DNA of 64,000 nt from Acetivibrionales bacterium. Its GTDB lineage: Bacteria > Bacillota > Clostridia > Acetivibrionales > JBMNNH01. The DNA is taken from positions 25,502 through 89,501 of the forward strand of contig JBMNNH010000022.1 of assembly GCA_050953835.1 (NCBI GenBank), read 5' to 3'. Below are positions 1 through 64,000 of the stretch, one piece after another. Both the position numbers and the translations under genes were made by a program. The notes under the pieces are model-generated. The model did no database searches. It saw only the letters and a list, made by a program, of their open reading frames with translations, and was not told the origin of the DNA. Positions within the stretch are counted from its first letter, which is position 1; the number at the start of each line of letters is the position of its first letter.

Positions 1-1
1 G

Positions 2-610
2 AAGGTTGGTCTTGTAACTGAGGCTCTGCATAGTTTAAAAACGGGCTCACATGTATGGATCAGGGGACCATTTGGAAATACTTTTCCTGTAGAGGAGATG
101 GAAGGCAAGAAGATATTCATTGTTGCCGGGGGATTGGGCTTGGCACCTTTGCGTCCATTAATCCTATACATGTTTGACCCTCAAAACAGGGATAAGTATA
201 AAGATATTCAAATGCTTCTGGCTGCAAGGGCTCCCAGTGATTTTGTGTACATGAGGGAATTTGATGAATGGAGAAAAGTTAAGGATACCCACATAACCCT
301 GACTATTGACAGGGAAGCTGAAGGATGGACAGAAAAGGTTGGATTCCCCCATAACCTAATAAAGGAAATGAATGTGGATTTTTCGGATACTTATGCAATT
401 ATATGCGGCCCGCCCATTATGATTAAGTTTGTTAATAATACTTTGGTGGAAATGGGAGTACCTAAAAACAGAATACTTACCACCCTTGAAATGAGAATGA
501 CATGTGGAGTAGGCAAGTGCGGAAAATGCAATATTGGGCACCAGTACGTATGTATAGACGGCCCTGTGTTTAACATGGAGCAGTTATCTGAAATGCCCCA
601 GGAGTATTGA
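2..610 (+). CDS. FAD/NAD(P)-binding oxidoreductase subunit with C-terminal [2Fe-2S] Cys cluster (PyrK / AsrB / sulfhydrogenase-gamma-like); 5' end outside window
   Basis: The frame is open from nt 2 (KVGLVTEALHSLKTGSHVWIRGPFGNTF) into track ORF 98..610. It has a GGLGLAPLRP NAD-binding-type loop and a C-terminal MTCGVGKCGKCNIG..C cluster typical of this family. Confidence 0.7.
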   Translation, partial: KVGLVTEALHSLKTGSHVWIRGPFGNTFPVEEMEGKKIFIVAGGLGLAPLRPLILYMFDPQNRDKYKDIQMLLAARAPSDFVYMREFDEWRKVKDTHITLTIDREAEGWTEKVGFPHNLIKEMNVDFSDTYAIICGPPIMIKFVNNTLVEMGVPKNRILTTLEMRMTCGVGKCGKCNIGHQYVCIDGPVFNMEQLSEMPQEY

Positions 611-702
611 TAATTTTTGCACAAACAAGGTAAAAATAGTATTTTGAAATAAAGTGTTTAGAACTGCATTATAAATATTCAAAAAAGGGAGGTTTGCTTT
701 TT

Positions 703-2382
703 ATGAGTTACAAAAGTGACATTGAAATTGCCCAAAGTGTAAAAATGGAGCCCATTGAGGAAATTGCCAAAAAAGTGGGAATTGAAAGGGAAAACATTGA
801 GCTGTACGGGGATTATAAGGCAAAAGTGGATTACAACATACTTAACAGCATGAAGGATAGGAAAGACGGGAAGCTTATCCTTGTAACGGCTATTAATCCT
901 ACTCCAGCAGGAGAAGGAAAGACTACTACATCAGTTGGCTTGGGAGATGCTTTGAATAGAATAGGCAAGAAGGTTATGATTGCTTTGAGAGAACCTTCAT
1001 TGGGACCTGTTTTTGGTGTAAAAGGAGGAGCTGCAGGAGGCGGATATGCCCAGGTAGTACCTATGGAAGACATCAACCTTCATTTCACAGGTGACATGCA
1101 TGCAATAAGTGCTGCAAATAATTTGCTGGCAGCAATGATTGACAATCATATATTCCAGGGTAACGAACTGGGGATTGATAACAGGAAGGTAACCTGGAAG
1201 AGATGTGTGGATATGAATGACAGGCAGCTCAGGTTTGTTGTTGACGGTTTGGGAGGAAAAACCAATGGAGTTCCAAGAGAAGACGGGTATGATATCACTG
1301 TTGCTTCAGAAATAATGGCTATACTCTGCCTGTCCAGAAGTCTTGATGACCTGAAAGAAAGGCTGAAAAATATAGTAGTAGGCTATACCAGGGATGATAA
1401 ACCTATAACAGCAGGACAACTGAATGCTCAGGGAGCAATGGCTGCGCTGCTGAAAGATGCTCTTAAACCGAACCTGGTTCAGACTCTTGAACACACTCCA
1501 GCATTTGTCCATGGCGGGCCTTTTGCAAATATTGCTCATGGATGTAACAGCATAATGGCAACCCAAATGGCATTGAAACTTGCAGACTATGTTGTAACTG
1601 AAGCAGGTTTTGGAGCTGACCTTGGAGCTGAAAAATTCCTTGATATCAAATGCCGTGTTGCTGGGCTCAAACCTTCTGCAGTTGTAATAGTTGCGACAGT
1701 AAGAGCGCTCAAACACCATGGTGGGGCAGCAAAGGCTGATTTGGCATCGGAAGACCTGCAAGCTCTTGAAAAGGGTATCCCGAATCTGCTTAAGCATATT
1801 GAAAATATTACCCAGAAGTATGGGCTTCCCGCGGTAGTTGCAATAAACAGGTTCCCGACCGATACCGAAAGGGAACTAAAACTGGTTGAAGACAAGTGCA
1901 GAGAATATGGTGCAAACGTTTCACTTTCCGATGTATGGGCAAAAGGCGGAGAGGGAGGAATTGAACTAGCAAATGAAGTAGTAAGGCTTGTGGAAGAAGA
2001 AAAAAGCAATTTCAGATTCATATATAATGAAGAAATGCCAATACTAGAAAAGATAGAAGCAGTGGTTAAGGAAATATACGGGGGAGATGGCGTTGATTAT
2101 ACAGGCCCAGCATTGAAGGAAATAAAGAAGCTGGAAGAAATGGGTTTTGGAAACCTGCCGGTCTGCTTTGCAAAGACACAGTACTCCCTTACCGATGATC
2201 CTAAGAAGCTTGGCTGGCCAAAAGGATTCAGGATTACCGTAAGAAACGCAAAAGTATCTGCAGGCGCAGGGTTTATTGTAGTGCTGACTGGTGAAATAAT
2301 GACAATGCCTGGACTTCCAAAAGTTCCTGCTGCTGAAAAGATAGACGTTGACTCAAGCGGAAGGATTTCCGGATTGTTCTAA
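703..2382 (+). CDS. fhs: formate--tetrahydrofolate ligase
   Basis: Full-length Fhs-like translation with the [12 protein letters not shown] nucleotide loop. GGGAGG at 687-692 favours ATG 703 ([11 protein letters not shown]) over the track's TTG 694. Confidence 0.95.
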
Positions 2383-2393
2383 AAATGGTGGCA

Positions 2394-2416
2394 GGGTGGC
2401 AGGAATACTGTCACCC
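2394..2416 (+). terminator. weak stem-loop after fhs (possible partial terminator)
   Basis: GGGTGGCAG-gaata-CTGTCACCC forms a 9-bp stem with one G-U pair. The downstream T-tract is poor. Confidence 0.3.
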
Positions 2417-2479
2417 ATTGCCATTTCCATTTGTGAATTATGTTATGCATGTTAAGCAAATATAGGAGGTGGAAAGGGA

Positions 2480-3109
2480 ATGATGATGGATAAGAGCTGC
2501 AAGGATTTTGTGCAAGTACTGGCTTCAAAAGCCCCTGTTCCGGGCGGCGGCGGTGCTTCCGCTTTTGCAGGCGCTATCGGAATGGCGCTTGGCAGTATGG
2601 TTGGAAACCTTACATTAGGAAAGAAAAAGTATGCTAGTGTGCAGGATGATATCCAGGGAATATTGAAAAAGGCAGAACTTCTCCAAAATGATTTATTAGA
2701 ATTGGTTGAAAAGGATGCGGAAGTATTTGAACCACTCTCAAAGGCTTATGGGCTTCCCAGGGATACTGAGGAAGATAGGAAAAAAAGAGATGAGGTTATG
2801 GAAAATGCTTTAAAGCTTGCATGTAGTGTGCCGGTAAAGATTATGGAAAAATGCATGGAAGCAATTGCACTTCACGAAGAGCTTGCTGATAAAGGAACCA
2901 GGATAGCGATCAGCGATGTCGGAGTAGGAGTCCTTTTCTGCAAGGCAGCTTTAATTGGAGCCAGCCTCAATGTATTTATCAACACTAAACTGATGAAAGA
3001 CAGGGAATATGCCCAAAGCATAAACATTTCCACTGAAGAAATGCTTGAAGAAGGAGAAAAGAGGGCTGACAAGGTCTATATGAAGATAATAGCCGGAATC
3101 AGGGAATAA
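2480..3109 (+). CDS. fchA: cyclodeaminase/cyclohydrolase family protein (methenyl-THF cyclohydrolase FchA-like)
   Basis: 209-aa helical protein with an N-terminus like the FTCD C-terminal domain (FxxxLASKAPVPGGGGASA). It sits between fhs and folD, and AGGAGG lies 10 nt upstream. Confidence 0.8.
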   Translation: MMMDKSCKDFVQVLASKAPVPGGGGASAFAGAIGMALGSMVGNLTLGKKKYASVQDDIQGILKKAELLQNDLLELVEKDAEVFEPLSKAYGLPRDTEEDRKKRDEVMENALKLACSVPVKIMEKCMEAIALHEELADKGTRIAISDVGVGVLFCKAALIGASLNVFINTKLMKDREYAQSINISTEEMLEEGEKRADKVYMKIIAGIRE

Positions 3110-3131
3110 CTTTTGGGGAGGTAGATATATT

Positions 3132-3983
3132 ATGGCTGAACTTATGCTTGGCAAAGAGGTAGTCCAGGCTATGAAGGACAGGATGTTGAATGATGTTGAG
3201 ATATTGAACAGGGAGGGTATACAGCCCTGTCTTGCAATAGTAAGGCTTGGTGCAAGGCAGGATGATCTGGCATATGAGAGAGGGGCTATTAAGAGGTGTG
3301 AGGGTATCGGTATAAAGCCGAGGGTTTTTGAATATCAGGAGGATCTTACCCAGGAGGCCCTAATAGAAGAGATAAAAAGAATAAATAATGATAGTTCAAT
3401 TCACGGAATTCTTCTCTTCAGGCCATTACCTAAGCATATAGATGAGAATGTAATCAAGCATGTTATTAGTCCGGACAAGGATATTGATTGCCTTAATCCA
3501 ATAAATGTTGCAAAGGTGTTTGAAGGGGATGAAACGGGGTTTGCACCTTGTACACCTGAAGCTGTCATGGAAATGCTGGACCATTACGGCATAGAACTGA
3601 AGGGTAAGAGGGTTACTGTTATAGGAAGGAGCCTTGTAGTAGGTAAACCGCTGGCAATGCTGCTTTTGAAAAGACATGCAACCATTACTGTTTGCCATAC
3701 AAGGACCCAAAACCTGGAAGAAACCTGCAGGAATGCTGAAATACTGATTGCAGCTGCAGGAAAGGCAAAAATGGTTACTGATAAGTTTGTATCCGATGGT
3801 CAGATTGTAATTGATGTGGGCATAAATGTGGATGACCAGGGTAATTTGTGTGGAGATGTGGATTTTGAAAAAGTGGAGGATAAAGTAAGCTACATAACTC
3901 CTGTACCAAGAGGTGTAGGTACAGTAACAACCTCAGTGCTGGCAAAACACGTAATACAGGCGGCAAAAAAGCAAGTGAAATAA
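3132..3983 (+). CDS. folD: bifunctional methylene-THF dehydrogenase / methenyl-THF cyclohydrolase
   Basis: 283 aa with FolD hallmarks (PLPKHIDE, GFAPCTP, VIGRS.VVGKP, VTVCHTRT, TPVPRGVGTVT). Confidence 0.95.
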   Translation: MAELMLGKEVVQAMKDRMLNDVEILNREGIQPCLAIVRLGARQDDLAYERGAIKRCEGIGIKPRVFEYQEDLTQEALIEEIKRINNDSSIHGILLFRPLPKHIDENVIKHVISPDKDIDCLNPINVAKVFEGDETGFAPCTPEAVMEMLDHYGIELKGKRVTVIGRSLVVGKPLAMLLLKRHATITVCHTRTQNLEETCRNAEILIAAAGKAKMVTDKFVSDGQIVIDVGINVDDQGNLCGDVDFEKVEDKVSYITPVPRGVGTVTTSVLAKHVIQAAKKQVK

Positions 3984-4037
3984 TAAAAGATAGTATGGTT
4001 AAAGATTATCAGATCTGGCTTACTGTATGCGGACAAT

Positions 4038-4086
4038 AAATACGGTATTCCGCCTCTTGAAGTGGAGCAGAATACCGTATTTTAAT
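4038..4086. terminator. bidirectional intrinsic terminator between convergent folD and the hemolysin-family gene
   Basis: Perfect 13-bp stem AAATACGGTATTC / GAATACCGTATTT (4038-4050 / 4070-4082), flanked by an A-run on one side and a T-run on the other. Confidence 0.8.
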
Positions 4087-4103
4087 AGAATATTTGATAG
4101 ATT

Positions 4104-5417
4104 TTATACCCTGCAGGCCTTTACCTTGCTTATGGTCTTATTTTCAACTTTTTCAACCTTAAATATCATGCCGTTGAATTCCACTGTATTTTTTTCGTCA
4201 CTATCCGGAATATGACCAATTTGTCCAATAATAAAGCCACTTAATGTTTCATACTCATCTACCGGCATTTTTATATTAAAATAGTCTTCTACATCATCCA
4301 GCCTTATAGTACCGCAGATATAATAAGTATTCTCATCTATTTTTTCAATGTCTTTTACAATTATATCATCTTCGTCAAATATGTTTCCTACTATTTCTTC
4401 CAGAAGGTCTTCCATTGTTACAAGACCGTCTGTTCCTCCAAAGTCATCTATCACAATAGCAATGTGGTTTTTTCCTTGCTTTAATTCCTTAAATAGCTCA
4501 TCTGTCTTTTTTGAACCGTGGATAAAGTAAGGGGGCCTAATGATTTTCTTTAATTCAAATTTATTCTTTTCTGAGTCTTTAAGTACACTTATTAGGTCTT
4601 TTGAATGCAAAATACCGATTATATTGTCTATAGTACCTTTATATACCGGAATTCTGCTAAATTTTTCTTTATCAACTACACTGATGACTTCTTCTAAACA
4701 TGCTTCTACCGGTAAAGCTACTATATCCATTCTACTGGTCATAATTTTTGATACAGCTGTGTCATCAAATTCGAAAATGTTTTTAATCATTTCTTTCTCA
4801 ATCTCTCTTATGGCACCTTTTTCTTCTCCTACATCTACCATAAGCTTTATTTCTTCTTCAGTAATCCTTTCTTCGTTTTCGCCGGGATTGACTCCGAATA
4901 ATTTCATAATTGAATTTGTGCTTAATGTCAGCAAACTGACGAAAGGCGATGTTACCCTTGAAATAAATGATAGCGGGTTTGCTGCAATAAGTGATATCCT
5001 TTCAGGTTTTTGAAGTGCCAGGCTTTTTGGTACCAGTTCTCCGAACACCAGCGTAATGAATGTCAACAAGCTAACAACCAGTATAAGAGACAGTGCGCCA
5101 GCAATTGCATTTAAGAACGGAAGCCCTGTTTTAATTAACCAGGAAGAGATAATATGGGAGAAACTTTTAGTAGCGGATGCACTTGCAAGAAATCCGGCAA
5201 GAGTAATTCCAACCTGTATTGTAGACAGGAACCTACTGGGTTCCTCTATTAGTTTCATTAGAACTTGAGCCTTTTTATTACCCTCATCAGCCATTTTTTC
5301 CAGTTTATTATTATTAAGCGTTATAACAGCTATTTCAGATGCAGCAAAAAAAGCATTAAAACCTACTAATATAACAATTAGAAATGATTGCCACAATATG
5401 TTTGCACTTTGTTCCAT
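4104..5417 (-). CDS. hemolysin-family membrane protein (CNNM/DUF21 TM domain + CBS pair + CorC_HlyC domain)
   Basis: 437 aa. The N-terminus has 4 TM segments followed by a CBS-pair region, and the C-terminal transporter-associated domain matches the typical TlyC/CorC architecture. Confidence 0.85.
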   Translation of the reverse strand: MEQSANILWQSFLIVILVGFNAFFAASEIAVITLNNNKLEKMADEGNKKAQVLMKLIEEPSRFLSTIQVGITLAGFLASASATKSFSHIISSWLIKTGLPFLNAIAGALSLILVVSLLTFITLVFGELVPKSLALQKPERISLIAANPLSFISRVTSPFVSLLTLSTNSIMKLFGVNPGENEERITEEEIKLMVDVGEEKGAIREIEKEMIKNIFEFDDTAVSKIMTSRMDIVALPVEACLEEVISVVDKEKFSRIPVYKGTIDNIIGILHSKDLISVLKDSEKNKFELKKIIRPPYFIHGSKKTDELFKELKQGKNHIAIVIDDFGGTDGLVTMEDLLEEIVGNIFDEDDIIVKDIEKIDENTYYICGTIRLDDVEDYFNIKMPVDEYETLSGFIIGQIGHIPDSDEKNTVEFNGMIFKVEKVENKTISKVKACRV

Positions 5418-5438
5418 ATAATAATTACTCCTGATTTT

Positions 5439-6545
5439 TTATTTATTATTTGCGGATGAGTCCTTTTTATTTAATAGCTCTTTGATTGGCCTGTTTTTGA
5501 CAATTCCTTTAATGATGTTTTTTAAAACAAGTACTGTTATCGGGGCAAGTATCAGCCCAAAAACTCCTATAAGCCTTAAACCTGCATACATTGCCGTAAG
5601 CGTCACTAAAGGATAAATCCCGATCTGATGCGACAGGATTTTTGGCTCAATAAGCTGTCTGACTATTAGTACTATTATATAAATAATAAGCAGTGATATG
5701 CCCATTCTGATATTTCCGGTTATTAGTTCGAACACTCCCCATGGTATAAGGACAGTTCCTGAACCAAGTATCGGGAGTGCATCAACAATGCTGATTATGA
5801 AAGCCAGAAGCAATGAATACCGGATACCAATTATCATAAAGCCGACATATAATTCAACGAAGGTTATAGACATCATTATTAGTTGAGCTTTTAGGTATCC
5901 GAAAAACGCAGCGAACATGTCATCCTTTATACTTGTTATTTTTCTTATCCAACTTTCAGGAAGCTGTTCCCGTAAGAAAACAGAAATCCTTTCCCTGTCG
6001 CTGGCTATAAAATAAGTTGATAAGATCGTCACTATTAAGAAAATCATAGTTTGAGGAATTGATATTACTGTATTAACAATTGCTTCAACAGTTGAATTTA
6101 ATACTCCTATCAAGGTAGCCGACATATTTGAAATAATATTACCCATATTATCTGTAATGTCTCTTGGCAGCCAATTGTAAATTTCGGTGCTTTTTATTAT
6201 AAGGCTGTTTATAATGCCATAAAGCTCAGAGAAGTATTTAGGCAGTACTTTTGAAATAGCTTTGATTTCTGAAACCAGTCTTATAATTATCAATGTAAAA
6301 ATCACGCCGAAAGGTATGATAACCAGTAGTAGAGTAATAGGTGCTGCAGTTTTTCTTGAAACTTTTGCTTTTTTGGATATAAACTTTATTATAGGCTCCA
6401 GTACTGACGATATAGCAAAAGCAATTATAATTGGTGCAACATAATAAATAAGCTTATATACCGCATATAACAAGACTGCCAGCAATAAGGCTGCAATTAT
6501 GATTTTAATAAGCTTTTTAAAATCCAAACCGTTTTGTTCAATCAT
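5439..6545 (-). CDS. AI-2E family transporter (YtvI-like sporulation integral membrane protein)
   Basis: 368-aa polytopic membrane protein whose size and TM layout fit the PerM/AI-2E/YtvI family. Confidence 0.7.
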   Translation of the reverse strand: MIEQNGLDFKKLIKIIIAALLLAVLLYAVYKLIYYVAPIIIAFAISSVLEPIIKFISKKAKVSRKTAAPITLLLVIIPFGVIFTLIIIRLVSEIKAISKVLPKYFSELYGIINSLIIKSTEIYNWLPRDITDNMGNIISNMSATLIGVLNSTVEAIVNTVISIPQTMIFLIVTILSTYFIASDRERISVFLREQLPESWIRKITSIKDDMFAAFFGYLKAQLIMMSITFVELYVGFMIIGIRYSLLLAFIISIVDALPILGSGTVLIPWGVFELITGNIRMGISLLIIYIIVLIVRQLIEPKILSHQIGIYPLVTLTAMYAGLRLIGVFGLILAPITVLVLKNIIKGIVKNRPIKELLNKKDSSANNK

Positions 6546-6809
6546 AAAGAAATTCCCCGTGAATCAGTATACTTCTTCATAAATCAGTATACCATCAATA
6601 ATTGTTTGCTAAAACCCTTTCGTTAATAAAAGATATGCAAAACAAAAAAATATAAAAACCCGTACTGCTGGGTCAAGAGAAGTACTACTAAATGGATAAA
6701 AGCAAGAAAACCTTGGGACTTTCTCCCAAACCCTTTAAGACAGAATTGGAACGGAATTTACTTTTGAAATGAAGTTTACAGAATATTGATAAAAAAATTA
6801 TAACTTGTA

Positions 6810-6838
6810 TTGACAAAAATATTATTAATTTATATAAT
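6810..6838 (+). promoter_or_regulatory. consensus sigma-A promoter for the regulator / dehydrogenase operon
   Basis: TTGACA (6810-6815), an exact 17-nt spacer, then TATAAT (6833-6838). Confidence 0.75.
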
Positions 6839-6867
6839 AAAAGCATAATAAACAATCGTATAGAGAA

Positions 6868-6958
6868 TGAACAAATGTTCAAACAACGTTTTAATAATTT
6901 AAGCGTTTTTATTTTATAGCTTCAGTGAACAAATGTGCATTGCATGAACGAATGAATA
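6868..6958 (+). promoter_or_regulatory. three operator-like sites related to TGAACAAATGTTCA in the leader
   Basis: There is a perfect 6-2-6 palindrome TGAACAAATGTTCA at 6868-6881 and a one-mismatch copy TGAACAAATGTGCA at 6926-6939. A degenerate copy TGAACGAATGAATA lies at 6945-6958. All three sit between the promoter and the regulator start codon. Confidence 0.5.
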
Positions 6959-6972
6959 AGGTGGGTCATAAT

Positions 6973-7923
6973 ATGGATGAATTTAAAACACTGCTCACAA
7001 AAATTGCCTGGTCATACTATATTAATAATAATACACAGCAAGAAATAGCAGATAAACTCAACATTTCCCGTGTAAAAGTGACTCGATACTTACAAAAAGC
7101 AAGAGATCTTGGAATTGTGAAAATAACCGTATCTTTGGACCATGGCTATTGTTTTGAAAAAGAAGAATTACTAAAAAACCTTTTAAATATTGATGTAGTT
7201 AGTGTTGTTCCATCCACTGAAAAAAAGGAAAATGCTGAAAATGGTATAGGCGTTGCAGGTGCTCTGAGGATGAACCAGCTATTAACTGCAGATGACGTTT
7301 TAGGTGTAGCATGGGGTTTCACACTTTACAGTGTAGCGAAAAACTTACAACCGGTAAAAGAGAAGAACGGAAAGCAAATTCAAGTAGTGCAACTAATGGG
7401 AGGACTATCTCATAGTGATAAAATCAATCCTGAGGAAATTGTAAAAATGATTGCAACCAAGTTAAATGCGCAGGGAAACTGGATGAATGTGCCTGCAGTT
7501 GTTGGTTCAAAAGAAGCCAGGGATATTCTGATGAATGACGAGTCAGTAGCTGAGGTATTTCAGAAAACTAAGGAATGCACTATATGTATGCTTGGATTAG
7601 GTAATCTAACTGAAGCCTCATCTTTATATATGACAGGTGCATATAGTAAGGAAGATCTAAGGGTTTTAAAAGAAGCAGGAGCAGTAGGGGATATACTATC
7701 ACGTCCATATGATATTAATGGGAATCCAATAAAAATACCGCTTTCAGATCGGATTATTGCGGTTTCTTTAGAGCAGATTAAGAGTATAAAAAATAGGGTT
7801 GCGATTGCAGTTGGTAAACCGAAAATAAAAACAATAATCGGAGCTTGCAGAGGCGGGTACATCAATGAGTTAATTACGGACGAAGATACTGCGAATGCTC
7901 TTATTGAATACTTGGAACATTAA
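6973..7923 (+). CDS. SorC/DeoR-type sugar-binding transcriptional regulator
   Basis: N-terminal HTH (QQEIADKLNISRVKVTRYLQKARD) plus a C-terminal sugar-binding domain (GVAWG.T...). AAGGTGGG at 6958-6965 favours ATG 6973 over the track's GTG 6925. Confidence 0.85.
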   Translation: MDEFKTLLTKIAWSYYINNNTQQEIADKLNISRVKVTRYLQKARDLGIVKITVSLDHGYCFEKEELLKNLLNIDVVSVVPSTEKKENAENGIGVAGALRMNQLLTADDVLGVAWGFTLYSVAKNLQPVKEKNGKQIQVVQLMGGLSHSDKINPEEIVKMIATKLNAQGNWMNVPAVVGSKEARDILMNDESVAEVFQKTKECTICMLGLGNLTEASSLYMTGAYSKEDLRVLKEAGAVGDILSRPYDINGNPIKIPLSDRIIAVSLEQIKSIKNRVAIAVGKPKIKTIIGACRGGYINELITDEDTANALIEYLEH

Positions 7924-7990
7924 AATAACAGTTTTTCTGTCTAGTTGGTTTTAATCAAATTCAGATAAATATAAGGAGATATGATGTGGC

Positions 7991-8953
7991 ATGACAGTAC
8001 AAATAAGCAAAGAGAAGCTCGAAGAAATGTATATAAAGATGCTTCATACAAGGAACTTTGAAGAGAAGGTTGCGTACTTTTTTTCTATGGGTATGGTGCA
8101 TGGCACTACCCATCTTTATGTAGGTGAAGAGGCTACTGCAATAGGAGCCTGTTGTGCTCTGGAAGAAAAGGATCTAATAACAAGTACCCACAGGGGGCAT
8201 GGCCACTGCATAGGGAAGGGTATTGACCTTAACAAAATGATGGCTGAACTTCTTGGTAAGGAAACGGGATATTGCAAAGGCAAGGGTGGATCAATGCATA
8301 TTGCTGACCTTACAAGGGGTAATCTTGGTGCAAATGGAGTAGTAGGCGGAGGAATACCAATTGCGGTAGGAGCAGGTATTACTACAAAAATGAAAAAAAT
8401 TGACAGGGTAGTAGTATGTTTTTTCGGTGACGGTGCTGCAAACCAGGGTTCATTCCATGAGTCATTGAATTTAGCATCAGTATGGAAACTACCAATAATA
8501 TTCATCTGCGAAAATAATCTGTACGGTATGTCTGTGCCTATTAAAAAGCATATGAACATAGATGATATATCTATAAGGACTAAAGCATACGGGATTAAAG
8601 GAGAAGTGGTGGACGGAAACAATGTACTTGAAGTATACCAATCTGTATTTAAAGCTAAGAACTATGTAAAAAAGAACGGCCCCATGCTGATTGTAGCTAA
8701 CACCTATAGATGGCTTGGACACTCCAAAAGTGATGCAAATGTATACCGTACCAAGGAAGAGATAAATGAGTGGAAGAAAAAGTGTCCAATAAAGTTTATG
8801 AGGAAGTATCTGGAGGATAACAGGGTATTTACAAAAGATGAGCTGGATGCTTTGGAAAAAAGAGCAAAAGATGATATTGAGAATGCTGTAGAATATGCTC
8901 AACAAAGTCCGTATCCTTCAATTGACACAATACTAGATGATGTTTATGCGTAA
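7991..8953 (+). CDS. acoA: TPP-dependent dehydrogenase E1 alpha subunit (acetoin dehydrogenase AcoA-like)
   Basis: 320 aa, colinear with Bacillus AcoA as I recall it (STHRGHGHCIGKG, GKGGSMHIAD, and FFGDGAANQG..NL TPP motif). Confidence 0.9.
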   Translation: MTVQISKEKLEEMYIKMLHTRNFEEKVAYFFSMGMVHGTTHLYVGEEATAIGACCALEEKDLITSTHRGHGHCIGKGIDLNKMMAELLGKETGYCKGKGGSMHIADLTRGNLGANGVVGGGIPIAVGAGITTKMKKIDRVVVCFFGDGAANQGSFHESLNLASVWKLPIIFICENNLYGMSVPIKKHMNIDDISIRTKAYGIKGEVVDGNNVLEVYQSVFKAKNYVKKNGPMLIVANTYRWLGHSKSDANVYRTKEEINEWKKKCPIKFMRKYLEDNRVFTKDELDALEKRAKDDIENAVEYAQQSPYPSIDTILDDVYA

Positions 8954-8968
8954 GGGGGCATATAGATT

Positions 8969-9946
8969 ATGAGAGAAATAACCTATGCACAGGCTATAAA
9001 AGAGGCAATGTGTGAAGAAATGAGGAAAGATGAGAACGTATTTCTAATGGGTGAAGATGTTGGATTATACGGCGGTGCATTTGGTGTATCTGTTGGTATG
9101 TATCAGGAATTTGGTGAAGAGAGGGTAAAGGACACGCCGATATCTGAAGCTGCAATAGCAGGAGCAGCAGGAGGAGCTGCAGTAACAGGCATGAGGCCTA
9201 TTGCGGAAATAATGTTCAGTGATTTTACCAGCATAGCCATGGACCAACTTGCTAACCAGGCTGCAAAGATGAGATATATGTTTGGAGGAAAGGCCAAGGT
9301 ACCAATGGTGCTAAGGACACCGGGAGGATCGGGCACTGGGGCTGCGGCACAACATTCACAAAGTATAGAAGCATGGTTTTGCCACGTACCCGGTCTTAAA
9401 GTGGTAGTACCCTCAACACCATATGATGCAAAGGGGCTTTTGAAAGCCGCAATAAGGGATGACAATCCTGTTATGTTTTTCGAGCAAAAGCTCTTATACA
9501 GGAAAAAAGGTCCTGTTCCGGAGGAAGAATACATTATCCCTCTGGGAGAAGCGGAAATAAAGAGAGAAGGAAAAGATGTTACTGTCATAACCTATGGAAG
9601 GATGGTTCCGCTTTGTCTTGAAGTTGCCGGGGAACTTTCAAAGGAAGGAATAGACATAGAGATTTTAGACCCGAGGACTCTGATACCATTGGACAAGGAA
9701 GCAATAATAAAGTCTGCAAAAAAGACGGGCAGGGTACTAATTGTGCATGAAGCATGCCAGACAGGGGGCTTTGGTGGTGAGATAGCCGCAGTGATAGCCG
9801 ACAGTGAAGCATTCTTTTACCTTGATGCACCAGTCAAGAGGCTTGGAGGACTTGATGTACCCATACCATATTGTCCTGAGCTGGAGAAAAATGTGGTACC
9901 CACTTTTGAAAAGGTAAGGGAAGCAATATACGAATTGATAAAGTAA
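8969..9946 (+). CDS. acoB: alpha-ketoacid dehydrogenase E1 beta subunit (AcoB-like)
   Basis: 325 aa with a transketolase-like pyrimidine-binding domain and the E1-beta C-terminal domain ([30 protein letters not shown]). Confidence 0.9.
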
Positions 9947-9958
9947 GGGGGGCTACAC

Positions 9959-11263
9959 TTGGCACATAAAGTAATCATGCCAAAAGCAGGAATGGCAATG
10001 GAAGAGGGAAAAATACTAAGGTGGTTTATTAAGGAAGGGGAATGGATAGAAAAAGGAGACCCACTTCTGGAGATAGAAACTGATAAAGTAAATATGGAAA
10101 TCGAATCAATGGATACAGGTTACCTTTTAAAGATAGTAAAAGGCGAGGGGGAAGTGGTGCCTGTAACTAAAACAATTGGATATATTGGTGAAAAGGGAGA
10201 AATCATTGAGGAAGAGGCAGAAGATGGTACCGGCGGAAAAGTTGCCCAAAATTTGCTGGCGGATAATACAAAAGCTGCTTTGGAAACGCCAAACAGCATT
10301 GGGAAGCTTGAGCAGTCAGCCGGAAAAGTACCAGCTACACCACTTGCAAAAACCTTGGCGAAGGAAAAGGGTATTGATATAAAAGGCATAACAGGAACTG
10401 GAAGCTTTGGAGAAATAAAAGCAAGAGATATAGAAAAGGCTGGAAGAATTAAGGCTACCCCATTGGCGAGTAGGATTGCCAATGACAAGGGCATTGACAT
10501 ATCCTCTATAGAAGGTTCTGGGCACCTGGGCAAGGTGAGGAAAGAAGATATTGAAATATTTGAAAGGCAGGAAGAGAAAGCAGACGCTTTAAGAATTCCA
10601 TTAAAGGGAATGCGGAAGATAATAGCTGAAAGAATGCTAAAGAGCCATACAGAGATACCTACTGTAACGCTGAATGCGAAAGCAGATGTTACAGAGCTTT
10701 ATGAAATCAGGAAACAAATTAACCAGAGCGGAAGAAACAGGATTACTATTAACGACTTTATACTAAAAGCTGCTGCATCGGCACTAAAGGAATCACCATA
10801 CATTAATGCCAGCCTGGAAGGTGATGAAATTGTACAAAAGGAAGAAATAAATATTGGAATGGCAGTAGCCCTTGAAGAAGGGCTTATAGTGCCTGTAATA
10901 AGAAATGCCGATAAACTGTCGCTTAATGATATTTCAAAAAGAGCAAAGGATCTTGCCAAGAGAGCAAGGGACGGAAAACTCAGCCCTGATGAATACAAGG
11001 GAGGAACATTCACGGTAAGCAATTTAGGAATGTATGGCATAGTATCCTTCACGCCAATAATAAACCAACCAGAAAGTGCAATATTAGGGGTATGCAGTAT
11101 AGAAGAAGAGTTAAAAATGATAGGCGGAAAAATTGAAGAAAGGAAGGTCATGGGGCTTAGCCTGACATTTGACCACAGAGTAGTCGATGGGGCCCAGAGT
11201 GCCTTATTTCTGAACAAGATAAAATCACTGCTTGAAAATCCACTGGAACTTGTGATTTTGTAA
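9959..11263 (+). CDS. acoC: dihydrolipoamide acetyltransferase E2 (AcoC-like)
   Basis: It has a lipoyl domain (EIETDKV), two tandem subunit-binding domains, and a catalytic domain with DHRVVDG. The TTG start lies 6 nt after a GGGGGG run. Confidence 0.9.
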   Translation: MAHKVIMPKAGMAMEEGKILRWFIKEGEWIEKGDPLLEIETDKVNMEIESMDTGYLLKIVKGEGEVVPVTKTIGYIGEKGEIIEEEAEDGTGGKVAQNLLADNTKAALETPNSIGKLEQSAGKVPATPLAKTLAKEKGIDIKGITGTGSFGEIKARDIEKAGRIKATPLASRIANDKGIDISSIEGSGHLGKVRKEDIEIFERQEEKADALRIPLKGMRKIIAERMLKSHTEIPTVTLNAKADVTELYEIRKQINQSGRNRITINDFILKAAASALKESPYINASLEGDEIVQKEEINIGMAVALEEGLIVPVIRNADKLSLNDISKRAKDLAKRARDGKLSPDEYKGGTFTVSNLGMYGIVSFTPIINQPESAILGVCSIEEELKMIGGKIEERKVMGLSLTFDHRVVDGAQSALFLNKIKSLLENPLELVIL

Positions 11264-11307
11264 ATATTAGTCGAACAATAGATTTTAGCACATAAGGAGT
11301 GGTACTA

Positions 11308-12684
11308 TTGGCAGAAAAATTTGATGTAGCAGTAATAGGCGGGGGTCCTGCGGGGTATATAGCTGCAATTAAGGCATCACAGCTTGGCGGCAGGGTTGCG
11401 CTGGTAGAAAAGGATGAATTAGGGGGAACATGCCTTAACAGGGGCTGCATCCCTACCAAAACCTATCTGAAGAATGCTGAAATTATTGAAAGTATGATGC
11501 ACTCTTCAGAAAGAGGAATTGGCATAGACACAAAAACATTAAAGATAGACATAAAAAGGACAGTAGAATACAAAAACAGCGTTGTAAAAACTTTGACATC
11601 CGGGATAGCGGGGCTCCTAAAGAGCAATGGTGTAAAAGTATATAAAGGGACAGGGAAGATTACAAAAGAAAGAAAAGTAATTGTCGATGATAAGGAAGAA
11701 ATAAATGCAAATAAAATAATTATTGCCAGTGGCTCAAAGGCAATAAGGATAAACATTCCGGGAATTGAAAGCAGGCATATTCTAACAAGCGATGAGATTC
11801 TTGAATTGAAGGAAATACCAAATAAGCTTGCCGTAATAGGTGGAGGAGTAGTAGGTATTGAATTTGCAACGGCTTTTAATGCTTTTGGGAGTGAGGTAAC
11901 AGTAATTGAGCTTGAAGACAGAATACTTCCATTTATGGACAAAGATATTTCAAATGAACTTACAAAGGAACTTACTACAAAAGGCATAAGAATAATCAAC
12001 TCAAAGAAGATTGAAGAAATAATAGAAAAAAGCGGAAAACTAATGCTCAAACTTTCAGGTAATGAAGAGGTAAAAGCAGACAAGGCGCTTTTATCCATAG
12101 GCAGGTCACCCGATATTGAGGCTCTTGGTGAAGTGAAGGTTTCTATGGAAAGAGGCAGGATAAAGGTTAATGAATATATGGAAACCAGTATAGAGGGCAT
12201 ATATGCACCAGGGGACGTAAATGGAAGGAGTATGCTTGCTCACGCAGCTTTTAAAATGGGGGAAGTTGCAGCGATGAATGCAATGGGGAAAAAGGAGAAA
12301 GCAGACCTGAAGAATGTACCCAGCTGTGTATATACATTCCCTGAAATAGGAACAGTGGGACTCAGTGAAGATAAAGCAAAAGAGAAATACGATGTAAGCA
12401 TAGGGAAATTTCCCTTTGCAGCTAATGGACGTGCTTTGGCTTCAGGAGAGAGGCAAGGCTTTGTAAAGGTTGTAGCGGACAAAAAATATGGTGAAGTTTT
12501 AGGTGTGCATATTATAGGGCCAGGTGCAGCAGAAATGATAAATGAAGCAGCCTCGCTTATGGAAATGCAGATAACCACCCATGAGATATCCGGAATAATA
12601 CATGCGCATCCAACGTATTCTGAAGCATTTATGGAGGCTGCAGCGGACAGTCTGGGTAAATGTATGCATTTGCCGAAAAAGTAA
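11308..12684 (+). CDS. lpdA: dihydrolipoyl dehydrogenase E3
   Basis: It carries a GGGPAGY FAD motif, the redox disulfide CLNRGCIPTK, and a C-terminal HAHPTYSE. AAGGAG at 11294-11299 favours TTG 11308 (MAEKFDVAVIGGG) over the track's GTG 11299. Confidence 0.93.
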   Translation: MAEKFDVAVIGGGPAGYIAAIKASQLGGRVALVEKDELGGTCLNRGCIPTKTYLKNAEIIESMMHSSERGIGIDTKTLKIDIKRTVEYKNSVVKTLTSGIAGLLKSNGVKVYKGTGKITKERKVIVDDKEEINANKIIIASGSKAIRINIPGIESRHILTSDEILELKEIPNKLAVIGGGVVGIEFATAFNAFGSEVTVIELEDRILPFMDKDISNELTKELTTKGIRIINSKKIEEIIEKSGKLMLKLSGNEEVKADKALLSIGRSPDIEALGEVKVSMERGRIKVNEYMETSIEGIYAPGDVNGRSMLAHAAFKMGEVAAMNAMGKKEKADLKNVPSCVYTFPEIGTVGLSEDKAKEKYDVSIGKFPFAANGRALASGERQGFVKVVADKKYGEVLGVHIIGPGAAEMINEAASLMEMQITTHEISGIIHAHPTYSEAFMEAAADSLGKCMHLPKK

Positions 12685-12820
12685 AGCTGAAAAGATAAAT
12701 ATGATAATACCAGTCAACCAGGCTGCAGATAATAGGTTTAAGCCTGATTTATCCTTTGCAAAATGGTGACTGATATTGATAGAGAATGTAATAACTTTTA
12801 TTGGCGAGAAAAGGAAATGG

Positions 12821-12869
12821 CTCCTTCTTAGCATAGATTAACAACACAATGCTTAGGAGGAGTTTTGTT
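12821..12869 (+). terminator. intrinsic terminator ~140 nt downstream of lpdA
   Basis: CTCCTTCTTAGCAT (12821-12834) pairs with ATGCTTAGGAGGAG (12849-12862), giving 13 of 14 positions paired including one G-U. It is followed by TTTTGTT. Confidence 0.7.
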
Positions 12870-13062
12870 ATGGGTATAATGAATGGCCTTAAAAATAGGT
12901 GGTAAGAGGTATTGAAGTAATGTTATTTTATGTAACATAAAATCCATCTTCCTATTTGTAGGAGTAACTTCCACAGTGGGGTGTGATAGGGCTGGAATTT
13001 ACTTTTGCAATTAAGTCGCATTTGTTGTATGCCCCAAGACACAAACATTAACAAAAATTGTA

Positions 13063-13091
13063 TTGATAAAAGCATTTCCTTATGTTATACT
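13063..13091 (+). promoter_or_regulatory. sigma-A promoter upstream of rpsB
   Basis: TTGATA (13063-13068), a 17-nt spacer, then TATACT (13086-13091). Confidence 0.65.
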
Positions 13092-13197
13092 ACTAGACGG
13101 AAAAATACACACATAGCATGATTTGCAGAAGGTTGCCAAAAGGTTTTCTGTCGGGATGAGTGCTATGGAGGTATTAAACAAAAGGAGGTTATTAAAA

Positions 13198-14001
13198 ATG
13201 GCAGTAATTTCTATGAAACAACTTTTAGAAGCAGGAGTTCATTTTGGGCACCAGACAAGGAGATGGAATCCCAAAATGGCAGAGTATATCTTTACAGAAA
13301 GGAACGGTATATATATTATTGACCTTCAAAAAACTGTAAAGAAAGTTGAAGAGGCATATTTCTTTATTAGAGAACTTACAGTAAATGGAGAAGATGTGTT
13401 ATTCGTTGGGACTAAAAAGCAGGCGCAGGATTCAATTAAGGAAGAAGCTGAAAGATGCTCACAGTATTATGTGAATGCAAGATGGCTTGGTGGCATGCTA
13501 ACAAACTTTAAGACTATTCGTAAAAGGATCGACAGGTTGCGTCAGTTGGAAGAGATGGAACAGAATAATATTTTTGATGTATTACCCAAAAAAGAAGTTA
13601 TCAAGCTTAAGTCTGAAATGGAAAAGCTTGAAAAGAACCTGGGCGGGATTAAAAATATGAAGAAACTGCCCGGAGCGATGTTTGTTGTCGATCCAAGGAA
13701 AGAAAGAATTGCAATATTGGAAGCAAGGAAACTTGGAATACCTGTTGTCGCTATAGTTGACACAAATTGTGACCCTGATGAAGTGGATTATGTTATTCCG
13801 GGTAATGATGATGCAATCAGGGCTGTGAAACTGATTGCAGGGAAAATGGCCGATGCAGTACTTGAAGGAAGACAAGGTGAACAGTTTGATAATGAAGAGA
13901 GAGCTGAGGAGACAGAATCAGTTTTAGATTTAAATAATGAAGAAGAAAATGAAGCAGCAGAGGAAGCTGTTGAGGAAGAAACAGAAACAGATGCTGAGTA
14001 A
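13198..14001 (+). CDS. rpsB: 30S ribosomal protein S2
   Basis: [27 protein letters not shown] follows AAGGAGG. The track's upstream extension (13123) has no homology support. The C-terminus has an acidic tail. Confidence 0.95.
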
Positions 14002-14009
14002 CAGTAAAT

Positions 14010-14046
14010 CCGGTCTTCAGTCTGAGAAGGCTGGGACCGGTTTTTT
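14010..14046 (+). terminator. rpsB terminator
   Basis: CCGGTC...GACCGG stem (14010-14015 / 14035-14040) followed by TTTTTT. Confidence 0.7.
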
Positions 14047-14157
14047 ATTTAACTTATAAAAGCTTAAAGATAGGCGTTTATTTTTTAATAAATCGGAAAA
14101 TATGTATATAGAAAATATGTATATTATACAAATAAAATAAAGTTTGGAGGAGTATCG

Positions 14158-14805
14158 ATGATTAATGCTAGTATGGTGAAGGAACTTCGTGAGAGAACCG
14201 GAGCAGGAATGATGGATTGTAAAAAAGCTCTAACCGAGGCTAATGGAAATATGGATAAGGCTATTGAGTTATTAAGGGAAAAGGGCCTTGCAGCTGCTGC
14301 TAAAAAATCAGGAAGAATTGCGGCAGAAGGCATGGTTGACGCATACATACACGGTGATGGAAGAATTGGTGTCCTGGTAGAGGTTAATATTGAGACAGAT
14401 TTTGCAGCGAAGAATGAAGATTTTAGGGCTTTTGTGAAAGATATAGCTATGCAGATTGCTGCAAGTAAACCTGAGTATGTAAGCAGGGAAGAAGTGCCAG
14501 CTGAGGTCGTGGAAAAAGAAAAAGAAATACTTAAGGCTCAGGCCTTAAATGAAGGCAAGCCTGAAAAGGTTGTTGATAAAATGGTAGAGGGCAGAATAGA
14601 AAAATTCTATAAGGAAATATGCCTGCTCGATCAACCTTTCATAAAAGATCCTGATAAAACTGTGCAGCAGCTTCTGACAGAGAAGATTTCAACTATTGGA
14701 GAGAACATAAAAATCAGGAGGTTTGTAAGGTACGAAAGAGGCGAAGGCATTCAAAAGAAGGAAGAAAATTTTGCAGATGAGGTTATGAAGCAAATAAATG
14801 GCTAA
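14158..14805 (+). CDS. tsf: translation elongation factor Ts (short form)
   Basis: N-terminal UBA-like [19 protein letters not shown]; 215 aa. Confidence 0.95.
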
Positions 14806-14813
14806 CTGCTAAA

Positions 14814-14844
14814 GGGAACATATATAAATATGTGTTCCCTTTTA
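14814..14844 (+). terminator. tsf terminator
   Basis: GGGAACA (14814-14820) pairs with TGTTCCC (14833-14839) and is followed by TTTT. Confidence 0.75.
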
Positions 14845-14927
14845 ATTATTTAGTATTAATTCCTATTTATTAACAAGAAATCCAGCAATAAAAAAGGAAT
14901 TTCTGCAATATGTGTAGAAAATAATGA

Positions 14928-15662
<735 letters not shown>

Positions 15663-15715
15663 GTTTTTTTAATCCATATTACCTAATCTATATATAAGTA
15701 AGGAGGATTTTTACT

Positions 15716-16273
15716 ATGGCCAGGAACGAATACGTATCAATTGAGGAAAAGATGAAAAAGACTATTAATGTATTGAAGGAAGAATTGGGAGGGCTGAGAG
15801 CAGGAAGAGCAAATCCGTCTCTGTTGGAAAGAGTGCAAGTAGATTACTATGGGGTTCCAACACCTGTCAGTCAGTTAGGAAACATCTCGGTACCGGAAGC
15901 AAGGCTTTTGGTTATTCAGCCCTGGGATACAAAGATATTGTCTGAAATAGAAAAAGCTATTCAAAAGTCTGATATTGGTATTAACCCAAGCAATGACGGA
16001 AAGGTAATAAGGCTGGTTTTCCCTGTATTAACAGAGGAAAGAAGAAAAGAGTTAACCAAAGTAGTTAAGAAATATGGAGAAGAAGCAAAAGTAGCCATAA
16101 GATCCATCAGAAGAGATGCTATAGATACCTTTAAGAAAATGCAGAAAAACTCAGAAATAACAGAAGATGATTTAAGAACCTGTGAAAAGGATATACAGGA
16201 CCTGACAGATAAATACATTGAAAAGATAGATTCTGTAGTTGAGAACAAGCATAAAGAGATTATGGAAGTGTGA
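15716..16273 (+). CDS. frr: ribosome recycling factor
   Basis: 185 aa with typical RRF sequence ([26 protein letters not shown]). Confidence 0.95.
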
Positions 16274-16282
16274 TATAATATT

Positions 16283-16489
16283 ATGAATATACCTGATGTG
16301 ACAGGTTTTACTCTTGGAGAAGCAAAAGAATTGATTGAGAATGCCGGCATGGAGATTATTAGTATTTCCCTGACTGCTCCTCCCAGGTGCCGGATTAATG
16401 GTGTTGATGATGCCTGCAGGGTAGTAAGAATAAGAGAATGCGAAGAAGGAAAGATAGAATTAATTGTTTGCAATCCCAATATTAGTTAA
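16283..16489 (+). CDS. small single-PASTA-like domain protein
   Basis: 68 aa. IPDVTGFTLGEAKELIENAGMEI matches the start of a PASTA domain. It begins 9 nt after frr and ends at a terminator. Confidence 0.55.
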   Translation: MNIPDVTGFTLGEAKELIENAGMEIISISLTAPPRCRINGVDDACRVVRIRECEEGKIELIVCNPNIS

Positions 16490-16493
16490 GGCT

Positions 16494-16524
16494 TACCCCT
16501 CTTAAATACAGAGGGGTAGTTTTA
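16494..16524 (+). terminator. terminator after frr / small PASTA gene
   Basis: TACCCCTCT (16494-16502) pairs with AGAGGGGTA (16510-16518), then GTTTTA. Confidence 0.75.
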
Positions 16525-16549
16525 TAAGTTCTTTATGGAGGACGCCAAG

Positions 16550-17293
16550 TTGGTTAAATGGTTAATAGGAAAGAGGTTAAAACAGATTGATACAAGTAAA
16601 CTGCCTGTACATATAGCCATCATACCGGATGGAAACGGCCGGTGGGCAAAAAAGCGTGGTATACCCAGAACAATAGGGCATAAGGCAGGTTCTGAAAGAA
16701 TAAAAAGAATTGTAAAATTTTGTGCTGATTTGGGCATAAAATACCTTACTGTGTATGCTTTTTCAACTGAAAATTGGTTAAGGCCTAAAAATGAAGTTGA
16801 TACATTAATGGCACTGCTATTAGAATATTTAAAGAATGCGGAGAAGGAACTTTCCGGTTCCAATGTCCGTATAAGAGTAATAGGAGACATTAATGGATTA
16901 CCGGATGAACTACAGAAAGAAATACCACGTGTGGAGAAATTTACTTCTGTGAATACAGGCTTGAATCTTATTATTGCACTTAATTACGGGGGTAGAAGAG
17001 AATTGCTTTATGCAGTAAAAAACATTGTAAAGAGTGTCCAGATAGGGGAAATTAAGATTGACGAAGTAAACGAAGAAACTGTATCTAACAACCTGTATAC
17101 GAAGGATATTCCTGATCCTGACCTGATAATAAGGACTAGTGGAGAGAAAAGGTCAAGTAATTTTCTTTTGTGGCAATCAGCTTACTCGGAATTCTGCTTT
17201 CCTGATGTACTATGGCCGGATTTTAATGAAAAACATATGCTTGAAGCATTGAAGGAATATATGAAAAGAAACAGAAGGTTTGGGGGAATTTAA
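16550..17293 (+). CDS. uppS: isoprenyl transferase (undecaprenyl-diphosphate synthase)
   Basis: HIAIIPDGNGRWA motif. GGAGG at 16537-16541 favours TTG 16550. The track's ATG 16535 remains possible but has no SD. Confidence 0.9.
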   Translation: MVKWLIGKRLKQIDTSKLPVHIAIIPDGNGRWAKKRGIPRTIGHKAGSERIKRIVKFCADLGIKYLTVYAFSTENWLRPKNEVDTLMALLLEYLKNAEKELSGSNVRIRVIGDINGLPDELQKEIPRVEKFTSVNTGLNLIIALNYGGRRELLYAVKNIVKSVQIGEIKIDEVNEETVSNNLYTKDIPDPDLIIRTSGEKRSSNFLLWQSAYSEFCFPDVLWPDFNEKHMLEALKEYMKRNRRFGGI

Positions 17294-18133
17294 TTGTTTA
17301 AAGTACGAGTTATAAGTGCAGCAGTAGGAATAGCATTGCTGGTGGCAGTAATTTTATCTGGACCAGTAGTCTTCGGAATTGCAATGTCTTGTGTAGCAAT
17401 GATTGGATTATATGAATTCTACAAAGCTGTTCACTTTGCAGGATTCAGGCCTGTTAGGATAGTGGGGTACATATTCTGCCTTCCGCTGTTCCTAATCAGC
17501 TTCAGAGTGGGTTACAGCTGGTTGAGGAATTTAAATACCTTTCCGGGACTTATTGAATTTCTTGCTTTTGGCCTGTTTATCGTGCTGGTATTGCTTTTTT
17601 CAATGATAGTGTTTCTGCATAAAAGATATAATATTTCAGATATTGCCCTTACTTTGTTTGGACCTGTATATGTGGCGTTCCTTTTTTCTTTTTTAATTTT
17701 GACAAGAAACTTTGAAAATGGAATGCTTTTTGTTATACTTATTTTTATTGGAGCATGGGGTACCGATACATTTGCTTACTTCACAGGAATGTTTGCGGGC
17801 AAAAGAAAGGTGCTTCCGGCAATAAGCCCTAAAAAAACCGTTGAAGGCACAATAGGAGGAGTTATTGGAACTGCACTGTCAACGGTAGTATATGGAATTT
17901 TTGCTATTAATAAAGTATATAATATACCTTTATATCATTTTGTTTTAATAGGTGCTTTAAACGGAGTAGTGTCCCAGATTGGTGACTGGGGAGCTTCGGC
18001 AATAAAGAGGTATGCAAAAATAAAGGATTATGGTGGAATAATGCCGGGACACGGAGGTGTGCTGGACAGGTTTGATAGTATACTCTTTACTGCTCCAATC
18101 GTATATTTTTACTATATATTTGTTTTAGTTTAG
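17294..18133 (+). CDS. cdsA: phosphatidate cytidylyltransferase
   Basis: Signature SAIKRYAKIKDYGGIMPGHGGVLDRFDS in a polytopic membrane protein with a TTG start. Confidence 0.92.
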   Translation: MFKVRVISAAVGIALLVAVILSGPVVFGIAMSCVAMIGLYEFYKAVHFAGFRPVRIVGYIFCLPLFLISFRVGYSWLRNLNTFPGLIEFLAFGLFIVLVLLFSMIVFLHKRYNISDIALTLFGPVYVAFLFSFLILTRNFENGMLFVILIFIGAWGTDTFAYFTGMFAGKRKVLPAISPKKTVEGTIGGVIGTALSTVVYGIFAINKVYNIPLYHFVLIGALNGVVSQIGDWGASAIKRYAKIKDYGGIMPGHGGVLDRFDSILFTAPIVYFYYIFVLV

Positions 18134-18168
18134 CGAAATGATATATTTGGCAAAAAAGGAGTAAGGTA

Positions 18169-19323
18169 ATGAAAAAAACTATATCAATATTAGGTTCTAC
18201 AGGGTCAGTAGGAGTTCAGACTATAGATGTTGCAAGGAATTTAAACCTGAAAATAGCCGGACTGACAGCTTATGAGAATATTGACCTGCTTGAAAAACAG
18301 GCACGTGAGTTTCATCCTAAAGTAGTTGCTATAGCTGATGAAGGCCTTGCAGAACAATTAGAATTCAGGCTGCGTGACCTTGAAACAAAAGTATATAGTG
18401 GTGTAGAAGGTTTAAAAAAAGCTGCTTGTATCGAAGAAGTAGATACCGTTGTGGTGTCTGTAGTGGGTATAGCAGGACTAATCCCTACACTTGAAGCAAT
18501 AAGGAACGGTAAAAATGTTGCACTGGCCAACAAGGAAGTTTTGGTTTCAGCAGGCCACATAATAATGCCGGAAGCAAAAAAGAACAATGTTCTGATTCTA
18601 CCGGTTGACAGTGAACATTCGGCTATTTTCCAGAGTTTAATGGGAAATAGGAATAAAGATATTGAAAAAATCATATTGACGGCATCAGGCGGACCTTTCC
18701 GCGGAAGAAGCCTGGATGAAATGAGATATGTAAGTGTATCTGAAGCTTTGAAGCACCCAAATTGGAGTATGGGGAAAAAAATAACTATTGATTCAGCAAC
18801 ATTAATGAACAAAGGGCTTGAGGTTATTGAAGCCCGATGGTTTTTTGATGTGTGGACGGATCAGATTCAGGTACTGATCCATCCTCAGAGTATTGTCCAT
18901 TCCATGGTTGAGTATGCCGACGGCTCTATAATATCTCAGATGGGTCCATCCGACATGCGCATACCTATTCAATTTGCATTGACTTATCCTGAGAGGAAGG
19001 GAAACTGGTTTGAACGGCTTGATTTCCTTACTTGCGGGAGTTTAACTTTTGAAGAACCCGACTATGAAGCATTTCCATGTTTAGGATTGGCTTTTGAGGC
19101 GCTGGAAAAAGGCGGAACCATGCCTGCTGTATTGAATGCAGCAAATGAAGAAGCTGTCAGGCTGTTTCTTGATGGAGTGATAGGCTTTTTAGACATACCG
19201 GCTATCATTAGAAGAGTAATGGATATGCATTCTATGAATATTAACCCATGCCTAGATGATATAATAGAAGTAGATAAGTGGGCAAGGCAAATAGCCGTTG
19301 GATGTTTGAATCTAAAAAAATAA
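18169..19323 (+). CDS. dxr: 1-deoxy-D-xylulose-5-phosphate reductoisomerase
   Basis: ILGSTGSVG NADPH loop, LANKE, DSEHSAIFQ and NKGLEVIEA motifs. Confidence 0.95.
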   Translation: MKKTISILGSTGSVGVQTIDVARNLNLKIAGLTAYENIDLLEKQAREFHPKVVAIADEGLAEQLEFRLRDLETKVYSGVEGLKKAACIEEVDTVVVSVVGIAGLIPTLEAIRNGKNVALANKEVLVSAGHIIMPEAKKNNVLILPVDSEHSAIFQSLMGNRNKDIEKIILTASGGPFRGRSLDEMRYVSVSEALKHPNWSMGKKITIDSATLMNKGLEVIEARWFFDVWTDQIQVLIHPQSIVHSMVEYADGSIISQMGPSDMRIPIQFALTYPERKGNWFERLDFLTCGSLTFEEPDYEAFPCLGLAFEALEKGGTMPAVLNAANEEAVRLFLDGVIGFLDIPAIIRRVMDMHSMNINPCLDDIIEVDKWARQIAVGCLNLKK

Positions 19324-19352
19324 ATCTTCATCAGTAGTAACAGGAGGTTTTT

Positions 19353-20651
19353 ATGCAGATTGTTTTAGCTATACTTGCATTGAGTTTTTTAATAATTATA
19401 CACGAATTTGGACACTTTGCAGCAGCAAAAATCGCAGGCATCAAGGTTCTTGAGTTTTCGCTGTTTATGGGACCTAAGCTGCTGAGCAAAAAATGGGGAG
19501 AAACAGAGTATTCTATAAGAATGGTACCTATTGGCGGTTTTGTAAGGATGGAAGGTGAGGAAGAAGCATCCGATGATTCAAGGGCATATAATAAACAACC
19601 TTTATATACCCGGGCTACTGTCGCTATAGCAGGTCCTTTCATGAATATATTCACCGCTGTGATTATTTTCTCCATAGTATTTTCAATTGTTGGATTCAGA
19701 ACTACCCAAGTTAATATTCTTGGAGAAGGTATGGCGGCAGAGAAGGCAGGTTTGCAGATTGGTGACCAAGTAGTAAGCTTTGGAGGGAAAAGGGTATACC
19801 ATCCAATGGACATAGAACTTTTTATGTTTGTAAACAAAGAAAAGCCCTCAGAAATTGAGTATAAACGTGGAAGCGAAATCCGGACCACTACAATAATTCC
19901 AGAGAGAATACTGGCTCAAAAAAGATATATACTTGGTTTTGTGGCAAAGGAAAATGAGGGGACGGAGTCCAATGTTGTCGGGAATATTGTTCCGGACTCA
20001 AATGCCGGAGCAGCAGGATTGCTCCAGGGAGACAGGATAGTTGCATTAAACGGTACACCTGTTTCCAGCAAAGGGGAAATAGGGGAGTTCATGGAACACA
20101 ACGGGGGAGAATCAGTAAAAGTCACCGTGCATAGAGATGGACAGGGCAGTGTAGAATTGACAATAGAACCTACCTTAAGCGAAACACCTGAGTACTTCAA
20201 TATCGGAATGGATTATGCCACCATAAAAGGTGGACTGTTTGAAGTAATCAAAGCATCACTTGTATACACATATTCTACTGTCAGGAGTGTATTCTACAGT
20301 ATAATATGGCTTATCACCGGGACGGTGTCATTTAAGCAGATGATGGGGCCTGTAGGCATCGTAACAACCATCGGAGATGTGGTTGAACAGAGCCCGAGCA
20401 TAACACTTTTAATCTTAAGCCTTCTGAATATAACCGGATTCATTAGCATAAACCTTGGCGTTATGAACCTCATGCCCTTCCCAGCGCTTGATGGAAGCAA
20501 GCTTCTTTTGATTGGTGTGGAGGGTATAAGAAAAAAAGCCATTCCGCCGGAAAGAGAAGCGCTTATTTCCCTTGTTGGTTTTGTGGTTTTGATAATGTTT
20601 ATGATTTTTACAACCTATAATGATATAGTGCGAAGATTTGGCGGGGGATGA
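19353..20651 (+). CDS. rseP: RIP metalloprotease RseP
   Basis: HEFGH zinc motif at the N-terminus, PDZ regions, and NLMPFPALDGS near the C-terminus. Confidence 0.92.
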   Translation: MQIVLAILALSFLIIIHEFGHFAAAKIAGIKVLEFSLFMGPKLLSKKWGETEYSIRMVPIGGFVRMEGEEEASDDSRAYNKQPLYTRATVAIAGPFMNIFTAVIIFSIVFSIVGFRTTQVNILGEGMAAEKAGLQIGDQVVSFGGKRVYHPMDIELFMFVNKEKPSEIEYKRGSEIRTTTIIPERILAQKRYILGFVAKENEGTESNVVGNIVPDSNAGAAGLLQGDRIVALNGTPVSSKGEIGEFMEHNGGESVKVTVHRDGQGSVELTIEPTLSETPEYFNIGMDYATIKGGLFEVIKASLVYTYSTVRSVFYSIIWLITGTVSFKQMMGPVGIVTTIGDVVEQSPSITLLILSLLNITGFISINLGVMNLMPFPALDGSKLLLIGVEGIRKKAIPPEREALISLVGFVVLIMFMIFTTYNDIVRRFGGG

Positions 20652-20655
20652 TTTT

Positions 20656-21717
20656 TTGGATCTATATATAAAACGCAGGAAAACAAGAAAAGTCAGAGTT
20701 GGCGATATATATATAGGCGGAAACTCTCCTGTAACAGTACAGTCCATGACGAATACCGATACTCGGAATGTTGATAGTACTATTGAGCAGATTAGAAGGC
20801 TGGAGGAAGCAGGATGCCAGATAGTCCGCCTGGCTGTTCCGGACAATGAGGCTGCCCAGGCATTAAAAAGGATTAAAAACTCTGTTAATATACCGCTGGT
20901 AGCGGATATACATTTTGATTACAGACTTGCTTTAGCCAGCATGGAAAACGGTGCTGACAAAATCAGGATAAACCCGGGAAACATAGGTACAAAAGACAGG
21001 ATTAAAGCAGTTGTTGACATGGCAAAAGAGAGGGGTATACCAATCCGGATTGGTGTAAACTCAGGCTCTGTTGAAAAACGAATTATTCAGAAGTATAACG
21101 GAGTCACACCTGAAGGTATGGTGGAAAGCGCTTTAGAAAACGCCGCATTACTGAAGGAGTTTAATTTTGAAGATATAGTAATTTCCATTAAAGCCTCCAG
21201 TGTCCCAATGACAATAGCAGCATACAGGCTTATTTCTAGTGTTTCAGAGTACCCCCTTCACATTGGTGTGACCGAAGCAGGAACAGTATACAGGGGAATA
21301 ATAAAGTCGTCTATTGGCCTTGGATGCCTTTTGGCAGAAGGAATAGGAGACACTTTAAGAGTTTCGCTTACGGGCGACCCTGCAGAAGAGGTCAGGGCTG
21401 GACATGAAATTCTAAGGGCTCTCAGCCTGGAAAAAGAGGGCATTGACATGGTTTCGTGCCCGACCTGCGGAAGGTGCCAGATAGATCTGATAGCTATTGC
21501 GAACCAAATAGAGCAAAGGCTCAAGCCGGTGAAAAAGAACATTAAAATTGCCATTATGGGATGTGCGGTCAATGGCCCCGGAGAGGCTAAAGATGCTGAC
21601 ATAGGAATAGCAGGCGGTAAAGGGGAAGCTCTTCTTTTCAAGAAGGGGAAAATCATCCGCAAGATTCCTCAGGATAAAATCCTAGAGGAATTCATGCGGG
21701 AAATCGAAAATTTTTAA
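20656..21717 (+). CDS. ispG: 4-hydroxy-3-methylbut-2-en-1-yl diphosphate synthase (flavodoxin)
   Basis: GGNSPVTVQSMTNT, CPTCGRC and GCAVNGPGE motifs. The start is either TTG 20656 (after GGGGGA) or the track's TTG 20638, which overlaps rseP. Confidence 0.92.
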   Translation: MDLYIKRRKTRKVRVGDIYIGGNSPVTVQSMTNTDTRNVDSTIEQIRRLEEAGCQIVRLAVPDNEAAQALKRIKNSVNIPLVADIHFDYRLALASMENGADKIRINPGNIGTKDRIKAVVDMAKERGIPIRIGVNSGSVEKRIIQKYNGVTPEGMVESALENAALLKEFNFEDIVISIKASSVPMTIAAYRLISSVSEYPLHIGVTEAGTVYRGIIKSSIGLGCLLAEGIGDTLRVSLTGDPAEEVRAGHEILRALSLEKEGIDMVSCPTCGRCQIDLIAIANQIEQRLKPVKKNIKIAIMGCAVNGPGEAKDADIGIAGGKGEALLFKKGKIIRKIPQDKILEEFMREIENF

Positions 21718-21720
21718 TGT

Positions 21721-21810
21721 TTAGTCCATCTTTTTTACTATCTTTGCCCAGGTATCACGAAGGGATACTGTACGGTTGAATACGAGTTTTTCTTCTGTTG
21801 AGTCTTTAAA
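21721..21810 (-). other. glnS: out-of-frame remainder of glnS encoding the conserved GlnRS C-terminus
   Basis: Reading the minus strand from 21810 gives [29 protein letters not shown]. This matches the canonical GlnRS end (E. coli ...VFNRTVGLRDTWAKVGE). Confidence 0.8.
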
Positions 21811-23410
21811 TGTCCACGCAGAAATATCCTTGTCTTAAAAACTGGTATTTACTACCTGGTTTTGTACCTTTAATGCTTGGCTCTACCTTACAGTTTGTCA
21901 GTATTTGCAGGGAATCAGGATTAATCAGGTCCTGTAATTCTCCTTCAATTTCGCCCGGGTTTTCATACTTAAAAAGGTTGTCATAGATACGTACTTCGGC
22001 ATCAATGGCATGTGCAGCAGAAACCCAATGCAGTGTCCCCTTTACTTTCCTTCCGTCAGGGGATTCACCACCTCTTGATTCAGGGTCATAAGTACAATGA
22101 AGCTCAATAATCTCTCCGGTTTTTTCGTCTTTTACAACACTATTGCATTTAATAAAATATGCGCCTTTGAGTCTTACTTCACAGCCGGGGGCCAGGCGGA
22201 AAAACTTTTTGGGCGGGTTTTCCATAAAGTCATCCTGTTCAATGTATATCACACGTGAGAATGGAACCTTTCGGGAACCCATTTCCGGTTTTTCAGGATT
22301 TACTTCCACTTCAAACTCCTCTACCTGCCCTTCCGGATAGTTGTCTATAACAACGCGGAGAGGACGCAGTACTGCCATTACTCTTGCGGCAGATTTATTA
22401 AGGTCTTCCCTTATGCAGTGCTCTAGAAGTGCTAAATCAACTGTGCTGTTGCTTTTAGCCACGCCTATCTTTTCAGAAAAAGCCCTTATTGATGCGGGAG
22501 TATACCCACGTCTTCTAAGGCCAGATATTGTAGGCATCCTCGGATCGTCCCAACCTGATACATATCCTTCTTTTACAAGCTGGAGGAGTTTCCTTTTGCT
22601 CATAACAGTATATGTTAGATTAAGCCTGGCAAATTCTATCTGCCGTGGCGGCATGGGAAACTCAAGAACATTAAGAAACCAGTCGTATAACGGCCGGTGG
22701 TTTTCAAACTCAAGAGTACATATTGAATGGGTTATACCTTCAAAAGCGTCAGAAAGCGGATGGGCAAAGTCATACATGGGATATATGCACCAGCTGTCAC
22801 CTGTTCTATGGTGCGTTGCATGGGCAATACGGTAAATTACAGGATCACGCATATTCAAGTTCGGAGAAGCCATATCAATTTTCGCTCGTAGGACACGGGA
22901 ACCATCTTCGAATTCGCCTTTCCTCATTCGGGTAAAAAGGTCAAGATTCTCCTCGACCGAACGATCCCTGTACGGGCTTGGTTTACCGGGTTCAGTCAAG
23001 GTACCTCTGTACTCTCTCATTTGTTCCGCAGTCAAATCACATACATAAGCCTTGCCCTTTTTTATCAACTGTATTGCACATTCATAGAGTTTTTCAAAAT
23101 AATCAGAAGCATAGTAAAGCCGATCATCCCAGTTAAAGCCCAGCCATCTGACATCCGTTTTTATTGACTCAACGTATTCAGTGTCTTCTTTTGTTGGGTT
23201 TGTATCATCAAAGCGCAGGTTGCATAACCCGTTGTTATGGGCTGCAATTCCAAAATTCAGGCATATAGATTTCGCATGGCCTATATGAAGATATCCGTTT
23301 GGTTCGGGAGGAAACCTGGTATGAACTTTTTTATAATATCTATTGTTTCTATTATCTTCATCAATAAGGTCCTGTATAAAATTTGAATATAATTCTTTGC
23401 TTATTTCCAT
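21806..23410 (-). CDS. glnS: glutamine--tRNA ligase, 3' end disrupted by a frameshift
   Basis: It has the HIGHAKS (HIGH) and VMSKR motifs and a GlnRS-type anticodon-binding region. The ORF stops at ...GYFCVDI*, but the conserved C-terminus continues in another frame (next feature). Confidence 0.9.
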
Positions 23411-23427
23411 TTGTCAGTCCTCCTGTA

Positions 23428-24894
23428 TTAGAAACTATTTATTACAGATAGTTTTTCAATGCCTATTTTAATTCTCCTGATTGTTTCTTCCTTGCCAAGA
23501 ATAGATGCAATTTCAATTGCTCCACCTGGTGTAACAGCTTTTCCGGAAAGTGCTGTCCGAATCGGCCAAAGCATCTGGCCGTTTTTTATTCCCATATCGC
23601 TGGCAAGTGTCAGCAACTTATCATGCAGTATGTCGTTATTCCAGTCCTGAATCTCTTCAAGCACCGGCAAAGCGGCTTTTAGGCTTTTTAATGCTATTTC
23701 CTCCGTGGTTTTCATTTTTTTATGAACGTAAAGCTCATTGCTGTAATCGGGAAGTGTATCAAAAAAGTCAATAGTATCAGGTATGGAGGTCAGCACTTCA
23801 GTTCTCGCCTGCAAGAGCTTGCTTATCTCTTTGAGATTCACATTATTATTTTTTATTATATCCTTAAAATAAGGTTTTGCAATTTCATGGAATTCATCTG
23901 TGGACATTTTCCTGATATGTTCGCCATTCATCCATTTTAGCTTTTCCATATCGAATATTGCAGGAGATTTACTTATGCCTTCGACATTGAATATCTCCTC
24001 AAGCTCTTTAAGTGAAAAAATTTCTCTTGTTCCACCAGGGCTCCAGCCGAGTAATGCAACGTAGTTAACAATGGCTTCCACCAGGTATCCCATTGATATC
24101 AAATCCTCAAAAGACGGATCTCCTGCCCTTTTACTCAGTTTTTGGCCTGAAGGTTTAAGAATAAGTGGTACATGGATGTATATGGGAATTTCCCATCCGA
24201 AAGCTTCATAAAGCAGATTGTATTTTGGAGCGGATGAGAGGTATTCATTTCCCCTTACGACATGGGTTATTCTCATCAGGTGGTCATCAATTACGTTTGC
24301 AAAATTATATGTAGGAAGGCCATCCGATTTTAGTAGAATTTGATCATCAAGCTCTTTATTTTCTACGGTAATTGTTCCATATACAACGTCGTGAAAGCTC
24401 GTAGCGCCTTCAGACGGCATTTTTTGTCTGATAACATAGGGTTCATTATTAGAAAGCTTTCTTCTGATTTCTTCTTCATCCAGGTTAAGGCAGTATCTAT
24501 CATACTTATTTGTTGTATTTTCTCTTTCATGTTTTTCCTTTAGTTCAGCCAGCCTCTCCTTAGTGCAAAAACAGTAGTATGCTTTACCCATTTTTACAAG
24601 CTTTTCTGCGTACTGCCTGTAGATATCCTTTCTTTCGCTCTGAATATATGGACCATATTCTCCCCCGGTAACAGGGCCTTCATCGATTTTTATGCCTGCC
24701 ATTTCTAGTGTTTTATATATAATTTCAACAGCGCCTTCAACATACCGTTTTTGGTCTGTATCTTCAATCCTCAGGATAAATTTCCCATTATTTGCCTTTG
24801 CTATCAGGTATTCATACAGTGCAGTCCGAAGATTCCCGATATGCATATAACCTGTGGGGCTTGGCGCAAACCTTGTTCTTACTTTTGTTGGCAT
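23428..24894 (-). CDS. gltX: glutamate--tRNA ligase
   Basis: [19 protein letters not shown] (HIGH-type) and KLSKR motifs; 488 aa. Confidence 0.95.
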
Positions 24895-25186
24895 ATTCCT
24901 TGTTCTCCCTTATTTTGCATACAAATTTTATTTTGATTATATTATTATTAGGTATATTCGTCAAGGTAAGAGCCTCAGGTTATTGCAGTACTTTGATGAT
25001 AATAATATAATTTTCAGGGATAGTAAAAAGTAATTATGAATATATTAATAATAGTAAACTATTATTGTATAATTATTATATAACCTAATACTAATATGCG
25101 CAATTGGAAAAACAATGCCTTATTGTTTTTCATTACTGTTTAACAAACAGTATTTAATAATTTAAAATGAGATTGGAGGTTTAACT

Positions 25187-25621
25187 ATGTCTATTCTTGA
25201 TAACATAGGGAAGAAGGTTACTGAAACAGCCAAGACTGCTGCAAAAAGATCCGGTGACATTGTTGAAGTTACAAGACTTAACATGAACATTGCTGCTGAA
25301 GAAGATAAAATCAAAAGGGTGTATAATGATATCGGAAAGGCTGTATACAAGGATTATTTATTAGGGAAAGAGGTATGCGAATCTGCAAGAGAATTCTGTG
25401 AAAAGATTAATGGTATGGAAAAAAGCATTGAACAAATGAAAGAAAAAATACTAGAGTTGAGAAATATTAAAGTATGCCCTGAATGTGGGATGGAGCTTCA
25501 GATAGAAATGGCTTTTTGCCACAGGTGCGGAGTGAAGCAGGAAGTTGAAGATCAGGAAAACAAGCCTGAAGAGGAAAATGCAGATGAAGAGAAAACAGTA
25601 TCTGAAGAAGATATAGTCTAG
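25187..25621 (+). CDS. zinc-ribbon domain protein with coiled-coil N-terminus and acidic tail
   Basis: CPECG...CHRCG zinc ribbon, with GGAGG 7 nt upstream of the ATG. Confidence 0.6.
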   Translation: MSILDNIGKKVTETAKTAAKRSGDIVEVTRLNMNIAAEEDKIKRVYNDIGKAVYKDYLLGKEVCESAREFCEKINGMEKSIEQMKEKILELRNIKVCPECGMELQIEMAFCHRCGVKQEVEDQENKPEEENADEEKTVSEEDIV

Positions 25622-25779
25622 ACTTGGATTCACAACACAAACAATAGGGTGGCTCATTATGCCGCCTTTTTGTTTTGTAAAATACTCCAAAAAAACTAAA
25701 ATTAATACATACATGCTTTGTCATGTTATTGTATAATGAGTATTAGGAATACTACATACGTACTATATGGAGGGAGTAT

Positions 25780-26838
25780 ATGCGCTATAAACAGGTAATA
25801 GAATCAATTCCGAGTTTGGAACAGGAATTAATGATTAAAGCACAAAAGAGGCTGGACAGCCTTTCAAAGCCATTGGGTAGCATGGGAAGGCTGGAAAGCA
25901 TGGTAAAACAAATTGTTGGAATAACCAAGGAAATGTTCCCGAAAGTAAACAAAAAAGAAGTTGTGATAATGTGTGCGGATAACGGTGTAGTTGAAGAAGG
26001 TATCAGCCAGTCAACCAAGGAAATTACTTCTATTGTTACTCAGAATTTTATGAAAGGAATTACCGGTATAAACGTTTTTTCAAAGCATACCGGAGCGGAG
26101 ATATTGGTAGTAGACATAGGTGTTGATGATGATATTGATTGCCCAGGTATATTGGACAGGAAAATAAGGAAGGGGACATGGAATATTGCCAGGGGCCCTG
26201 CTATGACCAGGCAGGAGGCTGTTAGGGCAATAGAAGTGGGCATAGATATAGTCGAAAGCTTAAAGAAGAAAGGTGTCAATCTTATAGGAACAGGGGAAAT
26301 GGGTATTGGAAATACTACTACAAGCAGCGCAATAGCAGCATTTTTAACAGGTTGCAGAGTGGAGGATATGGTTGGCAGGGGAGCGGGTTTGTCAAGGAGT
26401 GCTTTCAATAGGAAAATTGAAGTTGTCAAAAGAGCCATAGATGTTAATAAACCTGATGCAGATGACCCTATTGACGTACTGGCAAAATTGGGCGGATTTG
26501 ACATTGCAGGCCTTGTAGGGTGTTATATTGGAGCTGGTGCATATAGAATTCCCATACTGATTGACGGGTTTATTTCTTTGACTGCTGCGCTTGTAGCCAT
26601 AAAACTAAACCCAAAGCTGAAAGACTATATTCTGCCTTCACATGGGTCTGCTGAACCAGGGACTAAAAAGGTTATGGATTTTCTGGGATATGAACCTTAT
26701 TTAAACCTTGGGATGCGCGTCGGCGAGGGAACCGGTGCTGCACTGGCTTTTCATATAGTTGATGCAGCTATTGCAGCATATACGCATATGGGCACTTTTG
26801 GAGATGCGGAAATTGAGCCATATGTACCATTGGAGTGA
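25780..26838 (+). CDS. cobT: nicotinate-nucleotide--dimethylbenzimidazole phosphoribosyltransferase
   Basis: 352 aa with LTKP-type N-terminus (LDSLSKPLGSMGRLE), GEMGIGNTTTSSA, and the C-terminal GEGTGAALA motif. Confidence 0.92.
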   Translation: MRYKQVIESIPSLEQELMIKAQKRLDSLSKPLGSMGRLESMVKQIVGITKEMFPKVNKKEVVIMCADNGVVEEGISQSTKEITSIVTQNFMKGITGINVFSKHTGAEILVVDIGVDDDIDCPGILDRKIRKGTWNIARGPAMTRQEAVRAIEVGIDIVESLKKKGVNLIGTGEMGIGNTTTSSAIAAFLTGCRVEDMVGRGAGLSRSAFNRKIEVVKRAIDVNKPDADDPIDVLAKLGGFDIAGLVGCYIGAGAYRIPILIDGFISLTAALVAIKLNPKLKDYILPSHGSAEPGTKKVMDFLGYEPYLNLGMRVGEGTGAALAFHIVDAAIAAYTHMGTFGDAEIEPYVPLE

Positions 26839-26888
26839 TTATAGCTTTTGATTAATTAGAATAAAAATATAATAACAAGGAGGCAGCA

Positions 26889-28718
26889 ATGGAATATAGC
26901 GTTAGGATACATGGTAAGGGAGAGGTCATCGAAAAAAAGGTTGAAGCGGGAACGAACCTTTTGAAATTCCTTCAATCTAATTCTGTAATTCTCAGTACGC
27001 CATGTGGGGGAAAAGGGACATGCGGGAAGTGCAGAGTAAAGGTTGATGGATTAAAGGAAGAGGCAATAGGAAAGGAAGCAAAACTGCTGGGAGAAAATGC
27101 GGTAAAAAAAGGGTACAGGCTGGCTTGTTACAACAATATTAATTCTGAAGTTGATATATTCCTGGATGAGGCAACGGAAGAAGCCAATATCGTGACAGCG
27201 GGAAAAGGGCGTTCAGTAGTTCTGAACCCTATTGTTAAAAAGGAATATGTTGAAATGGCTGTTCCTGGAATTCAGGATCAGCTTTCGGACCTGGAAAGGG
27301 TAATGGCAGTTGCCGGGAAAAACGAAGATATAAATTCAATAGGTTTAATCAGAAAACTTCCGGATATAATTCGAAAGCATGATTTTAAAGTTACGCTGGT
27401 TTCAATGCTGAATAAACTGATTTCTGTTGAATCTGGGAATACTACAGATAAGCTTTATGGAATTGCGGTAGATATTGGTACAACCACTCTGGCTGCTTAT
27501 TTGTATAATCTTGTAACAGGGCAGAAATTAGGCGTGTATTCACTTCTTAACCCACAAAGGAAATTCGGAGCGGATGTTCTTTCAAGAATAGAGTATACTC
27601 TGGAATCTGGTGCCTCTCTGAATGAAATGAATAAAGTAATTGTTGACTCAATAAATAATGAAATTATCAGCCACTTTGTTTCCAGTTATGGAGTTGAAGC
27701 AGATGATATATATGCGTGCGTTTTTGTTGGCAATACTACCATGATGCACTTTCTGATGAATATTACTGCAAAAAATATCGCGATATCGCCGTTTATTACT
27801 GTTACTACAAGATTGCACTGCTTTGAAGCGGATGATATTGGCATAGGGATTAATCCCCATGGAAGAGTGATTATGGTTCCTTCAGTTTCAGGATATATTG
27901 GTGCGGATACTGTTGCTGCTGTGCTGTCAAGTGGCATGTATACCGATAAAAGAATTTCTTTGTTGATAGATATAGGAACAAACGGAGAAATTGTTCTGGG
28001 AAACAATGAGCGCTTGTTTTCATGTTCAACTGCTGCAGGTCCTGCTTTTGAAGGGGCTAATATTAGAAATGGTGTCGGCGGGATAAAAGGGGCAATTGAC
28101 AAGGTATACTTGAACAATGGAGTAGAGTTTACGACAATAGGCAACCAAAAGGCTGTTGGTATATGCGGGTCAGGAATAGTTGATGCAATCGCACAAATGT
28201 TAACTGCTGGTGTTATAGATGAAACAGGCAGAATTGTCGATGAGGATGAAGCAGATGGTTTGCCTGAGGATTTAAAGAGCCGCATAATAAATATTGAGAA
28301 TATGAAGGCATTCTTACTGCTGAAAGCTGAGGAAAGTGCAATTGATACGGATATAGCAATTACGCAGAAGGATATCAGAGAGCTGCAGAACGCAAAAGCA
28401 GCTATTGCGGCAGGTATTAAAACTCTTATTAAGAAGGCGGGAATTGGTATTGATGATATATTCAAAGTATACCTTGCGGGAGGTTTTGGCAGCCATATAA
28501 ATATCAGCAATGCAGTTAAAATAGGGTTAATACCTTCCAGACTCGAAGAAAAGGTTGAATCGATTGGAAATGCGGCAGGGCAGGGAGCGGTTGAGGGATT
28601 GCTGTCTGTTGAGGCGCTTCAGGATACCAGTATGATTAAAGAAAGGATAAAATATATTGAGCTTTCCGCTTCGGCTGATTTCGTTGACGAATATGTATCA
28701 AGCATGATTTTTGAATAA
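26889..28718 (+). CDS. RACo-like corrinoid reductive activase (2Fe-2S ferredoxin + ASKHA ATPase, DUF4445-type)
   Basis: N-terminal CGGKGTCGKCRV ferredoxin, ASKHA phosphate loops (AVDIGTTTL, DIGTNGE), and 609 aa total, which is the typical architecture. Confidence 0.8.
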   Translation: MEYSVRIHGKGEVIEKKVEAGTNLLKFLQSNSVILSTPCGGKGTCGKCRVKVDGLKEEAIGKEAKLLGENAVKKGYRLACYNNINSEVDIFLDEATEEANIVTAGKGRSVVLNPIVKKEYVEMAVPGIQDQLSDLERVMAVAGKNEDINSIGLIRKLPDIIRKHDFKVTLVSMLNKLISVESGNTTDKLYGIAVDIGTTTLAAYLYNLVTGQKLGVYSLLNPQRKFGADVLSRIEYTLESGASLNEMNKVIVDSINNEIISHFVSSYGVEADDIYACVFVGNTTMMHFLMNITAKNIAISPFITVTTRLHCFEADDIGIGINPHGRVIMVPSVSGYIGADTVAAVLSSGMYTDKRISLLIDIGTNGEIVLGNNERLFSCSTAAGPAFEGANIRNGVGGIKGAIDKVYLNNGVEFTTIGNQKAVGICGSGIVDAIAQMLTAGVIDETGRIVDEDEADGLPEDLKSRIINIENMKAFLLLKAEESAIDTDIAITQKDIRELQNAKAAIAAGIKTLIKKAGIGIDDIFKVYLAGGFGSHINISNAVKIGLIPSRLEEKVESIGNAAGQGAVEGLLSVEALQDTSMIKERIKYIELSASADFVDEYVSSMIFE

Positions 28719-28792
28719 AAAGAGGATTTTTTGTTTCAGTATAGAATAAAATAACTGACAACAGTATTAGTGCTGATACAGGAGGTTATTGC

Positions 28793-29320
28793 TTGGACAT
28801 AAAAGATGAAATGAATAAAAAGTGCAGTTTCTGTAATGAAACTATTTCCAGTAGTACCTGGCGATGCCCTTATTGCGGCAGTTTGCTCAAGGATAGTGAT
28901 GCAGGCCTGGATGATAACCCTGAAAACAGTAATGTAGACTTTGCTGGCGATGGTGATAAAAGTGAAGATCTTAAAGAAGATGCTGTTACTGTTATTAATG
29001 ACAATCAGCCAGAAAAACCTGATGAACAGTTTGGCAAGATTGAAAGTAATATTGTAAACACAGCTGTCAGACAGAAAGAGCAGGTTCCCAATCCTTTAAG
29101 CAATGGTATAAAGGTTTTTTTGACGGTAATCTCTACTATTATTCCTGGTTTAGGACAGCTTGCAGGAATAATTATGGCAATAGTATTCATGAACAGCGGG
29201 GATGACCCGGATAGAAAATCATTTGGCGTGGCCCTATTGATTTCATCCTTGATTTTCTTTATCCTGTCATGCCTGGGTTGCTTTATTGCTCTGATAGCCG
29301 CTTCGGCTATGCAGGTTTAA
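28793..29320 (+). CDS. zinc-ribbon membrane protein
   Basis: CSFC...CPYCG ribbon, an acidic linker and two C-terminal TM helices. AGGAGG lies 8 nt upstream of the TTG start. Confidence 0.6.
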   Translation: MDIKDEMNKKCSFCNETISSSTWRCPYCGSLLKDSDAGLDDNPENSNVDFAGDGDKSEDLKEDAVTVINDNQPEKPDEQFGKIESNIVNTAVRQKEQVPNPLSNGIKVFLTVISTIIPGLGQLAGIIMAIVFMNSGDDPDRKSFGVALLISSLIFFILSCLGCFIALIAASAMQV

Positions 29321-29325
29321 TTGTG

Positions 29326-30003
29326 ATGGATACTCTGATAGACATTTTTATGAAGATTGGTTCAATGATGTGCCATCAATTGCCTGAAAGGACACTATAC
29401 GTATCAAATATGCCACTGCCCATGTGTGCAAGAGATACCGGCATATATTTTGGAGTGTTTTCTGCTTTTGCATATACTTTTTTTAATAAGAGGTTGAGGG
29501 CAAATAAACCTCCTTCCCTTAAACAGGCGGTTCTTCTTTGCCTGTTTATGTTGCCAATGGTTTTGGATGCAATAAGTTCATACCTTGGGTTAAGAAGTAC
29601 AAACAATACTATAAGGTTGTTTACAGGAGCACTTTTTGGGGTATCAATACCGTTTTTATTAGTTCCTGCAGCAAACTTTAAAGTATATAACAGTAATACG
29701 GAAGATATAATAAAGGACTGGAAAGAACCGTTTTGTGCTTTGCTTATTGCAATTGCACTTTGTGTGGCAGTATTAAAGACAGGTTTAATTCCCTGGATAG
29801 TTGTAAGCAGTATTCTGGTTTTTTCGCTTACTCTTTTAATATCCAGAATGGTTTATACAGTTTTTATACGTACAGGATTTTCAAGTAAAGCTTATTTTAA
29901 TGGCATGGTGGTAGGTGCATCTGCTATTATAATATTATTATTGTTTATGTTATCCAATTATATTTTGCACCCACTTATTGATGTATGGATTGAAAAGGGA
30001 TAG
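29326..30003 (+). CDS. DUF2085 family membrane protein
   Basis: MCHQLPERTL motif at the N-terminus plus multiple TM helices. ATG 29326 lies just after the upstream stop, so the track's start at 29269 is an overlap artefact. Confidence 0.7.
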   Translation: MDTLIDIFMKIGSMMCHQLPERTLYVSNMPLPMCARDTGIYFGVFSAFAYTFFNKRLRANKPPSLKQAVLLCLFMLPMVLDAISSYLGLRSTNNTIRLFTGALFGVSIPFLLVPAANFKVYNSNTEDIIKDWKEPFCALLIAIALCVAVLKTGLIPWIVVSSILVFSLTLLISRMVYTVFIRTGFSSKAYFNGMVVGASAIIILLLFMLSNYILHPLIDVWIEKG

Positions 30004-30029
30004 AATTTTAGTTATATATAAAGGAAGAT

Positions 30030-30644
30030 ATGGTGGTTGATTTGAAGGATATGAAAGGTGAAATAAGAAAAAGAATTCTAGGTTTGAGAAATGCAATGAC
30101 GGAAGCCGAGGTTGAAGAAAAAAGCAGGGAAGTACTTAAAGCTGTTTTGGGGATTGACAGCTTTGATGTTTTTGGCACTGTCATGTGTTATATGGATTTT
30201 AACAATGAAGTAAAGACAGGAGAAATAATAAACCTTTTCCTCTCAAAGGGGAAAAGGGTAGCAATACCTGCAGTCGAAAAATATGGAAAAACAGCGAAAA
30301 GCAGAATAGTAGCCTACCAGATTAACAGTCTTGAAGAAGAAATGCAAAAAGGAGCTTATGGGATTTTGGAGCCTGTTAAGGATATTTCGAGGGTAGTTGA
30401 TCCTAAAGAATTCGAACTAGTACTTGTCCCGGGTGTGGCATTCGATAGAAATGGCAATAGAATTGGATTTGGAGCGGGTTATTATGATAAGTTCCTCTGC
30501 AAGACTAGAAAGGACTGCGTGAAAGCCGGGCTTGCTTATGAATACCAAGTTTTGGATAGTATTCCGGCAGAAAAACATGATATCCTTATGGATTATATAA
30601 TAACAGAGAAAGGTATAGTGAAAGGAAAAGGCGATGAGAAATAG
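30030..30644 (+). CDS. 5-formyltetrahydrofolate cyclo-ligase
   Basis: IRKRIL..R N-terminus and VPGVAFDRNGNRIGFGAGYYD motif. Confidence 0.88.
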   Translation: MVVDLKDMKGEIRKRILGLRNAMTEAEVEEKSREVLKAVLGIDSFDVFGTVMCYMDFNNEVKTGEIINLFLSKGKRVAIPAVEKYGKTAKSRIVAYQINSLEEEMQKGAYGILEPVKDISRVVDPKEFELVLVPGVAFDRNGNRIGFGAGYYDKFLCKTRKDCVKAGLAYEYQVLDSIPAEKHDILMDYIITEKGIVKGKGDEK

Positions 30645-31590
30645 AATAACTTTTGTAGGTGCCAATAAGGTTTTTTTCATATTTACAATGCTATTCCTGT
30701 TTTTTCAGCTTGTTTTAGTTGGCATGACGATAATATATGGACAGGATTTTATTGAAAACAATATATATGGCATCCTTTTGATTAATCAATACGTTCTAAT
30801 ACTTGTCCCTGTCCTGGTATATGTACTGGCTAATAGATTAAACATAAAAAGTGTATTCAGATTGAACAGCCCGGGTATTATTCCTTCAATCCTGATTATT
30901 ATTATGTCTCCTTTTGCGTATATGGTAGCAGCTATGCTGAATACCTTTGTGATATATCTTCTGCAGTTTATTGGTAATATTCCTTCCCAGTCTATTCCTG
31001 TGCCGCACAGTCCAAGGGAGCTGGCGGTTGGAATATTTGTTATTGCTGTTTCCCCTGCCATATGTGAAGAACTCCTTCACAGGGGGATAATGCTAAGCGC
31101 ATATGAAAAAAGGGGAACAATGAAGGCATTGGTTTATACATCTATTTTTTTTGGCATTTTCCACTTTGATATTACAAATCTACTTGGGCCAATTTTCCTT
31201 GGACTGCTGATAGGATATTATGTATTTAAAACCAATTCAATATTTGCCGGGATGATTGCCCATTTTATGAATAATGCCATAGCAGAATGTATTCAGTATT
31301 TTTTTCGTAAAGAGATAAAACCAATGGATTTTATAAAGCTGTCTGGTGAAGAGTTGGCAGGTGCTATCATATATGGGATAGCAGGGCTTATATTCCTGTC
31401 TCTGCTGCTCGTCCTTTTCAGATATGCAACCAGAAAAATATATGTATTCAAGCCGTCCATAAGCAGCGTAAGAAATGATATTGTATCTATATCATCACAC
31501 TGGCCTATAATAGTAATTCTTGGTATTTACCTTCTTTTTATGGCCATATATTTACTGTCTATTATTGCAACAAGAGTATCCGGTTTTTAA
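30634..31590 (+). CDS. CPBP family intramembrane glutamic endopeptidase
   Basis: EELLHRG, FGIFHF and HFMNN motifs in a polytopic membrane protein. Confidence 0.85.
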   Translation: MRNRITFVGANKVFFIFTMLFLFFQLVLVGMTIIYGQDFIENNIYGILLINQYVLILVPVLVYVLANRLNIKSVFRLNSPGIIPSILIIIMSPFAYMVAAMLNTFVIYLLQFIGNIPSQSIPVPHSPRELAVGIFVIAVSPAICEELLHRGIMLSAYEKRGTMKALVYTSIFFGIFHFDITNLLGPIFLGLLIGYYVFKTNSIFAGMIAHFMNNAIAECIQYFFRKEIKPMDFIKLSGEELAGAIIYGIAGLIFLSLLLVLFRYATRKIYVFKPSISSVRNDIVSISSHWPIIVILGIYLLFMAIYLLSIIATRVSGF

Positions 31591-31720
31591 TATTATACAT
31601 TTACCTTGACATGTATGTATAATTTTTCAATTATTGGGATTGTACGCTTAGTCCACCACTAATATAATGTTTATCTCAAGTATATAATATATATATAAGC
31701 TATTTAAGAGGTGGAGCATC

Positions 31721-32461
31721 TTGGATTTCAACTTTGATTTTGACCCTGCAAATCCCCATAAGATATTTCTTACTCCTCAATTAAAACAGGCACTGGAAAT
31801 CCTAATAATGAGTACACACGAACTATATAATTATGCTTACCGTCAAATAGAAATAAATCCTGCCCTGGAGATTTCAACAGAAGATGAAAGTACCTGTGAA
31901 AGCGGCCTCGTGACTACTGTTGAGCAGGTTGACTGGGAACATGAAGTGCTTTCCGGGCACGATACACTGGATGAAGATGGCGGATATGCTGAACGCAACA
32001 ATGGTACTATTGCTGAAAGGACCGCCTCCAGGCCAAATTTAAGGGAGTTTATCCCGTATATAATATGTGATGTCAGTGTAAAAGGGATAAGGAATAACTT
32101 TGAGGTTATACTGAACGAAGATGCTTTTCCTAATCTAAAGATAAGCAAATGTTTCATGGATATAATGGCTCAGGACACAAGCCCTGATACCAGAAAATTT
32201 ATACAGGACAGGATTAATAGAGCAAAATGGCTTATAAAGTGCATTGAGAAACGAAAGAGTATACTCAGAAGAATAACAGAATACATTACCAGAAGCATGC
32301 CCGAATTTTTTTCAAAAGGCAGGGATTTTTTAAAGCCCTTGAAAATTGATGGGGCAGTGGTACAGTTAAATTTACCTGAATATGTTTTTAAAGCAGCTAT
32401 AATAAATAAGTACCTGCAATGCCGTTGGGGCAGTTTTGAGATGAAGGCTTTTTTTGATTAA
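31721..32461 (+). CDS. truncated/degenerate sigma-54 (RpoN/SigL)-like protein lacking the core-binding domain and RpoN box
   Basis: aa 16-50 (FLTPQLKQALEILIMSTHELYNYAYRQIEINPALE) resembles RpoN region I. aa 110-246 aligns with the RpoN DNA-binding region up to FEMKxFF (RKSILRRITEYITRSMPEFFSKGRDFLKPL...GSFEMKAFFD). The TTG start follows AAGAGGTGGA. Confidence 0.6.
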   Translation: MDFNFDFDPANPHKIFLTPQLKQALEILIMSTHELYNYAYRQIEINPALEISTEDESTCESGLVTTVEQVDWEHEVLSGHDTLDEDGGYAERNNGTIAERTASRPNLREFIPYIICDVSVKGIRNNFEVILNEDAFPNLKISKCFMDIMAQDTSPDTRKFIQDRINRAKWLIKCIEKRKSILRRITEYITRSMPEFFSKGRDFLKPLKIDGAVVQLNLPEYVFKAAIINKYLQCRWGSFEMKAFFD

Positions 32462-32766
32462 AAAGGCCACCTAGGTTTGGAGGGAGTAGTTTTTAGGCCT
32501 AGAAAACCTTCTATTCCATTGCTGCCAAAGTAATCTCTTTCAATTTCCCTTATTCTTTCTTCGGTGTAATAGTTTATCTCTCCTACTTTTTTTACATCAT
32601 CAGCATAATCTCTCAATCTCTGCATTTCTTTAGAGGTTAATGCTGACTGGCATCCTTCTGAGTTCAATATGCGCTTCAATTCTGATGAGTACTCATAACC
32701 GTCATCCATATCCTTTAAAGCGTTCTTTAAAAAATACTTTAGACTTTCCGGTATCTGGCGTTCCAT
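32458..32766 (-). CDS. hypothetical small protein (102 aa)
   Basis: AAGAGGTGA SD with ATG at 32766 (MERQIPESLKYF...) and TGTATAAT upstream on the minus strand. The track's longer N-terminus reads through the promoter. I recognise no family. Confidence 0.5.
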   Translation of the reverse strand: MERQIPESLKYFLKNALKDMDDGYEYSSELKRILNSEGCQSALTSKEMQRLRDYADDVKKVGEINYYTEERIREIERDYFGSNGIEGFLGLKTTPSKPRWPF

Positions 32767-32897
32767 GTAAATATCACCTCTTAACAATATATTATACATT
32801 TTTTGAGAAGATTTAAACCATATATTCAGGACAATTTTTAAATTTTTTATTTTGTTCATATAGATAGTACTAGAATTATTCTTCAGGGTGGTATTTA

Positions 32898-33056
32898 ATG
32901 GGTGTGAGAAAATATAGCAGAAAGCTTCCGGCGGTTATTAAACTGTACAGTAATGAGAAATACTGGGAAAAGGTACTGGAGGAAATAGTTAATATTTATA
33001 TGGAGAAATACTATTTTTGGGAAACTATAAGGAATGATAATAATGGTATTGAATAA
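32898..33056 (+). CDS. possible 52-aa ORF overlapping the recombinase start
   Basis: MGVRKYSRKLPAVIKLYSNEKYWEKVLEEIVNIYMEKYYFWETIRNDNNGIE, preceded by AGGGTGG. It is below the track's size cut-off and I recognise no homolog. Confidence 0.3.
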   Translation: MGVRKYSRKLPAVIKLYSNEKYWEKVLEEIVNIYMEKYYFWETIRNDNNGIE

Positions 33057-34599
33057 TGCTACAGGGAATTCTAATGTTGGTATTTATGTCAGGGAAAGCA
33101 GGGACGACAACGAGGAGAACTATGATACCATAGAAACCCAAAGGGATCTACTTATAAATTTCGTTAATAAGAATAATTTTGGGGAAATAGTGGGTATATA
33201 TATGGATAATAACGCTTCAGGAGCCGGTTTTGACCGGGGAGGGATTTTCCAGTTAAGGAAGGACATTGAGGGAAGAAAAATTGACCTGCTTATTATTAAA
33301 GATTTATCTAGGTTAGGCAGAAACAATGCAAAAACCTTGCTCTTTCTCGATTACCTCGAAGAAAATGGGGTACGTGTTCTGACCTATGACGGAAGGTATG
33401 ACAGCGTCAGGGATAATGAGACTGTAGGTATTGAAACCTGGTTTAATGAAAGGTATATCCAGGATATATCAAAGAAGATAAGAGCCAGTTTAAGGTTCAA
33501 AATCGAAAAAGGAGAATATATAGGCCGCGCACCCTTTGGCTACAAAAAACCAGGCAAGGGGAAAAATAAACTTTGTATTGATGAGGATACATGCCATATT
33601 ATTAAAGAAATTTTTAATCTTTACCTGCAGGGATACGGGTATTCATCCATATCAAAAATACTGGACAACAGGGGGTACCCTTCACCTTCAATGGGGAAGT
33701 GGAATCCTGTGGCAGTACAAAGGATCCTTTCAAATCGTGTGTATATTGGAGATACTGTTCAGGGTGTAAGTGAGAAAGTCAGTTATAAAAGTAAAAAAAG
33801 AAGGCGGCTTCCCGGGAACGAATGGAAAATAACTGAGGGAACCCATGAAGCTATAATAAGCAAAGAAGAGTTTAATGAAGTCCAGAGATTGAGAGGCTCC
33901 AGAAGAGCTTCACACGGCCCGCATAAAGGGACAATACATCTTTTCAGGGGTACTCTCTACTGCGGCAGGTGTGGAAGTACCATGTATGCCAGAAAAAGAA
34001 CAAACCGGCCTATGGGGTATGTTTGCAGCAACTATAGTAAGCACGGAAGGGGTGTGTGCACAAGCCACTACATTAATGAAAGCCTATTGGAGAGTATAAT
34101 TGCGGATGAAATAACCTGTATATTCATGAATGAAGCAGTGATAAAAAAAATTAAGAATTATCTTGATAACACTGGAGCCAGAATTAATGATGCTTCAAAA
34201 AAAAGGGAGAGTGTTAGAAAGAGGTTAGCGGTAAAATTGAAACAGCAGGAAATACTATACATGGACAGACTGCACAGGAAAATCTCGGAAGAGCTCTTTT
34301 TAAGGATAAACAGCAATTTAGAAAATGATATAGGGTACTTAAAAAGGGAAATAAGAAGGATAAGTAATACAAATAATGAAGATTTTAAGGCAGAAAAGAT
34401 TATTGAGTATATTATCAAAGACTTTAAAGAAAAGGGTTTATCACAAAGCATAATAAAATTGGTAATAAACAGGATAACAGTGTTTGATGAATATGACAAA
34501 GAAGTATTTAAAGAGGCATTTAACTTGTCTGCTGAAAAACATGCATGCGACAATTGGAATGGAGCAGTTGTTATTGATTTTAAAGGAAATAAGGTGTAA
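33043..34599 (+). CDS. large serine recombinase (resolvase/recombinase + zinc-ribbon + coiled coil)
   Basis: N-terminal catalytic domain (VGIYVRESRDD, ASGAGFDRGG, KDLSRLGRN), a recombinase domain, a CGRCG...C..Y..H..C zinc ribbon, and a C-terminal coiled coil. The start is ATG 33043 or 33034. Confidence 0.88.
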   Translation: MVLNNATGNSNVGIYVRESRDDNEENYDTIETQRDLLINFVNKNNFGEIVGIYMDNNASGAGFDRGGIFQLRKDIEGRKIDLLIIKDLSRLGRNNAKTLLFLDYLEENGVRVLTYDGRYDSVRDNETVGIETWFNERYIQDISKKIRASLRFKIEKGEYIGRAPFGYKKPGKGKNKLCIDEDTCHIIKEIFNLYLQGYGYSSISKILDNRGYPSPSMGKWNPVAVQRILSNRVYIGDTVQGVSEKVSYKSKKRRRLPGNEWKITEGTHEAIISKEEFNEVQRLRGSRRASHGPHKGTIHLFRGTLYCGRCGSTMYARKRTNRPMGYVCSNYSKHGRGVCTSHYINESLLESIIADEITCIFMNEAVIKKIKNYLDNTGARINDASKKRESVRKRLAVKLKQQEILYMDRLHRKISEELFLRINSNLENDIGYLKREIRRISNTNNEDFKAEKIIEYIIKDFKEKGLSQSIIKLVINRITVFDEYDKEVFKEAFNLSAEKHACDNWNGAVVIDFKGNKV

Positions 34600-34651
34600 T
34601 ATTTAATCATCGTTAATATTATTTGCCAAATACCAGATATGGAGGGGTAAT

Positions 34652-35530
34652 ATGAAAAAAGCAGTATTTTTATATAATCCCATGTCAGGTGACAGAAGTA
34701 TAACTGCTAAACTTGACTATATAATAGGACGTTTTATGGAAGAGGAAGTATTAATACAACCATTTAGGCTTGTAGAAGATTCGGAAGAGAAACTCGTTAG
34801 TTTAATGAAAGAAGGATTCGCATATGCAGTTGTTGCCGGCGGTGATGGTACATTAAACAATGTAGTAAACAGTTTTGCTAAAAATAATATTAATGTCCCT
34901 ATTGGAATAATTCCTTCAGGTACTGCAAATGATTTTGCCAGAAGCCTTAACATACCCCATGATTTAAAAAGATGCCTTGATATAGTTTTACAAGGGAAGA
35001 TAAAAGAAGTGGATATTGGGATTGTTAATGGGAAAAAGTATTTTCTTGGAACATGTGCGGGAGGACTGTTTGTTAATGTTTCATTCAATACCAGCAGTGA
35101 GCTTAAACGGAGCTTCGGCCCGCTGGCATATTATTTAAAGGCTCTTAGCGAAGTAAAAAATCTTAAACCTTTTGAAGTAAATGTAAGAACAGACTCCAGT
35201 ACTATTGACGAAGAAATACTTGTTTTCCTAATACTGAATGGAAAGGATGTTGCAGGTTTCACAAATATTGTTGAAGAAGCAGATATATCAGATGGGCTTA
35301 TGGACATTGTGCTGATAAAGAGTTGCCTTCATATTGATTTGGCTGCTCTATTTTTCAAGGTACTGACCAATGACTTTATTAATGATAAGAATGTTATTAA
35401 ACTAAAGAGTAAAACCTGCTATATCGATGCCAAGGAAGATATTGCGATAACTATTGACGGTGAAAAGGCTGATGGACTTCCTATGGATGTGAAATTCATT
35501 AATAAAGCTTTGAAAGTCTTTGTAGACTGA
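34652..35530 (+). CDS. diacylglycerol kinase family lipid kinase (YegS/DagK-like)
   Basis: NPMSG, GGDGTLN and PSGTANDFAR motifs. Confidence 0.88.
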   Translation: MKKAVFLYNPMSGDRSITAKLDYIIGRFMEEEVLIQPFRLVEDSEEKLVSLMKEGFAYAVVAGGDGTLNNVVNSFAKNNINVPIGIIPSGTANDFARSLNIPHDLKRCLDIVLQGKIKEVDIGIVNGKKYFLGTCAGGLFVNVSFNTSSELKRSFGPLAYYLKALSEVKNLKPFEVNVRTDSSTIDEEILVFLILNGKDVAGFTNIVEEADISDGLMDIVLIKSCLHIDLAALFFKVLTNDFINDKNVIKLKSKTCYIDAKEDIAITIDGEKADGLPMDVKFINKALKVFVD

Positions 35531-35560
35531 ATAAAAAAGCTTATATACCTGCAATTACTT

Positions 35561-35587
35561 AATGTGCCTGGTGCACATTTTTTTTTT
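35561..35587 (+). terminator. terminator after the lipid kinase gene
   Basis: AATGTGC-ctggt-GCACATT followed by a run of 9 T. Confidence 0.8.
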
Positions 35588-35688
35588 CATTTAGTAATAT
35601 TAGCCGAATATAGACATATATTTATATTGAAGTACTAGTACAAAAGTAAGAGCATATTGCTGTGTTAATTAATAAGGGGGGTTTGCGG

Positions 35689-37167
35689 GTGGAAGAATAC
35701 AATATATACCAGCAAATATCGGAAAGGACTCAAGGCGATATTTATATTGGGGTTGTAGGGCCTGTCAGGACAGGTAAGTCAACTTTTATCAAAAGGTTTA
35801 TGGATTTACTTGTCATACCAAATATAGAGAATGAGTATTGCAAAGAAAGAACACAGGATGAACTGCCACAAAGCGCAACAGGTAGGACAATAATGACTAC
35901 TGAGCCCAAATTTGTTCCCAATGAAGCAGTCCAGATAGTAATAGATGAGAATGTGGAATTAAAAGTAAGGTTGGTAGATTGTGTAGGCTATCTTGTGAAA
36001 GGAGCGCTTGGATATTTGGAAAACAATGCTCCTAGAATGGTATCCACTCCATGGTTTGAAAAACAGATTCCTTTTGAAGAAGCGGCTGAACTGGGTACTA
36101 GGAAGGTAATTAACGAACACTCAACCATAGGATTGCTGGTCACTACAGATGGAAGCATAACAGAGATTGACAGGGAAGAATACATAGAGGCTGAGGAAAG
36201 GGTAGTAAATGAGCTCAAAAACATTAATAAACCTTTTATAATAATTTTGAATTCAACAAGGCCAAATGACAGCGATACTATTGAGTTGCGAGACACTTTA
36301 AGGGAAAAGTACTCAGTACCTGTCTTAAATGTCAACTGTGCTCAAATGAGAATCGAAGATATAAATATGATTATGGAACGCATATTGTATGAGTTCCCAG
36401 TACGTGAAATTGGGATCAATATACCTAAGTGGGTTGAAACTCTGGAGGATGATTACTGGTTAAAAGAAGATATAATGAAAGCAATAAAGGAAACATTCAA
36501 AGATGTAAGGAAAATTCGTGAAGTCAAGAGCTGTATAGGTGCGTTTGGAGAATATGAATTTATAAAAAAGGCATATGTAGAGAGAGTAAACCTTGGAGTA
36601 GGAAATGTACTGGTGGAACTAAGCACTCCAGACGGTCTTTTCTATAAAGTGCTTAGTGAAACAACAGGACTTGATATTGAAGGAGAACACAAGGTAATCA
36701 GCCTTATGAAAGAACTTGCCGAGATAAAGAAAGAATATAAAAGGGTGGAATATGCTCTTCACGAGGTTAAGCTTAAGGGATATGGCATAGTAACGCCAAG
36801 TATGGAAGACTTAACCCTGGATGAGCCTGAAATTGTCAAGCAGGGTGGAAGGTTTGGAATAAAGCTGAGAGCCAGCGCTCCATCAATACATATGATCAGG
36901 GCAGATATAGAAACTGAAATAGCACCCCTTGTAGGGACAGAAAAGCAGTCAGAGGAATTGGTTAACTATCTGCTAAAGGAATTTGAAAACGAACCGTCTA
37001 AAATTTGGGAATCAAACATGTTTGGAAAATCGCTGCATGAACTGGTAAATGAAGGGCTGCACAATAAGCTTTTCAGAATGCCTGAAGATGCCCAGCTTAA
37101 ACTGCAGGAGACCTTGCAGAGGATACTGAATGAAGGCAGCGGAGGCTTGATATGCATTATTCTTTAA
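35689..37167 (+). CDS. spoIVA: stage IV sporulation protein A
   Basis: IYIGVVGPVRTGKSTFIKRFMD Walker A and a full-length SpoIVA-like sequence. GTG 35689 lies 7 nt after AAGGGGGG, so the track's start at 35662 is probably too long. Confidence 0.93.
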   Translation: MEEYNIYQQISERTQGDIYIGVVGPVRTGKSTFIKRFMDLLVIPNIENEYCKERTQDELPQSATGRTIMTTEPKFVPNEAVQIVIDENVELKVRLVDCVGYLVKGALGYLENNAPRMVSTPWFEKQIPFEEAAELGTRKVINEHSTIGLLVTTDGSITEIDREEYIEAEERVVNELKNINKPFIIILNSTRPNDSDTIELRDTLREKYSVPVLNVNCAQMRIEDINMIMERILYEFPVREIGINIPKWVETLEDDYWLKEDIMKAIKETFKDVRKIREVKSCIGAFGEYEFIKKAYVERVNLGVGNVLVELSTPDGLFYKVLSETTGLDIEGEHKVISLMKELAEIKKEYKRVEYALHEVKLKGYGIVTPSMEDLTLDEPEIVKQGGRFGIKLRASAPSIHMIRADIETEIAPLVGTEKQSEELVNYLLKEFENEPSKIWESNMFGKSLHELVNEGLHNKLFRMPEDAQLKLQETLQRILNEGSGGLICIIL

Positions 37168-37194
37168 TACAAGCATAAAGCTTAATAAGTAAAA

Positions 37195-37230
37195 AGAAAT
37201 AAGCAGAAATGTTTTATTTCTTTTTTATTT
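37195..37230 (+). terminator. AT-rich hairpin terminator after spoIVA
   Basis: AGAAATAA (37195-37202) pairs with TTATTTCT (37214-37221). The stem can be extended through flanking A/T runs, and a T-tract follows. Confidence 0.45.
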
Positions 37231-37281
37231 TGGGTAAAATATGCTATACTATTTTTTAGAATTATACAATGGAGGAAAAGC

Positions 37282-39024
37282 ATGGACAGCTATAAGAGTT
37301 ACAAACAATGGCTCGAGAATAGCTATTTTGATAAGGAAACAGTCGAGGAACTTAACAGTATTAAGGACAACCCTAAAGAAATTGAAGAAAGATTTTATAG
37401 GGAACTGGAGTTTGGAACCGGTGGCTTGAGGGGAATATTAGGAGCGGGAACCAACAGGATGAACAAGTATACTGTCAGGAAAGCAACCCAGGGGCTGGCA
37501 GACTATATACTAAAAAAAGGGGAAGGGGCTAAAGAAAGAGGTGTCGTGATAGCTTATGATTCAAGGCTTAAATCTGATGAGTTTGCGTTGGAAACAGCCT
37601 TGGTGTTTGCAGGTAATGGAATCAGGGCATATTTATTTAATGAACTGAAGCCTACACCTGAACTTTCCTTTGCGGTAAGATTTCTAAATGCTGCTGGAGG
37701 GGTTGTAATTACTGCAAGCCACAACCCAAAACAATACAACGGATACAAGGCTTATGGCGAAGATGGGGCTCAGCTTTCTCCGGAGGAGTCGGACAAGGTT
37801 ATAGATGAAGTGAGAAAAATTTTCGACATTACCAAAGTAAATAGAATAAGCAAAAAGGAAGCGGAAGCCAGAGGTCTCCTTAAAATAATAGGAAAGGAAA
37901 TTGACATTGAGTATATGAATTGCCTCAAAACCTTATCTGTAAATCCGGAACTGGCTAAAAGTATGGGCAGTGAATTGAAGATAGTATATACTCCTCTTCA
38001 TGGAACAGGTAATAAGCCGGTCAGGAGATTGCTTGATGAAACAGGGTTCAAGAATGTTCTGGTAGTTAAAGAGCAGGAGATGCCTGATGCTTCTTTTTCG
38101 ACTGTAAAATCCCCAAACCCTGAAGACAAAAACGCTTATAAGCTTGGAATTGAGCTTGCAAATAAAGAAAACGGAGATTTAATAATAGCAACAGATCCTG
38201 ATTGTGACCGTGTTGGGGTAATGATAAAAAATGAAAGCGGTCAATTCATGAGTTTGACGGGAAATCAGATAGGATGCCTTTTAATGGAGTATATCCTGTC
38301 ACAAAAAAAGAACAAAGGGGAGCTCCCAAAGAACGGATTTGTTGTTAAAACAATAGTTACTAGCGAGTTAGCCAGAGCAATATCAAAAGAATACAATGTT
38401 GAAATGGTTGAGGTGCTTACCGGCTTTAAGTTTATTGGACAAAAGATAAAGGAGCTGGATGAGTATGGTGACAGGACATTTATATTTGGTTTCGAAGAGA
38501 GCTACGGTTATCTTGCAGGTACATATTCCAGAGATAAAGATGCAGTAGTTGCTTCGTTGCTCATTGCTGAGATGGCGGCTTTTTTCAGGCTCAAAGGGAT
38601 GGCAGTCCATCAGGCTCTGCATGAGCTATTCGAAAAGTACGGATACTTTTTGGAAGATACAGTTTCCTTCACCCTGGAAGGAAAAGATGGACAGGAGCGT
38701 ATAGTAAATACAATGGATTATTTAAGAGAAAATATGGACTCAAAATTTGGCACACAAAGGGTTACTGCAATAAGGGATTACTTAAAACAAAAAAGATTTG
38801 CCATGATTGACGGTAAGTCGCATAATCTTGAGCTTCCGCCTTCAAATGTACTGTATTATGAACTGGGTGGCAGTGACTGGTTCTGTATAAGACCATCAGG
38901 AACGGAGCCCAAAATAAAAATATATTTCGGAATATCCGAATCAGATGCTGAATCGGCAGAAAGTAAACTTCAAAAAGTGAAAGAAAATGTTTTGGATGAG
39001 GTTAAAAAACATTTATATGCTTAG
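37282..39024 (+). CDS. phosphoglucomutase/phosphomannomutase family (alpha-D-phosphohexomutase)
   Basis: Active-site loop TASHNPKQYNGYK, Mg site ATDPDCDRVG, and sugar loop GFEESYG; 580 aa. Confidence 0.92.
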   Translation: MDSYKSYKQWLENSYFDKETVEELNSIKDNPKEIEERFYRELEFGTGGLRGILGAGTNRMNKYTVRKATQGLADYILKKGEGAKERGVVIAYDSRLKSDEFALETALVFAGNGIRAYLFNELKPTPELSFAVRFLNAAGGVVITASHNPKQYNGYKAYGEDGAQLSPEESDKVIDEVRKIFDITKVNRISKKEAEARGLLKIIGKEIDIEYMNCLKTLSVNPELAKSMGSELKIVYTPLHGTGNKPVRRLLDETGFKNVLVVKEQEMPDASFSTVKSPNPEDKNAYKLGIELANKENGDLIIATDPDCDRVGVMIKNESGQFMSLTGNQIGCLLMEYILSQKKNKGELPKNGFVVKTIVTSELARAISKEYNVEMVEVLTGFKFIGQKIKELDEYGDRTFIFGFEESYGYLAGTYSRDKDAVVASLLIAEMAAFFRLKGMAVHQALHELFEKYGYFLEDTVSFTLEGKDGQERIVNTMDYLRENMDSKFGTQRVTAIRDYLKQKRFAMIDGKSHNLELPPSNVLYYELGGSDWFCIRPSGTEPKIKIYFGISESDAESAESKLQKVKENVLDEVKKHLYA

Positions 39025-39731
39025 CAACTAGCAACTGGTGCTTTGTTTTCATCCATGTGTACAGCCAAATATGGCTCTGCACCGTATTCGTATGAAAGCA
39101 CCTTTAATATCTTATGACAAGGCTCAGTTGATGAACAGGCGTCGTCAAGCGTGCATATATTATATATTTTTATATTTGTTGAAGCACAAATATGACATGG
39201 TCTTTTATTATGCGTTAAACCAAAAAACAAGCCTTCTAAAACCTCATAGTTTTCTGCTGTTATAAAGTGTTTAGGCGCAGTGAAGTTTTTAAAGTAGCTA
39301 CCTGCATCAAGCCGTTCGAACTCAGGGCAAGGAGTTCTGAAAATCCATGGTGTAATATTATTCTCCATAACTGAAAAGTAACTATCGTTTGAGGAAAATA
39401 CTCCGGGCAGCAAACAACTGCACTTGCTATAGGTGTTTTTTTTGCATGCAAAACAGCAATTATGGCACCCAGGGCTGTACAGATGACGGCAGAAAACACA
39501 TGATTTATAATTCCCTTTGATATGCATATGGAATAGTTTTGGTACAATTTCTGCTTCAAAGAGCTTAATATATAAAAAATCCTCCGATACCAGGCTGAAC
39601 CTGTTCAATATGCTTTTAAGGTTGATATTGTATCTTTTTAAGAGATTGATATAAATGTCTTTATACAAAATCAATACCTCTCTGTCACTTAAAATATGTA
39701 ATATATTACCATAATAACCATAATGTTTCAA
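39021..39731 (-). CDS. cysteine-rich hypothetical protein (236 aa)
   Basis: This is a long open frame in AT-rich DNA with about 17 Cys, including CVFCRHLYSPGCHNCCFAC. The TTG start has no clear SD, so the true start is uncertain. Confidence 0.45.
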   Translation of the reverse strand: MKHYGYYGNILHILSDREVLILYKDIYINLLKRYNINLKSILNRFSLVSEDFLYIKLFEAEIVPKLFHMHIKGNYKSCVFCRHLYSPGCHNCCFACKKNTYSKCSCLLPGVFSSNDSYFSVMENNITPWIFRTPCPEFERLDAGSYFKNFTAPKHFITAENYEVLEGLFFGLTHNKRPCHICASTNIKIYNICTLDDACSSTEPCHKILKVLSYEYGAEPYLAVHMDENKAPVASC

Positions 39732-39870
39732 ATATTGCCTGGAATTAGGGCGCTTATATACTATGTGAAGAAAATGCTTCCAGGAACTGATGCTTCAAGC
39801 TTAAGAGCCTGTAGTGTTCAGCCCTAAAGTCAAATCAAACTCACAAAAAAAAATCAAATCATATAAGATG

Positions 39871-39879
39871 TGTTATAAT
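39871..39879 (+). promoter_or_regulatory. extended -10 promoter element upstream of dnaE
   Basis: TGtTATAAT at 39871-39879, 35 nt before the dnaE ATG; the -35 element is weak. Confidence 0.5.
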
Positions 39880-39913
39880 TACTATATAAAGCAAACAAGG
39901 GGAAATAGTTTTT

Positions 39914-42900
39914 ATGGCTACATTATTCAATGATTCTAACCCTGATAGATTTGTACATTTGCATGTTCATACAGAATACAGCTTGCTGGACGGAGCAAAC
40001 AGAATAAAAGATTTGTTGGACAGGGTACAGGAATTAGGGATGAAAAGTATTGCCATTACAGACCACGGGGTCATGTATGGCGTCATAGACTTCTATAAGG
40101 AAGCCATCAGAAGAGGTATTAAACCAATTCTTGGCTGTGAAGTATATACTGCGAGAAGGAGCAGACTGGATAAACAGCCTGGGTTGGATTCTGACCAGGG
40201 CCATCTTGTGTTGCTTGCGAAAAACAGGATCGGGTATAAAAATCTTATGAAGATTGTATCAACAGGATTCATAGAGGGGTTTTATTATAAACCAAGAATA
40301 GATATGGAAATCCTGGAACGATACAGCGATGGACTTATTGCGTTAAGTGCCTGCCTTTCGGGAGATATTCCCAGGCTGCTGCTTCAAAATGATTACCAGA
40401 ACGCTAAAAAACTGTCATTAAGATTCAAGGAAATATTTGGTGAACAAGGCTTTTACCTTGAGCTTCAGATAAATGGAATTGAAGAGCAGAATATTGTTAA
40501 TTCCCAAATAGTAAAGCTGGCAAAAGAAACCGGTATACCTTTAATTGCGACCAATGATGTGCATTTTCTTCGCAGAGAGGATGCAAAAGCACAGGATATA
40601 CTCCTATGCATACAGACCGGAAAAAGCGTCGATGATGAAGACAGGATGAGGTTTTCCACATTAGAAACGTATTTGAAGTCTCCTTCGGAGATGTGTGAAC
40701 TGTTTTGTAACATACCTGAAGCAATTAACAATACTGTAAAGGTTGCTGAAAGCTGTGATGTGGAGCTTGAGTTCGGGAAACTACATCTTCCCGAGTATAA
40801 GGTACCCGAAGGTTCTGATTCTTTTAAATATCTTAAAGAATTATGCTACGAGGGGCTGAAAAAAAGGCTTCCTGATTATACCACAAAATATACCGACAGA
40901 CTGGAGAATGAGCTCCAAATAATAAAGCAAATGGGGTATGTGGACTATTTTCTTATTGTGTGGGACTTTATTAAATATGCAAAGGATCATGGAATAATGG
41001 TCGGTCCGGGCAGGGGCTCGGCAGCCGGAAGCATTGTTTCATACTGCCTGGGAATTACCAGTATTGATCCGCTTAAGTATAATCTTCTGTTCGAAAGATT
41101 CCTGAATCCAGAGAGAATCAGTATGCCGGATATTGATATTGATTTTTGTTATGAAAGGAGACAGGAAGTAATAGATTATGTAGTAGACAAATATGGCAAA
41201 GACAGGGTAGCTCAAATAATAACTTTTGGCACAATGGCTGCAAGAGCGGTAATAAGGGATGTGGGCAGAGCTTTAAATATTCCTTATGGGGAAGTGGATC
41301 TGATAGCAAAGATGATACCTTTTCAGATTGGTATGAATATTGACAAGGCTCTTGAAATAAACCCTGAATTAAAAAACAAATATAATAATGAAGAGAGGGT
41401 CAAGGAGCTTATTGACACGGCAAAGCTTTTGGAAGGAATGCCAAGGCACGCTTCCACCCATGCTGCGGGTGTTGTCATATCAAAAGAACCCATAACAGAA
41501 TATGTACCGCTTCAAAAAAATGAAGATAGTGTAACAACCCAGTTCACAATGGTATTACTGGAAGAACTTGGATTATTAAAAATGGACTTCCTTGGCCTTA
41601 GAACCTTAACGGTTATCAGAGATACGATAGAGATGGTGAAAGAAAACTATAATGAGGAAATTGACATAGAAGGCCTTGATATGAGTGATAGTGAAGTATT
41701 TAAAATGATAGGGGATGGCAAAACCACAGGGGTTTTTCAGCTTGAAAGCGCCGGGATGACCCAGTTTATGAGGGAACTGAAGCCGGAATCCTTTGAGGAC
41801 ATTATAGCAGGCATTGCACTTTACAGGCCCGGCCCCATGGATCAGATACCAAGGTATATACAGAACAAGAATAATCCTGAAAGTATAAAATATCACCACC
41901 CGTTACTTGAAAACATATTGAACGTTACTTATGGGTGCATGGTTTACCAGGAACAGGTTATGCAGATTGTCCGGGATATTGGGGGCTATTCAATGGGAAG
42001 ATCCGATCTGGTGAGAAGGGCCATGTCCAAAAAAAAGGTTAAGGTCATGGAAGAAGAGAGAAAGAATTTTATTTACGGTATTACCGATGACGCAGGAAAT
42101 GTTATTGTGAGCGGGGCTATTAGGAATGGAGTGGATGAAAGGACTGCAAACAAGATATTTGATGAAATGATGGATTTTGCCAGCTATGCTTTCAATAAGT
42201 CACATGCAGCGGCATATGCCGTAATTGCCTACCAGACAGCCTGGCTGAAAAGATACTACCCTGTAGAGTTCACAGCAGCGTTGTTAAACAGTTACATGGG
42301 TAATAGCGATAAGATTTCACACTATGTTGGGGAGTGTAAGTTATTAAATATAGACGTTCTACCGCCTGATATTAATGAAAGCAATGCTAAATTCACAGTA
42401 GTAAACGGTAAAATCAGGTTTGGAATGGCTGCCATAAAAAATGTTGGTGAAAGCGCAGTTATGGAAATAATTGCTGAAAGGAAAAGAAACGGGAGTTATA
42501 AAAGCTTCAGGGATTTTTGTGAGAGAATTGAAGGTAAGGATATCAATAAAAGATGTGTCGAAAGCTTGATAAAATGCGGAGCCTTTAGTTCGTTCGGAAT
42601 ATACAGGTCAAAACTTATTGCAGTTTATGAAAAAATGATTGATGGAATACAGGAAAACAAAAAAAGAAATATAGAGGGACAGTTATCAATCTTTGAGTTT
42701 GAAGAAAAAAATGAAGAAATTAATGACAGCTGGGAAATATATCCGGATATTAAAGAGTATCCACAAAAAGTGCTTCTTACAATGGAAAAGGAAATGCTGG
42801 GCCTTTATATTTCCGGCCACCCTTTAAGAGAATTTGAAGATGAAATCAAATCACATGTGACGGTATATAGTTCTGATTTAAGCTTAAACACTGAAGACAG

Positions 42901-43426
42901 TGTAACGGAAATGAGAGTTAATGAAATGAAGAGTATTAAGGATGGTATGGAAGTTACTATCGGGGGAATAATTACCGGGAAGAAAACTAAAACTACAAAG
43001 AGTAATAACCTTATGGCATTTATTACACTGGAAGATTTATATGGCTCTATGGAAGTAATAGTATTTCCTGCAGTGCTTAGCAGGTATTCAGACCTGATTG
43101 AAGAAGAAAGCATCGTTCTGATTAATGGAAGGGTTAGTATGAAGGAGGATGAGCAGCCTAAAATAATAGCTGACGGAGTAAAACCTTTAAAGAAAAGAAG
43201 AATGAGAAAAATCTATTTGAATGTCAATGATTATGGGGACAAGGAACTAATGGATTCTTTAAAATCCCTTTTGAAATACTTTAATGGAAATACACCAGTT
43301 TATTTTTATAACGGTGAAAGCAAGAAAGCAGTAATTACTGAAAAGGATTGTTGGGTAAACCCTAATGAGCAGCTTTTGTCCGAATTAAGGACAAGGATAG
43401 GAGAAGAAAACGTTAAGGTAATATAG
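39914..43426 (+). CDS. dnaE: DNA polymerase III alpha subunit (DnaE type)
   Basis: N-terminal PHP domain (FVHLHVHTEYSLLDG), polymerase core (PDIDIDF, GLLKMDFLGL), and a C-terminal OB fold; 1170 aa. Confidence 0.95.
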   Translation: MATLFNDSNPDRFVHLHVHTEYSLLDGANRIKDLLDRVQELGMKSIAITDHGVMYGVIDFYKEAIRRGIKPILGCEVYTARRSRLDKQPGLDSDQGHLVLLAKNRIGYKNLMKIVSTGFIEGFYYKPRIDMEILERYSDGLIALSACLSGDIPRLLLQNDYQNAKKLSLRFKEIFGEQGFYLELQINGIEEQNIVNSQIVKLAKETGIPLIATNDVHFLRREDAKAQDILLCIQTGKSVDDEDRMRFSTLETYLKSPSEMCELFCNIPEAINNTVKVAESCDVELEFGKLHLPEYKVPEGSDSFKYLKELCYEGLKKRLPDYTTKYTDRLENELQIIKQMGYVDYFLIVWDFIKYAKDHGIMVGPGRGSAAGSIVSYCLGITSIDPLKYNLLFERFLNPERISMPDIDIDFCYERRQEVIDYVVDKYGKDRVAQIITFGTMAARAVIRDVGRALNIPYGEVDLIAKMIPFQIGMNIDKALEINPELKNKYNNEERVKELIDTAKLLEGMPRHASTHAAGVVISKEPITEYVPLQKNEDSVTTQFTMVLLEELGLLKMDFLGLRTLTVIRDTIEMVKENYNEEIDIEGLDMSDSEVFKMIGDGKTTGVFQLESAGMTQFMRELKPESFEDIIAGIALYRPGPMDQIPRYIQNKNNPESIKYHHPLLENILNVTYGCMVYQEQVMQIVRDIGGYSMGRSDLVRRAMSKKKVKVMEEERKNFIYGITDDAGNVIVSGAIRNGVDERTANKIFDEMMDFASYAFNKSHAAAYAVIAYQTAWLKRYYPVEFTAALLNSYMGNSDKISHYVGECKLLNIDVLPPDINESNAKFTVVNGKIRFGMAAIKNVGESAVMEIIAERKRNGSYKSFRDFCERIEGKDINKRCVESLIKCGAFSSFGIYRSKLIAVYEKMIDGIQENKKRNIEGQLSIFEFEEKNEEINDSWEIYPDIKEYPQKVLLTMEKEMLGLYISGHPLREFEDEIKSHVTVYSSDLSLNTEDSVTEMRVNEMKSIKDGMEVTIGGIITGKKTKTTKSNNLMAFITLEDLYGSMEVIVFPAVLSRYSDLIEEESIVLINGRVSMKEDEQPKIIADGVKPLKKRRMRKIYLNVNDYGDKELMDSLKSLLKYFNGNTPVYFYNGESKKAVITEKDCWVNPNEQLLSELRTRIGEENVKVI

Positions 43427-43506
43427 CTCTGTATGGCGTATATCTTTGCATTTGCGTATTGATTTTTAGAGTAAAATAATATATAGTTATGTCGAGGTGG
43501 TTTTCA

Positions 43507-43740
43507 TTGGATTCAGAATCAGACAATATTTTAGGAGAGTATATAGTGGTTAAGGCGGAAGAAAACGGTGTTAATATTATCGGCCTTACCAGGGGAAGAG
43601 ATACAAAGTTTCATCACACTGAGAAACTAGACAAGGGTGAAGTGCTAATAGCCCAATTCACCGAGAACACATCAGCAATAAAGATTAGAGGTAAAGCAAG
43701 AATTTTATGCAGCCATGGTGAGTTATATTCCGGTGAATAA
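43507..43740 (+). CDS. mtrB: trp RNA-binding attenuation protein (TRAP)
   Basis: [44 protein letters not shown] is nearly identical to B. subtilis MtrB as I recall it ([44 protein letters not shown]). The TTG at 43507 lies 6 nt after GAGGTGG. Confidence 0.88.
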
Positions 43741-43745
43741 AGAAT

Positions 43746-43784
43746 AAAAGCTTTTAAATTTGTAAAAGCTTTTAAGAAGCTTTT
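43746..43784 (+). terminator. mtrB terminator built from three copies of the self-complementary AAGCTTTT
   Basis: AAAAGCTTTT at 43746-43755 and 43764-43773, plus GAAGCTTTT at 43776-43784. Copies 1 and 2 can form a 10-bp stem. Confidence 0.6.
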
Positions 43785-43829
43785 ATTGAAATGTATACTA
43801 AGTATACATCAAAAAAGGGGCGTGTTTTT

Positions 43830-44027
43830 ATGTGGACAGTAGTGTATATGGCTCAAAGTAAGGATATAGCGACAAAACTACAGGAATCTCTTACAAATGA
43901 AGGAATACTTGTTAAGCTAAGACCTATAAGTAAAAACCATGAAAACAATGATAATTATTTTGAGGTTTTGGTTCCTGAGGCTGAAGTGGAGGAAGCGCAC
44001 AGCGTAATTATTGAGAAGGGATATTAA
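43830..44027 (+). CDS. small hypothetical protein (65 aa)
   Basis: MWTVVYMAQSKDIATKLQESL... preceded by AAGGGG. The track's start at 43791 lacks an SD. Confidence 0.55.
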   Translation: MWTVVYMAQSKDIATKLQESLTNEGILVKLRPISKNHENNDNYFEVLVPEAEVEEAHSVIIEKGY

Positions 44028-44120
44028 CTGGTTTTAATTTTATAGCTGGATAATTTATACTAAATCCCGTGTTAAGAATCATTGCACGGGTTTGTTGTTG
44101 TTAAGGAGGGAATAGAATAT

Positions 44121-45092
44121 ATGAGAGAAATAAAGACAGTGGGAGTATTGACAAGCGGCGGGGATGCTCCGGGGATGAATGCAGCAATAAGGGCTGTAGT
44201 AAGAACAGGGATAAATGAGGGATTCAAAGTTGTAGGTATACAAAGGGGATTTTCTGGCCTGGTCAGAGGTGACGTTATAGAAATGAACCTAAGGTCGGTA
44301 TCAGATATTATACATAGAGGCGGTACCATATTAAAAACTGCTAGATGTCCGGAGTTCAATACAGAAGCAGGATTGAAAAAAGCCGTATCAATAGCTAACG
44401 TTTTTGGAATTGATGCTATTGTAGTTATTGGAGGGGATGGCTCCTATAGGGGGGCACGTGATTTAAGTAAGTACGGAATTCCTGTAATCGGGCTGCCCGG
44501 TACTATTGACAACGATATAGGATCTACGGAATATACTATTGGATACGACACAGCTTTAAATACAGTTTTGGATGCAATAGATAAAATAAAGGACACAGCA
44601 TATTCTCATGAAAGATGTACGGTGCTAGAGGTAATGGGAAGGCGGGCCGGATATATTGCCCTTAATGTTGCAATTGCAGGTGGAGCAGAAGTAGTATTGC
44701 TGCCGGAAAAACCTTATGATACGGACAAAGATATAATAAAGCCAATAATAGAAGGCAGGAACAGAGGGAAAAAAGATTACTCGGTTATTGTTGCTGAAGG
44801 TGTTGGCGGGGTTATAGAAATTTCGAAGGAAATTCAGGAAAAGACAGGTATTGAGGCAAGGTACACCATTTTAGGACATATTCAAAGAGGAGGAAACCCA
44901 ACTGTTTATGACCGGGTTATGGCTAGCAGAATGGGCGGCAAAGCTATAGAAGCACTTAAGAAGGGAAAAACCAATAGGGTTATTTGCTTACGGAACAACA
45001 AATTGATGGATATTGACATTGACGAGGCTCTGGAAATGAAAAAGGATTTGGATTTGGGACAGTTGGAATTGTTTAAAGTACTATCATTATAA
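44121..45092 (+). CDS. pfkA: ATP-dependent 6-phosphofructokinase
   Basis: GVLTSGGDAPGMNAAIRAVVR, GGDGSYRGA and PGTIDND motifs. AAGGAGGG precedes ATG 44121. Confidence 0.95.
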   Translation: MREIKTVGVLTSGGDAPGMNAAIRAVVRTGINEGFKVVGIQRGFSGLVRGDVIEMNLRSVSDIIHRGGTILKTARCPEFNTEAGLKKAVSIANVFGIDAIVVIGGDGSYRGARDLSKYGIPVIGLPGTIDNDIGSTEYTIGYDTALNTVLDAIDKIKDTAYSHERCTVLEVMGRRAGYIALNVAIAGGAEVVLLPEKPYDTDKDIIKPIIEGRNRGKKDYSVIVAEGVGGVIEISKEIQEKTGIEARYTILGHIQRGGNPTVYDRVMASRMGGKAIEALKKGKTNRVICLRNNKLMDIDIDEALEMKKDLDLGQLELFKVLSL

Positions 45093-45103
45093 GAATTCGG
45101 CTA

Positions 45104-45556
45104 ATGCATTTCACAAAAACTATTGGGGGCGGAATTGTGTTTAAGTCGGAAAGCAGGTTTATTGTAAGGTATGCAGAAACTGACCAGATGGGTATTGTAC
45201 ACCACTCTTGCTACCCAATCTGGTTTGAAGCCGGCAGGACTGATTTTATAAGGAAGCTGGGATTATCCTACTCAAAGATTGAAGAGATGGGTTTTTTACT
45301 CCCTTTGATTGAATTGAAATGTACTTATATTGGTTTTGCCCGTTATGAAGATGACATACTGGTCAGGACAAGCATTAAGGAACTTACATACACAAGGGTA
45401 GTATTCTATTATGAGGTTTTTAAAAATTCTGGCAGCGAGAGGATAACTACAGGTGAAACAATGCATGTGTGGACAAACAAGTCTCTGAAGCCTTTGAATT
45501 TAAAAAAGCATGCGCCACATATTTATGAGCTGCTGCATAATATAAATAATAAATGA
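45104..45556 (+). CDS. acyl-CoA thioesterase (YbgC/4HBT hot-dog family)
   Basis: RYAETDQMGIVHHSCYPIWFEAGRTDF is typical of the family. The start may instead be GTG 45137. Confidence 0.8.
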   Translation: MHFTKTIGGGIVFKSESRFIVRYAETDQMGIVHHSCYPIWFEAGRTDFIRKLGLSYSKIEEMGFLLPLIELKCTYIGFARYEDDILVRTSIKELTYTRVVFYYEVFKNSGSERITTGETMHVWTNKSLKPLNLKKHAPHIYELLHNINNK

Positions 45557-45620
45557 TACATTGCGGCACAATAGCAAGATGTGTTAAACTTATCATAATA
45601 AAATTTTAGGTGGTGAGCTA

Positions 45621-46133
45621 TTGAACCTCCCAAATATTTTGACGGGAATAAGATTCATTCTTATACCCATATTTGGATATTATCTGTACAGAGAACAGTA
45701 TACTACAGCCGTTGTACTCTTTTTGCTTGGCGGAATCACTGATGTTTTGGATGGATATATTGCAAGAAAATATAATTTAATTACATCATGGGGAAAGCTG
45801 GCAGACCCTTTGGCAGACAAGCTTATGCAGATAACCGCGCTTATACTGCTGACTATTCAACACAAAATACCTGTATTGATACTGGTTATTATCACCACAA
45901 AGGAATTGCTCATGGGATTAGGCAGTATCCTGATTTATAGGAATAAAAAATATGTTGTCTCAGCCAACTGGTATGGAAAGATGGCGACAGTAATATTCTA
46001 CTTTGCTGTCGCAGCTATTATTATATTTGATTTGAACAGTCTTTATAACAACATATTTATAGGCATAGCAGTTTTATGTACGCTTTTTGCATTCTTCATG
46101 TATTTACTAAGCTACATCAGAATTAATAAATAA
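45621..46133 (+). CDS. pgsA: CDP-diacylglycerol--glycerol-3-phosphate 3-phosphatidyltransferase
   Basis: NLPNILTGIRF N-terminus and the CDP-alcohol transferase motif DVLDGYIARKYNLITSWGKLADPLADK. Confidence 0.9.
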   Translation: MNLPNILTGIRFILIPIFGYYLYREQYTTAVVLFLLGGITDVLDGYIARKYNLITSWGKLADPLADKLMQITALILLTIQHKIPVLILVIITTKELLMGLGSILIYRNKKYVVSANWYGKMATVIFYFAVAAIIIFDLNSLYNNIFIGIAVLCTLFAFFMYLLSYIRINK

Positions 46134-46160
46134 AAAGGGAAGCTTAATATGAGCGATTTT

Positions 46161-47552
46161 TTAGGCATCATTGTTATTTCTTGATTTTGATAAATCACCT
46201 TCCAGCCAATCAATGAATTGCCTTGCAGTCCTAGGTGAGTATCCATTATACCAGAGCGCCCATTTTAGTGCCTGTTCGTGAAGCTGTTCTTTACTGATTA
46301 AGAGACTACGTTTTTTTGCTATACCTTCTACAATATGCAGATACTTTTGTTTATCAGGGGACGAGAATACAACTGTAATCCCAAACCTGTCTGCAAGAGA
46401 AAGCTTCTCCTGAATGCTGTCAGCGGCACGAACTTCATCATCCCGGTTTGCAGAATACAAGCCTGTTCTGTCACTGAATCTTTCTTTTATTATGTGCCTG
46501 CGGTTTGAAGTGGCGTAAATCACAACGTTGCCGGGTCTTATCTCAACTCCCCCTTCAAGTGCGGCTTTTAGTGCGGTATAGTTTTCTTCATTATCTTCAA
46601 AAGCAAGATCATCAACAAAAATAATAAATTTTAAACTGCTTTTTCTTAGACAATTTATTATTATGGGAAAATCAATAAGACGGCTTTTTGGCACTTCAAC
46701 CATGCGGAGCCCTTGGCAATAAAACTCATTAACAATTGCCTTTACAGTAGAAGATTTTCCGGCGCCTCTATCCCCGTAAAGCAAAATGTTATTTGCAGGA
46801 AGGCCTTTTAATAAACATTGTGTATTATCAATAACATCTTTACGTTCAGTTTGGTAACCAATTAACTCAGATAGAGATACCGGATCCGGCTCTTCTACTC
46901 CCCTGAGTTTTCCCATCCCTTCGCAATAATCCCACACGAAAGCTTTGTACCTGGCAAAGATTCCTGTTCCCCAGCTTTTATGAAAATCTATAAGATGATT
47001 AACACATTGACTCCAGTCAGAAGAATTAAGCATGTAGCTTCTCATTGAATCTATACCATTGATTCCATAGGATTTCGAGACAGGCTCAAGCCGCTCTTTA
47101 TCCCAGTCTGGAAGGCTATTAACAGTATCCGTTTCATACCCGAAAGAGGTACAGTACTCTATCATGCAATTCTTAATATCCTTTGAAGACACATCAGAAA
47201 TCATACTAAGCTTATACAAATCATCTTTTACAGCCATTAGAAAAGTACTATCTATATCCTTTGTATGGTAGGTTTCAGCAATATATGAAAATGGGTTACA
47301 GGTAAAGAGGAGTTTATCCACGATATACTCTTTAAAGCTTTTACCCGGATGTTGGCTGCACAAATTAAAATAAAAGCTGCTATATAGTTTCAAATATTCA
47401 TCCAGTTTTTTTGTTTTGCCGCAAAGACAATTAACAAGCTCGTTGAGAACGTATACTACGTTGTCGTCCAGAAGGACTCTGTATATACACAGCGAGTCTA
47501 AAGCAATTTTTATTTTTTTCAGCTTTATATAACTTAAATCCATTGTATTCAA
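46161..47552 (-). CDS. DUF815-type ATP-binding protein with a long N-terminal extension
   Basis: Walker A LLYGDRGAGKSS and FVDDL Walker B in the C-terminal half. The first ~220 aa are unassigned. The TTG start lies 8 nt after GGAGG. Confidence 0.7.
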   Translation of the reverse strand: MNTMDLSYIKLKKIKIALDSLCIYRVLLDDNVVYVLNELVNCLCGKTKKLDEYLKLYSSFYFNLCSQHPGKSFKEYIVDKLLFTCNPFSYIAETYHTKDIDSTFLMAVKDDLYKLSMISDVSSKDIKNCMIEYCTSFGYETDTVNSLPDWDKERLEPVSKSYGINGIDSMRSYMLNSSDWSQCVNHLIDFHKSWGTGIFARYKAFVWDYCEGMGKLRGVEEPDPVSLSELIGYQTERKDVIDNTQCLLKGLPANNILLYGDRGAGKSSTVKAIVNEFYCQGLRMVEVPKSRLIDFPIIINCLRKSSLKFIIFVDDLAFEDNEENYTALKAALEGGVEIRPGNVVIYATSNRRHIIKERFSDRTGLYSANRDDEVRAADSIQEKLSLADRFGITVVFSSPDKQKYLHIVEGIAKKRSLLISKEQLHEQALKWALWYNGYSPRTARQFIDWLEGDLSKSRNNNDA

Positions 47553-47698
47553 TTTTGAGTCCTCCAGTAAAATCCGTTAAAAGTATTATACTATAAGAAG
47601 GTTGAAAATCAAGTCATACCTCTTATAACACCCCATACTTTAAATTTTAGTTTCAATATGCTAATATGGTAAAAAGCTTAAGCGAAAGGTATATGGTA

Positions 47699-48586
47699 AT
47701 GTTCGGGTACGTACTTCCGGAAAAACCGGAATTGAAAATTAGGGAATATGAGATGTTCAGGGCTTATTATTGCGGAGTATGCAAGTCTATAGGGAAGAGG
47801 TATGGACAAATATCCAGGCTTACACTAAACTACGATTCTGCTTTTCTGGCTATTCTTATTTCATCTGTTTACCAGGAAAAAGTTAACATAAAAATGGAGA
47901 GATGTATAGTCCATCCAGTTAAAAAACGCTATGTAGTAGGAAAAAGTGAAATTATTGACTACTCCTCAGACATAAACCTTTTACTGGCGTATTATAATCT
48001 TGAAGACAACTGGAGGGATGAGAAATCGGTTATTTCCGGAATCGGAAAATTGTTACTATCAACAAACTTTAAAAAACTAAGAGAGAAATACAAGGAAAAA
48101 TGTGTTATAATTGAGGACAGATTAAAGGAATTGGAAGCACTGGAAAAAGAAAAATGCAGTTCAATGGACAGGGCAGCGGAACCCTTTGCCAGATTGATGG
48201 AAGAGGTTTTGCTTTATAAGCCGGTTTGTGATAGTGCGGAAACTGAAAAAATTCTAAGATGGATTGGGTATAATCTGGGGAAATGGATTTATATTCTGGA
48301 TGCTTATGATGATATCGAAGATAATATAAACAATAAGGCTTACAATCCGTTATTGTACCAGTATAACTATTCCGGCCAGGAAATGGGACAATTCAAAGGG
48401 TTTATAAAAAAGGATGTCGAGTTTAACCTATTATATACACTGGATCAGATTTCCAAGGCATATGAGCTGCTGGAAATAAAATGCAATACCGGAATACTCG
48501 AAAATATAATATATATGGGTATGCTAAGAAAAACAGAAAAAATTTTAGGCATGGGGGGCTGTAAAGAAGTTGAGAAATCCATATGA
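47699..48586 (+). CDS. DUF5685-like protein
   Basis: [37 protein letters not shown]-terminus as I remember for this family. The start is ATG 47699 or 47693. Confidence 0.6.
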
Positions 48587-49181
48587 AGTGTTGGGGATAA
48601 AAGAAGGTGCGAGTGAAGAAGAAATAAAAAAAGCATACAGGAATCTGGTAAAGAAATACCACCCTGACCAATATAGGGATAACCCTCTTTCAAAGCTTGC
48701 AGAGGAGAAACTTAGTGAAATAAATGAAGCCTATGAGTACTTGATGAAAAACAGGCATGGAAATTATAGTAAAGATTCAAACTATAGCAATACAAACTGG
48801 AATAATAGTAATAGCACCGGGTTCTACAACCAGGTAAAGATGAATATTAACAATGGAAATATATCAGTGGCGGAAGAGATGCTAAACCGATCCCAGAACA
48901 GGGATGCAGAATGGTATTATTTAAAAGGGGTTATTTTCCTTCACAGAGGTTGGTATAATGAAGCTAATTCACATATACAGACTGCTGTAAACATGGATCC
49001 CACTAATTATGAATACAGGAATACCCTAAACAGGATAAACATGGCCGGAATGGGATACAGGGAGAGTGCTTTTGGAAGAGGCTATGGACAGAACCAGGAT
49101 ATTTGCCAGCTGTGTACCTGCTTGTGGTGCTCCGATTGCTGCTGTGAATGTGCCGGCGGGGATTTGATAGGCTGCTGCTAA
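48570..49181 (+). CDS. J-domain protein with TPR-like middle and C-terminal cysteine string
   Basis: [32 protein letters not shown] contains the HPD motif. The last 26 residues contain 10 Cys ([25 protein letters not shown]). The gene overlaps the upstream gene by 17 nt. Confidence 0.8.
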
Positions 49182-49213
49182 GCAATGACAAGTTATTAAA
49201 TGGGGTTGTTGCA

Positions 49214-49735
49214 ATGAATAAGGACTCAAAAGTTGTAAAAAGGGTAGCGTTAAGTGGAATACTGCTTGCATTAACGGTTATAATGCTGTTCTTAGCGTCT
49301 ACATTGCCAACTAGCAGGTTATCCTTTTATGCATTGAGTTCCTTTTTTGTTTCTTTTATTATAATAGAGTTTGGTGCTAAGTACGGATTTTTTTTCTATT
49401 TCGCAGCATTAATACTTGCATTGGCCGTAATACCTGATAAAATTGGGCTTATACCTTTTGCAATTTTTTTTGGTATATATGGACTTGTTAAGTTTTATAT
49501 CGAAAAGCTAAACAGGATTATAGTTGAATATATTTTAAAAGTTGTTTTCTTCAATATATGCCTTGCAATAGGCATCATATTCATAAAAGAGTTCTTTCTG
49601 GGAAGTATAAGCATTAAGGTTCCGTTGTGGGCAATAATAGCTGCCCTGGAAATAGCTTTTATCGTTTATGATTGTGTTTACAGCCTTATTATTCAATACT
49701 ATAAATCAAGAATAAGAAAATCAATAGGAATGTAA
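49214..49735 (+). CDS. hypothetical polytopic membrane protein
   Basis: 173 aa with about 5 TM helices. The ATG at 49214 follows the J-protein stop. Confidence 0.6.
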   Translation: MNKDSKVVKRVALSGILLALTVIMLFLASTLPTSRLSFYALSSFFVSFIIIEFGAKYGFFFYFAALILALAVIPDKIGLIPFAIFFGIYGLVKFYIEKLNRIIVEYILKVVFFNICLAIGIIFIKEFFLGSISIKVPLWAIIAALEIAFIVYDCVYSLIIQYYKSRIRKSIGM

Positions 49736-49793
49736 TTGAAAAACAATTTGGTATATATTACAATAATCAGTAATAAATACTAAGGAGTTTTAA

Positions 49794-50093
49794 GTGTATC
49801 AATTAAATGAGTGCATATCTTATTCAATTGCGGTATTTATAGTGGTGCTGGTCTCTGGTCTGATTATTAACCTATTAGAAAAACATTACATATTCCAGAT
49901 ATTGGGGAGTACATTCTTTTTTATGTATACTATTTTAAAGCCGATTCCTATTATTAAAAATAATATAAACATTGATTTTAAAGATATATATTTAGCATCC
50001 CTACCTATGCTAATGGGAATATTAGCTTGCTTAATAAGCATGCTTGCGGGATTTCTGATATTCCCTTCAATAAGAAATAAATTTAAAGATTAG
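49794..50093 (+). CDS. hypothetical small membrane protein
   Basis: 99 aa with 3 predicted TM helices. The GTG start follows AAGGAG. Confidence 0.5.
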   Translation: MYQLNECISYSIAVFIVVLVSGLIINLLEKHYIFQILGSTFFFMYTILKPIPIIKNNINIDFKDIYLASLPMLMGILACLISMLAGFLIFPSIRNKFKD

Positions 50094-50202
50094 TTTCAAA
50101 TGTTAAAAATTACATAGAGGATTTGTTCTTCATCTGTAGAATATTATGTAAACAGTGGCGTAATTTTTGTTACTAAAAGATAGTTTATATAGGGAGCGAT
50201 AT

Positions 50203-51237
50203 ATGAAAAGGTTTGTTTTACTTACCATTGTGTTTGTTATTATTGCAGTGACTGGCTTACCGGTTTTTGCAACGGCGGGCAGCAGTATGCCTGTGCAGGT
50301 TAATGTAGATATTGTAGTAAACGGGAATGTAATTAACCCGGAAAGGCAGCCGGTTTCAGTAGAGGGTAGGATACTATCAGCTGCCAGGGATACTTTTGAA
50401 GACCTGGGAGTCAGGGTGGACTGGTATCCGGACTCACAAAAGATTATTATCAGCAAGGATAATTATTATATAGGTATGGAAGTTGGAAGTAATGTAGTTA
50501 ATATTAACGGTATTTATGCTACAACTGATATAGCTCCTTTACTTGTTAGGGGGACAGTAATGCTTCCTGTAAGGTTTGTGGCAGAAACCTTGAATTTGGG
50601 AGTAAAATGGGATGCAAGAAACAAGGCTGTGCTTTTAGGAGAATCCGGCATAATCAATAATAGAGATGGCAGCGCCGGAAGAAGTTGGGACAGGACACCT
50701 ATAGTTGTAATTGATGCTGGGCACGGGGGAAAATTGCCTGGCGCGGTATATAGCGGAGTGAAGGAAGCGGATTTAAACCTGGACATTGCAAAAAGATTGA
50801 ATAATTTGCTGAAGGAAGATGGGGTAAAGACCTATATGACCCGGGAGGGCGACTACCACGTAGATTTATATGCCAGGTCAGGACTTGCAAACAGTGTGAA
50901 TGCAGACTTGTTTATAAGCATTCATAATAATGCCGGAAATTCAAAGACCTCAGGCAGTATGACTCTATATTATCCGGGCAAGGGAGCTTTCACTGGAAGG
51001 GATTTTGCAATGATTGTCCAAAGGGAACTTTCGAATACATTAGGCACAAAGGATTTGGGTATTTATTCAAGGCCAAAATTAGTTGTATTGAGAACGACAA
51101 GGATGCCTGCCGTAATAGCAGAAGTAGCATACATGACAAACAGCAATGATATGTCAAAGCTTAAAACCGAAGACTTCAGGCAAAAAGCGGCTGAGGCGCT
51201 TAAAGATGGAGTAATTAAAGCATTAGAAGAAAAATAA
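50203..51237 (+). CDS. N-acetylmuramoyl-L-alanine amidase (Amidase_3) with copper-amine-oxidase-N-like stalk domain
   Basis: Signal/TM peptide, a stalk domain (VMLPVRFVAETLG-type), and a catalytic domain (VVIDAGHGG, ISIHNNA). AGGGAG precedes ATG 50203. Confidence 0.88.
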   Translation: MKRFVLLTIVFVIIAVTGLPVFATAGSSMPVQVNVDIVVNGNVINPERQPVSVEGRILSAARDTFEDLGVRVDWYPDSQKIIISKDNYYIGMEVGSNVVNINGIYATTDIAPLLVRGTVMLPVRFVAETLNLGVKWDARNKAVLLGESGIINNRDGSAGRSWDRTPIVVIDAGHGGKLPGAVYSGVKEADLNLDIAKRLNNLLKEDGVKTYMTREGDYHVDLYARSGLANSVNADLFISIHNNAGNSKTSGSMTLYYPGKGAFTGRDFAMIVQRELSNTLGTKDLGIYSRPKLVVLRTTRMPAVIAEVAYMTNSNDMSKLKTEDFRQKAAEALKDGVIKALEEK

Positions 51238-51248
51238 ATCTATTCTCT

Positions 51249-51283
51249 AAGGTGGCATGCAGGAATTGCCGCCTTATTTTTTT
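51249..51283 (+). terminator. amidase gene terminator
   Basis: AAGGTGGCA (51249-51257) pairs with TGCCGCCTT (51267-51275) with one G-U, followed by ATTTTTTT. Confidence 0.75.
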
Positions 51284-51343
51284 GACTTTTTTTTATGTAC
51301 ATTTTATAATGAAATCTATAAAGAATAAATATAAAAAGCACAG

Positions 51344-51410
51344 AGGAAGATTTCATTGAAACTCACGGGCGGAAAATGGCGAGGCTAAGGAAGAATTCAT
51401 TGAAGCTCAC
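51344..51410 (+). repeat. two 23-nt direct repeats in the DUF3842/CooT leader
   Basis: AGGAAGATTTCATTGAAACTCAC (51344-51366) and AGGAAGAATTCATTGAAGCTCAC (51388-51410) match at 21 of 23 positions with a 44-nt period. Each contains the TTCATTGAA palindrome. Confidence 0.7.
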
Positions 51411-51440
51411 AAACAGAAAATAGAGGAACGAGGTAAGCAA

Positions 51441-51866
51441 ATGAGGATAGCGGTAATTGACGGACAGGGCGGAGGTATAGGAAAAGCAATAGTGGAAAAA
51501 TTAAGGAAAGAGCTTCCGGAGGATTTGGAAATCATTGCTTTAGGTACTAATGCTTCTGCTACAGTTCCCATGCTGAAAGCAGGTGCTAATGAAGGCGCTA
51601 CAGGGGCAAATGCCATAATCTTGAATGTAGGGAAGGTAGATGTAATTGTTGGTTCCATTGGTATTATAGTAGCAAATGCTTTTATGGGAGAACTGACACC
51701 TGAAATTGCATCTGCTATATCCGGAAGCCAGGCTAAAAAAGTGTTAATACCTCTGAATAGGTGTAATATCGAAATAGTAGGTGTAAGAAATGAGCCGTTG
51801 CCTCATTATATTGATGATGCGATAAAAATAATAAAAGTATATTTAAATGGAAAGGTGGACAAGTAA
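51441..51866 (+). CDS. DUF3842 family protein
   Basis: MRIAVIDGQGGGIGKAIVEKLRKELP... is the typical N-terminus of the family. Confidence 0.75.
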   Translation: MRIAVIDGQGGGIGKAIVEKLRKELPEDLEIIALGTNASATVPMLKAGANEGATGANAIILNVGKVDVIVGSIGIIVANAFMGELTPEIASAISGSQAKKVLIPLNRCNIEIVGVRNEPLPHYIDDAIKIIKVYLNGKVDK

Positions 51867-52055
51867 ATGTGTGAAGCAAATGCGTACTTGATTGATGAAA
51901 ATGGCGAGCCGACATTGTTGTTGGAGGGTGTTGATAAACTTACGCCCCAGGATGACAAGCTGGTATTGGAAAACATATTTGGTCAGAAAAAAATAATCAA
52001 AGCAAAGATAAAAGAACTGGCGCTGGTAGAACACAAGATTTTTCTTGAGAAATAG
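51867..52055 (+). CDS. CooT family nickel-binding protein
   Basis: 62 aa beginning MCEANAYL, with the conserved Cys2. It is translationally coupled to the DUF3842 gene. Confidence 0.75.
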   Translation: MCEANAYLIDENGEPTLLLEGVDKLTPQDDKLVLENIFGQKKIIKAKIKELALVEHKIFLEK

Positions 52056-52098
52056 TTGTGTAACTGGTATTACCCCGCCCTGGGCCTGTTTAATCTGG

Positions 52099-52324
52099 GC
52101 ATATTTTCTATGTATGACCTATATTATTCCATGTACTGGTGTTGCGAGTCCAAGAGGCTGTAAATTCAACCTTTGTGTCAAATCAAACTCATCGGCATTT
52201 TGAATTAATGAATGATAGGTAAGCCGACTCAAACAGTGATTTGACCTTGCATTAGTTTTATTAGACAGCCTCTATAGCCTCTTCACAATGTCCATTCCAT
52301 ATATGGGTCATGCATAAAATATGC
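52099..52324. repeat. ~226-nt imperfect inverted repeat / long hairpin upstream of mutS2
   Basis: There are five collinear arm pairs about a centre near 52210. They are 52099-52107/52316-52324 (9 bp), 52114-52124/52301-52311 (11 bp, one G-U), 52154-52161/52265-52272 (8 bp), 52177-52185/52237-52245 (9 bp) and 52192-52195/52224-52227 (4 bp). Confidence 0.7.
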
Positions 52325-52374
52325 GCTCGTATAATCTTTTTTAAGCCTTGAGGTGGGATTTTTAATGAGGTTTT

Positions 52375-54768
52375 ATGGATAATAGAGTTTTAAAAACATT
52401 AGAATTTAATAAAATAGCAGAAAAACTGGTGGAGCTGTCATCATCAGAATTAGGTAAGGAGATATCTGCTTCTATTACGCCGCAGCAGGATTACTGTACT
52501 GTTAAGGATTTGTTGAAGGAAACAAGTGATGCCTTAGATTTCATTGTCAAGAAAGGAAGCCCCCCTTTGGGAGGAATACATGATATCAGAAGCAGTATAA
52601 AGCGGGTTGAAATGGGCGCTGTTTTAAGTCCAGCTGAGCTTTTAAAAATAGCTGACCTATTAAGAGCTGCCAGAAGATTCAGGAATTATGCCAGAGGTGC
52701 TCAATCATCAAGAGAGGCTCTGTTAGACGAAGAGAACATTGTTTATGGGATGGCTGGTTCACTGGAAGGAAACAGAGCCATTGAAGATAAGATATACTTT
52801 TCGATACTGGGAGAGGAAGAAATTGCAGACGATGCCAGCAGTACACTCAGGAGCATTAGAAGAAAGATAAAAGACATCCAGGAATCTATTAAGGATAAAC
52901 TGAACGGTGTAATAAAGTCTGCCAGGTATCAGAAATTTATCCAGGAACCAATAGTTACAATGAGAGGGGACAGATATGTAATACCGGTTAAACAGGAATA
53001 CAGGAACGAAATCAAAGGGTTAGTGCATGATTCATCGTCTAGTGGAGCTACGATATTTATTGAACCTATGGCTGTTGTAGAGGCAAATAATGATATTAAA
53101 CAGCTAAGGATTAAGGAACAGGCAGAGATAGAAAGGATACTTCAGGAACTAACCTGTGATGTAAATGGTATACTAACAAGTCTGAAAACAAATGTCTCTA
53201 TACTGGCAAGGCTGGATTTTATATTTGCAAAAGCCAGGCTAAGTTTAAAATATGATTGTGTTTGCCCTGTAATAAATAACAACCAGCATATTAGAATAAA
53301 AAAAGGAAGGCACCCGCTTCTGGACAGGGATACTGTAGTTCCTATAGACTTCTGGATTGGTGAAGGTTTTAACACAATGGTTATTACCGGGCCTAACACA
53401 GGCGGAAAAACAGTTACTCTTAAGACAGTTGGGCTTTTTACGCTTATGACACAGGCCGGACTGCATATTCCTGCTAATGATGGCACAGAAATGGGAATAT
53501 ATAATTCAGTGTTCGCAGATATAGGTGATGAACAAAGCATAGAACAGAGTTTAAGCACTTTTTCTTCACACATGGTCAATATTGTAAACATATTAAAAAA
53601 AGCAGATGAAAGGTCGCTGGTACTTTTCGATGAACTGGGAGCAGGTACAGACCCTACAGAGGGGGCTGCTTTGGCAATGTCTATACTTGAGTGCCTGCGT
53701 GAAAGAGGTACAAGCACTGTTGCTACAACGCATTACAGCGAACTGAAGATTTATGCGGTATCCACAGAGGGAGTGGAGAATGCTTCCTGTGAATTTGATG
53801 TAAAAACCCTTAAACCAACTTATAGGCTTTTGATAGGCACACCAGGGAAAAGTAATGCTTTTGCAATTTCCCATAGGCTTGGCCTGGATGAAGAAATTTT
53901 GGAAAGAGCAAGGACTTTCCTTAGCAAAGAAGATATACAGTTTGAAGATGTGCTTGTAACCATAGAGAAGAACCGCAGTGAAGCAGAGCAGGAAAAAATA
54001 AGGGCTGAAAGCTATCGAATAGAAATTGAAAGGCTAAAAAAGGAATTGGAAGGTGAGAAACAAAAATTTGACCGGCAAAAGGAAAGGATAATAAAGGAAG
54101 CAAAACAGGAAGCCAGGAAGATACTCCTTGAGACAAAGAGGGAAGCTGACACTATTTTAAGTGAAATAAAGCGTCTGGAGGAGGAGCAAATAAGTGCTGA
54201 AAAGAATCGTACCGCAGAAGAAATGAAGATGCGGTTGAGAAATAAGATAAATGAGCTTGAGGAATCCATGGTGGAACCACTCATGCCCAAAAAAGGATAT
54301 ATTAAGCCTCCCGAAGGCCTTAAACCTGGAGACAGTGTATTAATAGTGAATCTCAATCAGAAAGGTACTGTTATTACACCGCCTGGTAAAGACGGGGAAG
54401 CTGTAATACAGGCTGGAATTATGAAAATTAATGTACATGTAACAAACCTGAAATTAATAGATGAACAGAAGAAGGAAATTGACAGGGTTTCTACAGGGAG
54501 GACTGCAATGTCAAAAACCCGGAAAGTCTCTACAGAGATAGACCTGAGAGGAACAACCATCGAAGAGGCTCTGGATTATGTAGACAAATTCCTTGATGAT
54601 GCAAGTATTTCCGGACTTAATGAAGCAATAATAATTCATGGTAAAGGTACAGGGGCTTTAAGAAGCGGAATACATCGGTTTCTAAAAAGCCATGCTCATG
54701 TAAAATCATACAGACTTGGGAAATATGGAGAGGGCGAAACAGGGGTTACTATTGTTGAGATAAAATAA
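52375..54768 (+). CDS. mutS2: endonuclease MutS2
   Basis: Walker A GPNTGGKT, DELGAGTDP, a long coiled coil, and a C-terminal Smr domain (IDLRG...IIHGKGTGALR). Confidence 0.95.
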   Translation: MDNRVLKTLEFNKIAEKLVELSSSELGKEISASITPQQDYCTVKDLLKETSDALDFIVKKGSPPLGGIHDIRSSIKRVEMGAVLSPAELLKIADLLRAARRFRNYARGAQSSREALLDEENIVYGMAGSLEGNRAIEDKIYFSILGEEEIADDASSTLRSIRRKIKDIQESIKDKLNGVIKSARYQKFIQEPIVTMRGDRYVIPVKQEYRNEIKGLVHDSSSSGATIFIEPMAVVEANNDIKQLRIKEQAEIERILQELTCDVNGILTSLKTNVSILARLDFIFAKARLSLKYDCVCPVINNNQHIRIKKGRHPLLDRDTVVPIDFWIGEGFNTMVITGPNTGGKTVTLKTVGLFTLMTQAGLHIPANDGTEMGIYNSVFADIGDEQSIEQSLSTFSSHMVNIVNILKKADERSLVLFDELGAGTDPTEGAALAMSILECLRERGTSTVATTHYSELKIYAVSTEGVENASCEFDVKTLKPTYRLLIGTPGKSNAFAISHRLGLDEEILERARTFLSKEDIQFEDVLVTIEKNRSEAEQEKIRAESYRIEIERLKKELEGEKQKFDRQKERIIKEAKQEARKILLETKREADTILSEIKRLEEEQISAEKNRTAEEMKMRLRNKINELEESMVEPLMPKKGYIKPPEGLKPGDSVLIVNLNQKGTVITPPGKDGEAVIQAGIMKINVHVTNLKLIDEQKKEIDRVSTGRTAMSKTRKVSTEIDLRGTTIEEALDYVDKFLDDASISGLNEAIIIHGKGTGALRSGIHRFLKSHAHVKSYRLGKYGEGETGVTIVEIK

Positions 54769-54856
54769 AGCATGTGCAAAAGTGCATAAAAACGCACACA
54801 ATTTACCTATAAAATTGAATATAAAGTAATTATATGAAGGATAACATAATATTTTC

Positions 54857-54885
54857 TTGTATAAACAAAAAAAAACATCTATAAT
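54857..54885 (+). promoter_or_regulatory. candidate sigma-A promoter for the NRPS gene
   Basis: TTGTAT (54857-54862), a 17-nt spacer, then TATAAT (54880-54885), about 67 nt upstream of the GTG start. Confidence 0.55.
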
Positions 54886-54951
54886 GTTATTGTAAATATT
54901 CAAGTTGCCAGTTATACATGAATTATTCGTACATGGGGGCTAAGTTATACA

Positions 54952-57900
54952 GTGAATAATGAGAGGGCTTACTATCCATTAACATACCCACAGAAGGGGA
55001 TATGGTACACTGAAAAAATGTATCCTGGGACAAGCATATGTAATATTGCAGGCACAGTAAAAATTTTTGGAAAAGTAGATTGTGTACTGCTCGAAAAAGC
55101 TATAAACATTCTCATTGAAAGAAATGATTCTTTAAGGATTAGAATTACTATTCATGATGACGAACCTGCACAATACATTTCACCATACGAATATAAACAT
55201 ATTGATTTTTTCGATTTCAGTAATGATGGCCTGAACAGCATGTATAAATGGGAAGAGAAAGAAACACCCAAACCGTTTCAAATAATTGAATCCGATTTGT
55301 TTTATTTTGCCATATTGAAAATCAATAACACAGATTATAGGTTTTATATAAAGACACATCATCTGGTATCAGACGCATGGACAATGAATTCCATAGTCAA
55401 TCAGGTTATGGATAATTACACAAAACTGGTTGAAGGCAAAAGCATCAGCAGTGAAAAGAAACCATCATATATAGAATATATAAACAGGGAAAATGATTAT
55501 AAGAGTTCTAAAAAATTTATAAAGGATAAAATTTTCTGGGACAAAGTCTTCGAAGACATGCCGGAAATAAGCACATTGAAAACGCAGGATGAAAATCTGA
55601 AGTCAACTGCTGCAGAAAGAAAGCCATTTATTATTCCGGGAAATCTGGCAGCAAGAATTAATGATTTTTGTTTAAGCAATAAAATTTCTATATTTACTTT
55701 TTTTCTTTCTTTTCTTGCAGTATATATTCACAGGATTACTTTCAAAGATGATATTGTAATAGGCACTCCTGTGTTGAACAGATCGAATTACAGGGAAAAG
55801 GATATGCTGGGAATGTTTATTAGCACTATTCCCATAAGGATACAAATTGACAGCACAATGGATATTACTTCGTTTATTAAAAAATTATCAAAGGAATGGT
55901 TTGTTTTTTTAAAACACCATGAATATCCTTATGAACTTCTGATAAAAGATATTAGGAGCAAGCATAAAGGTGTAAAAAACCTGTATGATGTTATTCTTTC
56001 TTATCAGAATGCAAAACTTATAAAAGAGGGCTGTATTCATAGCTTTGAAGGAAGATGGCATTTTAGCGGATATCAGAAGGATTCACTGTATATTCATATA
56101 AATGACAGGGAAGCAGACGGAAACCTAATAATGGACTACGATTTTGTTACCCAATATTTTACTTCTGAAGATATAGAGAACATTCATAAACGGCTACTTG
56201 TTATTCTGCAGGATGCAATGGAAAACCCGCAGAAGAAGATATATGAATTGGAAATAATGGATGCTGAGGAAAAGAAGAATGTTTTATACAAGTTTAACAA
56301 CAGCGAAGCTGATTATCCAAAGGGTAAGACTATAAACCGGTTATTTGAAGAACAGGTGGAAAGAACCCCTGACTCTATTGCTGTTATATTTGAGGATAAA
56401 AGGCTTACATACAGGGAATTGAATAGTAAAGCCAATAAGCTGGCAAGAGAACTGAGAAGGATGGGAGTTGGACCTGAAAGCATAGTTGCAGTTATGCTGA
56501 GACGATCCCTGGAAATGGTTATTGGTATTATAGGTGTTTTAAAAGCTGGTGGAGCATATTTGCCGTTAGATCCTGATTATCCTGAAGAAAGGCTATCCTT
56601 TATGATGGATGATAGCAATGTGGAGGTGTTATTGACTCATTCTGATATAAAAAAAGACTTTGCATTTAAAGGCAAAAGAATTCTTATTAACCAACAGGAT
56701 ACATCTATGATTAGTGACTCAAATTTGCCAGATGTTAATGATGCCAACCATCTTATATATGTAATCTACACATCAGGTTCTACAGGGAAGCCGAAGGGGG
56801 TTATGCTGGAGCATAGATCAGTAGCTAATTTTATTAAAGGCGTAAAGGATAAAATAGATTTTTCCCCGGGGAAAACTATCTTGTCAGCAACAACAATATG
56901 CTTTGACATATTTGTCCTTGAAACTTTACTGCCGTTAACCAGCGGACTGAAAGTTGTTATTGCTAATGAAAATGAGCAGAAAATACCAAGGATGTTGAGT
57001 AAAGCGATTTTGAGAAACAATGTAACAATGTTTCAAACTACACCTTCACTAATGCAGCTATTGTTAAATGATGCAGACGGCTCTTCATGCCTTAAAAACC
57101 TCTCAGAACTCATGATAGGAGGAGAAGCATTCCCACAAAAGATGTTGGAAAGACTGAAGGAAATTACAGAAGCAAAGATATATAATATGTATGGCCCTAC
57201 TGAAACAACTGTATGGTCAACAATTAAAGATTTAACCAAGTCATGTAAAATTAGTATTGGGACGCCTATAGCTAATACACAGATTTATATTTTGGACAAA
57301 TGTTTAAATCCTGTTCCAATAGGTATTATTGGGGATATGTATATTGGTGGCGATGGTCTTGCACGAGGGTATCTGAACAGGCTCGAACTTACCAGGGACA
57401 GATTTATAGAAAACCCTTTCATTTCAGGTAAAAAGGTGTATAAAACCGGTGATGTTGCCAGATGGCTCCCTGAAGGAGAAATAGAGTGTCTAGGGAGAAG
57501 TGATAATCAAGTAAAAATACGGGGATTAAGGATTGAATTAGAAGAAATTGAAAACCATATTCTAAAGCATCCTTCAGTGAAGGAAGCCGTTGTAATAGAC
57601 AGGGAAGACAGTAAAGGGACAAAATACCTGTGTGCATATGTGGTGCTCAACAGCGAAGTTGAGCTGTCTGAGATAAGAAACTATTTAACCGGTAAACTTC
57701 CAATATATATGGTACCCTCTTACTTTATCGTAATTGATAAAATACCTTTAACTCAGAATGGTAAGGTTAACAGAAAGGTACTTCCAGAACCCAGTGTTGA
57801 TTGTTACAGAATTGATGATTATGTTCCGCCATCAAATCCTATTGAGGTTAAACTCTGTGATATGTGGTCTGAAATTCTTAATATTGATAGAATTGGCATA

Positions 57901-60900
57901 AATGATAATATTTTAGAATTGGGGGGCGATTCACTCACTATAATCTCTATAGCCTCTTTGATTTATAAGGAGTTTAGTATAGAGATTTCAATAGAGGATA
58001 TTTACAGAAGGCCTACAATAAATGCATTAGGAAGTTTTATTGAAAAAGCAAAGAGGAATGAGTTTTTACCAATTACTGTTATAGAGAGGAAAAAGTATTA
58101 CCAATTATCATCTGCACAAAAAAGACTATATATACTTTCACAGCTCGAGAATAACAATACTGTAAACAATATCCCATGGGTCATGGCAGTGGATGGAAGT
58201 ATTGATGTCAATAAACTGGAAAGTGTGCTTAAGCGGTTGATAGCTAGGCATGAATCATTAAGAACGGGGTTTACAATATTTAATGGGACTCCTGTACAGG
58301 AAGTTTTTGATATAACAGACTTCAAAGTTGAATATTATAGAGCAAAAGAAGAGGAAATAGAGGGTATTGTTGAAAAATTCATAAGACCATTTGATTTGGG
58401 CACACCTCCTCTGCTAAGAGCTGGCCTTATTGAAATATCAAAAAAGAGATATATACTTATGCTTGACATGCATCACATAATCTCTGATGGTGCTTCGCTT
58501 AATATTCTGTTAAAGGAATTAGTGGATATTTATAATGGAAAGGAACTGCCTGATCTCAAAGTGCAGTACAAGGATTATTCAGAATGGCAGAGACAACTTA
58601 TTAAAACTGAAACAGTTAGAAAACAGAAAGACTATTGGCTAAAAGTGTTTTCTGATGAAATACCGGTTTTAAACCTGCCTTACGACTATCAAAGGCCTCC
58701 TATACAGGACTTTGTTGGAGATAGGGTGAGCTTCAGGGCAAATAAGGAGCTTACAGCTAAACTAAAGAAGTTATCGTTGAGTACAGGTACCACATTGTAT
58801 ATGTTGCTTCTGGCAGCATATAATATTCTATTGGCTAAGTATTCCGGACAGGAAGATATAATAATTGGTTCGCCTGTTGCTGGCAGAAACTATTTTGATT
58901 TGGAGGGTATGGTTGGGGTATTCATAAATACAGTTGCAATGAGAAATAAGCCTGTTGGCCGGAAGACATTTACTGAGTTTTTAAGTGAAGTTAAGGAAAA
59001 CTCGATAAAGGCTTTTTCAAATCAGGATTACCCATTTGAAGAATTAGTGGGCAGATTAAAGCTTATTAGAGATTTAAGCCGAAATCCACTTTTTGATACA
59101 ATGTTTATTTTGCAAAGTAGTGGTTTAACAGAGTTAGAAACTTACGATTTTAAACTAAAAGCTTATGAATTTAAACATAATGTATCCCAATTCGATTTGT
59201 TGTTGGGTGCAGTCGAGGAAAAAGATGAAATCCTATTTGTATTTGATTATTGTACCAAACTTTTTAATAGGGATACTGTTGAGAGATTTGCAAACCACTT
59301 CCTCAATATATTAATTAGGGTAACTGAAAACCCTGATTTGAAGCTTTTGAATATCGACCTTCTTTCTGAAGAAGAAAGATGCCGGTTATTATTTGAGTTT
59401 AACAGAACAAAGACAGGCTTTCCATGTGATAAAACAGTTCACAAGCTATTTGAAGAGCAGGTTGAAAGAACACCGGAAAAAACTGCAATTGTTTTTGAGG
59501 ATAAAGAATTAACTTATAGGGAGTTAAATGAGAAATCCAACCAACTAGCAAGATTATTAAGGGAAAAGGGTGTTAAGTCAAACAGTATCGTTGGAATAAT
59601 GATAAACAGGTCACTTGAAATGATAATAGGTATTATGGGGATTATTAAGTCAGGAGGCTCTTACCTGCCTATTGATCCTGATTTTCCTGAAAACAGGATC
59701 AAATATGTATTAAATGACAGCAATGTAGATATTGTCATTACTAATAGCTCCCTTAAACCAAAAGTTTACACAGATAGTAACGTTATTCTAATCGATGAAA
59801 TTAAGAATTCTGATTTTAGTACAAAAAACCTTGAGAATATAAATAAGCCGGAAGATTTGATTTATGTAATATACACTTCAGGCTCAACCGGAAACCCTAA
59901 AGGGGTAATGCTTACTCACAGGTCCGTAATAAACTTTATTAAAGGAGTTACAGACAAAATTGGTTTTTCATCTAATAAGACAATAATATCTCTGACTACT
60001 ATTTCTTTTGATATATTTGTGCTTGAAACACTGCTTCCATTAGTAAAAGGTTTAAAGTGTGTGATAGCAAATGAGGATCAGCAGAAACAACCAAAGCTTT
60101 TAAGCGAAGCTATTATTAGGAATAAAGTTGATATGCTTCAGATAACTCCTTCCAGGCTTCAGTTACTTATTGAGTATGAAGATTTTTTTAATTGTTTAAA
60201 GCTTTTATCTGAGATTATGGTTGGAGGCGAAGCTTTTCCCCAGCAGCTTCTTGATAAACTAAAAAAATTAACAAAAGCCCGTGTATATAATATGTATGGA
60301 CCAACAGAAACTACAGTATGGTCAACAATTAAAGACTTAACAGTTTGCGAAAAAGTAAATATCGGAAGTGGGATAGCAAATACTCAGCTATATATATTAA
60401 ATGCAGACTTGAACCCTGTACCTATAGGCGTTCCAGGAGATTTATACATTGGTGGAGAAGGCCTTGCAACAGGGTATTTAAATAACCCTGAGCTAACAGA
60501 TGAAAGATTTATTCCCAATCCTTTTATTGAGAATGAAAGAATTTATAAAACAGGGGATATTGCAAGGTGGCTTAATAATGGAGATATTGAATGTTTAGGT
60601 AGAATTGATCATCAGGTAAAAATTATGGGACATAGGATAGAGCTGGAAGAGATTGAAAACAAACTCCTTGAAATTGAATGTGTAAAAGAGGCAGTAGTAA
60701 CTGTGAGAAGAAGCAAAAAGAGCACTCCGTACTTATGTGCATATATTGTGTTAAGCCCTAATAGAGAAATATCCGCAAAAGAGCTGAGGGATTATTTATT
60801 AAAAAACCTTCCTGTATATATGGTGCCAACTAGTTATTCTTTCATTAATAATATTCCTCAAACGCCTAATGGTAAGATTGACAGAAAGTTCTTATCCGAA

Positions 60901-62394
60901 TTTGAAGTAGAAATGATAAATGAAACTTGTATTTTAAAACCAGCAAATGAAGTTGAAGATAAACTTTTAAAAATATGTTCAGAGGTATTAAACATTGGAG
61001 AGATAGGTGTAAATAGCAACTTATTTGAGCTTGGTGCGGACTCATTATCAATCATTATGATACAGATAAAAACATTTCAATACAATTGGGGTTTGACAAC
61101 GCAGGATTTTTACAGATACCAGACTATAAGGGAGCTTTCAGAAATGATTATTGAGAAGATGGAAGAAAGTAATGATTCCAGAATAGATGCTGTTGATAAT
61201 GCTACAGATGATTTTCAAAAGACGGTGGATGATACAAGCGTTGTTAACAATAAAGAGAGCCCCATTGGTAGTGTACTTCTGACAGGGGCAACAGGTTTTC
61301 TTGGCATCCATATTTTGTGCGACCTTTTATCTTATACGGACTTAAATATTTACTGCCTTATGCGCGATGAGTATAAAGAGGTATCAGAAGAACGCCTTAA
61401 AGGTATGCTTAATTATTATTTTAATGGGAAATACAAAGAATTAATAAATGAAAGGGTATTTATTGTTAACGGTGATATTACACAGGAAAGGTTTGGCTTG
61501 CAAAACAATAAATATGAAGCGCTCGGACAAACTGTAGACATAGTAATTCACGCAGCAGCAAAAGTTGACCATTTTGGCGTGTACTCGGATTATGAAAGAG
61601 TGAACGTTCTAGGAACCGGCAATGTCATAGATTTTTCTCTTAAATATAATAAGCTGTTGTATCATATATCAACTATGAGCGTTTCGGGTACTTATATTGT
61701 AGATAAAGAAAAGGTTAAGACAATTTTTACAGAAAAGGATTTTTATATTGGACAGAATTACAAAGATAATGTGTATGTGAGGAGTAAATTTGAAGCTGAA
61801 AGACTAATTTTTAATGCAGTAAAGTCCGGATTGAAAGCTGTAATTTTAAGGGTTGGGAATTTGACTGGAAGGTATTCAGATGGCCTTTTTCAGATTAATA
61901 TGGATAAAAATGCTTTTTATAATAGGATTAGGTCAATAATAGAATTGAGAGCTTTGCCAAATGAAATTCTGGAACATTCCGTAGAGTTTACACCTGTGGA
62001 CTGCTGCAGCAGTGCAATCGTGAAAACAATTATGTGCAATAGACCAGTCCCACGTGTACTACATTTATTTAACAATAATTGTATCAGCTTGACAGATTTT
62101 ATTAATATACTTACTTCTTTGGGAATCTGTATTGAAACAATGGATAGCCGCTCTTATGCTGACTACGTAGAAGGAATTTCCAAGGATAAAAGCAAGCAAA
62201 AGGCTTTAATGGGTATAATTCAGGATTTTAACGGAGGAAGAGAGCTTGAATATAGTTCTTCTATAGTGACAGACTCACATATCACAAGAGAGTTTTTGAG
62301 GAAACTCGGTTTTCATTGGCCCCATATAGGTACTAAATATATTCATGATATAGTTGATAGTATAACAAAAAAATATTTGATTATGAATAATTAG
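54952..62394 (+). CDS. bimodular non-ribosomal peptide synthetase, C(starter)-A-T-C-A-T-R(thioester reductase)
   Basis: 2480-aa ORF. GTG 54952 is the first canonical start after the in-frame stop at 54919. The motifs are listed in the domain features below. Confidence 0.93.
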   Translation: MNNERAYYPLTYPQKGIWYTEKMYPGTSICNIAGTVKIFGKVDCVLLEKAINILIERNDSLRIRITIHDDEPAQYISPYEYKHIDFFDFSNDGLNSMYKWEEKETPKPFQIIESDLFYFAILKINNTDYRFYIKTHHLVSDAWTMNSIVNQVMDNYTKLVEGKSISSEKKPSYIEYINRENDYKSSKKFIKDKIFWDKVFEDMPEISTLKTQDENLKSTAAERKPFIIPGNLAARINDFCLSNKISIFTFFLSFLAVYIHRITFKDDIVIGTPVLNRSNYREKDMLGMFISTIPIRIQIDSTMDITSFIKKLSKEWFVFLKHHEYPYELLIKDIRSKHKGVKNLYDVILSYQNAKLIKEGCIHSFEGRWHFSGYQKDSLYIHINDREADGNLIMDYDFVTQYFTSEDIENIHKRLLVILQDAMENPQKKIYELEIMDAEEKKNVLYKFNNSEADYPKGKTINRLFEEQVERTPDSIAVIFEDKRLTYRELNSKANKLARELRRMGVGPESIVAVMLRRSLEMVIGIIGVLKAGGAYLPLDPDYPEERLSFMMDDSNVEVLLTHSDIKKDFAFKGKRILINQQDTSMISDSNLPDVNDANHLIYVIYTSGSTGKPKGVMLEHRSVANFIKGVKDKIDFSPGKTILSATTICFDIFVLETLLPLTSGLKVVIANENEQKIPRMLSKAILRNNVTMFQTTPSLMQLLLNDADGSSCLKNLSELMIGGEAFPQKMLERLKEITEAKIYNMYGPTETTVWSTIKDLTKSCKISIGTPIANTQIYILDKCLNPVPIGIIGDMYIGGDGLARGYLNRLELTRDRFIENPFISGKKVYKTGDVARWLPEGEIECLGRSDNQVKIRGLRIELEEIENHILKHPSVKEAVVIDREDSKGTKYLCAYVVLNSEVELSEIRNYLTGKLPIYMVPSYFIVIDKIPLTQNGKVNRKVLPEPSVDCYRIDDYVPPSNPIEVKLCDMWSEILNIDRIGINDNILELGGDSLTIISIASLIYKEFSIEISIEDIYRRPTINALGSFIEKAKRNEFLPITVIERKKYYQLSSAQKRLYILSQLENNNTVNNIPWVMAVDGSIDVNKLESVLKRLIARHESLRTGFTIFNGTPVQEVFDITDFKVEYYRAKEEEIEGIVEKFIRPFDLGTPPLLRAGLIEISKKRYILMLDMHHIISDGASLNILLKELVDIYNGKELPDLKVQYKDYSEWQRQLIKTETVRKQKDYWLKVFSDEIPVLNLPYDYQRPPIQDFVGDRVSFRANKELTAKLKKLSLSTGTTLYMLLLAAYNILLAKYSGQEDIIIGSPVAGRNYFDLEGMVGVFINTVAMRNKPVGRKTFTEFLSEVKENSIKAFSNQDYPFEELVGRLKLIRDLSRNPLFDTMFILQSSGLTELETYDFKLKAYEFKHNVSQFDLLLGAVEEKDEILFVFDYCTKLFNRDTVERFANHFLNILIRVTENPDLKLLNIDLLSEEERCRLLFEFNRTKTGFPCDKTVHKLFEEQVERTPEKTAIVFEDKELTYRELNEKSNQLARLLREKGVKSNSIVGIMINRSLEMIIGIMGIIKSGGSYLPIDPDFPENRIKYVLNDSNVDIVITNSSLKPKVYTDSNVILIDEIKNSDFSTKNLENINKPEDLIYVIYTSGSTGNPKGVMLTHRSVINFIKGVTDKIGFSSNKTIISLTTISFDIFVLETLLPLVKGLKCVIANEDQQKQPKLLSEAIIRNKVDMLQITPSRLQLLIEYEDFFNCLKLLSEIMVGGEAFPQQLLDKLKKLTKARVYNMYGPTETTVWSTIKDLTVCEKVNIGSGIANTQLYILNADLNPVPIGVPGDLYIGGEGLATGYLNNPELTDERFIPNPFIENERIYKTGDIARWLNNGDIECLGRIDHQVKIMGHRIELEEIENKLLEIECVKEAVVTVRRSKKSTPYLCAYIVLSPNREISAKELRDYLLKNLPVYMVPTSYSFINNIPQTPNGKIDRKFLSEFEVEMINETCILKPANEVEDKLLKICSEVLNIGEIGVNSNLFELGADSLSIIMIQIKTFQYNWGLTTQDFYRYQTIRELSEMIIEKMEESNDSRIDAVDNATDDFQKTVDDTSVVNNKESPIGSVLLTGATGFLGIHILCDLLSYTDLNIYCLMRDEYKEVSEERLKGMLNYYFNGKYKELINERVFIVNGDITQERFGLQNNKYEALGQTVDIVIHAAAKVDHFGVYSDYERVNVLGTGNVIDFSLKYNKLLYHISTMSVSGTYIVDKEKVKTIFTEKDFYIGQNYKDNVYVRSKFEAERLIFNAVKSGLKAVILRVGNLTGRYSDGLFQINMDKNAFYNRIRSIIELRALPNEILEHSVEFTPVDCCSSAIVKTIMCNRPVPRVLHLFNNNCISLTDFINILTSLGICIETMDSRSYADYVEGISKDKSKQKALMGIIQDFNGGRELEYSSSIVTDSHITREFLRKLGFHWPHIGTKYIHDIVDSITKKYLIMNN
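54967..56250 (+). other. NRPS condensation domain 1, starter (lipo-initiation)-like
   Basis: YYPLTYPQKGIWYTEKMYPGTSICNIAG resembles the SrfAA N-terminal starter C domain (YPLTDAQKRIWYTEKFYPHTSISNLAG as I recall it). The catalytic motif is HHLVSDA at 55357-55377. Confidence 0.65.
56329..57786 (+). other. NRPS adenylation domain 1
   Basis: LTYRELN (56404), YTSGSTGKPKG (56767), YNMYGPTETT, YKTGDVARW, and NGKVNRK with the Lys at 57763. Confidence 0.9.
57835..58040 (+). other. NRPS carrier (T/PCP) domain 1
   Basis: LELGGDSL, with the phosphopantetheine Ser codon at 57931-57933. Confidence 0.85.
58096..59360 (+). other. NRPS condensation domain 2
   Basis: YYQLSSAQKRLYIL start and canonical HHIISDG at 58471-58491. 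Confidence 0.88.
59434..60897 (+). other. NRPS adenylation domain 2
   Basis: LTYRELN (59509), YTSGSTGNPKG (59872), YNMYGPTETT, YKTGDIARW, and NGKIDRK with the Lys at 60874. Confidence 0.9.
60943..61146 (+). other. NRPS carrier (T/PCP) domain 2
   Basis: FELGADSL, with the Ser codon at 61042-61044. Confidence 0.85.
61270..62361 (+). other. NRPS terminal thioester reductase (SDR-type R domain)
   Basis: VLLTGATGFLG Rossmann motif (~61276-61300), YVRSK catalytic Tyr/Lys (61774-61788), and about 370 aa after T2. Confidence 0.85.
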
Positions 62395-62419
62395 TGGATG
62401 GAAAGGGGGCATAAAATGT

Positions 62420-64000
62420 ATGGATAGTTTTGACATAGTGTTTATTCTACTTCATCTATCCACTTTATTAGTATTTTTCTTATTTATACAAATCTTAAGA
62501 AAGGCGAATAAATCACAAATTCATTATGCATTCTTAAGCTTTATGGGCTTGTTGCTTATTTGGTGTATTGGAGTGATAGTTGAAACTTATTTAAGAGATA
62601 CAAACATTCATTTGGTTTTTTTCTTTGATAAAATAGCATATATTGGTATTTGCTTTATTCCCATACCTATGTTATTTGTAGGATTAATATTTGCCCATAC
62701 GAGAATTAACTTTACATGGAAATACTTGCTATTACTGGTTGTGCCTGTTATATCTACAATTGTACTTTGGACTAATGACTTTCATCATTTGTTTTATAAG
62801 GAATTCTCCATGATAAGCAGTCAGATTGTTTATGGTGAGTATTTTATTGTCCATACTTTATACTCATATACTTGTATTATAGTGGGGTTATATCATCTTA
62901 TTTATTTTTCTATAAAAAACTCCGGCTTCTTTTCAAAGCAAGCAATTTTGATTATTTTAGCAACTCTGGTTCCTCTTATTATAAATATATTGTTTACACT
63001 AAATGTGTTACAGCTGTCTTTACATGCTACACCGGTAGCATTTTCTTTTATGATTATTTGTTATTTGTTTGCAATTTTAAAATATCAATTTCTTAGTGTT
63101 GCGCCTGTTGCTCTCCAGAAAGTTGTTGACTTGATTTCAGACAGCTTTATTGTTTTAAATGAAGAGCTTAAAATAATTGATTATAATAAAACATGCATTG
63201 ACACTTTCGGTGAAGGATTCAGAATTAAAAGGAATGAGAATATTCTGGATGTGATGAAATCAAGTCCTGTTAATAATATCGCTGTGAGCGATGTTAAACG
63301 TGTCATTTTTCTGGCGAAAAAAAGGAAGAAATCCATCAAATTTGATAAGCAAATCAAATCCATTAGTTGTGATAAATACTTTACAATTGAAATAACTCCG
63401 ATTATATCCGATAATAACTATATAGGAACAATAATACTGTTAAAGGATATTACACAGGTAAGAGAGAATATTGAAACCATAAAAAAGAACCAGGCAATAC
63501 TTGTTGAGCAAGAGAGGCTTGCTTCGCTGGGACAGTTGATAGGAGGTATTGCTCATAACCTGAAAACGCCTATAATGTCTCTTTCAGGAGCTATTGAGGG
63601 TCTTTGGGATTTGGTAAGAGAATATGATGAATCAATAGATGATGATAATGTTACCAGGCAGGACCATCATGAGATTGCTTCAGAAATGGGAAAATGGCTG
63701 GAAAAAATGAAACCATACTGTTCATACATGTCTGATGTAATAACCACTGTAAAAGGACAGGCTGTACAGTTTAATACCGTGTCCGACATAAGTTTTACTT
63801 TGGATGAACTGGTCAAGAGAATAAATATTTTAATGAAGCATGAGTTAATTAAGTACAACTGTATCATGAATACTAATTTCCAAGTAGACCTTGGTACAGA
63901 AATAAAAGGAGAGATAAACAATTTAGTTCAAATATTTGATAATATAATTATTAATGCCATTCATTCATATGAAGGCAAAAATGGAATAATAGACTTTAAT
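62420..64000 (+). CDS. sensor histidine kinase with N-terminal 7TM domain, PAS-like linker and HisKA/HATPase core; 3' end outside window
   Basis: The frame is open from ATG 62420 to the window end, so it is absent from the ORF track. About 7 TM helices (MDSFDIVFILLHLSTLLVFFLF...) are followed by the H-box ERLASLGQLIGGIAHNLKTPI near 63510-63570. GAAAGGGGG lies upstream. Confidence 0.85.
   Translation, partial: MDSFDIVFILLHLSTLLVFFLFIQILRKANKSQIHYAFLSFMGLLLIWCIGVIVETYLRDTNIHLVFFFDKIAYIGICFIPIPMLFVGLIFAHTRINFTWKYLLLLVVPVISTIVLWTNDFHHLFYKEFSMISSQIVYGEYFIVHTLYSYTCIIVGLYHLIYFSIKNSGFFSKQAILIILATLVPLIINILFTLNVLQLSLHATPVAFSFMIICYLFAILKYQFLSVAPVALQKVVDLISDSFIVLNEELKIIDYNKTCIDTFGEGFRIKRNENILDVMKSSPVNNIAVSDVKRVIFLAKKRKKSIKFDKQIKSISCDKYFTIEITPIISDNNYIGTIILLKDITQVRENIETIKKNQAILVEQERLASLGQLIGGIAHNLKTPIMSLSGAIEGLWDLVREYDESIDDDNVTRQDHHEIASEMGKWLEKMKPYCSYMSDVITTVKGQAVQFNTVSDISFTLDELVKRINILMKHELIKYNCIMNTNFQVDLGTEIKGEINNLVQIFDNIIINAIHSYEGKNGIIDFN

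Follow-up and report, generated by a model that had tools for sequence, protein, structure and literature searches.

The stretch of DNA that was analyzed (64 kb, hereafter the window) contains a mini sigma-54-like gene at 31721..32461 on the forward strand, which begins with a TTG start codon, terminates with TAA and encodes a 246-aa protein that was matched to sigma-54 in Pfam, NCBIfam and the PDB. The protein is identical to P0001, listed as 'hypothetical protein ACOX7R_09930' from the MAG Acetivibrionales bacterium. The gene is preceded by a conserved upstream region (31646..31720, +), which consists of a TATAAT -10 element (31683-31688), a leader and the SD sequence GAGGTG (31708-31713), located 7 nt before the TTG start. 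A 246-aa ORF with a good SD sequence, as described in the initial annotation, is present. Alignment of 27 orthologous upstream regions revealed the pattern ...CTAAAG-N13-GGTATATAATAyT-ATATAACCy-TTTTGC-GAGGTG-N7-TTG, which is common to mini, truncated and full-length loci, and TTG was found as the start codon in 44 of the 55 loci. The stop codon of the mini gene overlaps the stop codon of p103, a convergent conserved ORF of 102 aa (32458..32766, -) that is present at nearly all loci with 57-78% identity and adjoins full-length and truncated sigma-54 genes alike. A gene for a large serine recombinase (33034..34599, +) with Resolvase, Recombinase and Zn_ribbon_recom domains (phrog_95, integrase) is situated 570 bp downstream of the mini gene, and its start is overlapped by a small ORF. 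No Pfam, NCBIfam or PHROG family could be assigned to p103 or the small ORF.

Domains were called with Pfam profiles against their gathering scores, with NCBIfam cutoffs and by phmmer searches against the PDB. Region I, the activator-interacting domain, spans aa 16-51 (31766..31873, +) and was matched by PF00309 (Sigma54_AID) with an E-value of 4.5e-9 and 36.4 bits, which passes the cutoff of 23.8; the family-invariant PQLKQA motif is located in this region. An acidic, disordered RII-like linker follows (aa 55-111; 31883..32053, +; pLDDT <50) together with an in-frame CBD-deletion junction (...LREF|IPYII). Only about 33 final residues of the CBD are left as a C-terminal tail or beta-hairpin (aa 111-143; 32051..32149, +), which covers PF04963 (Sigma54_CBD) profile positions 151-183 of 185 with 19.5 bits, below the cutoff of 22.9, and aligns with E. 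coli residues 270-300 in the phmmer search against the PDB. With P0003 as the reference, approximately 130 CBD residues are gone, close to the 120 or so that had been estimated initially. The extra-long helix (ELH) and the HTH (aa 159-245; 32195..32455, +) match positions 2-88 of the 160 positions of PF04552 (Sigma54_DBD; E 6.4e-16), i.e. its N-terminal half only, while positions 89-160 are absent from the mini protein. The ORF ends one residue past FEMKAFF and lacks the RpoN domain with its RpoN box (ARRTVAKYR). The recognition helix of the HTH is degenerate (LPEYVFKAA), as PEYVFKA replaces the HESTVSR of full-length orthologues. The protein reached 118.7 bits with the TIGR02395 rpoN equivalog model (cutoff 277.35), and all other rpoN NCBIfam models remained far under their cutoffs. 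In the phmmer alignments, residues 14-57 and 112-245 correspond to E. coli sigma-54 residues 12-56 and 270-403 (E 1.5e-21), so that E. coli residues ~57-269 (RII and CBD) and those beyond 403 (RpoN domain) have no counterpart. Motif scans and tblastn did not detect a CBD or RpoN-box remnant elsewhere in the 64 kb window in any frame. The initial annotation had placed region I at residues 16-50, followed by an acidic segment, a jump to the C-terminal part of sigma-54, a degenerate recognition helix and an end after FEMKxFF without the RpoN box. All of these assignments agree with the profile and phmmer matches, and the HMMER comparison with AID, CBD and DBD models that it proposed found region I and ELH-HTH kept and the CBD and RpoN box missing.

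The AF2 model of the mini protein (pTM 0.71) reached pLDDT values >90 for residues 21-50 and 112-246. Region I was modeled with pLDDT 94-95 as two helices (19-29 and 32-45), the CBD tail as three strands (118-123, 126-131 and 139-141) and the ELH as helix 155-192, with both the ELH and the HTH helices at pLDDT >90. Sigma-54 chains in RNAP complexes were the best Foldseek matches, with TM values of 0.64-0.67 and with region I and ELH-HTH both aligned; the ELH-HTH part matched these chains with an rmsd of 1.8-2.3 Å over 133-135 residues. The mini protein is thus predicted to fold as a native-like region I-ELH/HTH module. Canonical sigma-54 (RpoN/SigL; TIGR02395; E. coli PDB entries 5NWT, 8F1I and 9MSE; B. 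subtilis SigL) is homologous and, by synteny, orthologous to the mini protein and shares with it region I (PF00309), the acidic RII-like linker and the ELH-HTH of the N-terminal PF04552 half. In the predicted model, the C-terminal domain superposes with that of canonical sigma-54 and region I appears docked in a native-like manner. The mini protein nevertheless differs by its lack of ~130 CBD residues and of the RpoN domain and box and by its degenerate recognition helix, and cannot be classified as a sigma factor.

Structural work on sigma-54 established that the CBD anchors the protein to core RNAP, that the RpoN domain is an independent module and the dominant reader of the -24 element, and that bEBPs are contacted by a separate structural module, made up of region I and ELH/HTH and placed above the RNAP cleft (PMC5095919). 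We infer that the mini protein, without core anchoring and -24 reading and with a degenerate -12 recognition helix, is not a promoter-specificity factor and that, by its domain content, it cannot be a promoter-specific sigma factor. The inability to act as a sigma factor that had been claimed for it follows from this established structure-function relationship (PMC5095919). One could still envision a multi-subunit sigma-54 in which core-binding and -24-reading functions are supplied in trans by separate polypeptides, given that the RpoN domain forms a structural unit of its own within sigma-54 (PMC5095919) and that the part retained is central to sigma-54 regulation. This arrangement is considered highly improbable, as the -12 recognition helix is degenerate and no stand-alone CBD or RpoN-domain ORF was present within 31 kb on either side of the mini gene or within +-8-10 kb at ~50 related loci. 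A search for orphan RpoN-domain proteins with the P0006 C-terminus as the query, which is of low sensitivity, yielded only two 85-aa matches, both of them fragments of genes cut by contig ends. B. subtilis provides a precedent for a multi-subunit sigma factor in SigO-RsoA, which has two subunits.

The genomic neighborhood was compared across 46 GTDB loci plus metagenomic loci, and 55 loci were used for the frame-integrity and start-codon counts. The gene order comprises a 5-FTHF cyclo-ligase, a CPBP/Rce1-like protease, the sigma-54-type gene, p103 and the serine recombinase. At the same slot, approximately ten loci (L011, L014-L018, L020, L021, L023 and L024) carry a full-length sigma-54 gene of 448-459 aa with an RRTVAKYR box, and this context makes the mini gene an orthologue of sigL/rpoN, the sigma-54 gene found at this locus in Acetivibrionales-type Clostridia. 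Orthology to full-length sigma-54 genes at a conserved locus had not been recognized in the initial annotation. A version without the RpoN domain occupies the slot in ~30 GTDB species genomes. These orthologues (357-390 aa; P0003-P0028, L005-L056) share with the mini form the locus, the promoter, the TTG start, the truncation right after FE(L/M)xxFF and the family motifs WLIKC and LQCRWG. In contrast to the mini protein, their CBD is well conserved (IGEYLIDNTDENGYL, DPPGICARNLKECLL, LEPRPGREF), as is their HTH within the clade (HESILxKAL). Since the CBD is kept, these proteins could still bind core RNAP. The truncation point within the protein is the same in all truncated genes, and two Cys residues are invariant throughout the family. 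P0002 is carried by the anaerobic-digester runs SRR36563500, SRR29026321 and SRR13298159, among others. The mini form has a relative at L001, which is 43% identical, also 246 aa long and has the same CBD-deletion junction (LKEY|IPYII-type). CBD-less forms have at least two independent origins, one in the lineage of the window and L001 and another that includes L012 and L004; P0035 and P0058 are further examples, and region I and ELH-HTH were retained every time. By these sequence relationships, the mini form is the extreme member of a large RpoN-domain-less family under strong purifying selection. No description of RpoN-box-less sigma-54 homologues or of the RpoN-less family was found in the literature searched, and truncated SigL is not mentioned in the Clostridiales sigma-54 regulon paper.

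The position of the recombinase next to a truncated sigma-54 gene raises the question of whether the gene is split, so that a complete rpoN would be restored, possibly in sporulating cells, by excision or inversion of an intervening element. Large serine recombinases excise such elements in spore formers, as in skin/sigK, SPbeta/spsM and gin/gerE (PMC5595907, PMC4191935, PMC5025042), and there are precedents for sporulation-specific gene reconstitution (PMC5595907, PMC4191935). As in skin-type elements, a spore-forming Clostridium-type genome here has a truncated sigma-family gene and a large serine recombinase side by side, next to spoIVA; the small ORF that overlaps the recombinase start, the shared end position of all truncated proteins and a weak inverted repeat around the module (32455-72 / 34592-609) would also fit. 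However, p103 and the recombinase likewise follow RpoN-box orthologues at L011, L015, L017, L018, L021, L023 and L024, and the recombinase is therefore not the cause of the truncation. In addition, no 3' RpoN-box fragment was found in the window or at any related locus, the junction sequences vary between loci, the truncated genes have their own terminator hairpins, and the CBD deletion would be left unexplained. A skin-like split gene was rejected on these grounds as extremely unlikely, and the similarity to skin-type elements is a resemblance only. An invertible segment bounded by the inverted repeat (I15) was likewise rejected; L001, L005 and L007 do not share the repeat, which is probably due to chance.

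The initial annotation had left two alternatives, an in-frame decayed rpoN relic or a retained region-I decoy that could titrate activators, and had proposed to check the conservation of the short form in relatives. Nine pairs within the RpoN-less clade yielded dN/dS values of 0.08-0.14, and full-length pairs yielded 0.09-0.27. For the mini gene and L001, pS was 0.76 and saturated, which makes a proper dN/dS (omega) estimate impossible for this pair, and pN was 0.31, with four gap columns between two proteins of 246 aa. Region I (0.24) and the ELH (0.26) had the lowest pN values, and the linker, which is only 15% identical, had the highest (0.47). No frameshifted or stop-containing copy was present among the 55 loci, each of which has a single open frame. 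Long-term retention of the mini architecture is read from one deep pair (the window vs L001-L003) and from independent singleton minis. Taken together, the sequence comparisons demonstrate that the mini gene is kept intact under purifying selection with conserved expression signals.

A non-functional relic would be a sigma-54 gene that erodes by successive deletions after the loss of its sigma-54/bEBP regulon while its frame is still unbroken. Clade A has lost domains repeatedly and to different degrees (L019, L012, L004, P0031, P0039 and P0058), which is compatible with such a course, and erosion still in progress would be another reading of its architecture mosaic. In L012 and L019 the HTH remains canonical, so that these truncations appear recent. 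The mini form is also the fastest-evolving gene of its neighborhood, with 43% identity to its orthologue compared to 56-89% for the flanking genes, and the window together with ~930 kb of related loci, a sample too small to be informative, contained no recognizable bEBP and no sigma-54 promoter match above the chance level. A relic is nonetheless regarded as improbable. The two synonymous-saturated lineages hold the same 246-aa frame with only four gap columns and a pN of 0.31, even though a neutral frame of 246 codons at 37.6% GC is estimated to gain many stop codons. Moreover, the constraint differs by domain, the promoter, SD sequence and TTG start are conserved, none of the 55 loci contains a frameshift or stop, and the dN/dS of the RpoN-less clade is approximately 0.1. 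Of the two alternatives, the retained protein is thus favored over the decayed relic by the junction, length and saturation shared with L001, by the expression signals and by the intact frames. As the gene is kept by selection despite its lost domains, its function is probably a new one, regulatory but not that of a sigma factor.

The explanation that we favor, with a probability of about one half, is that the mini protein represents a regulatory centre of region I and ELH/HTH that persists on its own, kept by selection, with AAA+ activators or RNAP as its targets in trans. Two in-frame losses, of ~130 CBD residues and of the entire C-terminal RpoN domain, have shrunk the sigma-54 gene and left region I, the acidic linker and ELH/HTH, the parts that pack as the '-12 regulatory centre' in real sigma-54. 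There, this centre is positioned over the RNAP cleft and provides the docking site for AAA+ enhancer-binding activators. The mini protein would therefore most likely be a protein-binding regulator that acts in trans by occupying the partner of the regulatory centre. Candidates for this partner are the RNAP cleft and, on an AAA+ activator, the loops that contact sigma-54, and the mini protein may damp or gate the activity of either as a decoy or inhibitor. Without the CBD, its affinity for RNAP may be negligible, and a bEBP-decoy role would have no target if the genome has neither a bEBP nor a second, intact rpoN. The Buck laboratory is said to have supplied sigma-54 region I fragments in trans in vitro. 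By analogy, these polypeptides, which contain region I but bind neither core nor DNA, could serve as a model for a decoy or inhibitor, although they are laboratory constructs while the mini gene is natural and conserved and also keeps the ELH-HTH partner. Zhang and Buck speculated about a trans-acting role of sigma-54 domains in the repression of RNAP, a system that would have preceded promoter-specific sigma-54 (PMC5095919).

Alternatively, the fold may have been co-opted into a selectively retained protein unrelated to activators or RNAP, possibly with a role connected to the p103/recombinase/SpoIVA region or sporulation. The absence of frameshifts (0/55), the pN and pS values and the expression signals would serve this explanation equally well. 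The HTH surface is remodeled, with HESIL(D/E)KAL in the RpoN-less clade and a different sequence again in the minis, and the two family-invariant Cys residues and the tight association with p103 and the recombinase (and with DAGK-SpoIVA in the truncated clade) could likewise reflect a new partner. Nevertheless, the linkage is not specific to truncated forms because ordinary full-length sigma-54 genes have those neighbors too. Region I still exceeds the Pfam gathering score with a canonical signature of activator interaction and no data point to an alternative partner, so that we consider such a co-option unlikely, if far from negligible.

To our knowledge, no bacterial sigma factor other than sigma-54 locks RNAP in an inactive state until remodeling by an ATPase, and we know of no previous separation of its domains other than in the test tube. 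Here, the domains have been separated by nature, in a clade without the promoter-reading domain and in several lineages with the inhibitory, activator-docking module only. It is tentatively suggested, as a possibility with the odds against it, that an order of Clostridia freed the sigma-54 regulatory centre, first as an RpoN-less core-binding form in ~30 species and then as convergent modules of ~220-250 aa, which would serve as trans-acting brakes, global or activator-gated, on RNAP or AAA+ ATPases. They would then be the natural equivalent of the early repression system envisaged by Zhang and Buck (PMC5095919). If active, these proteins would represent a new class of sigma-derived trans-acting regulators and a natural system to ask what region I-ELH/HTH does alone, and they would bear on how enhancer-dependent transcription arose or is dismantled. 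The genes are annotated as 'hypothetical protein' or miscalled as 'sigma-54 factor', and attempts to reconstruct regulons of cellulolytic and anaerobic-digester Clostridia would be led astray by these labels.

Potential components of a sigma-54 regulon were searched in the window and in ~930 kb of related loci. Scans for GAFTGA, ESELFGH and Walker A sequences did not reveal a bEBP motif inside an ORF, and a second rpoN was not detected in this sample, which is too small to be informative on that point. The strict sigma-54 promoter scan returned one match (L025:18354), with ~1.8 estimated to occur by chance. The bEBP and promoter scans are uninformative because loci with full-length genes also yielded nothing. 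The aco-type operon with a SorC-type regulator, which the initial annotation had linked to the loss of a sigma-54 regulon, is present in the window as described.

The open reading frame at 31721-32461 (forward strand) encodes 246 amino acids from a TTG start, with a Shine-Dalgarno sequence (GAGGTG) 7 nt upstream. Profile searches bore out the initial annotation of a sigma-54-like protein that keeps region I and lacks the RpoN box. The Pfam region I model (Sigma54_AID) matched residues 16-51 (E 4.5e-9). The core-polymerase-binding model (Sigma54_CBD) matched residues 111-143 with only its last 33 positions (19.5 bits, below the gathering score), and residues 159-245 were covered by no more than positions 2-88 of the 160 in Sigma54_DBD (E 6.4e-16). 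Against a cutoff of 277, the NCBIfam rpoN equivalog gave 118.7 bits. In a search against solved structures, residues 14-57 aligned with positions 12-56 of Escherichia coli sigma-54 and residues 112-245 with positions 270-403 (E 1.5e-21), which leaves RII, the CBD (approximately 57-269) and the RpoN domain (beyond 403) without a counterpart. The frame ends one residue past FEMKAFF, and no CBD or RpoN-box remnant was detected in any frame of the whole 64 kb window. Judged from these alignments, the similarity to sigma-54 is far beyond chance. AlphaFold2 was run with a 26-sequence family alignment and returned a model (pTM 0.71) with pLDDT above 90 for the two region I helices (residues 21-50) and for residues 112-246, comprising a beta-hairpin, a 38-residue helix (155-192) and the HTH; the acidic linker at residues 55-111 is disordered. 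The best Foldseek matches in the PDB were all sigma-54 chains within RNA polymerase complexes, with TM-scores of 0.64-0.67 over alignments covering region I and ELH-HTH together, and the C-terminal domain alone superposed at 1.8-2.3 A over 133-135 residues. These results predict that the mini protein reproduces the region I-ELH/HTH module in native-like form; in sigma-54 that module is a distinct structural unit above the beta/beta' cleft, the '-12 regulatory centre', contacted by enhancer-binding activators (bEBPs) (PMC5095919). Two cysteines, C174 in the long helix (WLIKC; window 32240-32242) and C234 after the HTH (LQCRWG; 32420-32422), occur without exception in the 26 aligned family members and correspond to serines in E. 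coli sigma-54.

Protein database searches retrieved an identical protein from an NCBI MAG ('Acetivibrionales bacterium', annotated as hypothetical), a 246-aa relative with 43% identity along its full length (P0002), a 295-aa relative (P0006) and approximately 25 further relatives of 350-390 aa. Genomic contexts and 46 loci from a survey of GTDB species genomes were mapped by tblastn and revealed one conserved locus: genes for 5-formyl-THF cyclo-ligase and a CPBP/Rce1-like protease, the sigma-54 gene, and a 3' module of a convergent 102-aa ORF (p103), a small ORF and a large serine recombinase, with DAGK and SpoIVA in one clade. The same slot holds full-length genes of 448-459 aa with the RRTVAKYR box at about ten loci (L011, L014-L018, L020, L021, L023 and L024). 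At about 30 others the encoded protein is 357-390 aa long, keeps region I, ELH-HTH and an intact CBD, and ends 1-17 residues past FE(L/M)xxFF, without the RpoN domain. Both domains are missing in the window and at loci L001-L003 and L012, and L004 (encoding P0006) lacks the CBD but keeps the RpoN box. The mini gene is an orthologue of the sigma-54 gene, not a stray fragment. In L013 (8280-10149) and L025 (11080-12962), both RpoN-less, the sigma-54-like stop is separated from p103 by about 1.9 kb of additional DNA, compared with 40-100 bp at other loci.

Trees of the shared sigma-54 columns and of the flanking protease and ligase genes both contained a large, uniformly CBD-positive and RpoN-negative clade and a second clade mixing four architectures: full length, RpoN-less (L019, L006, L013), CBD-less (L004) and mini (L012, and the window with L001). 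An exhaustive search among 1.84 billion representative proteins added a mini form (P0035, 239 aa), another reduced form (P0042, 220 aa), a CBD-less protein with a decayed RpoN box (P0058, 307 aa) and two proteins with partial CBDs (P0039, P0031). Taken together, the trees and these additional forms imply at minimum three or four losses of the RpoN domain and two of the CBD, with region I and ELH-HTH retained in every reduced form. The HTH recognition helix tracks this history: HESTVSR occurs in full-length genes and the apparently recent truncations L012 and L019, HESIL(D/E)KAL is conserved within the large RpoN-less clade and differs from the full-length motif, and the old mini forms are idiosyncratic (HKQVLIN in L001 and, in the window, the PEYVFKA already described as degenerate). 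The family is classified as sigma-54-derived, non-sigma proteins, with the window gene as the most reduced, convergently evolved form. The searchable literature gave no account of sigma-54 orthologues that are mini or lack the RpoN domain; in NCBI the window protein is labelled 'hypothetical protein', and one JGI member of the family 'RNA polymerase sigma-54 factor'.

Nei-Gojobori estimates of dN/dS were 0.08-0.14 in nine pairs from the RpoN-less clade and 0.09-0.27 in full-length pairs, so that purifying selection on the truncated proteins is at least as strong as that on real sigma-54 genes. For the mini pair of the window and L001, pN was 0.31 and pS 0.76 (synonymous sites saturated), with pN rising from region I (0.24) and ELH (0.26) to HTH (0.34) and linker (0.47). 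Their alignment has only four gap columns, each protein is 246 aa long, and in both the start of the CBD (an LKEY-type motif) is fused directly to IPYII; this common junction implies a single, ancient in-frame deletion, after which the gene was retained for a long time. No frameshift or internal stop was present in any of 55 loci. Approximately 60 nt upstream of the gene are conserved alike in mini, truncated and full-length loci, including a TATAAT -10 element, the leader, GAGGTG and the TTG start (44 of 55 loci). The pattern (window 31646-31723, with the corresponding stretch in 27 loci) reads CATTA-CTAAAG-N13-GGTATATAATAyT-ATATAACCy-TTTTGC-GAGGTG-N7-TTG and holds a near-direct repeat, TATATAA..TATATAA. 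It is strikingly conserved although the encoded proteins are only 30-45% identical, which suggests an operator or leader element besides the -10 box. A plain pseudogene, the alternative for which the initial annotation had named a test in advance, is thus not supported by the intact frames, conserved expression signals and domain-specific constraint, and a slowly eroding relic is unlikely.

A skin-like intervening element was the first suspected cause of the truncation, the gene being split and rebuilt by the recombinase. It was rejected on four counts and is considered extremely improbable: the same p103 and recombinase module also follows full-length orthologues; a 3' RpoN fragment is absent from 31 kb to either side in the window and from 8-10 kb in every relative; gene-end sequences are not conserved between loci and truncated genes have their own terminator hairpins; and an RpoN-domain query of proteins yielded nothing but genes truncated by contig ends. 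The serine recombinase did not cause the truncation. Its module (window 32458-34599) lies beside full-length and truncated genes alike (L011-L056), and the recombinase, a phrog_95 integrase that is CcrB/XisF-like with scores far below cutoffs, is found at one shared chromosomal site across more than 35 species. The family-less p103 (57-78% identity) is better conserved than the sigma-54 gene, and the small ORF (52-77 aa) overlaps the recombinase start. No conserved att-like repeats were found in the window and related loci; it is unusual for a large serine recombinase to be fixed and vertically inherited beside spoIVA. In L017 (MAG 'uncultured Acetivibrio sp.', 7465-14839) the recombinase gene is interrupted between its N-terminal (7465-7848) and C-terminal (13787-14839) parts by about 6 kb that encode, in the opposite orientation, another, divergent serine recombinase (10534-9482). 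Exactly at the sigma-54-like and recombinase stops, flanking the module, sits an imperfect inverted repeat of 18 nt (78% complementary; window 32455-32472 and 34592-34609); as conservation does not extend to L001, L005 and L007, the repeat is probably due to chance.

In sigma-54, the CBD serves as the anchor to core RNA polymerase, the -24 element is read dominantly and independently by the RpoN domain, and the -12 element is read by the HTH (PMC5095919). Reduced to region I and ELH/HTH, and carrying a degenerate recognition helix, the mini protein almost certainly cannot be a promoter-specificity factor, in agreement with the initial annotation; a multi-subunit sigma factor, whose missing domains would be supplied in trans, is very unlikely. 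Region I together with ELH/HTH bars DNA from entering and is what the activator ATPase acts upon (PMC5095919). Because the module maintained by selection is precisely the one in contact with bEBPs and the polymerase cleft, binding to one of them in trans would be the most economical function, and there the mini protein would act as a decoy or inhibitor of its partner, in line with the second alternative of the initial annotation. A probability of about 50% is assigned to this picture of a retained, trans-acting module; a new partner unrelated to transcription is a less probable alternative, at somewhat under half that weight. No bEBP motif was found inside an ORF in the window and approximately 930 kb of loci, and sigma-54 promoter-like matches there numbered one against an estimated 1.8 or so expected by chance; with the loci of full-length genes equally empty, these scans are uninformative. 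The aco/PDH-type operon with a SorC-type regulator was confirmed at 6925-12684 (Sugar-bind-domain regulator, E1 alpha, E1 beta, E2 and E3), and no bEBP gene adjoins it; this arrangement is consistent with, but no evidence for, loss of a sigma-54 regulon. Elsewhere in the window, a chance tblastn line pointed to a 2480-aa ORF (54952-62394), which may encode a non-ribosomal peptide synthetase on account of its adenylation-type motif KIRGLRIELEEIE.

Follow-up and report, generated by a model that had tools for sequence, protein, structure and literature searches.

Several bacterial signalling systems combine a signal synthase with a membrane sensor kinase. In the Rpf/DSF system of Xanthomonas, the RpfF synthase is accompanied by the sensor kinase RpfC and by the c-di-GMP-degrading REC-HD-GYP regulator RpfG; among HD-GYP domains in general, there are inactive ones and ones with another nucleotide as substrate. 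CqsA/CqsS of Vibrio and LqsA/LqsS of Legionella are alpha-hydroxyketone systems, and Agr and ComQXP are pherotype systems. A family of dipeptide-aldehyde nonribosomal peptide synthetases (NRPS) from gut Clostridia was reportedly described by Guo et al. in 2017 (Cell 168:517), and ruminopeptin (rup) of Ruminococcus bromii is said to have been described by Schneider and Balskus in 2018. We know of no linked kinase or HD-GYP regulator for the aureusimine synthetase AusA/PznA. This Staphylococcus aureus enzyme is a dimodular NRPS whose terminal reductase (R) gives a dipeptide aldehyde (PMC8210680), and single-gene synthetases of anaerobic Firmicutes with the domain order C-A-T-C-A-T-R or A-T-C-A-T-R release dipeptide aldehydes, some of them N-acylated (PMC8210680, PMC12327764). 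In the searchable texts there is no mention of kinase and HD-GYP partners for the gut dipeptide-aldehyde NRPS, and no description of a three-gene cassette such as the one reported here was found in the searchable literature.

The window analysed here, a stretch of 64,000 nt from the metagenome-assembled genome (MAG) of an uncultured member of the Acetivibrionales, harbors an intact 2480-aa ORF with a GTG start (54952..62394, +; all features given below lie on this same strand), entered at NCBI as MGI6778327.1 in a MAG record with automatic annotation only. A previous sequence-only reading had assigned to this ORF the order C-A-T-C-A-T-R, which is borne out by the ORF call and by Pfam (Condensation x2, E 1.6e-214; AMP-binding x2; PP-binding x2; NAD_binding_4); the motifs listed in that reading were all recovered at their coordinates, with the catalytic motifs intact. 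The protein has the features of a modular NRPS, namely HHxxxD in both C domains, the A-domain motifs, the carrier serines and a terminal R domain. The expectation of novelty also held, as no near-identical characterised synthetase was found and the nearest protein with the same architecture, which is unnamed, is 56% identical.

The first condensation domain, C1 (54952..56286, aa 1-445), begins at residue 1 of the NRPS; the stretch YYPLTYPQKGIWYTEKMYPGTSICNIAG (54970-55053) lies in this N-terminal part of the ORF, and the C1 motif HHLVSDA (55357-55377, aa 136-142) reads HHxxxDA instead of HHxxxDG. Upstream lies mutS2, and no other carrier-like sequence is present in the window. The best matches of C1 are N-terminal C domains (231-612 bits), with internal C domains scoring at most 153 bits. 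In a census of 365 C-like domains, those resembling C1 comprised 35 at the N-terminus, 3 behind a PilZ-like extension and 3 of ambiguous position, and 282 internal ones resembled C2. C1 therefore belongs to a clade confined to chain-start positions, bar at most the 3 ambiguous domains, in agreement with the chain-initiating type previously claimed for it. That claim had been made through a putative resemblance to SrfAA-type starter C domains. Like the lipoinitiation starter C domains of SrfAA and RzmA (Cs, 7c1h), C1 stands at the N-terminus, lacks a carrier domain ahead of it, has an intact HHxxxD and belongs to a clade confined to the chain start; unlike them, it has no dedicated acyl ligase or ACP nearby. 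In a PDB search, RzmA Cs was the only solved starter C among the matches to C1, and its score (100.3 bits) was no higher than that of the TycC LCL domain (100.9 bits), with CDA-C1 at 61 bits. The second condensation domain, C2 (58093..59388; HHIISDG at 58471-58491, aa 1174-1180), is only 23% identical to C1, scores 465 bits to TycC PCP-C (2jgp) and is classed as an ordinary LCL type.

The two adenylation domains, A1 (56344..57765) and A2 (59422..60888), each contain the A3, A5, A7, A8 and A10 core motifs, and each is followed by a carrier domain: T1 (57850..58041), with Ser994 (codon 57931-57933) in the motif GGDSL, and T2 (60946..61179), with Ser2031 (codon 61042-61044) in GADSL. A1-T1 and A2-T2 are 57% identical, and both A domains carry the same specificity code, DILQMGMVWK, which differs at two positions from the published glycine code DILQLGMIWK (PMC12283262). 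The terminal thioester reductase (61273..62391; NAD_binding_4, E 1.2e-47) has the Rossmann GxxGxxG motif as TGATGFLG (61282-61305) and the catalytic YxxxK as YVRSK (61774-61788); its nearest solved structures are 6vtj (184 bits), the aldehyde-releasing R domain of AusA (137 bits) and the alcohol-forming MxaA (111 bits). Since the code is Gly-like in both A domains, we infer that the product is an N-acyl-Gly-Gly aldehyde or alcohol, a prediction unique among the cassettes sampled. AusA, whose R domain is related, lacks a starter C domain, so that its product has a free amine and cyclises to pyrazinones, which an N-acylated product cannot do. The previously suggested link to the dipeptide aldehydes of gut Clostridia is consistent with the secondary literature (PMC8210680, PMC12327764). 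The likeness to that family, in a single-protein architecture, is judged on architecture: human-gut metagenome relatives show the same C-A-T-C-A-T-R-type organization, with only 33-37% identity to the window NRPS in C1 and 36-42% in R, and the only named ones are Clostridium sp. CAG:356 and Clostridium sp. 26_21. The window NRPS further differs from that family in its predicted Gly-Gly product and in its host, an uncultured Acetivibrionales MAG.

A sensor histidine kinase gene (62420..64000, cut by the window end) starts 25 nt after the NRPS stop codon, with no intervening terminator. The encoded protein has a 7TM sensor (HisKA_7TM, E 3.4e-41), a PAS-like region and a DHp/CA core, and its full length is 614 aa, as taken from the 100% identical P0125; the predicted seven-helix model (pLDDT 89.5) bears only generic similarity to solved 7TM receptors. 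The continuation of the locus outside the window comes only from a near-identical contig (L091, 99.94% identical over 1681 nt), which runs on past the window end and encodes, beyond the kinase, the source organism's 501-aa REC-DUF3369-HD-GYP regulator. This protein matches Response_reg and HD_5 in Pfam and has intact HD and GYP motifs (HDIGK and HHERIDGKGYP), which are conserved in the regulators of six loci. No DNA-binding domain was found in the regulator by the domain scan, which sets it apart from classical pathway-specific transcription factors.

The three genes recur as a unit. An NRPS, a kinase and a REC-(DUF3369)-HD_5 regulator occur together in L001, L003, L004, L005/L006, L007 and L008, spanning at least three different genomic contexts, and the cassette is also present in abundant human-gut Clostridia; a three-module relative (L009) has neither the kinase nor the regulator. 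When the kinase alone was used as query, 80 metagenome loci were fetched, 73 of them with at least 1 kb of upstream sequence, and an NRPS domain lay directly upstream of the kinase homolog in 72 of these 73 (58 R-terminated and 6 TE-terminated). The regulator was directly 3' of the kinase in 61/73 loci and nearby in 10 more. In L001 and L090 the kinase has a different, non-7TM sensor; the NRPS is single-module in L001 but not in L090. L090 also encodes two HD-GYP regulators and a 7TM-GAF-GGDEF-HD protein. The sequence-only reading had described the gene as an orphan, one-gene pathway between unrelated flanks. This description has to be abandoned, since the downstream kinase and the REC-HD-GYP regulator are conserved partners of the NRPS family and the kinase is no chance neighbour.

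It was also observed that the A-domain codes vary together with the membrane sensor of the kinase. Among 26 non-redundant two-module cassettes, the distance between A codes correlated with that between 7TM domains when the NRPS backbone, the kinase core and PAS were controlled for (partial r 0.44, p 0.0002) in Mantel-type tests, in which shared ancestry can inflate the result. The correlation was also found when the gut clade was taken by itself (n=19, r = 0.48, p = 0.0002) and was weak in the smallest gut subset (n=13, r 0.23-0.27, p 0.045-0.067); the correlation of the A codes with the kinase core, the regulator or C1 was zero or negative. Gene adjacency and this co-variation are correlative evidence for a link between product and kinase.

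Our main reading, to which we give a probability of about one half, is that the NRPS serves as the synthase in a conserved signalling cassette of three genes, for NRPS, 7TM histidine kinase and REC-HD-GYP regulator, and the data suggest that its product may be sensed by the adjacent kinase as a bacterial signal. C1 would acylate the glycine loaded on T1, with acyl-CoA or acyl-ACP from primary metabolism as the probable donor; C2 would add the second glycine, and reductive release by the R domain would give the N-acyl-Gly-Gly aldehyde and perhaps, through a further reduction, the alcohol. This small lipophilic product may then be recognised by the seven-helix membrane domain of the kinase, which would phosphorylate the regulator and so change the level of c-di-GMP or of a related cyclic dinucleotide. 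Several points speak against the proposal: no PPTase or exporter is present in the window, the A code departs from the published glycine code at two positions, C1 has HHxxxDA and scores alike to solved starter and LCL domains, the seven-helix model has no more than generic likeness to solved receptors, the regulator comes from a near-identical contig beyond the window, characterised relatives are described as protease inhibitors, and not every HD-GYP domain is an active c-di-GMP phosphodiesterase.

A similar arrangement is found in Rpf/DSF, where the gene for the synthase of a lipid-like signal has those of a membrane sensor kinase and of a REC-HD-GYP regulator as neighbours. The synthase here, however, is an NRPS and not an RpfF-type enoyl-CoA hydratase making a cis-2-unsaturated fatty acid, the kinase is HisKA_7TM and not hybrid, and the host belongs to the Firmicutes; the cassette would therefore work like the Rpf system and not be a member of the Rpf family, the likeness being an analogy with no synthase homology. 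CqsA/CqsS, LqsA/LqsS and Agr/ComQXP likewise pair an autoinducer synthase with a neighbouring polytopic membrane kinase whose ligand has an acyl tail, and in these systems signal and receptor diversify together, to which the co-variation of code and sensor in the NRPS cassettes would correspond. The enzyme chemistry and receptor families are different, and their phosphorelays lead to a transcription factor, whereas the predicted output of the NRPS cassette is a cyclic-dinucleotide phosphodiesterase.

It may further be proposed, more tentatively and at slightly less than even odds, that the Cs-A-T-(C-A-T)-R/TE synthetases of Clostridia, very abundant human-gut species among them, produce autoinducers. 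These would be species-specific signals, namely aldehydes, alcohols or acids of N-acyl amino acids or dipeptides, read by cognate HisKA_7TM kinases and relayed by REC-HD-GYP proteins to c-di-GMP, with feedback of c-di-GMP on the NRPS through a fused PilZ domain in some lineages. The gut 'dipeptide aldehyde protease inhibitors' would then be recast as a communication system with pherotype-like diversification. A signal-receptor pair of this kind would add a new chemical class to the autoinducers of Gram-positive bacteria, that of aldehydes, alcohols or acids of N-acyl amino acids or dipeptides made by NRPS, would provide the first ligand, or ligand class, for the uncharacterised HisKA_7TM sensor domain, would tie quorum-type signalling to c-di-GMP in Clostridia, and would give a bacterial, not host-directed, role to metabolites among the most prevalent gut NRPS products. 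The signal hypothesis lends itself to direct testing, since for each cassette the ligand can be predicted from the A-domain codes and the receptor is predicted as well. If the two are not a signal-receptor pair, the gene would still add a new, uncharacterised member, for which the Gly-Gly prediction is unusual, to the acyl-dipeptide-aldehyde synthetases.

The product might instead be a secreted N-acyl dipeptide aldehyde whose main action is to inhibit proteases of competitors, of the host or of the producer itself, the two-component system only tuning the timing of its production or responding to its effects. The C-A-T-C-A-T-R order with terminal R is that of the published dipeptide-aldehyde family, the characterised relatives from gut Clostridia have been described as protease inhibitors and not as signals, and the R domain is closer to that of AusA than to MxaA. 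We nevertheless regard this explanation as unlikely, if far from negligible: it follows from the co-variation of code and membrane sensor that the product is specifically recognised, the TE-terminated variants cannot make aldehydes and yet retain the same kinase and regulator, and a Gly-Gly aldehyde would probably be an unusual warhead for protease subsites. Moreover, the regulator has no DNA-binding output and therefore no direct control of NRPS transcription.

Less probable still is that the NRPS is the output of the system, the kinase sensing an unrelated external cue and the HD-GYP protein lowering c-di-GMP, which would in turn control the activity or expression of an NRPS whose product acts elsewhere, for instance in the envelope or in development. 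In three relatives (P0013, P0107 and P0118) the NRPS N-terminus is fused to a PilZ domain in which the RxxxR and DxSxxG motifs are both present, an indication that in some relatives the synthetase is a target of c-di-GMP, and the tight spacing of the genes is operon-like. The window NRPS, however, has no PilZ domain, no homolog of the PilZ extension is encoded in the window, and no c-di-GMP riboswitch was found upstream of the NRPS; the proposal also leaves unexplained why the A codes track the 7TM sensor and not the NRPS backbone.

That the gene is silent or non-functional in its source organism we consider very improbable. The organism is uncultured, and the sequence-only reading was right that accessory NRPS genes are missing: no PPTase, MbtH, type II thioesterase, acyl ligase, ACP or ABC exporter was found among the 48 candidate ORFs of at least 120 aa in the window, and searches of all six-frame segments of at least 40 aa, with a local carrier-domain HMM and for the MbtH motif, gave no match outside the NRPS. 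Against this stand a 7.4-kb ORF with every catalytic motif intact and a family conserved in many genomes, one gut member of which belongs to a cluster of 1295 sequences.

The upstream gene mutS2 (52375..54768; TIGR01069, 972.8 bits) is a conserved synteny anchor and not a cassette member. At six other loci, which come from four distinct genomes, a related NRPS is found at the same mutS2 junction, and the MutS2 proteins there are 63-67% identical to that of the window; related cassettes with mutS2 upstream are those of L001, L005/L006, L007, L012 and L013/L014. The closest NRPS relatives, L003 and L004, do not adjoin mutS2, so the cassette moved at some point. The lower GC noted in the sequence-only reading is numerically right (34.3% for the NRPS vs 38.8 +/- 2.8% in 46 other window genes, range 33.2-44.7%), but the foreign origin read from it falls, as GC (z = -1.6), GC3 (z = -1.3) and codon usage (distance 4th lowest of 48) lie in the native range. 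That an orphan single-gene NRPS was recently acquired and happened to land between housekeeping and signalling genes is thus scarcely credible: slightly low GC and the two relatives away from mutS2 would fit it, but the native composition, the mutS2 junction occupied in other genomes despite MutS2 divergence, and kinase and regulator partners kept in nearly all relatives do not.

No terminator-like site was found between mutS2 and the NRPS in the site scan. A putative promoter-like site (54857..54885), read by eye from the sequence, consists of TTGTAT (54857-54862), a 17-nt spacer and TATAAT (54880-54885); the consensus scan makes no promoter call there because the -35 matches at only 3 of 6 positions. 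The start chosen in the sequence-only reading, 54857, coincides with this -35 element.

The DNA at 54952..62394 (forward strand) encodes an NRPS that is intact: its first C domain is of the chain-initiating type, both A domains are Gly-like and the last domain is a reductase. The ORF opens with GTG, is 2480 aa long and gives Pfam matches to Condensation (two), AMP-binding (two), PP-binding (two) and NAD_binding_4 (one) in the order C-A-T-C-A-T-R. All motifs quoted by the sequence-only reading were found in place on the forward strand, namely HHLVSDA (55357-55377), HHIISDG (58471-58491), the carrier serine codons (57931 and 61042), TGATGFLG (61282-61305) and YVRSK (61774-61788), and its observation on the synthetase as a whole was confirmed. 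The protein is held at NCBI as MGI6778327.1, from an uncultured Acetivibrionales MAG and under an automatic name only; the closest protein of the same architecture, 56% identical, is uncharacterised. The synthetase adds a new member to the reductive-release family of C-A-T-C-A-T-R enzymes, known in gut Clostridia for dipeptide aldehydes, some of them N-acylated, and for ruminopeptin (PMC8210680, PMC12327764).

The NRPS had been described as an orphan gene among chance neighbours, a description that does not hold for its downstream partners. Upstream lies mutS2; downstream, a HisKA_7TM histidine kinase begins 25 nt past the NRPS stop, with no terminator in the gap, and runs off the window end. 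Sequence beyond that end was recovered through a kinase match: contig L091, 99.94% identical to window 62320-64000, continues into the gene for a REC-DUF3369-HD-GYP protein of 501 aa, its start overlapping the stop of the kinase, with intact HDIGK and HHERIDGKGYP motifs, and the full-length kinase of the window organism has 614 aa (P0125, 100% identical). An NRPS is likewise paired with a kinase and a REC-DUF3369-HD_5 response regulator at the comparison loci L001, L003, L004, L005/L006, L007 and L008, in at least three unrelated genomic contexts. Searching metagenomes with the kinase alone returned 80 loci; an NRPS domain ends just 5' of the kinase in 72 of the 73 with at least 1 kb upstream (58 of these NRPSs are R-terminated and 6 TE-terminated), and a REC-HD-GYP regulator lies directly 3' of the kinase in 61 of the 73 with enough downstream DNA, being nearby or on the opposite strand at 10 further loci. 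The NRPS, 7TM kinase and REC-HD-GYP regulator form a conserved operon-like cassette. Since the regulator has no DNA-binding domain, it is not a conventional cluster-specific transcription factor. It is proposed, at a probability of roughly four in ten, that in Clostridia the cassette serves as a widespread autoinducer system, based on an NRPS and feeding c-di-GMP.

Cassettes are abundant in human-gut metagenomes (L025-L089; P0246), one NRPS cluster having 1295 members, and the only named gut relatives are Clostridium sp. CAG:356 and Clostridium sp. 26_21. The regulator at human-gut loci is shorter (REC-HD_5, ~350 aa, without DUF3369), and the second A-domain code of gut cassettes is almost always DIYTVGI(V/I)LK, the first being variable. 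Single-module C-A-T-TE synthetases of 1293 aa with a Ser code (L013:6133-10014, L014 and L020) keep the 7TM kinase and the REC-HD-GYP regulator, and those of L013/L014 also the mutS2 junction; such variants would release an N-acyl amino acid, not an aldehyde. Three-module relatives of ~3500 aa with a terminal R also occur (P0080, L009:10001-20524); at L009 neither a kinase nor an HD-GYP partner is found nearby, and a separate Condensation-domain ORF of 205 aa immediately precedes the NRPS.

Across the cassettes the A-domain codes are highly diverse, with over 30 combinations, among them textbook codes for Thr, Ser, Pro, Phe, Val and Leu, and these codes co-vary with the 7TM sensor. In permutation tests on 26 non-redundant two-module cassettes, the partial correlation of code with sensor was 0.64 when controlled for the kinase core and 0.44 when controlled for the NRPS backbone (C1, C2, R), the kinase core and the PAS-like region (p 0.0002 for both); within the gut clade (n=19), controlled for backbone and kinase core, it was 0.48 (p 0.0002). 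The code was not significantly correlated with the NRPS backbone when controlled for 7TM (partial r 0.11), nor with the kinase core when controlled for backbone and 7TM (partial r -0.12). Among 13 gut cassettes, a smaller subset, code and 7TM are only weakly associated (r 0.23-0.27, p 0.045-0.067), and the regulator, kinase core and C1 controls remain negative. The cassettes thereby show signs of what may be ligand-receptor co-diversification, and the co-variation supports, without proving, a putative functional coupling of synthase and sensor, because shared ancestry can inflate permutation tests of this kind. The main competing explanation is that the product acts as a protease inhibitor and that the two-component system is an accessory; this suits a family of peptide aldehyde producers, and the association of code with sensor speaks for the autoinducer proposal.

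The sensor of the kinase was modelled with confidence as a seven-helix bundle (pLDDT 89.5, pTM 0.87). A fold search with this model returned only generic 7TM-bundle matches, GPCRs and adiponectin receptors (E >=4.6e-3), which say nothing on the ligand, and in the literature searched HisKA_7TM is a catalogued domain with no ligand assigned. Kinases with a different, non-7TM sensor (HAMP-type in L090) and a similar kinase core are encoded at L001:17000-19045 and L090:19088-21100; that of L001, where the NRPS is single-module with a Thr code, is 22% identical in the sensor versus 70% in the core.

A second tie to c-di-GMP, independent of the regulator, is given by three homologous NRPSs (P0013, P0107 and P0118) that carry an N-terminal extension of ~550 aa before the starter C. 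Pfam detects PilZ in all three (best E 4.7e-5), the RxxxR and DxSxxG motifs are visible, and among solved structures only YcgR and a PilZ-type protein of Klebsiella match (E about 0.004); the remaining ~330 aa are without assigned function. The extension had been expected to be an acyl ligase with an ACP, as proof of lipoinitiation, and its PilZ and ~330-aa content rules this out. The window NRPS has no PilZ-type extension, and no homolog of it is encoded in the window. The locus of P0118 (L090, NRPS at L090:10001-19036) also carries two REC-DUF3369-HD_5 regulators. Near this PilZ-fused NRPS, L090:331-2841 encodes a protein with HisKA_7TM, GAF, GGDEF and HD_5, which links this type of 7TM sensor directly to domains for making and degrading c-di-GMP. 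The PilZ fusions would also suit a second rival, in which the NRPS is an output under c-di-GMP control; neither a c-di-GMP nor any other riboswitch was found in the window or in the NRPS 5' region.

As for the chemistry, the claim that the first C domain is chain-initiating and not an internal one held up. C1 and C2 share only 23% identity; C2, at 465 bits to the TycC PCP-C structure, is of the standard LCL type. Typing of C1 against solved structures was ambiguous, the RzmA starter C scoring 100 bits and an LCL domain 101 bits, and was replaced by a positional and nearest-neighbour census. Among 122 NRPSs, C1 is matched best by C domains at the N-terminus (231-612 bits), and by internal ones at no more than 153 bits; among 365 C-like domains, the C1-like ones comprise 35 N-terminal, 3 behind a non-NRPS extension and 3 ambiguous, and the remaining internal domains (282/282) are all C2-like. 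No carrier domain lies upstream of C1 anywhere in the window. Together these observations make C1 a domain of the chain-initiating type, which fits a predicted acyl transfer.

The A-domain pocket codes were read from an alignment whose columns were set by a GrsA fragment, the GrsA control giving the textbook DAWTIAAICK. A1 and A2 have the same code, DILQMGMVWK, and this Gly-Gly pair is unique in the cassette sample. A Gly code DILQLGMIWK has been published, in which positions 299, 322 and 330 are described as variable (PMC12283262). The window codes depart from it only at the variable positions 299 and 330, and Gly-Gly is therefore the best prediction for A1/A2. The R domain (61273-62391) has its closest solved relative in 6vtj (184 bits), followed by AusA R (137 bits) and MxaA (111 bits). 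AusA R is aldehyde-releasing and MxaA alcohol-forming, so that the evidence leans towards probable aldehyde release rather than alcohol, a question that the R matches do not settle. The entry 6vtj is presumably a PCP-R didomain from an NRPS of the archaeon Methanobrevibacter; in that case it would hint at exchange of such NRPSs between gut or rumen anaerobes. The product we infer is an N-acyl-Gly-Gly aldehyde or the corresponding alcohol; the earlier biosynthetic interpretation, a small N-acylated dipeptide aldehyde or alcohol, is largely supported. The earlier observation that the window encodes no PPTase, MbtH, TEII, acyl ligase, ACP or ABC exporter also stands after window-wide scans. A YbgC/FadM-family acyl-CoA thioesterase is encoded at 45104-45556, 9 kb upstream of the NRPS; it is probably unrelated, and not conserved with the cassette at other loci.

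In the proposed autoinducer system, C1 would acylate Gly-S-T1 using an acyl thioester of primary metabolism; surfactin initiation is established to need no dedicated ligase or ACP, and on this precedent neither would be required here. The second Gly would be joined by C2 and the aldehyde or alcohol released by R. The amphiphilic product might then partition into the membrane and be recognised by the cognate 7TM domain, whereupon phosphotransfer to REC would switch the HD-GYP phosphodiesterase and lower c-di-GMP; the TE-terminated variants would use N-acyl amino acids as signals. Such a cassette would work like Rpf/DSF, CqsA/CqsS and the pherotype systems, but it is a member of none of them, because its synthase is an NRPS. 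In the literature searched, no text connects synthetases of this kind with kinases or HD-GYP regulators; the primary gut-family papers, outside its scope, may mention such a link.

Two further rivals concern the gene itself. It could, at low probability, be cryptic, although the core motifs A3, A5, A7, A8 and A10 are intact in both modules. At 54857-54885 (forward strand) a promoter-like site is seen by eye (TTGTAT, 17 nt, TATAAT), whose first base is the start, 54857, originally assigned to the feature; a consensus scan gave no call for it and detected no terminator from mutS2 to the NRPS. The weakest rival, recent acquisition, has in its favour a somewhat low GC content (34.3% versus 38.8 +/- 2.8% in 46 other window genes), which lies within their range (z = -1.6), and foreign origin is ruled out by GC, GC3 (z = -1.3), codon usage (distance to the pooled genes 4th lowest of 48) and synteny. 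The neighbourhood DUF815, DUF5685, DnaJ-like, small ORF and mutS2, then a related NRPS, is kept at several loci, assembled from protein-anchored and metagenome loci (a MutS2 scan of genome contigs gave only two), with MutS2 63-67% identical to that of the window. The NRPS at this junction is C-A-T-R in L001 and L012, C-A-T-C-A-T-R in L005/L006 and L007, and C-A-T-TE in L013/L014. The sequence-only interpretation of an orphan, foreign, one-gene pathway is, as a whole, not supported.

Elsewhere in the window, 31721-34599 holds a truncated sigma-54 ORF of 246 aa followed, 570 nt downstream, by a large serine recombinase with Resolvase, Recombinase and Zn_ribbon_recom domains. Of the sigma-54 domains, the ORF retains the one that interacts with activators, while the core-binding one is reduced to a trace and the DNA-binding one stops after position 88 of 160; no RpoN box is encoded elsewhere in the window. 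The ORF may be a pseudogene, or part of a sigma-54 gene that an intervening or mobile element has split. One-carbon and corrinoid genes at 98-3983 and 25780-30644 (formate-tetrahydrofolate ligase, FTCD_C cyclodeaminase, FolD, CobT, the RACo corrinoid-activation protein and 5-formyl-THF cyclo-ligase) suggest that this Acetivibrionales MAG may have an acetogen-like or folate/corrinoid-dependent metabolism.
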